In this document: piece after piece, positions 1 through 23,485 of the stretch
How positions within the stretch are numbered: the first letter of the stretch is position 1
How the letters are laid out: each line of letters opens with the position of its first letter
IMG/VR virus record: IMGVR_UViG_2690316161_000007
Direction: 5' to 3' (one strand)
Length of the DNA: 23,485 bases
Source: a virus
Lineage: Duplodnaviria > Heunggongvirae > Uroviricota > Caudoviricetes
Made by a program: the position numbers and the translations under genes
The notes under the pieces: model-generated
The model's input: the letters and a program-made list of their open reading frames with translations, nothing else
Told to the model about the DNA's origin: nothing
Database searches by the model: none

Positions 1-1721
1 CTGCGGTTAATGATTTCATGGATAGCGTCCACCATATTTGGTGTCCACTATTCTCTCAGGAATTTCAGGATCTGCCAGACGGTGCTGAGACGACGCTTAC
101 GGATTACCGTCGTGTGGCGCTGACGGATTATGACCGTTTCCCTGAAAACGTGGACGGGGAAGGGGATGCCTTCACCCTGGCATCAAAGCGTACCACCACC
201 TTTATGTCCTCGGGGATGACCCTGGTCGAGAGTTCGCCGGGGCGGGATATCACTGACACCAAATGGCGCTGTGGCGGCGCACATGAGGCACCGCCAACAA
301 CGGGGATCCTGTCACTGTATAACCGGGGAGACCGCCGCCGGTGGTACTGGCCGTGTCCGCACTGCGGGGAATATTTTCAGCCGGTGATGGATAACATGAC
401 CGGATACCGGAATAACCCGGATTTTGTGGCTGCCGGTCAGGCTGCCCGTCTGATGTGTCCGCATTGTCGCGGGCTGATTGCCCCTGAGCAGAAACGCGAA
501 CTGAATAACAAAGGGATCTGGCTTCGTGAAGGTGAACGGGCGGTGGCGGACGGCAGTATCACCGGAACGCCACGAAATTCCCGGATTGCGTCATTCTGGA
601 TGGAGGGGCCGGCTGCGGCGTTTCAGACCTGGGAACAACTGATTTTTAAACTGCTGGCGGCAGAAGAAGAGTATGAGCGAACCGGCAGTGAAGAGACCCT
701 GAAAGCGGTGGTGAACACCGATATCGGACGCCCCTATCTGCCCCGTTCAGCCACGGAACAGCGTAAAAGTGAACTGCTTGAACAGCGTGCCGAGCCGTTT
801 CCCCGGCGATCTGTGCCGGATGGTGTGCGTTTTATTGAGGCAACGGTTGACGTACAGGGCGGTAAAAATCGCCGTTTTGTTGTGCAGATCACCGGATACG
901 GAGAGCAGGGGGAACGCTGGATTGTTGATCGCTATAACATCCGGCATTCACTGCGCTGCAGTCCCAACGGTGAAAGTCTGCCGGTTGATCCGGCGGCATA
1001 TCCGGAGGACTGGGATTTGTTGCTGACGGATGTGTTCCATAAAACATGGCCGCTGGCTTCTGATCCGGATGTGCGCATGCGTCTGATGGCCATGGCGGTG
1101 GATACGGGAGGGGAAGCCGGGGTGACAGATAACGCCTATCGTTTCTGGCGTCGTTGCCGGAGTGACGGACTGGGCAACAGGGTGTTTCTGTTCAAGGGGG
1201 ATGGACTTCGCCGTGACAGGCTGATTAACCGTACCTTCCCGGATAATACCGGCAGAAGTGCCCGCCGTGCCAGAGCCAGTGGCGATGTCGCGCTGTGGCT
1301 GGTTCAGACGGATGCGTTTAAGGACCGTGTAAATAATGCCCTGTGGCGTGACACACCAGGGCCGAACTATATCCACTTTCCCGACTGGCTGGGGCGATGG
1401 TTTTACGATGAGCTGACCTATGAAGAGCGCGGCAGTGACGGAAAATGGCGAAAACCGGGCAGGGGAGCTAACGAGGCGTTTGACCTGCTGGTTTATGCGG
1501 ATGCGCTTGCCGTTCTGCATGGTTACGAAAAGATCCGCTGGCCCTCCGCACCGGACTGGGCACAGCGGGAAACGTGGCTCGTCTTCCCGCAGGAGCGTTC
1601 TGGTGAAACGGTATCCCCGGAACTGACGGCCGGGGCAGAAAAACGCCGTCGCCGGAAGAAAAAACTGCGGACGGAGCGTGCGGAAGATAATCCATGGATA
1701 ACATCAGGAGGCTGGTTGTGA
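1..1721 (+). CDS. Terminase large subunit, 5' end truncated by window edge
   Basis: Reading frame is open from the window edge to the stop at 1719-1721. Product carries two CPHC motifs (WPCPHCGEYF and LMCPHCRG), consistent with a Zn-ribbon as I recall for lambda gpA-type terminases. Position immediately upstream of W and portal. Confidence 0.85.
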   Translation, partial: AVNDFMDSVHHIWCPLFSQEFQDLPDGAETTLTDYRRVALTDYDRFPENVDGEGDAFTLASKRTTTFMSSGMTLVESSPGRDITDTKWRCGGAHEAPPTTGILSLYNRGDRRRWYWPCPHCGEYFQPVMDNMTGYRNNPDFVAAGQAARLMCPHCRGLIAPEQKRELNNKGIWLREGERAVADGSITGTPRNSRIASFWMEGPAAAFQTWEQLIFKLLAAEEEYERTGSEETLKAVVNTDIGRPYLPRSATEQRKSELLEQRAEPFPRRSVPDGVRFIEATVDVQGGKNRRFVVQITGYGEQGERWIVDRYNIRHSLRCSPNGESLPVDPAAYPEDWDLLLTDVFHKTWPLASDPDVRMRLMAMAVDTGGEAGVTDNAYRFWRRCRSDGLGNRVFLFKGDGLRRDRLINRTFPDNTGRSARRARASGDVALWLVQTDAFKDRVNNALWRDTPGPNYIHFPDWLGRWFYDELTYEERGSDGKWRKPGRGANEAFDLLVYADALAVLHGYEKIRWPSAPDWAQRETWLVFPQERSGETVSPELTAGAEKRRRRKKKLRTERAEDNPWITSGGWL

Positions 1722-1930
1722 GCACAGAAGAAGCCAGAGAAATGATACAGCGGTACCGTGAAGCGGAAATGGCCGTACTGGAGGGGAAGTCTGTCACCTT
1801 CAACGGACAGCAACTGACGCTGGAAAGCCTTTCTCAGATCCGCGCCGGACGTCAGGAGTGGGAACGCAGGCTTGCCGCGATGGTGAGCCGCAGGCGGGGA
1901 AAACCAGGATTTAAACTGGCGAGGTTTTAA
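1718..1930 (+). CDS. Head-tail joining protein, gpW-like
   Basis: About 70 aa product ending RRRGKPGFKLARF, resembling the C-terminus of lambda gpW as recalled. GTG at 1718 lies 7 nt after a strong AGGAGG (1705-1710); the in-frame ATG at 1694 is an alternative start. Stop overlaps portal start. Confidence 0.7.
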   Translation: MSTEEAREMIQRYREAEMAVLEGKSVTFNGQQLTLESLSQIRAGRQEWERRLAAMVSRRRGKPGFKLARF

Positions 1931-3432
1931 TGGCAATTATTGATGATGTGATAGGCGTGTTTTCCCCCGGCTGGAAAGCAGCCAGACTGCGTTCAAGGGC
2001 GTTAATCATGGCCTATGAGGCGGTGAAACCGACCCGGACACATAAAGCCCGGCGGGAAAATCGCTCTGCTGATCAGCTCAGTAAATACGGTGCGGTTTCC
2101 CTGCGGGAGCAGGCCCGTTTTCTGGATATCAATCATGACCTGGTGATTGGTGTGTTTGACAAGCTGGAAGAGCGGGTGATTGGTGCCAGGGGAATTATTG
2201 TGGAGCCTCAGCCATTACGAAAAAACGGGGAAATGGCGGCAGAGCTGGCTGCGGATATCCGCCGGTTGTGGGCTGAGTGGTCCGTGAGTCCGGATGTGAC
2301 AGGGCAGTATACCCGTCCCGTGCTTGAACGTTTACTGCTGCGGACCTGGCTGCGGGATGGTGAAGTGTTTGCGCAGATGGTCAGTGGTGCGGGAAACGGT
2401 CTGGAACGGACGGCGGGAGTGCCATTCTGGCTTGAGGCGATGGAGCCGGATTTTGTTCCCATGCGCACTGATGAATCCGCCGGACTGAATCAGGGGGTTT
2501 TTCTTGATGAGTGGGGAAGACCGAAAAAATATCTGGTTTATAAAAATTATCCGGTCAGCGGCCGGCAGAGTGATACGAAAGAAATCGCTGCCGGAAAAAT
2601 GATCCACCTGAAGTTCACTCGTCGTCTGCATCAGACGCGAGGCTCATCCATGTTATCGGGGGTGCTGATGCGGATCAGTGCCCTTAAGGAGTATGAGGAT
2701 GCGGAACTCACTGCGGCGCGTATTGCCGCGGCGCTGGGACTGTATATCCGTAAAGGTGACGGGCAGGACTATGAAGAGCCGGGGATCAAAGAAACCGACC
2801 GGGAAGTCCATATCACCCCGGGTATTATTTATGACGATTTGCGCAAGGGCGAGGATATCGGCATGGTCAAATCAGACCGTCCCAATCCCAACCTTGAAAC
2901 TTTCCGCAACGGCCAGTTGCGTGCAGTGGCAGCGGGCAGTCGTCTGAGTTTTTCCAGTGCGGCGCGTAACTATAACGGCACCTACAGTGCCCAGCGGCAG
3001 GAGCTGGTCGAGTCCACGGATGGTTACCTGATCCTGCAGGACTGTTTTATTGGCGCGGTAACCCGTCCGGTGTACCGGACATGGCTGAATATGGTGGTTG
3101 CGGCAGGTCTGCTGAAAATTCCGGCGGATGTGGAGATGAAAACGCTATATAACGCGACGTATTCCGGTCCGGTGATGCCGTGGATCGACCCGGTTAAGGA
3201 AGCTGAAGCCTGGAGAATTCAGATCCGGGGTGGTGTAGCGACAGAATCTGACTGGGTGCGTGCCGGCGGGCGCAATCCGGATGAGGTCAAACGTCGCCGC
3301 AAGGCTGAAATTGATGAAAACAGCAGACTGGGGCTGGTCTTTGATACTGACCCCGTCAACGACAAAGGAGGCAACAGTGCCGGAACTGAACAACAGCGTC
3401 AGCAGGCCACCGACAGCCAGCATGAAGAATAA
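1930..3432 (+). CDS. Portal protein
   Basis: 500 aa ORF directly after W (TAATG overlap) with GAGG-type RBS upstream. Size and position match a lambda-family portal; sequence diverges from lambda gpB as I recall it. Confidence 0.85.
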   Translation: MAIIDDVIGVFSPGWKAARLRSRALIMAYEAVKPTRTHKARRENRSADQLSKYGAVSLREQARFLDINHDLVIGVFDKLEERVIGARGIIVEPQPLRKNGEMAAELAADIRRLWAEWSVSPDVTGQYTRPVLERLLLRTWLRDGEVFAQMVSGAGNGLERTAGVPFWLEAMEPDFVPMRTDESAGLNQGVFLDEWGRPKKYLVYKNYPVSGRQSDTKEIAAGKMIHLKFTRRLHQTRGSSMLSGVLMRISALKEYEDAELTAARIAAALGLYIRKGDGQDYEEPGIKETDREVHITPGIIYDDLRKGEDIGMVKSDRPNPNLETFRNGQLRAVAAGSRLSFSSAARNYNGTYSAQRQELVESTDGYLILQDCFIGAVTRPVYRTWLNMVVAAGLLKIPADVEMKTLYNATYSGPVMPWIDPVKEAEAWRIQIRGGVATESDWVRAGGRNPDEVKRRRKAEIDENSRLGLVFDTDPVNDKGGNSAGTEQQRQQATDSQHEE

Positions 3433-5353
3433 ATCCTGGTTCAGGATGCAGGCGGGTGGTCAGGGTGAGGCGGATATTTATATTTATGACGAGATTGGTT
3501 TCTGGGGAGTTACCGCGAAGCAGTTTGTCAGCGATATGAATGCCCTGGGTGATATCACCCACATTAATCTCCACATCAACTCACCGGGTGGCGATGTCTT
3601 TGAAGGCATCGCCATTTTTAATGCCCTGAAAAATCACGGTGCGGCCATTACCGTGTATGTGGATGGCGTTGCCGCCTCGATGGCATCCCTGATTGCGATG
3701 GCCGGTGACACGGTCATTATGCCGGAAAATGCCTTCATGATGATCCATAAACCCTGGGGGATCAGCGGTGGTGATGCGGAGAAAATGCGCACTTATGCCG
3801 AACGTCTGGACAAACTTGAGTCGGTTATGGTGCCGGTATATGCGCAGAAAACCGGAAAAACTACCGATGAAATTGCCGCCATGCTGGCGGATGAGACCTG
3901 GATGTCCGGTGCCGAGTGTCTGGCACACGGATTTGCAGACCAGGTGACGCCAGCCGTTAAGGCAATGGCATGTATTCAGTCAAAACGTACAGAGGAATTT
4001 AAAAAGATGCCGGAATCCATCCGAAATATGATCACGCAGCCATACAACAGTGCCCCGCGTGATACCACAGTGACAATCCCTGCACCGGCGGTAACAGAAC
4101 CATCACCGGTACCGGCAGTGTCTGATGAGGCGACCATTCGCGCCCGCGTTATGGCAGAACAGAAAGCCCGCATGTCAGGCATTAACGATCTGTTTGCCAT
4201 GTTCGGCGGTCGCTATCAGACGCTTCAGGCACAGTGCGTGGCTGATCCTGACTGTTCGCTGGAAATGGCCCGTGAACGTCTGCTGAATGAAATGGGCAAG
4301 GAGTCCTCGCCGACCAACAAAAATACACCGGCTCATATTTATGCCGGAAACGGCAATTTTGTGGGGGACGGGATCCGCCAGGCGATGCTGGCCCGTGCCG
4401 GATTTGAAAATGTCGAGAAGGATAACGCCTATAACGGGATGACCCTGCGTGAATGGGCTCGCATGTCACTGACGGAGCGCGGTATTGGGGTGGCCAGTTA
4501 TAACCCCATGCAGATGGTCGGGCTGGCGCTGACGCACAGCACCTCTGATTTTGGCAATATTCTGCTGGATGTGTCGAACAAGGGGCTGATCCAGGGCTGG
4601 GAGGAATCAGAAGAAACCTTCCAGAAGTGGACCCGTAAGGGACGCCTGTCAGACTTCAAAACAGCGTATCGCGTGGGGATGGGCGGTTTTGGTTCTCTGC
4701 GCCAGGTTCGTGAGGGGGCGGAGTATAAATACATCACCACCTCAGATCGCAAGGAGACCATTGCACTGGCCACTTACGGGGAGATTTTCTCCATCACCCG
4801 CCAGGCCATTATCAATGATGATCTGAATATGCTGGTGGACGTGCCGATGAAGATGGGGCGTGCGGCGAAGGCAACGATTGGTGACCTGGTTTACAAGGTG
4901 CTGACGGATAACCCGAAACTGTCAGACGGTAAGGCGCTGTTCCATGCCGATCACAAAAATATTGCCACCGGTGGGATTTCCGTTTCCGGACTGGATGCGG
5001 CCCGTCAGATGATGCGCCTGCAGAAAGAAGGCGATCGCGCCCTGAATATCCGTCCGGCCTTTATGCTGGTACCGGTGGCACTGGAGACGGTGGCGAACCA
5101 GACCATCAAATCGGCCAGTGTGAAAGGGGCGGATGCAAACGCCGGTGTCATTAACCCCATCCAGAACTTTGCTGAGGTGATTGCAGAAGCGCGTCTTGAT
5201 GCGGCAGATCCGAAAACCTGGTATCTGGCGGCGGCACAGGGCACTGACACCATTGAAGTGGCCTGGCTGGATGGTGTGGACACGCCATACATTGATCAGC
5301 AGGAAGGTTTCACCACTGACGGCATTGCCACAAAAATCCGTATTGATGCCTGA
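3377..5353 (+). CDS. Fused prohead protease (ClpP-like) / major capsid protein
   Basis: N-terminal ~200 aa has a ClpP/S14-like serine protease signature (INSPGGDVFEGIAIFNAL, ASMASLIAMAGD). A Pro-rich linker follows, then a ~400 aa C-terminal region of major-capsid size. Start placed at GTG 3377, 5 nt after AAAGGAGG (3364-3371); alternatives are ATG 3422 or the upstream ORF-track start at 3260. Confidence 0.8.
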   Translation: MPELNNSVSRPPTASMKNKSWFRMQAGGQGEADIYIYDEIGFWGVTAKQFVSDMNALGDITHINLHINSPGGDVFEGIAIFNALKNHGAAITVYVDGVAASMASLIAMAGDTVIMPENAFMMIHKPWGISGGDAEKMRTYAERLDKLESVMVPVYAQKTGKTTDEIAAMLADETWMSGAECLAHGFADQVTPAVKAMACIQSKRTEEFKKMPESIRNMITQPYNSAPRDTTVTIPAPAVTEPSPVPAVSDEATIRARVMAEQKARMSGINDLFAMFGGRYQTLQAQCVADPDCSLEMARERLLNEMGKESSPTNKNTPAHIYAGNGNFVGDGIRQAMLARAGFENVEKDNAYNGMTLREWARMSLTERGIGVASYNPMQMVGLALTHSTSDFGNILLDVSNKGLIQGWEESEETFQKWTRKGRLSDFKTAYRVGMGGFGSLRQVREGAEYKYITTSDRKETIALATYGEIFSITRQAIINDDLNMLVDVPMKMGRAAKATIGDLVYKVLTDNPKLSDGKALFHADHKNIATGGISVSGLDAARQMMRLQKEGDRALNIRPAFMLVPVALETVANQTIKSASVKGADANAGVINPIQNFAEVIAEARLDAADPKTWYLAAAQGTDTIEVAWLDGVDTPYIDQQEGFTTDGIATKIRIDA

Positions 5354-5423
5354 GTGGCACCACTTGACTGGCGCGGGCTGGTGCGTTCGTCGGTGGCCTG
5401 ATAACCGAGTTATCACAATCACT

Positions 5424-5442
5424 GCCCGAAAGGGCTTTTTTT
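5424..5442 (+). terminator. Putative weak intrinsic terminator/attenuator after capsid gene
   Basis: GCCC-GAAA-GGGC hairpin followed by a 7-T run (5436-5442). A second GC-rich hairpin (CAGCCCC-ACA-GGGGCTG, 5455-5471) follows without a T-run. Confidence 0.35.
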
Positions 5443-5488
5443 ATGCCTGAAAAACAGCCCCACAGGGGCTGTCCGGAGAAACAGCATT

Positions 5489-5815
5489 ATGGCGAAAAAT
5501 TTTGTACAGGACGGTACCACCATTGAACTGGTGAATGCCGGAGATCAGACCATCCTGAGCGGTGCTGCGGTGGTGGTCGGCAGTATGGTGGCCGTGGCCA
5601 TTACAGATATTCCTGCCGGTGATGCCGGTGACGGTTTTGCCGAAGGCGTGTTCCTTCTGCCCAAACAGTCTGCTGACGACATTCAGTCCGGCGCGGTGGT
5701 TTATCTGAAGGACGGGGTTGTGCAGCTGGCTGCAGAGGGTGCGGTGGCCGCGGGGGTAGCCTGGGAAAATGCTCCTGCAAACAGCGCCACTGTGGCGGTA
5801 AAAATCAATGTCTGA
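5489..5815 (+). CDS. Small head-associated protein (FI/decoration position), function uncertain
   Basis: 108 aa Gly/Ala/Val-rich ORF directly downstream of the capsid gene, with GGAG RBS upstream of ATG 5489. Family assignment from memory only (resembles small proteins that follow capsid genes in related prophages). Confidence 0.6.
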   Translation: MAKNFVQDGTTIELVNAGDQTILSGAAVVVGSMVAVAITDIPAGDAGDGFAEGVFLLPKQSADDIQSGAVVYLKDGVVQLAAEGAVAAGVAWENAPANSATVAVKINV

Positions 5816-6089
5816 TCTGTTTACGCGAATGTGTTGCCGGATGGACGGGGCGACCGTTCGGGTGATGGGCAAACAGGCGGAGATTAACGGCGTCGTGTAT
5901 GACGTGATGCCGGAGGAAGAGTCCGCGGAGATGGGGGCGCTTTCGGGCAGCCAGTTGTCACTGGTGGTGTTTTCAGCCCGGTACCGTCCGGCCCGTCATG
6001 ATGTTGTTGTGTTTGCGGGGCGCACACTGACGGTGACCCGTTATGACACGTACAACGGTAAACCCCGGATTTTTGTCGAACAGGAATGA
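5808..6089 (+). CDS. Putative head completion / head-tail connector protein (FII position)
   Basis: 93 aa ORF whose ATG (5808) overlaps the preceding stop (ATGTCTGA) and whose own stop overlaps the Z start region. Position equivalent to lambda FII. Confidence 0.6.
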   Translation: MSDLFTRMCCRMDGATVRVMGKQAEINGVVYDVMPEEESAEMGALSGSQLSLVVFSARYRPARHDVVVFAGRTLTVTRYDTYNGKPRIFVEQE

Positions 6090-6091
6090 GT

Positions 6092-6715
6092 ATGGCAATA
6101 AAAGGTCTGGCGCAGGCCATGAAAAATCTGGATGCAATTGACCGCCGTGCCGTTCCCCGGGCTGCCGCCACGACACTTAACCGTGTGGCGGAGTCCATCA
6201 TCGCGAAAACGGCCTCTTCGGTTGCCAGGGAGCTGGCGGTTCCGCGCCGTCTCATCCGTGAGCGTATCCGCCTGCAACGGGCTAGCGCAGACAGGATTTA
6301 TGCGAAGGTCATCATCAACACCGGTAATCTGCCCGCCATAAAACTGGGGACGGCCAGCGTGCGGCTTTCCCGCAGAAAGCGACGAAAGAAAGGCGAGCGT
6401 TCGGTCAAGAAAGGGGGCGGCAGTGTGCTGATTGTGGGGAAAAGACGGATCCCGGACGCCTTTATCACCCGGCTGGCTAACGGACGCTGGCATGTGATGC
6501 AGCGTATGCCGTGGGCACCATCGTCCACCGGTGCTGACAGCAAAGGGAGGCCGAAACGCTACCGTCTGCCGATTGAAGTGGTGAAAATTCCGACTGCCGG
6601 ACCGCTGGCAGAAACTTTTGAACGTGAACGGGACCGGATGTACCGGGAAAAATTACCGGCGCAGATGATGAAAGCCATGACGCATCAGTTACGCCTGGTG
6701 CTGAAAAGAAAATGA
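6092..6715 (+). CDS. Z: Tail completion protein Z
   Basis: Product begins MAIKGLAQAMKNL and contains RRKRRKKGERSVKKGGGSVLIVGKRRIP and NGRWHVMQR, matching lambda gpZ as recalled. ATG 6092 has AGGA 6 nt upstream; an in-frame ATG at 6086 is an alternative. Confidence 0.88.
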   Translation: MAIKGLAQAMKNLDAIDRRAVPRAAATTLNRVAESIIAKTASSVARELAVPRRLIRERIRLQRASADRIYAKVIINTGNLPAIKLGTASVRLSRRKRRKKGERSVKKGGGSVLIVGKRRIPDAFITRLANGRWHVMQRMPWAPSSTGADSKGRPKRYRLPIEVVKIPTAGPLAETFERERDRMYREKLPAQMMKAMTHQLRLVLKRK

Positions 6716-6727
6716 CAGGGAGGGTGT

Positions 6728-7126
6728 ATGAAACACCGTGAAATACGGACGGCAGTTCTGTCTGCCCTGAAAGACAATATTTCTGAGCGGGTGAGCTGGT
6801 TTGACGGCCGCCCGGTTTTTATTGATGAACAGGAACTGCCTGCTGTTGCTGTTTACCTGACTGATGCGTCTGCTGCTGACGAGTTCGTTGATGAGGGGAC
6901 CTGGGAGGCGACACTGCATATTGAAGTTTTTCTCAGGGCAAAAGAACCGGACTCGGCACTGGATATGTGGATGGAAGAGAAAATCCTTCCTGCGCTGGAG
7001 GCGGTTCCCGGCCTCAGTGCGTTACTGCTGAAGATGAATCTTCAGGGGTATGACTACCGCCGGGATGATGAGTTTATGATGTGGGGATCGGCAGATCTCC
7101 TGTGGAAAATTACCTACGAGATGTGA
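6728..7126 (+). CDS. U: Minor tail protein U (tail terminator)
   Basis: 132 aa product ([14 protein letters not shown] ... LHIEVFL ... GYDYRRDD ... ITYEM) closely matches lambda gpU as recalled; GGGAGGG RBS upstream. Confidence 0.9.
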
Positions 7127-7133
7127 GGACGAT

Positions 7134-7880
7134 ATGGCAATACCAAATCCTCTTGAGCCGGTGAAAGGTTCCGGCACCACACTATGGGTGTACACCGGCA
7201 AGGATGATGCTTATGCCAACCCGTTGTCAGATGATGACTGGCAGCGACTGGCTAAGGTGAAGGATCTGACGCCGGGCGAGATGACGGCAGAATCCTACGA
7301 TGATAACTACCTGGATGATGAAGACGCGGACTGGAGCGCGACCGGGCAGGGACAGAAATCTGCAGGTGATACCAGTTTTACACTGGCCTGGAAACCGGGA
7401 GAGGAAGGCCAGAAAGGGCTTATAGGCTGGTTTGAAAGCGGCGATGTCCGGGCCTATAAAATCCGTTTTCCGAATGGCACGGTGGATGTGTTTCGTGGCT
7501 GGGTCAGCAGTATCGGTAAGGCCGTGACGGCGAAAGAAGTGATCACCCGCACGGTGAAAGTCACTAACGTGGGTAAACCTTCTGTAGCGGAAGAACGCAG
7601 CAAAATTACGCCGGTCACTGCGATTAAGGTAACGCCGACAGGTACGGTTGAAAAAGGGAAAACAACCACCCTGACCGTTACTGTGGAACCGGAAAATGCA
7701 ACGGATAAGACATTCAGGGCGATTTCCGCCGATCCATCAAAAGCCACCATTAGCGTGAAAGATATGACGATTACTGTGACGGGGGTTAAGGATGGAAAAG
7801 TCAGCATCCCTGTGATTTCCGGTAATGGTCAGTTTGCTGCGGTGGCTGAAATTACCGTTAATAATGTGCCGGGTGGCTAA
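7134..7880 (+). CDS. V: Major tail protein V with C-terminal Ig-like domain
   Basis: 248 aa product ([12 protein letters not shown] ... [41 protein letters not shown]) is near-identical in long stretches to lambda gpV as recalled; C-terminal ~90 aa is Ig-like. Confidence 0.92.
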
Positions 7881-7898
7881 AGAGCTGAGAGATAAGCG

Positions 7899-8330
7899 AT
7901 GTTCCTGAAAACAGAACAATTTGAATATAACGGTGTATCCGTCACGCTTTCTGAGCTGTCTGCGCTGCAGCGTATTGAGCATCTTGCCCTCCTGAAACGG
8001 CGGGCAGAAGAGGCTGAAGCCAGCGGCAACCTGCAGGTGAGTGTGGAAGATCTTGTCAGAACCGGCGCGTTTCTGGTGGCGATGTCCCTGTGGCATAACC
8101 ATCCACAGAAAACGCAGTCACCGTCAATGAATGAGGCCGTGATGAAGATAGAGCAGGAAGTGCTCACCACCTGGCCTGCCGATGCCATTGCCCGGGCGGA
8201 AGACGTGGTGTTGTGCCTGTCCGGGATGATCGAAGCTGTTCGTCCGGATACTGATATTACTGAAGTGGCGAAAAATAACACGCTGACTGATGATGATTTT
8301 TCTGCGGGAAAGTCTTCGACGGTGAGCTGA
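7899..8330 (+). CDS. G: Tail assembly chaperone G
   Basis: 143 aa product (MFLKTEQFEYNGVSVTLSELSALQRIEHLAL ...) matches lambda gpG as recalled and ends just after a GGGAAAG slippery heptamer. Confidence 0.88.
   Translation: MFLKTEQFEYNGVSVTLSELSALQRIEHLALLKRRAEEAEASGNLQVSVEDLVRTGAFLVAMSLWHNHPQKTQSPSMNEAVMKIEQEVLTTWPADAIARAEDVVLCLSGMIEAVRPDTDITEVAKNNTLTDDDFSAGKSSTVS
8306..8312 (+). promoter_or_regulatory. Programmed -1 ribosomal frameshift slippery site (G GGA AAG) for G-T fusion
   Basis: Heptamer GGGAAAG sits in the G frame as G-GGA-AAG. The -1 frame is open from here into the T ORF (8357-8761, same frame as 8306), as in lambda G/GT. Confidence 0.8.
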
Positions 8331-8761
8331 ACTTTGCCCTCAGACTGGCGCGTGAGATGGGGAGACCCGACTGGCGCGCCATGCTTGCCGGGATGACATC
8401 CACCGAATATGCCGACTGGCACCGTTTTTACCGCACGCATTATTTTCAGGATACCCAGCTGGATATGCATTTTTCCGGGCTGACGTACGCTGTACTCAGC
8501 CTGTTTTTTTGCGATCCGGATATGCATCCCTCTGATTTCAGTCTGCTGGCACCCCGACGTGATGATGAGCAGACGGAGATGCCGGATGAGGACGATATGC
8601 TGATGCGGAAAGCGGCAGGTCTTTCTGGTGGTGTCCGCTTTGGGGCTGACGGGAAGGAAATCGTTATGGTCAGTGATGACATGCGGAGCAGTACAGAGGA
8701 TGAAGCCATGCTGATGATGGTGTCTGAGGGAATTCCAGGAGGTGTACGCTATGGCGGGTAA
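8306..8761 (+). CDS. T: T segment of the G-T tail assembly chaperone (made only as G-T fusion via -1 frameshift)
   Basis: -1 frame relative to G, open from the slippery site through 8761. Product (MGRPDWRAMLAGMTSTEYADW ...) is in the lambda T position. Confidence 0.8.
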   Translation, partial: GKVFDGELNFALRLAREMGRPDWRAMLAGMTSTEYADWHRFYRTHYFQDTQLDMHFSGLTYAVLSLFFCDPDMHPSDFSLLAPRRDDEQTEMPDEDDMLMRKAAGLSGGVRFGADGKEIVMVSDDMRSSTEDEAMLMMVSEGIPGGVRYGG

Positions 8762-11270
8762 TTTTGCCGATCTGACAGCTGTTCTTACACTGGATTCAAC
8801 CCGTTTTTCTGAAGAGGCTGCACGGGTAAAGAAAGAACTGGGTGAAGCCAGTGACCTTGCGGATTTGATGGCCGTGCGTGTCAGCCAGTCTTTTAAGAAA
8901 CAGGCCGCTGCTGTTGAGCAGGGGCTGAGCCGTCAGGCGCTGGCTGCACAAAAAGCCGGGATTTCCGTCGGGCAGTATAAAGCGGCCATGCGTACGCTAC
9001 CCATGCAGTTCACCGACGTGACCACGCAGCTTGCCGGTGGTCAGAATCCCTGGCTAATTCTGCTGCAACAGGGCGGGCAGATTAAGGACTCGTTCGGTGG
9101 GATGATCCCCATGTTCCGGGGACTGGCTGGGGCCGTCTCGCTGCCTGCTGTCGGAATTGGTGCGCTTGCTGCTGCCACGGGGGTGCTGGCGTATGCCTGG
9201 TACCGGGGCGACGCCACGCTTTCAGAATTTAATAAAACGCTGGTTCTTTCCGGTAATCAGTCCGGACTGACTGCCGATCGCATGCTGACGCTCTCCAGAG
9301 CCGGACAGGCCGCGGGGCTGACGTTTAACCAGGCGAGAGAGTCACTGGCAGCCATGGTGAATGCCGGTGTGCGTGGTGGTGAACAGTTTGATGCCATCAA
9401 CCAGAGTGTCGCGCGTTTTGCTTCTGCATCCGACGTGGAGGTGGACAAGGTTGCAGAGGCTTTCGGAAAACTGACCACTGACCCGACGTCGGGGCTGATT
9501 GCGATGGCGAAGCTGTTCCATAACGTGACGGCAGAGCAGATTGCGTATGTTGCACAGTTACAGCGTTCCGGTGATGAGGCCGGGGCATTGCAGGCGGCGA
9601 ACGATATTGCCACGAAAGGCTTTGATGAGCAGACCCGTCGCCTGAAAGAAAACATGGGGACGCTGGAGACCTGGGCGGATAAAACAGGGAAGGCGTTCAA
9701 ATCGATGTGGGATGCCATCCTGGATATCGGTCGTCCGGAATCCTCAGCGGATATGCTCGCCAGTGCGCAGAAGGCATTTGATGAGGCGGATAAAAAATGG
9801 CAGTGGTACCAGAGCCGGAGCCAGCGCCGCGGTAAAACCTCCTCTTTCCGGGCCAACCTTCAGGGCGCATGGGATGACCGGGAAAATGCCCGTCTGGGTC
9901 TGGCAGCGGCAACGCTGCAGTCGGATATGGAAAAAGCCGGTGAACTGGCGGCAAGGGACAGGGCTGAGCGTGAGTCGTCACAGCTGAAGTATACCGGAGA
10001 GGCGCAGAAGGCGTATGAGCGCCTGCTGACGCCACTGGAGAAATATACCGCCCGGCAGGAAGAGCTGAATAGGGCCCTGAAAGACGGAAAAATCCTGCAG
10101 GCGGATTACAACACGCTGATGGCGTCGGCAAAAAAGGATTATGAATCGACGCAGAAAAAGCCGTCAGGTGTGAAGGTGTCTGCCGGTGAGCGCCAGGAAG
10201 ACCGGGCGCATGCAGCCATGCTGTCGCTTGAAACTGAGCTCAGGACGCTGGAGAAGCACAGCGGTGCGAATGAAAAAATCAGCCAGCAGCGCCGGGATTT
10301 ATGGAAAGCGGAAAATCAGTATGTGGTCCTGAAAGAGGCCGCCACGAAACGGCAGTTATCTGAGCAGGAAAAATCCCTGCTGGCTCATGAGAAAGAGACG
10401 CTGGAGTACAAACGCCAGCTGGCTGAGCTGGGCGACAAGGTTGAACACCAGAAACGGCTGAATGAGCTGGCACAGCAGGCGGCGCGGTTTGAACAGCAGC
10501 AGAGTGCGAAGCAGGCGGCAATCAGCGCAAAAGCCCGCGGACTCACCGACCGTCAGGCGCAGCGGGAGTCGGAAGAGCAGCGCCTTCGTGAGGTGTACGG
10601 TGATAATCCGGATGCGCTGGCGAAGGCCACATCTGCACTGAAGAACACCTGGTCTGCGGAGGAGCAGCTTCGTGGAAGCTGGATGGCCGGTCTGAAGTCC
10701 GGCTGGGGCGAGTGGGCAGAAAGTGCGACGGACAGTTTTTCGCAGGTTAAAAGCGTGGCCACGCAGACCTTTGACGGTATTGCACAGAATATGGCAGCGA
10801 TGCTGACCGGCAGTGAGCAGAACTGGCGCAGCTTCACCCGTTCCGTGCTGTCCATGATGACAGAAATTCTGCTTAAGCAGGCAATGGTGGGGATTGTCGG
10901 GAGTATCGGAACCGGAGGATTTACGGGAACCGGCGGCAAATATGAGCCAGCGGGGATTGTTCACCGTGGTGAGTTTGTCTTCACGAAGGAGGCAACCAGC
11001 CGGATTGGCGTGGGGAATCTTTACCGGCTTATGCGCGGCTATGCCACCGGCGGTTATGTCGGTACACCGGGCAGTCTGGCGGACAGCCGGTCGCAGGCGT
11101 CCGGGAAGTTTGAGCAGAATAACCATGTGGTGATTAACAACGACGGCACGAACGGGCAGATTGGACCACAGGCGCTGAAGGCTGTGTATGACATGGCCCG
11201 CAAGGGTGCCCGTGATGAAATTCAGGCACAGATGCGTGATGGTGGCTTGTTCTCCGGAGGTGGACGATGA
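8751..11270 (+). CDS. H: Tail tape measure protein H, copy 1 (variant N-terminus, lacks Gly/Ala-rich segment)
   Basis: ~840 aa product with long coiled-coil-like Gln/Ala/Glu-rich regions and a lambda-like C-terminal domain (GKYEPAGIVHRGEFVFTKEATSRIGVGNLYRLMRGYATGGYVG). ATG 8751 is 8 nt after AGGAGG (8737-8742); stop overlaps M start. Confidence 0.9.
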   Translation: MAGNFADLTAVLTLDSTRFSEEAARVKKELGEASDLADLMAVRVSQSFKKQAAAVEQGLSRQALAAQKAGISVGQYKAAMRTLPMQFTDVTTQLAGGQNPWLILLQQGGQIKDSFGGMIPMFRGLAGAVSLPAVGIGALAAATGVLAYAWYRGDATLSEFNKTLVLSGNQSGLTADRMLTLSRAGQAAGLTFNQARESLAAMVNAGVRGGEQFDAINQSVARFASASDVEVDKVAEAFGKLTTDPTSGLIAMAKLFHNVTAEQIAYVAQLQRSGDEAGALQAANDIATKGFDEQTRRLKENMGTLETWADKTGKAFKSMWDAILDIGRPESSADMLASAQKAFDEADKKWQWYQSRSQRRGKTSSFRANLQGAWDDRENARLGLAAATLQSDMEKAGELAARDRAERESSQLKYTGEAQKAYERLLTPLEKYTARQEELNRALKDGKILQADYNTLMASAKKDYESTQKKPSGVKVSAGERQEDRAHAAMLSLETELRTLEKHSGANEKISQQRRDLWKAENQYVVLKEAATKRQLSEQEKSLLAHEKETLEYKRQLAELGDKVEHQKRLNELAQQAARFEQQQSAKQAAISAKARGLTDRQAQRESEEQRLREVYGDNPDALAKATSALKNTWSAEEQLRGSWMAGLKSGWGEWAESATDSFSQVKSVATQTFDGIAQNMAAMLTGSEQNWRSFTRSVLSMMTEILLKQAMVGIVGSIGTGGFTGTGGKYEPAGIVHRGEFVFTKEATSRIGVGNLYRLMRGYATGGYVGTPGSLADSRSQASGKFEQNNHVVINNDGTNGQIGPQALKAVYDMARKGARDEIQAQMRDGGLFSGGGR

Positions 11271-11596
11271 AAACCTTCCGCTGGAAAGTGAAACCCGGGA
11301 TGGATGTGACATCGGCTCCTTCCGTCAGGGAGGTGCGCTTTGGTGATGGCTATTCCCAGCGTGCGCCTGCCGGGCTGAATGCTGACCTGAAAACGTACAG
11401 CGTGACGCTTTCTGTCTCCCGCGAGGAGGCCAGGGCGCTGGAGTCGTTTCTGGCTGAGCACGGGGGCTGGAAAGCCTTTCTGTGGACGCCGCCTTATGGC
11501 TGGCGGCAGATCAGGGTGACCTGCGCAAAATGGACATCGCGGGTCAGTATGTTACGTGTTGAGTTCAGCGCAGAGTTTGAACAGGTGGTGAACTGA
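11267..11596 (+). CDS. M: Minor tail protein M, copy 1
   Basis: 109 aa product (MKTFRWKVKPGMDVTSAPSVREVRFGDGYSQRAPAGLNADLKTYSVTLSV ...) is lambda gpM-like; ATGA overlap with H stop and with the next ORF's start. Confidence 0.88.
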   Translation: MKTFRWKVKPGMDVTSAPSVREVRFGDGYSQRAPAGLNADLKTYSVTLSVSREEARALESFLAEHGGWKAFLWTPPYGWRQIRVTCAKWTSRVSMLRVEFSAEFEQVVN

Positions 11597-12222
11597 TGCA
11601 GGATATCCGGCAGGAAACACTGAATGAATGCACCCGTGCGGAGCAGTCGGCCAGCGTGGTGCTCTGGGAAATCGACCTGACAGAGGTCGGTGGAGAACGT
11701 TATTTTTTCTGTAATGAGCAGAACGAAAAAGGTGAGCCGGTCACCTGGCAGGGGCGACAGTATCAGCCGTATCCCATTCAGGGGAGCGGTTTTGAACTGA
11801 ATGGCAAAGGCACCAGTACGCGCCCCACGCTGACGGTTTCTAACCTGTACGGTATGGTCACCGGGATGGCGGAAGATATGCAGAGTCTGGTCGGCGGAAC
11901 GGTGGTCCGGCGTAAGGTTTACGCCCGTTTTCTGGATGCGGTGAACTTCGTCAACGGAAACAGTTACGCCGATCCGGAGCAGGAGGTGATCAGCCGCTGG
12001 CGCATCGAGCAGTGCAGCGAACTGAGCGCAGTGATGCAGATTGAGCAGGAAGTCCTGACCACCTGGCCTGCTGATGCCATTGCCCGGGCGGAAGATGTGG
12101 TGTTGCGTCTGTCCGGGATGAGCGGGCCTGTTCATGTGGATACGGATATTACCGAAGTGGCGAAAAATAACGCGCTGACTGATGATGATTTTTCTGCGGG
12201 AAAGTCTTCGACGGCGAGCTGA
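11596..12222 (+). CDS. Chimeric ORF: minor tail protein L residues 1-146 fused in frame to the C-terminal 62 aa of G (duplication junction product)
   Basis: First 146 aa are almost identical to the first 146 aa of the full-length L at 15548-16246. After SELSAV the sequence switches to MQIEQEVLTTWPADAIARAEDVV ... FSAGKSSTAS, which matches G residues 82-143 (8142-8330). Confidence 0.75.
   Translation: MQDIRQETLNECTRAEQSASVVLWEIDLTEVGGERYFFCNEQNEKGEPVTWQGRQYQPYPIQGSGFELNGKGTSTRPTLTVSNLYGMVTGMAEDMQSLVGGTVVRRKVYARFLDAVNFVNGNSYADPEQEVISRWRIEQCSELSAVMQIEQEVLTTWPADAIARAEDVVLRLSGMSGPVHVDTDITEVAKNNALTDDDFSAGKSSTAS
12198..12204 (+). promoter_or_regulatory. Second copy of the GGGAAAG -1 frameshift slippery site (in the chimeric L::G ORF)
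   Basis: Same heptamer in the same frame relationship; the -1 frame is open from here into the second T ORF (12249-12662). Confidence 0.7.
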
Positions 12223-12662
12223 ATTTTGCCCTCAGACTGGCGCGTGAGATGGGGAGGCCTGACTGGCGCGCCATGCTTGCCGGGATGACATCCACCGAAT
12301 ATGCCGACTGGCGACATTTTTACCGCATGCATTATTTTCACGATACCCAGCTGGATATGCATTTTTCCGGGCTGACGTACGCTGTACTCAGCCTGTTTTT
12401 TTGCGATCCGGATATGCATCCCTCTGATTTCAGTCTGCTTGTCCCCCGGCATGAGGAAGAGCAGGTGGAGAGGCCGGATGAGGACAAAATGCTGATGCAG
12501 AAAGCGGCAGGACTTGCCGGAGGCGTCCGGTTCGGTGGGGACGGAGGGCGCGATATTTTATCGTCTGCGGATGTGGCTGATGTCATGGTGGATGATGCCG
12601 CATTAATGATGGCTTCAGCGGGGATTTCCGGAGGTGTGAGATATGTCCCAGCCGGTTGGTGA
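12198..12662 (+). CDS. T: T segment, copy 2 (reachable by -1 frameshift from the chimeric L::G ORF)
   Basis: Paralogous to 8306-8761, nearly identical in the N-terminal ~60 aa and divergent at the C-terminus; stop overlaps start of H copy 2. Confidence 0.75.
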   Translation, partial: GKVFDGELNFALRLAREMGRPDWRAMLAGMTSTEYADWRHFYRMHYFHDTQLDMHFSGLTYAVLSLFFCDPDMHPSDFSLLVPRHEEEQVERPDEDKMLMQKAAGLAGGVRFGGDGGRDILSSADVADVMVDDAALMMASAGISGGVRYVPAGW

Positions 12663-15222
12663 TCTTGTTATTGACCTTAGTCTGGATGCGGTCCGTTTCG
12701 ATGAGCAGATGAGCCGGGTAAGGCGTCATTTTTCAGGTCTGGATACCGACGCCAGAAAAACCGCCAGTGCTGTTGAACAGGGCCTGAGCCGCCAGGCGCT
12801 GGCTGCACAAAAAGCCGGGATTTCCGTCGGGCAGTATAAAGCGGCCATGCGAACCCTGCCCGCACAGTTTACGGATATCGCCACGCAGCTTGCCGGTGGT
12901 CAGAATCCCTGGCTGATCCTGCTGCAACAGGGCGGTCAGGTGAAGGACTCCTTCGGCGGGATGATCCCCATGTTCAGGGGGCTTGCCGGTGCGATCACCC
13001 TGCCGATGGTCGGGGTCACCTCGCTGGCGGTGGCGACAGGTGCGCTGGCGTACGCCTGGTACCAGGGGGATTCCACGCTTTCAGCGTTTAATAAAACCCT
13101 GGTTCTTTCCGGTAATCAGTCCGGACTGACTGCCGATCGCATGCTGACGCTCTCCAGAGCCGGACAGGCCGCAGGGCTGACGTTTAACCAGGCGAGTGAG
13201 TCACTGGCAGCCCTGGTGAATGCCGGTGTGCGTGGTGGTGAACAGTTTGATGCCATCAACCAGAGTGTCGCGCGTTTTGCTTCTGCATCCGGTGTGGAGG
13301 TGGACAAGGTTGCAGAGGCTTTCGGAAAACTGACCACCGACCCGACGTCGGGGCTGATGGCGATGGCGCGCCAGTTCCGTAACGTGACGGCAGAGCAGAT
13401 TGCGTATGTTGCGCAGCTGCAGCGTTCCGGTGATGAGGCCGGGGCCTTACAGGCGGCGAACGATATCGCCACGAAAGGCTTTGATGAGCAGACCCGTCGC
13501 CTGAAAGAAAACATGGGGACACTGGAGACCTGGGCGGATAAAACCGGGAAGGCATTCAAATCGATGTGGGATGCCATTCTGGATATCGGTCGTCCTGAGT
13601 CCTCAGCGGATATGCTCGCCAGTGCGCAGAAGGCATTTGATGAGGCGGATAAAAAATGGCAGTGGTACCAGAGCCGGAGCCAGCGCCGCGGTAAAACCTC
13701 TTCTTTCCGGGCCAACCTTCAGGGCGCATGGAATGACCGGGAAAATGCCCGGCTGGGGCTGGCAGCGGCCACGCTGCAGTCGGATATGGAAAAAGCCGGT
13801 GAACTGGCCGCCAGGGACCGGGCCGAACGGGACGCATCACAGCTGAAGTATACCGGAGAGGCGCAGAAGGGGTATGAGCGTCTGCTGACGTCGCTGGAGA
13901 AATATACCGCCCGTCAGGAAGAACTGAATAAGGCCCTGAAAGACGGGAAAATCCTGCAGGCGGATTACAACACGCTGATGGCGGCGGCGAAAAAGGATTA
14001 TGAATCGACGCTGAAAAAGCCGAAGTCGTCAGGAGTCAAAGTGTCAGCCGGTGAGCGTCAGGAAGACCAGGCGCATGCTGCCCTGCTGGCGCTTGAAACC
14101 GAGCTCCGGACGCTGGAAAAACACAGCGGTGCGAATGAGAAAATCAGCCAGCAGCGTCGCGATTTATGGAAAGCGGAAAATCAGTATGCGGTCCGGAAAG
14201 AGGCAGCCACGAAACGGCAGTTATCTGAGCAGGAAAAATCCCTGCTGACCCATGAGAAAGAGACGCTGGAGTACAAACGCCAGCTGGCTGAGCTGGGAGA
14301 CAAAGTTGAACACCAGAAACGGCTGAATGAGCTGGCACAGCAGGCTGCGCGGTTTGAGCAGCAGCAGGGCGCGAAGCAGGCGGCAATCAGTGCCCAGGCG
14401 CGGGGCCTCACCGACCGTCAGGCGCAGCGGGAGTCGGAAGAGCAGCACCTTCGTGACGTGTACGGTGATAATCCGGATGCGCTGGCGAAGGCCACATCTG
14501 CACTGAAGAACACCTGGTCTGCGGAGGAGCAGCTTCGTGGAAGCTGGATGGCCGGGATGAAGTCCGGCTGGGGTGAGTGGGCGGAAAGTGCGACGGACAG
14601 TTTTTCGCAGGTAAAAAGCGTGGCCACGCAGACCTTTGACGGTATTGCACAGAATATGGCAGCGATGCTGACCGGCAGTGAGCAGAACTGGCGCAGCTTC
14701 ACCCGTTCCGTGCTGTCCATGATGACAGAAATTCTGCTTAAGCAGGCAATGGTGGGGATTGTCGGGAGTATCGGTAGCGCCATTGGCGGGGCTGTTGGTG
14801 GCGGCGCATCCGCATCAGGCGGTACAGCCATTCAGGCAGCTGCGGCGAAATTCCATTTTGCAACCGGAGGATTTACGGGAACCGGCGGCAAATATGAGCC
14901 AGCGGGAATTGTTCACCGCGGTGAATTCGTCTTCACGAAGGAGGCAACCAGACGGATTGGCGTGGGGAATCTCTACCGGCTGATGCGCGGCTATGCCACC
15001 GGCGGTTATGTCGGTACACCGGGCAGCATGGCGGACAGCCGGTCGCAGGCGTCCGGGACGTTTGAGCAGAATAACCATGTGGTGATTAACAACGACGGCA
15101 CGAACGGTCAGATAGGGCCACAGGCACTGAAGGCTGTTTATGACGTAGCCCGTAAGGCGGCAATGGATGTTGTGACCGGGCAGATGCGCGATGGTGGTCT
15201 GTTCTCCGGAGGTGGACGATGA
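12643..15222 (+). CDS. H: Tail tape measure protein H, copy 2 (lambda-like full version)
   Basis: 859 aa product whose N-terminus (MSQPVGDLVIDLSLDAVRFDEQMSRVRRHFSG) and Gly/Ala-rich segment (SAIGGAVGGGASASGGTAIQAAAAKFHFATGG) match lambda gpH as recalled. ATG 12643 is 8 nt after GGAGG. Confidence 0.9.
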   Translation: MSQPVGDLVIDLSLDAVRFDEQMSRVRRHFSGLDTDARKTASAVEQGLSRQALAAQKAGISVGQYKAAMRTLPAQFTDIATQLAGGQNPWLILLQQGGQVKDSFGGMIPMFRGLAGAITLPMVGVTSLAVATGALAYAWYQGDSTLSAFNKTLVLSGNQSGLTADRMLTLSRAGQAAGLTFNQASESLAALVNAGVRGGEQFDAINQSVARFASASGVEVDKVAEAFGKLTTDPTSGLMAMARQFRNVTAEQIAYVAQLQRSGDEAGALQAANDIATKGFDEQTRRLKENMGTLETWADKTGKAFKSMWDAILDIGRPESSADMLASAQKAFDEADKKWQWYQSRSQRRGKTSSFRANLQGAWNDRENARLGLAAATLQSDMEKAGELAARDRAERDASQLKYTGEAQKGYERLLTSLEKYTARQEELNKALKDGKILQADYNTLMAAAKKDYESTLKKPKSSGVKVSAGERQEDQAHAALLALETELRTLEKHSGANEKISQQRRDLWKAENQYAVRKEAATKRQLSEQEKSLLTHEKETLEYKRQLAELGDKVEHQKRLNELAQQAARFEQQQGAKQAAISAQARGLTDRQAQRESEEQHLRDVYGDNPDALAKATSALKNTWSAEEQLRGSWMAGMKSGWGEWAESATDSFSQVKSVATQTFDGIAQNMAAMLTGSEQNWRSFTRSVLSMMTEILLKQAMVGIVGSIGSAIGGAVGGGASASGGTAIQAAAAKFHFATGGFTGTGGKYEPAGIVHRGEFVFTKEATRRIGVGNLYRLMRGYATGGYVGTPGSMADSRSQASGTFEQNNHVVINNDGTNGQIGPQALKAVYDVARKAAMDVVTGQMRDGGLFSGGGR

Positions 15223-15548
15223 AAACCTTCCGCTGGAAAGTGAAACCCGGTATGGATGTGGCTTCTGCCCCTTCCGTAAGAAAGGTGCGCTTTGGTGATG
15301 GCTATTCCCAGCGAGCGCCTGCCGGGCTGAACACTGACCTGAAAACGTACAGCGTGACGCTTTCTGTTCCCCGTTGGGAGGCCGCGGCGCTGGAGTCGTT
15401 TCTGGCTGAGCACGGGGGCTGGAAGGCCTTTCTGTGGACGCCGCCTTATGGCTACCGGCAGATAAAGGTGACCTGCGCAAAATGGTCGTCGCGGGTCAGT
15501 ATGCTGCGTGTTGAGTTCAGCGCAGAGTTTGAACAGGTGGTGAACTGA
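15219..15548 (+). CDS. M: Minor tail protein M, copy 2
   Basis: 109 aa paralog of 11267-11596 with a few substitutions; ATGA overlaps with flanking genes. Confidence 0.88.
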   Translation: MKTFRWKVKPGMDVASAPSVRKVRFGDGYSQRAPAGLNTDLKTYSVTLSVPRWEAAALESFLAEHGGWKAFLWTPPYGYRQIKVTCAKWSSRVSMLRVEFSAEFEQVVN

Positions 15549-16246
15549 TGCAGGATATCCGACAGGAAACACTGAATGAATGCACCCGTGCGGAGCAGTC
15601 TGCCAGCGTGGTGCTCTGGGAAATCGACCTGACAGAGGTCGGTGGAGAACGTTATTTTTTCTGTAATGAGCAGAACGAAAAAGGTGAGCCGGTCACCTGG
15701 CAGGGGCGACAGTATCAGCCGTATCCCATTCAGGGGAGTGGTTTTGAACTGAATGGCAAAGGCACCAGTACGCGCCCCACGCTGACGGTTTCTAACCTGT
15801 ACGGTATGGTCACCGGCATGGCGGAAGATATGCAGAGTCTGGTCGGCGGAACGGTGGTCAGGCGTAAGGTTTACGCCCGTTTTCTGGATGCGGTGAATTT
15901 CGTCAACGGAAACAGCGACGCCGATCCGGAGCAGGAGGTGATCAGCCGCTGGCGCATCGAGCAGTGCAGCGAACTGAGCGCGGTCAGTGCCTCCTTTGTA
16001 CTGTCCACGCCGACGGAAACGGACGGCGCTGTTTTTCCGGGACGTATCATGCTGGCCAACACCTGCACCTGGACCTATCGCGGCGATGAGTGCGGTTATC
16101 ACGGTCCGGCGGTCGCGGATGAATATGACCAGCCAACGTCCGATATCACGAAGGATAAATGCAGCAAATGCCTGAGCGGTTGTAAGTTTCGCAATAACGT
16201 CGGCAACTTTGGCGGCTTCCTTTCCATTAACAAACTTTCGCAGTAA
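15548..16246 (+). CDS. L: Minor tail protein L, full length
   Basis: 232 aa product; C-terminal region contains the Cys-rich segment (CTWTYRGDECGYHG ... KCSKCLSGCKF) expected for lambda gpL-type proteins. Confidence 0.9.
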   Translation: MQDIRQETLNECTRAEQSASVVLWEIDLTEVGGERYFFCNEQNEKGEPVTWQGRQYQPYPIQGSGFELNGKGTSTRPTLTVSNLYGMVTGMAEDMQSLVGGTVVRRKVYARFLDAVNFVNGNSDADPEQEVISRWRIEQCSELSAVSASFVLSTPTETDGAVFPGRIMLANTCTWTYRGDECGYHGPAVADEYDQPTSDITKDKCSKCLSGCKFRNNVGNFGGFLSINKLSQ

Positions 16247-16251
16247 ATCCC

Positions 16252-16995
16252 ATGACAGAGACAGAATCAGCGATTCTGGCGCACGCCCGGCGATGTGCGC
16301 CAGCGGAGTCGTGCGGCTTCGTGGTGAGAACGCCGGAGGGGGAAAGCTATTTTCCCGGCGTGAATATTTCCGGTGAGCCGGAGGATTATTTCCGGATGGC
16401 TCCGGAGGACTGGCTGCAGGCAGAGATGCAGGGTGAGATTGTGGCGCTGGTCCACAGCCACCCCGGTGGTCTGCCCTGGCTGAGTGAGGCTGACCGGCGG
16501 CTACAGGTGCAGAGCGATTTGCCGTGGTGGCTGGTCTGCCGGGGGGCGATTCACAAGTTCCGCTGTGTGCCGCATCTCACCGGGCGGCGCTTTGAGTACG
16601 GGGTGACGGACTGTTACACACTGTTCCGGGATGCTTACCATCTGGCGGGGATTGAGATGCCGGACTTTCATCGTGAGGATGACTGGTGGCGTCACGGTCA
16701 GAATCTCTATCTGGATAATCTGGAGGCAACGGGGCTGTATCAGGTGCCGTTGTCAGCGGCGCAGCCGGGCGATGTGCTGCTGTGCTGCTTTGGTTCATCG
16801 GTGCCGAATCATGCCGCTATTTACTGTGGTGATGGCGAGCTGCTGCACCATATTCCTGAACAACTGAGCAAACGAGAGAGGTATACCGACAAATGGCAGC
16901 GACGCACACACTCCCTCTGGCGTCACCGGGCATGGCACGCATCTGCCTTTACGGGGATTTGCAACGATTTGGCCGCCGCATCGACCTTCGTGTGA
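16252..16995 (+). CDS. K: Tail tip assembly protein K (JAB/MPN metalloprotease plus NlpC/P60-like domain)
   Basis: 247 aa product with a JAMM-like motif (ALVHSHPGGLPWLSEAD) and near-identity to lambda gpK as recalled. Confidence 0.9.
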   Translation: MTETESAILAHARRCAPAESCGFVVRTPEGESYFPGVNISGEPEDYFRMAPEDWLQAEMQGEIVALVHSHPGGLPWLSEADRRLQVQSDLPWWLVCRGAIHKFRCVPHLTGRRFEYGVTDCYTLFRDAYHLAGIEMPDFHREDDWWRHGQNLYLDNLEATGLYQVPLSAAQPGDVLLCCFGSSVPNHAAIYCGDGELLHHIPEQLSKRERYTDKWQRRTHSLWRHRAWHASAFTGICNDLAAASTFV

Positions 16996-17534
16996 AAACG
17001 GGGGCTGAAGCCATCCGGGCACTGGCCACACAGCTCCCGGCGTTTCGTCAGAAACTGAGCGATGGCTGGTATCAGGTACGGATTGCCGGGCGGGATGCAG
17101 GAGAAACCGAATTATCATCCCGTCTTAATGAGCCGCTGGCAAATGGTGCCGTGATCCACATCGTGCCGCGTCTTGCGGGAGCAAAAAGTGGCGGTGTGTT
17201 TCAGGCGGTGCTGGGTGCGGCGTTGATTGCTACGGCAATCTGGATGCCGGGGATCAGTATCGCTTTCAGTGACATTCTCTTTTCAATGGGTGCGGCGATG
17301 ACGCTTGGTGGTGTGGCGCAGATGCTGGCACCGAAAGCCAGAACTCCCCGTACACAGACAACGGATAACGGCAAACAGAACACCTATTTCTCCTCACTGG
17401 ATAACATGGTTGCCCAGGGCAATGTCCTGCCTGTTCTGTACGGTGAAATGCGCGTGGGGTCACGTGTGGCATCTCAGGAGATCAGCACGGCAGATGAAGG
17501 GGATGGTGGTCAGGTTGTGGTAATTGGGCGGTAA
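16893..17534 (+). CDS. I: Tail tip assembly protein I
   Basis: Product begins MAATHTLPLASPGMARICLYGDLQRFGRRIDLRV and ends QVVVIGR, matching lambda gpI as recalled; 5' end overlaps K as in lambda. Confidence 0.88.
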   Translation: MAATHTLPLASPGMARICLYGDLQRFGRRIDLRVKTGAEAIRALATQLPAFRQKLSDGWYQVRIAGRDAGETELSSRLNEPLANGAVIHIVPRLAGAKSGGVFQAVLGAALIATAIWMPGISIAFSDILFSMGAAMTLGGVAQMLAPKARTPRTQTTDNGKQNTYFSSLDNMVAQGNVLPVLYGEMRVGSRVASQEISTADEGDGGQVVVIGR

Positions 17535-17540
17535 TATTAT

Positions 17541-17580
17541 TTTACTCATGTTCTAACTGATTTAATATTTATATCGAACA
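17541..17580 (+). promoter_or_regulatory. Putative sigma70-like promoter region for the lipoprotein moron
   Basis: AT-rich intergenic DNA with a -35-like TTTACT (17541-17546) and a -10-like TAATAT (17563-17568) 16 nt apart. Sequence-pattern guess only. Confidence 0.3.
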
Positions 17581-17607
17581 CTGATAATTATTCTATTGGT
17601 TAGCTAT

Positions 17608-17946
17608 ATGAACAAAACGATTTTATTCTGCACGATTATTGCCTTAACAGGATGTAAATCTTTGGATTACGTAAAATCCGGAAAACCTGTAATGGAAGGT
17701 AATTCATTAAAAAATATTGATGAATTGTCAGGCTGCATATCCAGACAATGGGCTGGTAATGGAACACCTATAACATCCCTTCCTATTGAGAATGGGGTAA
17801 GCCTTTTAGTTCCACAGGCTATGGGGGGATATGATGTTGTGCTTGATATCAAAAAAGCAGGAAATGGCAGTAGTTTTACTCTTTATGAACGTGTACCAGC
17901 ATTAACGCCAAAAATTTTTGCTGATAGTGTTAATGCATGTAAATAA
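17608..17946 (+). CDS. Small secreted lipoprotein encoded by a moron between I and J
   Basis: Product starts MNKTILFCTIIALTGCKS: hydrophobic signal peptide plus lipobox L-T-G-C, with Lys at +2 of the mature protein. The gene lies in a strongly AT-rich island unlike the flanking tail genes and is followed by an intrinsic terminator. ORF track opens at TTG 17596; ATG 17608 is preferred. Confidence 0.7.
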   Translation: MNKTILFCTIIALTGCKSLDYVKSGKPVMEGNSLKNIDELSGCISRQWAGNGTPITSLPIENGVSLLVPQAMGGYDVVLDIKKAGNGSSFTLYERVPALTPKIFADSVNACK

Positions 17947-17970
17947 TAGTTAATCCTGTCGTAACTCATG

Positions 17971-17998
17971 AGCCGCCTTTTGGGCGGCTTTGTTGTTT
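17971..17998 (+). terminator. Rho-independent terminator after the lipoprotein moron
   Basis: AGCCGCC-TTTTG-GGCGGCT hairpin followed by TTGTTGTTT. Confidence 0.7.
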
Positions 17999-18012
17999 AT
18001 GGAGTGTGAGGA

Positions 18013-21000
18013 ATGGGTAAAGGAAGCAGTAAGGGGCATACCCCGCGCGAAGCGAGGGACAACCTGAAGTCCACGCAGCTGCTGAGTGTGATCGATGCCA
18101 TCAGCGAAGGGCCGGTTGAAGGTCCGGTGGACGGATTAAAAAGCGTGCTGCTGAACAGTACGCCGGTGCTGGACAGTGAGGGGAATACCAATATATCCGG
18201 TGTCACGGTGGTGTTCCGGGCAGGTGAGCAGGAGCAGACACCGCCGGAGGGATTTGAATCCTCCGGCTCCGAGACGGTGCTGGGTACGGAAGTGAAATAT
18301 GACACGCCGATCACCCGGACCATCACGTCGGCAAACATCGACCGTCTGCGCTTTACCTTCGGTGTGCAGGCACTGGTGGAAACCACCTCAAAGGGGGACC
18401 GGAATCCGTCGGAAGTCCGCCTGCTGGTTCAGATACAGCGTAACGGTGGCTGGGTGACGGAAAAAGACATCACCATTAAGGGCAAAACCACCTCGCAGTA
18501 TCTGGCCTCGGTGGTGGTGGATAACCTGCCGCCGCGCCCGTTTAATATCCGGATGCGCAGGATGACGCCTGACAGCACCACAGACCAGCTGCAGAACAAA
18601 ACGCTCTGGTCGTCATACACCGAAATCATCGATGTGAAACAGGGCTACCCGAACACGGCACTGGTCGGCGTGCAGGTGGACTCGGAGCAGTTCGGCAGCC
18701 AGCAGGTGAGCCGTAATTATCATCTGCGCGGGCGTATTCTGCAGGTGCCGTCGAATTATAACCCGCAGACGCGGCAATACAGCGGTATCTGGGACGGAAC
18801 GTTTAAACCGGCATACAGCAACAACATGGCCTGGTGTCTGTGGGATATGCTGACCCATCCACGCTACGGCATGGGGAAACGTCTTGGTGCGGCGGATGTG
18901 GACAAATGGGCGCTGTATGTCATCGGCCAGTACTGCGACCAGTCAGTGCCGGATGGCTTTGGCGGCACGGAGCCGCGCATTACCTGTAATGCGTACCTGA
19001 CCACACAGCGCAAGGCGTGGGATGTGCTCAGTGATTTCTGCTCGGCGATGCGCTGTATGCCGGTATGGAACGGGCAGACGCTGACGTTCGTGCAGGACCG
19101 ACAGTCAGATAAGGTGTGGACCTATAACCGCAGTAATGTGGTGATGCCGGATGATGGTGCGCCGTTCCGCTACAGCTTCAGCGCCCTGAAGGACCGCCAT
19201 AATGCCGTTGAGGTGAACTGGATTGACCCGAACAACGGCTGGGAGACGGCGACAGAGCTTGTGGAGGATACGCAGGCCATTGCCCGTTACGGTCGTCACG
19301 TCACGAAGATGGATGCCTTTGGCTGTACCAGCCGGGGGCAGGTGCACCGCGCCGGGCTGTGGCTGATTAAAACGGAACTGCTGGAAACGCAGACCGTGGA
19401 CTTCAGCGTGGGTGCAGAAGGGCTTCGCCATGTACCGGGCGATGTCATTGAAATCTGTGATGATGACTATGCCGGTATCAGCACCGGCGGGCGCGTGCTG
19501 GCGGTGAACAGCCAGACCCGGACGCTGACGCTCGACCGTGAAATCACGCTGCCATCTTCCGGCACCACGCTGATAAGCCTGGTTGACGGAAGTGGCAATC
19601 CGGTCAGCGTGGAGGTTCAGTCCGTCACTGATGGCGTGAAGGTAAAAGTGAGCCGTGTTCCTGACGGCGTTGCCGAGTACAGCGTGTGGGGGCTGAAGCT
19701 GCCGATGCTGCGCCAGCGCCTGTTCCGCTGCGTGAGTATCCGTGAGAACGACGACGGCACGTATGCCATCACCGCCGTGCAGCATGTACCGGAAAAAGAG
19801 GCCATCGTGGATAACGGGGCGCACTTTGACGGCGACCAGAGCGGCACGGTGAATGGTGTCACGCCGCCAGCGGTGCAGCACCTGACCGCAGAAGTCACCG
19901 CAGACAGTGGGGAATATCAGGTGCTGGCGCGCTGGGACACGCCGAAGGTGGTGAAGGGCGTGAGCTTCCTGCTTCGCCTGACCGTGGCAGCGGACGATGG
20001 CAGTGAGCGGCTGGTCAGCACGGCCAGGACGACGGAAACTACATACCGCTTCACGCAACTGGCGCTGGGAAATTACAGGCTGACAGTCCGGGCGGTAAAT
20101 GCGTGGGGACAGCAGGGCGATCCGGCATCGGTATCGTTCCGGATTGCCGCACCGGCAGCACCGTCGCGGATTGAGCTGACGCCGGGCTATTTTCAGATAA
20201 CCGCCACGCCGCATTTTGCGGTTTATGATCCGACGGTACAGTTTGAGTTCTGGTTCTCGGAAAAACGGATTGCTGATATCAGGCAGGTTGAAACCAGCGC
20301 GCGTTATCTTGGTACGGCGCTGTACTGGATAGCCGCCAGTATCAATATCAAACCGGGCCATGATTATTATTTTTACGTTCGCAGTGTGAACACCGTTGGC
20401 AAATCGGCATTCGTGGAGGCTGTCGGTCGGGCGAGCGATGATGCGGAAGGTTACCTGGATTTTTTCAAAGGAGAAATCGGGAAAACACATCTGGCCCAGG
20501 AGCTGTGGACGCAGATTGATAACGGTCAGCTTGCGCCGGACCTGGCTGAAATCAGGACGTCCATTACGAATGTCAGCAATGAAATCACGCAGACCGTCAA
20601 TAAAAAACTGGAAGACCAGAGTGCGGCAATCCAGCAGATACAGAAAGTTCAGGTTGATACAAATAATAACCTGAACAGCATGTGGGCCGTGAAACTGCAG
20701 CAGATGCAGGACGGACGCCTTTATATTGCGGGTATCGGAGCCGGTATTGAGAATACGCCAGCAGGTATGCAGAGTCAGGTGCTTCTGGCTGCTGACCGGA
20801 TTGCGATGATTAATCCTGCGAATGGCAACACAAAGCCGATGTTTGTTGGTCAGGGCGATCAGATATTCATGAACGAAGTGTTCCTGAAATACCTGACGGC
20901 TCCCACCATTACCAGCGGCGGTAATCCTCCGGCATTTTCCCTGACACCGGACGGGCGGCTGACGGCGAAAAATGCCGATATCAGCGGTAACGTGAATGCG

Positions 21001-21492
21001 AACTCCGGGACGCTCAACAACGTCACGATTAACGAAAACTGTCGGGTTCTGGGAAAACTGTCCGCCAACCAGATTGAAGGCGATCTCGTTAAAACAGTGG
21101 GCAAAGCTTTCCCCCGGGACTCCCGTGCACCGGAGCGGTGGCCATCAGGGACCATTACCGTCAGGGTTTATGACGATCAGCCGTTTGACCGGCAAATTGT
21201 TATTCCGGCGGTGGCATTCAGTGGCGCTAAGCATGAGAGAGAGCATACTGATATTTACTCCTCATGCCGTCTGATAGTGCGGAAAAACGGTGCTGAAATT
21301 TATAACCGTACCGCGCTGGATAATACGCTGATTTACAGTGGTGTTATTGATATGCCTGCCGGTCACGGTCACATGACGCTGGAGTTTTCGGTGTCAGCAT
21401 GGCTGGTAAATAACTGGTATCCCACAGCAAGTATCAGCGATTTGCTGGTTGTGGTGATGAAGAAAGCCACCGCAGGCATCAGTATCAGCTGA
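18013..21492 (+). CDS. J: Tail tip / host specificity protein J
   Basis: 1159 aa product beginning [34 protein letters not shown], near-identical to lambda gpJ as recalled over roughly the first 800 aa; the C-terminal ~340 aa diverge. GGAG RBS upstream. Confidence 0.95.
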
Positions 21493-21510
21493 ATTTTATA
21501 ACCCATATAC

Positions 21511-21536
21511 GGGCGCCAGAAATGGCGCCTTTTTTA
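21511..21536 (+). terminator. Intrinsic terminator between J and lom
   Basis: GGGCGCC-AGAAAT-GGCGCC hairpin followed by TTTTTT. Confidence 0.65.
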
Positions 21537-21559
21537 TTGCAGAAAAGCGAGAGGTAATT

Positions 21560-22159
21560 ATGCGTAAAGTTTGTGCAGCCATTTTGTCCGCAGCCATCTG
21601 TCTGTCCGTATCCGGTGCGCCTGCATGGGCGTCTGAACATCAGTCCACACTGAGCGCGGGGTATCTTCATGCCCGTACGAACGCTCCCGGCAGCGATAAT
21701 CTGAACGGGATTAACGTGAAATACCGTTATGAGTTTACGGACGCGCTGGGGCTGATTACGTCCTTCAGTTATGCCAATGCTGAGGATGAGCAAAAAACGC
21801 ACTACAGCGATACCCGCTGGCATGAAGATTCCGTGCGTAACCGCTGGTTCAGCGTGATGGCGGGGCCGTCTGTGCGCGTGAATGAATGGTTCAGCGCGTA
21901 TGCGATGGTGGGTGTGGCTTACAGCCGTGTGTCGACTTTCTCCGGGGATTATCTCCGCGTAACTGACAACAAGGGGAAAACGCACGATGTGCTGACCGGA
22001 AGTGATGACGGTCGCCACAGCAACACGTCTCTGGCGTGGGGGGCTGGCGTGCAGTTTAACCCGACCGAATCCGTGACCATTGACCTTGCTTATGAAGGTT
22101 CCGGTAGTGGCGACTGGCGAACGGATGCATTTATTGTTGGTATCGGATACCGTTTCTGA
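21560..22159 (+). CDS. lom: Outer membrane protein Lom (Ail/Lom family beta-barrel), lysogenic-conversion moron
   Basis: 199 aa product with signal peptide (MRKVCAAILSAAICLSVSGAPAWA) and C-terminal GIGYRF; near-identical to lambda Lom as recalled. Flanked by terminators on both sides. Confidence 0.92.
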   Translation: MRKVCAAILSAAICLSVSGAPAWASEHQSTLSAGYLHARTNAPGSDNLNGINVKYRYEFTDALGLITSFSYANAEDEQKTHYSDTRWHEDSVRNRWFSVMAGPSVRVNEWFSAYAMVGVAYSRVSTFSGDYLRVTDNKGKTHDVLTGSDDGRHSNTSLAWGAGVQFNPTESVTIDLAYEGSGSGDWRTDAFIVGIGYRF

Positions 22160-22263
22160 CAACAGACGCCGATTTATCTTCTGTAAATATTGTTATGATA
22201 CGCAGGTTCATCCACCTTATGGGGTGAACTGCGTTTGAGGAAACGTAAAGTTACACTGTCCTG

Positions 22264-22297
22264 AAGCCCGTGGCGTCACTGCTGCGGGCTTTTTTTA
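22264..22297 (+). terminator. Intrinsic terminator after lom
   Basis: AGCCCG ... CGGGCT hairpin followed by TTTTTTT (22290-22296). Confidence 0.6.
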
Positions 22298-22310
22298 TTG
22301 GTGGAAAAGT

Positions 22311-23363
22311 ATGACAGTAAAAATTTCTGGCGTGCTTAAAGATGGCACAGGAAAACCAGTACAGAACTGCACCATTGTGCTGAAGGCCAGACGAACCAGC
22401 AGCACGGTGGTGGTGAACACGGTGGCCTCTGAAAATCCGGATGAAGCCGGACGTTACAGCATGGATGTTGAGCATGGTCAGTACAGCGTCACCCTGCTGG
22501 TTGAAGGTTTTCCGCCTTCACATGCCGGGACCATCACCGTGTATGAAGATTCCCGACCCGGTACGCTGAATGATTTTCTCGGTGCCATGACGGAGGATGA
22601 TGCCCGTCCTGAGGCACTGCGCCGTTTTGAACTGATGGTGGAAGAGGTGGTGCGTAACGCAGAGGAGGCGAAGAAGAATGCCGGAGAGGCGGAGACGTCA
22701 GCGAGGAATGCCGGCATATCAGCCAGTCAGGCAGAAGAGAGCGCGGCAAATGCTGACACTTCAGCAGGGGAGGCATCGGAGTCAGCCCGGCAGGCGGCAG
22801 AAAGTGCAGCCTCAGCAAAGCAGTCAGAGGAGGCGTCCTCGTCCTCGGCTTCTGCGGCCGCTCAAAAAGCCAGTGAGTCATCACAAAGTGCAGCAGATGC
22901 TGAATTGTCAAGAAAGACGGCAGAAAGTGCAGCCGGTAATGCAGCCAGGGATGCAACGACCGCAGCAGAAAAAGCCCGGGAGTCAGCAGAAAGCGCACAG
23001 TCAGCGGAACAAAGCAGGATAGCGGCGGAAGACGCCGTAAACCGAATCCCCACCGTGGTGGGACCTCCCGGGCCAAAGGGGGAACAGGGGCCCGCTGGCC
23101 CTCAGGGGCCGAAGGGCGACCCGGGGGAGACGCAAATACGGTTCCGTCTGGGGCCGGGAAACATTATTGAGACAAACAGCCATGGCTGGTTCCCGGATAC
23201 AGATGGCGCACTCATCACCGGACTGACCTTTCTTGACCCCAAAGATACCACACGGGTTCAGGGTTTTTTTCGGCATTTGCAGGTCAGGTTTGGTGACGGG
23301 CCGTGGCAGGATGTTAAGGGGCTGGATGAAGTGGGCAGTGATACAGGCAGAACAGGAGAATGA
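22311..23363 (+). CDS. stf: Side tail fiber protein (Stf-like N-terminus, Ser/Ala-rich region, collagen-like repeats, distinct C-terminal domain)
   Basis: N-terminus MTVKISGVLKDGTGKPVQNCTIVLKARR ... SMDVEHGQYSVTLLVEGFPPSHAGTITVYEDS matches the lambda Stf (orf-401) N-terminus as recalled. Long Ser/Ala/Glu-rich tract, then GPPGPKGEQGPAGPQGPKGDPGE. Confidence 0.85.
   Translation: MTVKISGVLKDGTGKPVQNCTIVLKARRTSSTVVVNTVASENPDEAGRYSMDVEHGQYSVTLLVEGFPPSHAGTITVYEDSRPGTLNDFLGAMTEDDARPEALRRFELMVEEVVRNAEEAKKNAGEAETSARNAGISASQAEESAANADTSAGEASESARQAAESAASAKQSEEASSSSASAAAQKASESSQSAADAELSRKTAESAAGNAARDATTAAEKARESAESAQSAEQSRIAAEDAVNRIPTVVGPPGPKGEQGPAGPQGPKGDPGETQIRFRLGPGNIIETNSHGWFPDTDGALITGLTFLDPKDTTRVQGFFRHLQVRFGDGPWQDVKGLDEVGSDTGRTGE
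23061..23129 (+). repeat. Collagen-like Gly-X-Y triplet repeat (7 triplets) inside the tail fiber gene
   Basis: Translation GPPGPKGEQGPAGPQGPKGDPGE in the stf frame. Confidence 0.85.
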
Positions 23364-23485
23364 CATGAACAGTAAGCGGCTCGTCAGAACCGTATTGATA
23401 TTTACTGAGAGCTCAGATCAACTTTCCAGGGCAACAGATCGCGTACCCGGTTTGCCGGCCAGTCCTGGATATGTTCAATGACGTA

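Follow-up and report, generated by a model that had tools for sequence, protein, structure and literature searches.

A 432-bp stretch of foreign DNA is inserted in the lambda-type late (tail) operon of the window (the whole 23,485-nucleotide stretch of viral DNA that was analysed), between the stop codon of gene I and lambda's hairpin upstream of J, and it carries an intact gene for a predicted prolipoprotein of the PHROG 914 family. As to what this protein does, we favour, tentatively and with somewhat less than even confidence, phage exclusion at the level of the envelope, independent of the receptor-binding domain, as its most likely role.

The gap from the stop of I to the start of J measures 478 bp and is the sole AT-rich island in the whole 23.5 kb: the insert has a GC content of 0.338 versus 0.563 for the remaining window, the lowest value in any other 432-bp segment is 0.468, and the GC3 of the lipoprotein ORF is 0.24 versus 0.58-0.68 for K, I and J. 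The initial annotation had described about 480 bp of AT-rich DNA at this place and had stated that lambda has no gene there, and both statements are correct, as the lambda I-J spacer is 60 bp long and contains no gene. An I stretch identical to that of the window is annotated as 'tail assembly protein' in NZ_CP066032, and the 3' end of I matches gene I of lambda-like phages at approx. 94%. When the I-J junction was compared among relatives, as had been proposed together with these observations, the insert was missing from lambda, from mEp460 and from every one of the 103 lambda-like phage records with matches to both flanks, whereas 337 of the 5426 complete genomes of E. coli carry it (approx. 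6%, with 95-100% identity). An 8-bp direct repeat, TTGGGCGG, occurs at both cassette edges; since such a repeat is at chance level in the 611-bp region, it was not taken as a target duplication. The coordinates of all features are collected in Table 1.

Table 1. Features of the I-J region and its surroundings, with positions in the window and the basis of each assignment.
Feature	Position	Strand	Basis or remark
Tail-tip assembly gene I, left flank	16893..17534	+	213-aa ORF
Foreign AT-rich cassette, from the I stop codon to the resident I-J hairpin	17535..17966	+	GC; absence from relatives
AT-rich leader, 73 nt, GC 0.22, weak promoter-like hexamers only	17535..17607	+	Sigma-70 scan
Gene for 112-aa prolipoprotein, PHROG 914	17608..17946	+	ORF; full-length phrog_914 match
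Predicted signal peptide ending in lipobox L13-T14-G15-C16	17608..17655 (lipobox 17644-17655)	+	Sequence reading
Codon of Cys43, family-invariant	17734..17736	+	120-sequence alignment A2
Codon of Cys111, penultimate residue, family-invariant	17938..17940	+	120-sequence alignment A2
Intrinsic-terminator-like hairpin and T-run	17970..18000	+	Scan hit, fold, homologues in lambda and mEp460
Tail-tip/host-specificity gene J, right flank	18013..21492	+	83% identical to lambda J overall
Lom/Ail-family gene	21560-22159		Same operon, 3.6 kb downstream of the lipoprotein gene

Upstream of the ORF, promoter-like sequence had been noted, and it is weak: the sigma-70 scan of the + strand at a threshold of 9/12 gives no site. 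A relaxed scan gives four candidates at 8/12, of which TTTACT-17-AATATT (17541-17569) and TTTAAT-16-GATAAT (17561-17588) look most plausible, but matches of this quality are expected by chance in DNA of GC 0.22. The leader occurs in five variants among 58 copies, with few positions differing. Threshold promoters are likewise missing from three other contexts of the family, so that four contexts in all are without one, and in loci where the gene lies between K and I the spacer from K is only approx. 32 bp, with no room for a promoter.

Downstream of the ORF, the hairpin at 17970-17990 has a 9-bp stem with 6 G-C pairs and is followed by TGTTGTTTAT, and the 69-nt stretch that contains it (17944-18012) folds at -21 kcal/mol minimum free energy (z = -2.4). 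A strong intrinsic terminator before J had been described as part of the acquired DNA. The terminator is there, but it is not cargo, since the short I-J spacers of lambda and mEp460, both without the insert, contain a homologous hairpin with its T-run; it is the resident lambda I-J element, which now closes the cassette on its 3' side. A terminator-like hairpin also follows the gene in each other context of the family. An Rfam GcvB match that spans the hairpin together with the 3' half of the ORF reached 19.6 bits, below the gathering score of 42, and was treated as chance. The earlier proposal of a classic moron architecture is thus partly upheld: the gene is missing between the same neighbours in relatives, its composition is unlike that of the flanking genes and a factor-independent terminator lies downstream (via the resident hairpin), while a promoter of its own was not found at the scan threshold. 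Presence or absence among near-identical lambda-type tails, together with the foreign composition and the downstream terminator, supports the view that the lipoprotein gene is a horizontally acquired accessory gene within the tail operon.

The ORF is intact from its ATG to the stop codon at 17944-17946; the ORF lister starts it from an upstream TTG at 17596, which would give 116 aa. The N-terminus, MNKTILFCTIIALTG followed by CKS, has a charged n-region with Lys, a hydrophobic core and a lipobox that fits [LVI][ASTVI][GAS]C, so the 112-aa lipoprotein with an LTGC lipobox and Lys at +2, as originally described, stands, with a mature length of 97 aa and not approx. 95. Asp at +2 is the Lol-avoidance signal, and the E. 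coli +2 rule underlies the prediction of sorting; here the +2 residue is Lys and the +3 residue Ser, while the residues at +2 in the 141 family sequences listed include K, A, S, T, G, V and E, and Asp was not seen there. It follows, in agreement with the outer-membrane sorting proposed initially, that Cys16 is predicted to be lipidated and the protein to be exported and Lol-sorted to the outer membrane. Cys16, Cys43 and Cys111 are the only invariant columns in the 120-member alignment, and we infer that a family-invariant Cys43-Cys111 disulfide locks the mature domain, which would place this domain in the oxidising periplasm.

The AlphaFold model, which is confident (pLDDT 83.7, pTM 0.76), suggests that the 97-aa mature protein is a compact alpha/beta domain. 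The closest fold match of the model is Flpp3 (DUF3568) of Francisella, whose entry title calls it a virulence determinant; both Flpp3 and the BamC N-terminal domain are only 6-10% identical in sequence to the window protein, and the Pfam model of DUF3568 gives no match to any of 120 family members. Since unrelated folds such as KA1 and DUF302 score about the same, the similarity to Flpp3 and BamC is considered generic.

The match of the window protein to phrog_914 is full-length, with residues 1-112 aligned to positions 1-118 of the 118-position profile (E = 7.3e-33), and the family HMM built from alignment A2 finds phiKO2 gp19 at E = 7.5e-23. The Fraca homologue (VUF53278.1) is 31% identical to the window protein and shows 49% identity to phiKO2 gp19 and 44% to p54 of Serratia phage OS31; it thus links the window protein to gp19. 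These phage proteins, of approx. 111-113 aa, share the lipobox and the two conserved cysteines. The family comprises approx. 125 clusters at 50% identity, nearly all of 105-125 aa with a lipobox, and length, lipobox and the two cysteines are kept across genera at 20-60% identity. Its depositors annotated phiKO2 gp19 as 'putative moron gene product', the authors of the OS31 genome guessed a Cor-analogue role for p54 (PMC7556043), and the other database names are 'hypothetical protein'. Neither the protein alone nor profiles of 12 and 120 sequences retrieved more than signal-peptide noise in sequence searches of Pfam, NCBIfam, PADLOC and PDB (e.g., VirB7 at E = 0.08, FlgP or Llp at E = 0.2-1); with the window protein itself Pfam gave no match of any kind, and the defence models of PADLOC-DB v2 gave 0 families at E <= 1. 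A literature search for WP_001332187 or phrog_914 found no paper, and the gene is not discussed in the telomere-phage paper. The family is one without a Pfam entry and without a solved structure.

A scan of the genome contigs gave a single locus. The gene lies between I and J in E. coli, between K and I in Klebsiella, Kluyvera, phiKO2, Fraca and LMessi, and between the tail chaperone and the tape-measure gene in four loci of L069-type prophages; relatives in tail operons are found in Klebsiella, Enterobacter, Kluyvera and Serratia prophages and in telomere phages. In phiKO2, OS31 and Fraca the gene is co-oriented in a lambda-like tail-tip cluster and followed by a terminator, as in the window, although there it sits between K and I and not between I and J, and the K, I and J N-terminus of the window are close to those of lambda. 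The K/I and I/J junctions behave as insertion hot spots. One further copy (L094) is remote from tail genes and located downstream of a putative repressor gene, divergent from a Cro/CII/AntA operon, while other relatives are in plain chromosomal contexts, such as between a yidB-like gene and ecotin in Shimwellia blattae, or on a high-GC contig, which suggests that the ancestral function may have been a host envelope role unrelated to phage.

The E. coli carriers include diverse pathotypes and commensals, among them the O104:H4 lineage and the type strain of the species. The cassette is found at 349 places in E. coli versus 8553 places for the 3' end of a lambda-type I, and a search of 50,697 records of isolated phages did not find the E. 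coli allele. IS elements have disrupted at least one carrier prophage (IS66 in L001). The gene is kept intact by purifying selection, with 58 of 61 copies (95%) intact and three frameshifted, and with 11 synonymous and 6 nonsynonymous variants among the 58 intact copies.

Residues 1-820 of the window J are near-identical to lambda, while the last 250 aa are only 56% identical, and the C-terminal 249 aa are 99% identical to the J of VT1-Sakai and PPompW. Copies of the lipoprotein gene that are at least 98% identical pair with four C-terminal types of J, which are 55-83% identical to each other, and the J N-termini beside them are 96-98% identical; the same J end is also present in phages without the gene. 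The gene is associated with the conserved backbone of the lambda-type tail tip (K, I and the J N-terminus), and not with any one receptor-binding end of J, which argues against a blocker of the phage's own receptor in the style of Cor or Llp. This uncoupling, opposite to the Cor/Llp pattern, and the lack of the E. coli allele in isolated-phage records are both points against an exclusion role, as are the disrupted carrier prophage, the relatives in chromosomal contexts, the empty result with the PADLOC models and the want of a promoter at the scan threshold.

Several known systems offer models for such a protein. Cor/Llp genes adjoin the receptor-binding determinant, match the phage's own receptor and encode the classical exclusion lipoproteins. 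Like the window protein, Cor and T5 Llp are small phage outer-membrane lipoproteins encoded in or near tail or receptor-binding genes and are a plausible functional model, although they differ from it in size and predicted fold, and the window gene, unlike theirs, lies 3.5 kb upstream of the receptor-binding end of J. It is extremely improbable that the gene is a divergent true member of the Cor-type (FhuA-inactivating) or Llp-type family. Such a membership would agree with the place of the gene in the tail module of a siphophage, with the small size of its outer-membrane lipoprotein and with an hhalign hit to Cor at a probability of 93%, but it is contradicted at the family level. Cor-type homology (phi80, N15, HK022, T1), which had initially been left as a possibility, was tested by profile-profile alignment and rejected, as the match to Fraca Cor covers profile columns 5-36 only, that is, the signal peptide with its lipobox and a short tether, with a few residues past the lipidated Cys. 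Position differs as well, since Cor-type genes are located downstream of J and the tail-fibre genes, whereas the gene here is upstream of J and its relatives are found at the K-I junction or ahead of the tape-measure gene; in Fraca, a cor gene is annotated separately, downstream of J. T5 Llp (PDB 8a60 chain B) has no sequence or fold similarity to the window protein beyond the signal peptide.

The absence of resemblance to Bor, as first reported, was confirmed: hhalign with lambda Bor aligns 19 columns, the signal peptide only. Bor and Lom are, likewise, prophage outer-membrane proteins regarded as morons, but Bor sits by the lysis genes, and Lom (here encoded just downstream of J) is a beta-barrel and not a lipoprotein. 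With mEp010 Lpp010 hhalign aligns 17 columns, again of the signal peptide only, so homology was rejected there too. Lpp021 and Lpp010 of the mEpimmI phages exclude phages when expressed from plasmids, and Lpp010 excludes lambda (PMC11893012). Both are lipoproteins encoded in the structural gene cluster, as here, although Lpp010, of 82 aa, is encoded immediately downstream of J in the opposite orientation, and its sequence is unrelated to that of the window protein. The Tai tail-assembly-interference systems were also considered and set aside, as nothing in the outline of the paper (PMC11364771) ties the phi80 genes in question, orf63 and orf64, to a tail-module lipoprotein.

A different model is provided by the accessory gene in the tail operon of HK97, whose slot between the tail chaperone and the tape-measure gene is the one occupied by the L069-type homologue. 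HK97 gp15 is a small inner-membrane protein that causes superinfection exclusion at the DNA-entry step. Unlike the window protein it is not a lipoprotein, and it serves as a model for exclusion independent of the receptor-binding domain.

In the lytic cycle the gene would be transcribed with the tail genes, by Q-antiterminated polymerase reading through the hairpin, while in the lysogen any transcript from the AT-rich leader would stop at the hairpin. With no promoter at the scan threshold and so short a K-X spacer (X being the lipoprotein gene) in the K-I loci, its expression may be confined to the late phase of lytic growth. In the favoured reading, the lipoprotein would act at the envelope and protect the lysogen, or the progeny of the lysing cell, from phage, and would thus be a superinfection-exclusion or 'lytic conversion' factor. 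The likely target would be a post-receptor step common to lambda-type tail tips (periplasm crossing, channel formation) or, alternatively, a receptor used by other phages, the phage's own receptor being less likely; the association with the backbone, together with relatives in the HK97 gp15 slot and beside a repressor, points to targets of these two kinds. A bolder proposal, which we consider unlikely, is that the family constitutes a class of phage-encoded outer-membrane lipoproteins not recognised so far, which would exclude lambda-type siphophages once these have adsorbed, by acting in the periplasm on a conserved part of the tail-tip or tape-measure penetration machinery and not on the receptor. 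Such a post-adsorption target would account for the association of the gene with the K-I-J backbone in different genera despite the free exchange of receptor-binding ends.

It is possible, if on the unlikely side, that the gene is instead a lysogenic-conversion factor for the host, which changes a property of the envelope (serum or complement resistance, adhesion, stress tolerance, permeability) in a manner like Bor or Lom, to which it is unrelated. The Lom/Ail-family gene in the same operon, the diversity of pathotype and commensal carriers and the uncoupling from the J receptor-binding type fit this explanation, as do the fold match to the titled virulence determinant Flpp3 and the plain chromosomal members of the family, which imply a function in the host cell. 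However, the relationship to Bor is confined to the signal peptide, the protein belongs to no Pfam or NCBIfam family, the scan found no promoter that would be active in the lysogen, and generic cargo would have no obvious reason for a repeated tie to lambda-type tail-tip genes across genera and at three junctions.

Two other explanations keep the gene closer to the tail or deny it a function altogether. That the protein is a helper of the lytic cycle made only with the tail genes, either inactivating receptors on the dying cell as T5 Llp does, which would save progeny from being lost on debris, or aiding tail-tip assembly or release, seems to us distinctly improbable: its co-orientation with and embedding in the late operon, the short K-X spacing and the lack of a threshold promoter in four contexts are what would be expected, but phages whose tail genes are essentially the same, in some cases including the J end, are viable without the gene, so it is not needed for assembly. 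Furthermore, the gene is immediately followed by a terminator wherever it occurs, which fits an independent transcript, one member lies beside a repressor far from tail genes, and the uncoupling from the receptor-binding domain argues against blocking of the phage's own receptor. Very unlikely is the idea of a decaying or functionless hitch-hiker whose ORF is no longer used. Some carrier prophages are indeed defective, a few copies are frameshifted and the allele is missing from isolated-phage records, yet the synonymous excess, the high share of intact copies and the conservation of length, lipobox and cysteines across genera are against it.

Whatever its role, the locus indicates that the lambda I-J hairpin is a backbone feature that accessory genes may use as a terminator. 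As a host-fitness factor, the lipoprotein would be another widespread lysogenic-conversion gene. As an exclusion factor, it would be a common resistance determinant relevant to phage therapy and to the prediction of host range and, unlike with Cor and Llp, the receptor could not be read off from the phage genome. Should exclusion take place after adsorption, this would be the first lipoprotein of a lambdoid prophage shown to exclude lambda-like phages.

Between the tail genes I and J, the window carries a foreign, selectively maintained accessory lipoprotein gene (X), lying in the tail operon with a resident terminator 3' of it, and the initial annotation of this feature as a lipoprotein moron proved real and largely right. 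The I-J gap, AT-rich as that annotation had it, spans 478 bp and holds the sole AT-rich island of the 23.5 kb: the GC content of its foreign part equals 0.338, against 0.563 in the rest of the window and a minimum of 0.468 among all other 432-bp windows, and GC3 is 0.24 in the X ORF and 0.58–0.68 in K, I and J. The I-J spacer of lambda is just 60 bp and holds no gene, in line with that annotation. The product has, as described, a lipoprotein signal peptide (MNKTILFCTIIALTG followed by CKS) with lipobox L-T-G-C and Lys at +2; the mature protein measures 97 aa (stated earlier as about 95 aa), with a computed pI of 7.9. According to the E. coli +2 rule, Lys at this position leads to outer-membrane sorting, which is what the sequence predicts for the X protein.

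Coordinates of gene X, its surroundings and the comparison loci
Sequence	Feature	Position	Strand	Detail
Window	Gene I end	17534	+	
Window	Foreign part of I-J gap	17535-17966		
Window	X ORF	ATG 17608 to stop 17944-17946	+	112 aa
Window	Rfam GcvB match	17773-17998		3' half of ORF plus hairpin
Window	Hairpin plus T-run	17970-18000		9-bp stem, 6 G-C pairs; scan and fold
Window	Gene J start	18013	+	
Window	J receptor-binding end	20700-21492		
Window	Tandem copies	8309-12029; 12201-15981		
Window	First L copy	11596-12222		
Window	L'::'G junction	near 12019-12030		
L001, E. coli FDAARGOS_1059	Carrier prophage	1-27000		
L002, Fraca	Unrelated lipoprotein ORF	5725-5994		
L003, LMessi	Unrelated lipoprotein ORF	5647-5994		
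L067	Cargo block between K and I	2063-6911		4.8 kb
L067	Family lipoprotein	5971-6312		
L067	Second lipoprotein	6406-6855		149 aa
L083, Shimwellia blattae (CP001560)	Chromosomal member	7001-7339		
L090, VT1-Sakai (AP000400)	I-J spacer	2037-2278		240 bp
L094	Repressor-adjacent region	5108-6360		

The terminator before J had been counted as part of the cargo; it is present, but lambda and mEp460, both without the insert, have a homologous hairpin and T-run in their short I-J spacer (lambda GAAACCGCCTGCGGGCGGTTTTGTCATTTATGGAGCGTGAGGAATG, window GAGCCGCCTTTTGGGCGGCTTTGTTGTTTATGGAGTGTGAGGAATG, with equal fold energies). The cargo thus entered 3' of the I stop codon, ahead of a hairpin already resident there; this terminator, a lambda backbone element outside the imported DNA, now closes the new gene. 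A terminator-like hairpin lies directly 3' of the gene in every phage context examined. Upstream of X, a consensus scan of the + strand found no sigma-70-type promoter; a relaxed scan gave the promoter-like sequence noted before, as four 8/12 candidates (most plausibly TTTACT-17-AATATT and TTTAAT-16-GATAAT), but such matches mean little because the leader is so AT-rich (GC 0.22). The proposed moron architecture is thus supported apart from its promoter, and with its terminator re-attributed. The GcvB match (19.6 bits, below the gathering score of 42; E = 0.07) was dismissed as chance.

Searches with the X protein in Pfam, NCBIfam, PADLOC and PDB returned no match, and the single clear match was the function-unassigned family PHROG 914 (full length, E = 7e-33). 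Homologues at 50–62% identity occur in Klebsiella, Enterobacter, Kluyvera and Jejubacter, and an exhaustive profile search gave 125 clusters at 50% identity, nearly all of 105–125 aa with a lipobox; X belongs to a large, unnamed lipoprotein family. In the alignment of 120 sequences only the lipidated Cys16, Cys43 and Cys111 are invariant, from which we infer a disulfide, fitting a periplasmic location. None of these 120 members matches a Pfam family, and wherever a source database names a member, the name is "hypothetical protein". The depositors of phiKO2 annotated its member, gp19, as "putative moron gene product". For Serratia phage OS31, whose p54 is 44% identical to the member of phage Fraca, the authors noted the lipobox and guessed a Cor analogue from size and position (PMC7556043). 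Since the family and both ideas are already on record, X is to be seen as a phage-borne outer-membrane lipoprotein moron, not as a new kind of system.

In direct comparisons with Cor, Bor, Lpp010 of mEp010 and Llp of T5, similarity was confined to the signal peptide; this agrees with the reported unlikeness to Bor and answers in the negative the question of Cor-type homology, which had been left open. AlphaFold gave a confident model (pLDDT 83.7, pTM 0.76), with a four-to-five-stranded sheet against a long helix (carrying C43) and a C-terminal helix ending at C111. Its best structural neighbours (Brucella protein PDB 7tj1, DUF302, KA1 domains and the BamC N-terminal domain) all have 4–13% sequence identity, and the predicted fold is a generic small alpha/beta one, indicating no function.

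The E. coli allele of X (95–100% identity) was present in 337 of 5426 complete genomes, including O104:H4 and the type strain DSM 30083, always annotated as hypothetical; its 349 places, set against 8553 with a lambda-type I 3' end, mean that about 4% of such junctions are occupied. The allele was not found among 50,697 phage records, where 103 lambda-like phages match the flanks only. In the 78 loci fetched, every E. coli copy had the order I-X-J; relatives that are more distant lie elsewhere, with the order K-X-I in Klebsiella prophages, Kluyvera, phages Fraca and LMessi and the telomere phage phiKO2. In four Enterobacter-type loci a relative follows chaperone genes, directly 5' of the tape-measure gene, where HK97 has its gp15 moron. 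Another relative (L067) lies within a cargo block together with a second lipoprotein and antirepressor-like and HTH-like ORFs, and one (L094) stands immediately 3' of a putative repressor, facing a Cro-like/CII-like/AntA early operon. The latter member is divergent, with neither conserved cysteine, and is followed by a terminator; the operon has a strong promoter-like site (TTGACA-16-AATACT). The chromosomal member of Shimwellia blattae, 38% identical to the window protein, is flanked by a yidB-like gene and ecotin, copCD-yebY being close by and phage genes absent within 7 kb, an arrangement repeated in a second assembly; another member has plain chromosomal surroundings on a high-GC contig.

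VT1-Sakai has a different I-J spacer, unrelated to the window cassette, which may include an ORF of some 39 codons in its own sequence (judged by eye); J is annotated as mutation-split in that record. This spacer and the K-I cargo elsewhere suggest that the K-I and I-J junctions are insertion hot spots. In LMessi and Fraca, an unrelated lipoprotein ORF (MRKFLSILACSLIIVGC...) lies directly 5' of the family member in the K-I interval, giving two tandem lipoprotein genes within the tail-tip cluster; the annotated start of the Fraca ORF is 3' of its signal peptide. The FDAARGOS_1059 carrier prophage is broken by several IS66-family elements (terminase truncated, K interrupted, tail fibre split), with X and J still 100% identical to the window. 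In the window itself, the stretch from the G end through T, H (tape measure) and M to L occurs as two diverged tandem copies (92–94% identical). L in the first copy lacks its normal C-terminus past roughly residue 146 and continues into sequence that is gpG in annotation elsewhere; the resulting L'::'G junction, found in none of the 5426 complete E. coli genomes, reflects either unequal recombination between two lambdoid prophages, a rare event, or a chimeric assembly.

Among 58 intact E. coli copies, X has 11 synonymous and 6 nonsynonymous variant sites, and 3 of 61 copies are frameshifted; this synonymous excess with few frameshifts places X under purifying selection. In 37 loci with complete J, X copies at least 98% identical pair with four types of the receptor-binding J C-terminus (55–83% mutual identity, compared with 96–98% over the first 800 residues of J). 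Up to residue 820 the window J is nearly the same as lambda J, with identity of 56% in the last 250 residues, and its receptor-binding end is 99% identical in VT1-Sakai and PPompW phages, both without X. Since X accompanies four J ends and the same J end occurs without X, X and the receptor-binding end are independent of each other in both directions.

Q-modified polymerase reads through such terminators, so that in lytic growth X would be produced together with the tail proteins in any event; a transcript starting in the leader would stop at the hairpin. To hypothesize, the protein would sit on the periplasmic face of the outer membrane and act on phage entry, and an anti-phage role is the reading we tentatively prefer. 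Cor and Llp are precedents for phage exclusion by lipoproteins. For Lpp021 and Lpp010 exclusion was shown by experiment, with lambda among the excluded phages (PMC11893012). Besides these precedents, the anti-phage reading is favoured by the family's recurrence at classical sites of exclusion genes (the gp15 site and the repressor-adjacent one) and by its constant company with lambda-type tail-tip genes in different genera. Cor and Llp block the phage's own receptor, whereas X pairs with four J ends; being unmatched to a receptor-binding end, it is less likely to act in their way, and a conserved post-adsorption step or the receptor of other phages is the more likely target.

A conversion factor serving host fitness, to which the chromosomal homologues and the neighbouring Lom point, is rather unlikely, and a helper produced solely in the lytic cycle is improbable, though the K-X spacers of 32 bp and the missing promoter favour it. 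That X is junk is very improbable given the selection on it, and true membership of the Cor or Llp family is scarcely credible, as the likeness ends at the signal peptide. If exclusion is shown, X would represent a new exclusion family carried by about 6% of E. coli genomes.

Follow-up and report, generated by a model that had tools for sequence, protein, structure and literature searches.

A natural mosaic lambda-type J protein with a probable OmpC-binding tip

The window analysed here, the whole 23,485-nt stretch of virus record IMGVR_UViG_2690316161_000007, carries gene J of an E. coli prophage. The first-pass annotation had described its product as nearly identical to lambda J over roughly the first 800 residues and substantially different over the last ~340, and had proposed from this divergence that a receptor other than LamB is used. 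The locus raises the question of which part of J sets the receptor, which receptor that is, and whether the small gene just upstream is linked to it. The following features were recorded around J.

17608..17946, plus strand: gene for a 112-aa lipoprotein (lipobox LTG|C), lying between I and J, 36% G+C
17970-17990: terminator-like hairpin after the lipoprotein gene
18013..21492, plus strand: intact gene J for a tail tip attachment / central tail fibre protein of 1159 aa, from the ORF list and translation
21511..21540, plus strand: terminator-like hairpin with a T-run, 3' of J, from a consensus scan only

The product of J was identified as a member of the lambda TipJ family. Its reading frame has no internal stop across 1159 codons, and the NCBIfam model NF049904 (lambda_TipJ) matched it over residues 1-1159 with 2379.6 bits (cut-off 1950). 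Six Pfam J domains, each above its cut-off, follow one another in the order expected for TipJ, which is hub, two FNIII/Ig domains, helical shaft, straight fibre and C-terminal Ig-like receptor-binding domain. PDB entry 8iyk (lambda gpJ) matched residues 1-835 and 866-1158, and the A8 gpJ structure was also among the PDB matches. The gene lies after M-L-K-I and before lom/stf, the position of TipJ genes, as judged from the ORF layout, the lambda annotation, the annotation of a near-identical prophage and Pfam matches for Lom and Stf. The allele itself is already represented in RefSeq by WP_000515779.1 (E. coli O111:H2 12A), one amino acid apart (Q364P).

Pairwise alignment with lambda J (NC_001416, 15505-18903) gave 97.7% identity over residues 1-820 and 48.7% over residues 821-1159, which bears out both halves of the earlier description. 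The C-terminal 150 residues are not conserved with lambda J (41.3%). The start of the divergence had been put at 20460, and the 17-residue motif marking it begins at residue 816 (nt 20458); lambda-like sequence stops where the second Ig/FNIII domain ends. Beyond the break, identity to lambda J is 45-72% over residues 864-960, 95% at the protein level over residues 961-1000, and ~45% over residues 1001-1159. Based on these and the comparisons given below, the gene was divided as follows, with the names of the shaft and fibre domains taken from PMC11101478.

18013..20472, plus strand: lambda-type body, residues 1-820, hub domains and two Ig/FNIII domains (Pfam FNIII-A_GpJ 86-207, Phage-tail_3 330-498, Ig_J 610-714, Ig_J_second 716-818), 97.7% aa identity to lambda J
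20473..21057, plus strand: module 2, a phage-21/EHEC-type alpha-helical shaft and central straight fibre spanning residues ~821-1015, from 90-nt block identities (Pfam Phage_Tail_Tip 872-1000)
nt ~20518-20601, plus strand: 28-residue insertion relative to lambda within module 2, residues ~836-863, a gap in the lambda alignment
20878..21012, plus strand: conserved island, residues ~956-1000, 82-98% nt identity to lambda, phage 21, h434 and VT1-Sakai
21058..21489, plus strand: module 3, the 1A2 / VT1-Sakai type of Ig-like receptor-binding domain, residues ~1016-1159 (Pfam Ig_GpJ_C 1029-1159, 128 bits)

The three parts have different relatives. Residues 1-715 reach 91-98% nucleotide identity with lambda, h434 and phage 21, against only 51-93% with VT1-Sakai (Sp15), because the prophage J has a lambda-type body. 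From ~716 to 1159 the relationship to VT1-Sakai, Stx2a phages and EHEC PPompW prophages is close (88-100% nt identity in 90-nt blocks, 94-100% from ~776), although J of VT1-Sakai is split by a frameshift and that of the prophage is intact. Within module 2 the nucleotide identity of the 90-nt blocks is 23-87% with lambda, compared with 83-95% for phage 21 and 94-100% for VT1-Sakai. Phage 21 shares body, shaft and fibre (~95% nt identity) up to J nt ~3050-3100 but has just 62% identity in the receptor-binding domain, and megablast alignments with phage 21 and with lambda recombinants likewise end at J nt 3100. Lambda J, the LamB binder (PDB 8iyk, 8xcj), has the same family, domain order, body and C-terminal Ig-like domain, but its shaft is 28 residues shorter. 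Over its last 130 residues module 3 shares 98% identity with PhiR55_1, 62% with phage 21, 42% with lambda and 40% with h434. The last 150 residues are 98.7-99.3% identical to VT1-Sakai and Stx2a phages, the figure for VT1-Sakai being 98.7%. The same mosaic over the whole length of J was found in PhiR55_1 (PV340571; 96.4% nt and 98.4% aa identity), vB_EcoS-640R1 and PhiR46_1. No receptor data were found for these three phages; the paper using PhiR55_1 and other ECOR phages gives ManYZ/SNIPE phenotypes only.

By sequence comparison, this member of the lambda TipJ family is a natural mosaic of three modules, and its divergent part consists of two exchangeable modules, shaft/fibre (~821-1015) and receptor-binding domain (~1016-1159). 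At least three exchangeable modules make up J, with the conserved stretch (~956-1000) at a joint; this island is likely the recombination joint between the fibre and receptor-binding modules. The body (1-820), of the lambda/21/434 type, suits the M-L-K-I tip proteins, also lambda-like, whose genes lie upstream, and residues ~821-1015 form a longer helical shaft and a beta-prism fibre, as in phage 21 and EHEC prophages. The earlier view of the C-terminal region as the receptor determinant holds for the last ~130-145 residues (Ig_GpJ_C 1029-1159) and was overstated for the full ~340, because the shaft/fibre module is common to phage 21, which uses LamB.

The evidence on the receptor comes from the 1A2 gpJ chimera (Brodel et al., Nature 2024, PMC11338833), used in the STEC therapeutic EB003, which has the same Ig-like receptor-binding domain as the prophage J. 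The fusion point of 1A2 corresponds to lambda residue 964 and to residue ~992 of the prophage J. When the published recoded 1A2 DNA was aligned to the J protein with frameshifts allowed, residues ~992-1159, up to the end of J, were the same at every readable codon except F1069L, R1076K and S1157T; the 1A2 sequence was taken from machine-extracted PDF text with homopolymer errors, in which 11 codons were unreadable and four were garbled (1050-1051, 1086-1087). A search of the supplement of PMC11338833 with 15-22-mers of the native J DNA gave no matches, because 1A2 is recoded. The chimera came from selection on a lamB deletion strain; it delivers DNA without LamB, via OmpC; in a lamB ompC double mutant, delivery depends on which plasmid-borne OmpC allele is supplied (PMC11338833). 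It accepts the OmpC of O157 EDL933 and most of 23 tested alleles, not that of MG1655 (K-12) (PMC11338833; preprint 10.1101/2025.02.28.640725).

Since the J tip is nearly identical to this OmpC-dependent, LamB-independent domain, a receptor other than LamB is supported for the prophage J, and that receptor is almost certainly OmpC. A lambda-type LamB-binding domain, by comparison, would be expected to resemble lambda J ~1000-1132 closely, and the prophage tip has 42% identity to it in the last 130 residues and 41% when 150 are counted. The whole reading, in which J is a three-module protein with an OmpC-binding, OmpC-allele-selective tip in place of a LamB binder, is regarded as quite probable, and the primary receptor of the prophage can be annotated confidently as OmpC (non-K-12 alleles). 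We infer that the prophage's own J behaves like 1A2 and that it transmits the signal as gpJ does in the mechanistic frame of PMC11101478. By analogy to the lambda gpJ-LamB structure, the loops at the bottom of the trimeric receptor-binding domain would enter the opening of a trimeric porin, the porin being OmpC, with EDL933-like alleles presumably accepted and the K-12 allele not. Binding would spread the receptor-binding domain, upon which the fibre would twist, the helical shaft flip and the hub open for DNA ejection. The allele range of J could differ from that of 1A2, with up to three residue differences between them, because a single J mutation in phage 21 suffices to add OmpC use (PMC11336670). 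Counting against the OmpC reading is the setting of the tip: 1A2 is an engineered fusion on the lambda shaft and most of the lambda fibre, whereas the prophage J is a natural allele with a shaft (28 residues longer) and fibre of the phage-21/EHEC type.

The receptor change proposed by the first-pass annotation is supported by the published 1A2 experiments, but the reasoning was insufficient, because the receptor-binding domain of phage 21 is only 46% identical to that of lambda and LamB is the native receptor of both, phage 21 gaining OmpC and OmpF use by mutation (PMC11336670). Sequence divergence of the tip alone, as lambda and phage 21 warn, does not predict a receptor switch. The same pair gives some ground for supposing that the prophage tip is a different solution for LamB, as is the 62% identity of this tip to that of phage 21 and the shaft/fibre module which the two have in common. 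That J still uses LamB is nevertheless highly improbable, given that the near-identical 1A2 domain came out of selection in a host lacking lamB and that its delivery into wild-type MG1655, where LamB is present, was only 5% at MOI 50 and became efficient when EDL933 OmpC was supplied (PMC11338833; 10.1101/2025.02.28.640725). It is also unlikely, though less so, that OmpC is only one of several outer-membrane receptors of J, or that J uses another such protein (OmpF, OmpX, BtuB etc.). J of Gifsy-1 binds OmpC, OmpX and BtuB, evolved J variants of lambda and phage 21 use two or three porins (PMC11336670), and the 1A2 work covered LamB and OmpC only (PMC11338833); yet 1A2 delivery in the lamB ompC double mutant hinged on the OmpC allele, which points to a requirement for OmpC in getting DNA into the cell.

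A different kind of doubt is whether the specificity has any current biological role in this genome. The upstream tail module has an apparent partial tandem duplication (G'-T-H-M-L') whose L|G junction, at ~12029, occurs in none of the complete E. coli genomes, the closest relative, the prophage in O111:H2 12A, is riddled with IS elements, and J of VT1-Sakai is itself frameshifted. J as an unused remnant of a defective prophage is accordingly a real possibility, but we hold it to be the less probable case: the ORF is intact and one residue off a RefSeq protein, identical or near-identical J genes are present in inducible phages such as PhiR55_1, and recombination carries J modules out of defective prophages too, as in lambda derivatives like 2G7b, which have this tip. 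A prophage that is possibly defective, with a rearranged tail module and a J perhaps never used, also counts against the OmpC reading.

OmpC recurs as a receptor among lambda-like J proteins, as in the 434-type phi330 and in Gifsy-1. Alternative Ig_GpJ_C domains on lambda-type J proteins that likewise use OmpC are those of A8 gpJ (PDB 9wca/9wcb), a broad OmpC binder whose domain is 59% identical to that of the prophage and which, in contrast to 1A2, accepts K-12 OmpC (PMC11338833), and of the 434-type J, with 40% identity. The OmpC-using EHEC siphophage phi330 was rejected as a guide to the J tip, being WGPS6-like with a 434-type tip 39% identical to that of the prophage. A 2026 receptor-prediction preprint was likewise set aside, as it covers GpJ of Drexlerviridae and no lambda-type tips.

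The tip type of this J was found in ~62% of complete E. coli genomes (3350 of 5426) and is the commonest in E. coli prophages; its receptor was determined experimentally and it is used in engineered delivery vectors. A lambda-type J with an OmpC-binding tip is, because of this prevalence, a correct but ordinary finding that was already known.

The suggestion that the upstream lipoprotein gene is connected with the receptor of J was rejected on distribution, as the gene was found in only 337 of the same 5426 genomes and its homologues in other genera lie beside unrelated J tips. Most J genes of the 1A2 / VT1-Sakai tip type are without it: PhiR55_1 has the same J and no gene between I and J, and in VT1-Sakai, with the same tip, none is annotated there. 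Homologues (51-52% identical) occupy other places within tail clusters of prophages from Klebsiella, where J is 3100-3367 aa long, and from Enterobacter, where J lacks Ig_GpJ_C altogether. The product has a lipoprotein signal and its gene adjoins that of a receptor-binding protein, as in the receptor-masking superinfection-exclusion lipoproteins (T5 Llp, phi80/N15 Cor). It had no matches in Pfam, NCBIfam or PADLOC, homology to a known exclusion lipoprotein was not seen there, and the distribution of the gene did not co-vary with the J tip type; tblastn against 50,697 phage records was also without matches. It falls in phrog_914, a family of unknown function. It is very unlikely, but conceivable, that the protein is a new superinfection-exclusion factor that shields lysogens from phages with OmpC-type J tips by acting, on the periplasmic side, either on OmpC or on a DNA-entry step that lambdoid phages share. 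Among six E. coli prophages sampled, the lipoprotein gene was present only beside OmpC-binding J tips, which were 1A2-like in five and A8-like in one.

The J gene encodes 1159 residues with no internal stop codons, and its product belongs over its whole length to the lambda TipJ family, with a score of 2379.6 bits for NCBIfam NF049904 (cut-off 1950). It lies where J is expected, 3' of H-M-L-K-I and 5' of an Ail/Lom gene and a side-tail-fibre gene, both identified from ORF layout and Pfam. A Pfam search revealed six domains in the expected order (residue numbers are those of this J unless lambda is stated).

17608-17946, + strand: lipoprotein gene between I and J, 112 residues, lipobox LTG|C, 36% G+C
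18013-21492, + strand: J, tail-tip protein
J residues 86-207: FNIII-A_GpJ
J residues 330-498: Phage-tail_3
J residues 610-714: Ig_J
J residues 716-818: Ig_J_second
J residues 872-1000: Phage_Tail_Tip
J residues 1029-1159: Ig_GpJ_C, receptor-binding domain
21560-22159: Ail/Lom gene, downstream of J
22311-23363: side-tail-fibre gene, downstream of J

The first-pass annotation had described a lambda-like J body with a divergent C-terminal part, and alignment to lambda J (NC_001416) bore this out: identity was 97.7% over residues 1-820 and 48.7% over residues 821-1159. The last 150 residues are not conserved (41.3% identity). The motif at which divergence was said to begin starts at residue 816 (nt 20458), and its coordinates were right within one codon. 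The break is a structural boundary, at which the second Ig/FNIII domain ends and the "alpha-helical shaft", a term of the lambda cryo-EM work (PMC11101478), begins.

Nucleotide comparison in 90-nt blocks with lambda, phage 21, lambda h434, VT1-Sakai and PhiR55_1 revealed three modules in J. Residues 1 to ~715 match lambda and h434 at 91-98% and phage 21 at 88-98%, against only 51-93% for VT1-Sakai. From residue ~716 to the end VT1-Sakai is 88-100% identical (94-100% from ~776), and phage 21 is 83-95% identical through ~1015; the helical shaft carries a 28-residue insertion absent from lambda. From residue ~1016 phage 21 falls to 44-65%, with 83% only in the last 24 nt; VT1-Sakai and PhiR55_1 are still at 95-100%. 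The megablast matches agree with these borders, since alignments to phage 21, mEp460 derivatives and numerous lambda recombinants cover J nt 1-3100 and go no further, while those to PhiR55_1, 640R1 and PhiR46_1 run the full length. An island between the second and third modules, 82-98% identical in every type compared, is the likely joint at which these modules recombine in nature; Brodel et al. picked the same island (lambda residue 964) as the fusion site for their gpJ chimeras (PMC11338833). A frameshift splits the J gene of VT1-Sakai, the Stx1 prophage Sp15 (AP000400.1, 2500-5972), and the annotation shows two truncated ORFs that overlap, yet its distal third is 88-100% identical in nucleotide sequence, by 90-nt blocks, to the intact J described here.

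The receptor-binding domain was compared with those of other J proteins over the last 130 residues (135 for A8 gpJ).

Table. Identity to the receptor-binding domain of J
h434: 40%, last 130 residues
Lambda: 42%, last 130 residues
A8 gpJ (PDB 9wca): 59%, last 135 residues
Phage 21: 62%, last 130 residues
PhiR55_1: 98%, last 130 residues

The last 150 residues are 98.7-99.3% identical to those of VT1-Sakai, PPompW prophages and a series of Stx2a phages. A domain of known specificity is also nearly identical, that of 1A2 gpJ, one of two chimeras in which natural E. coli gpJ C-termini were joined to lambda gpJ (PMC11338833). A frameshift-tolerant alignment was used to deal with the recoding of the 1A2 DNA and with homopolymer read errors in the supplement text. 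Past the fusion point all readable codons were equal except F1069L, R1076K and S1157T, with 11 codons unreadable and four more (1050-1051, 1086-1087) garbled by extraction errors; F1069L and R1076K could themselves be run-length errors of the extracted text. In a separate observation, a natural prophage of E. coli 40EC (NZ_CP070920.1, 4754-8152) was found to carry a J receptor-binding domain that matches the engineered A8 gpJ (PDB 9wca/9wcb) at 99% identity, which indicates from what sort of natural source A8 came.

From the divergence the first-pass annotation had also proposed a receptor other than LamB. Divergence of the tip alone is insufficient for this: phage 21 and lambda share only 46% identity in the receptor-binding domain, yet both have LamB as native receptor, and a single change in J lets phage 21 use OmpC as well (PMC11336670). 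OmpC in turn is used by three distinct domain types (434/phi330, A8 and 1A2), as well as by the J of Gifsy-1. Assignment of a receptor in this family needs near-identity to a tested domain, and this is available here. The 1A2 gpJ was found using a lamB deletion recipient, and in a double mutant lacking lamB and ompC its delivery was governed by the plasmid-borne OmpC allele; OmpC of EDL933 and many other alleles were accepted, while that of MG1655 was not, and wild-type MG1655, in which LamB is present, gave ~5% delivery at an MOI of 50 (PMC11338833). A follow-up preprint reports the targeting of O157 strains via OmpC with 1A2 gpJ (10.1101/2025.02.28.640725). The best-supported reading, based upon near-identity to 1A2, is that this J would bind OmpC, selectively among its alleles, rather than LamB, so that the proposal of a non-LamB receptor is both supported and sharpened.

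By analogy with the lambda gpJ-LamB structures (PMC11101478), the four bottom loops of the trimeric Ig-like domain would enter the trimeric porin at its extracellular mouth. The Ig-like domain would then splay, the beta-prism fibre twist, and the helical shaft flip and partly refold, after which the FNIII strings would dissociate and the hub open. The shaft, longer by 28 residues as in phage 21 and EHEC prophages, presumably works like that of lambda. On smooth hosts O-antigen shielding is expected, which would make the side tail fibre necessary.

As judged from its G+C content and the terminator-like hairpin 3' of it, the lipoprotein gene between I and J is a moron, an accessory gene of the kind typically gained by horizontal transfer. 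Its product matched only phrog_914, a family without assigned function; searches of Pfam, NCBIfam and PADLOC, and tblastn against 50,697 phage records, gave zero matches. The suggested link of the gene to the J receptor is unsupported, and its distribution speaks against a tie to the J tip. Of 5426 complete E. coli genomes, 337 have the gene and 3350 the tip type. No gene separates I from J in PhiR55_1, whose J is the same, and none is annotated at that place in VT1-Sakai, which shares the tip type. Five of six E. coli prophages with the gene have a 1A2-like tip (92-98% identical) and the sixth, in strain 40EC, a tip 99% identical to A8. Both are OmpC binders, yet these are the dominant types, so their co-occurrence with the gene says little. 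The lipoprotein family is small, with 20 clusters, from Enterobacteriaceae wherever the source is named. A 52%-identical homologue in Klebsiella lies between K and I, upstream of J proteins of 3100-3367 residues. A 51%-identical one in Enterobacter is located between T and H; the J of that prophage stops directly past the fibre domain and has no Ig_GpJ_C domain and no similarity to the present tip. From its frequency and these varied positions beside unlike J proteins, the gene inserts anywhere in lambdoid tail clusters and has no bond to a tip type. A role of the lipoprotein in exclusion is improbable, and nothing supports one.

The receptor-binding region (433 nt, 21060-21492; counted if at least 80% of its length was found) was present in 3350/5426 complete E. 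coli genomes, with a median of two copies per genome having it, and identity was at least 95% in 2518 records. Among phage records with a J tip, 56 of 243 were of this type (at least 90% identity). It is the commonest tip in E. coli; there is therefore nothing new in this J, a known and very common allele.

The prophage of E. coli O111:H2 strain 12A, which adjoins tRNA-Ser and hya and is riddled with IS elements, is 99.9% identical to the window over the flanks 1-10909 and 16383-23116, and its J (WP_000515779.1) differs in one residue, Q364P. The region 10910-16383 is heterologous to it (90-96% where aligned). At positions 8100-16400 part of the tail module is duplicated in tandem: G(3' part)-T-H-M-L(5' part) precedes a second G(3' part)-T-H-M-L, with the junction at ~12029 and two intact tape-measure ORFs.

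8742-11270: tape-measure ORF 1, 842 aa, intact
12643-15222: tape-measure ORF 2, 859 aa, intact

The two copies are only 82-94% identical, and the L-G junction was found in 0/5426 complete E. coli genomes. Either two prophages recombined here, a rare event, or the assembly is chimeric. The side-tail-fibre gene encodes 350 aa where the near-identical O111:H2 12A prophage has 437 aa, and a 261-nt in-frame stretch is absent around 23097-23116, in the collagen-like repeat region.
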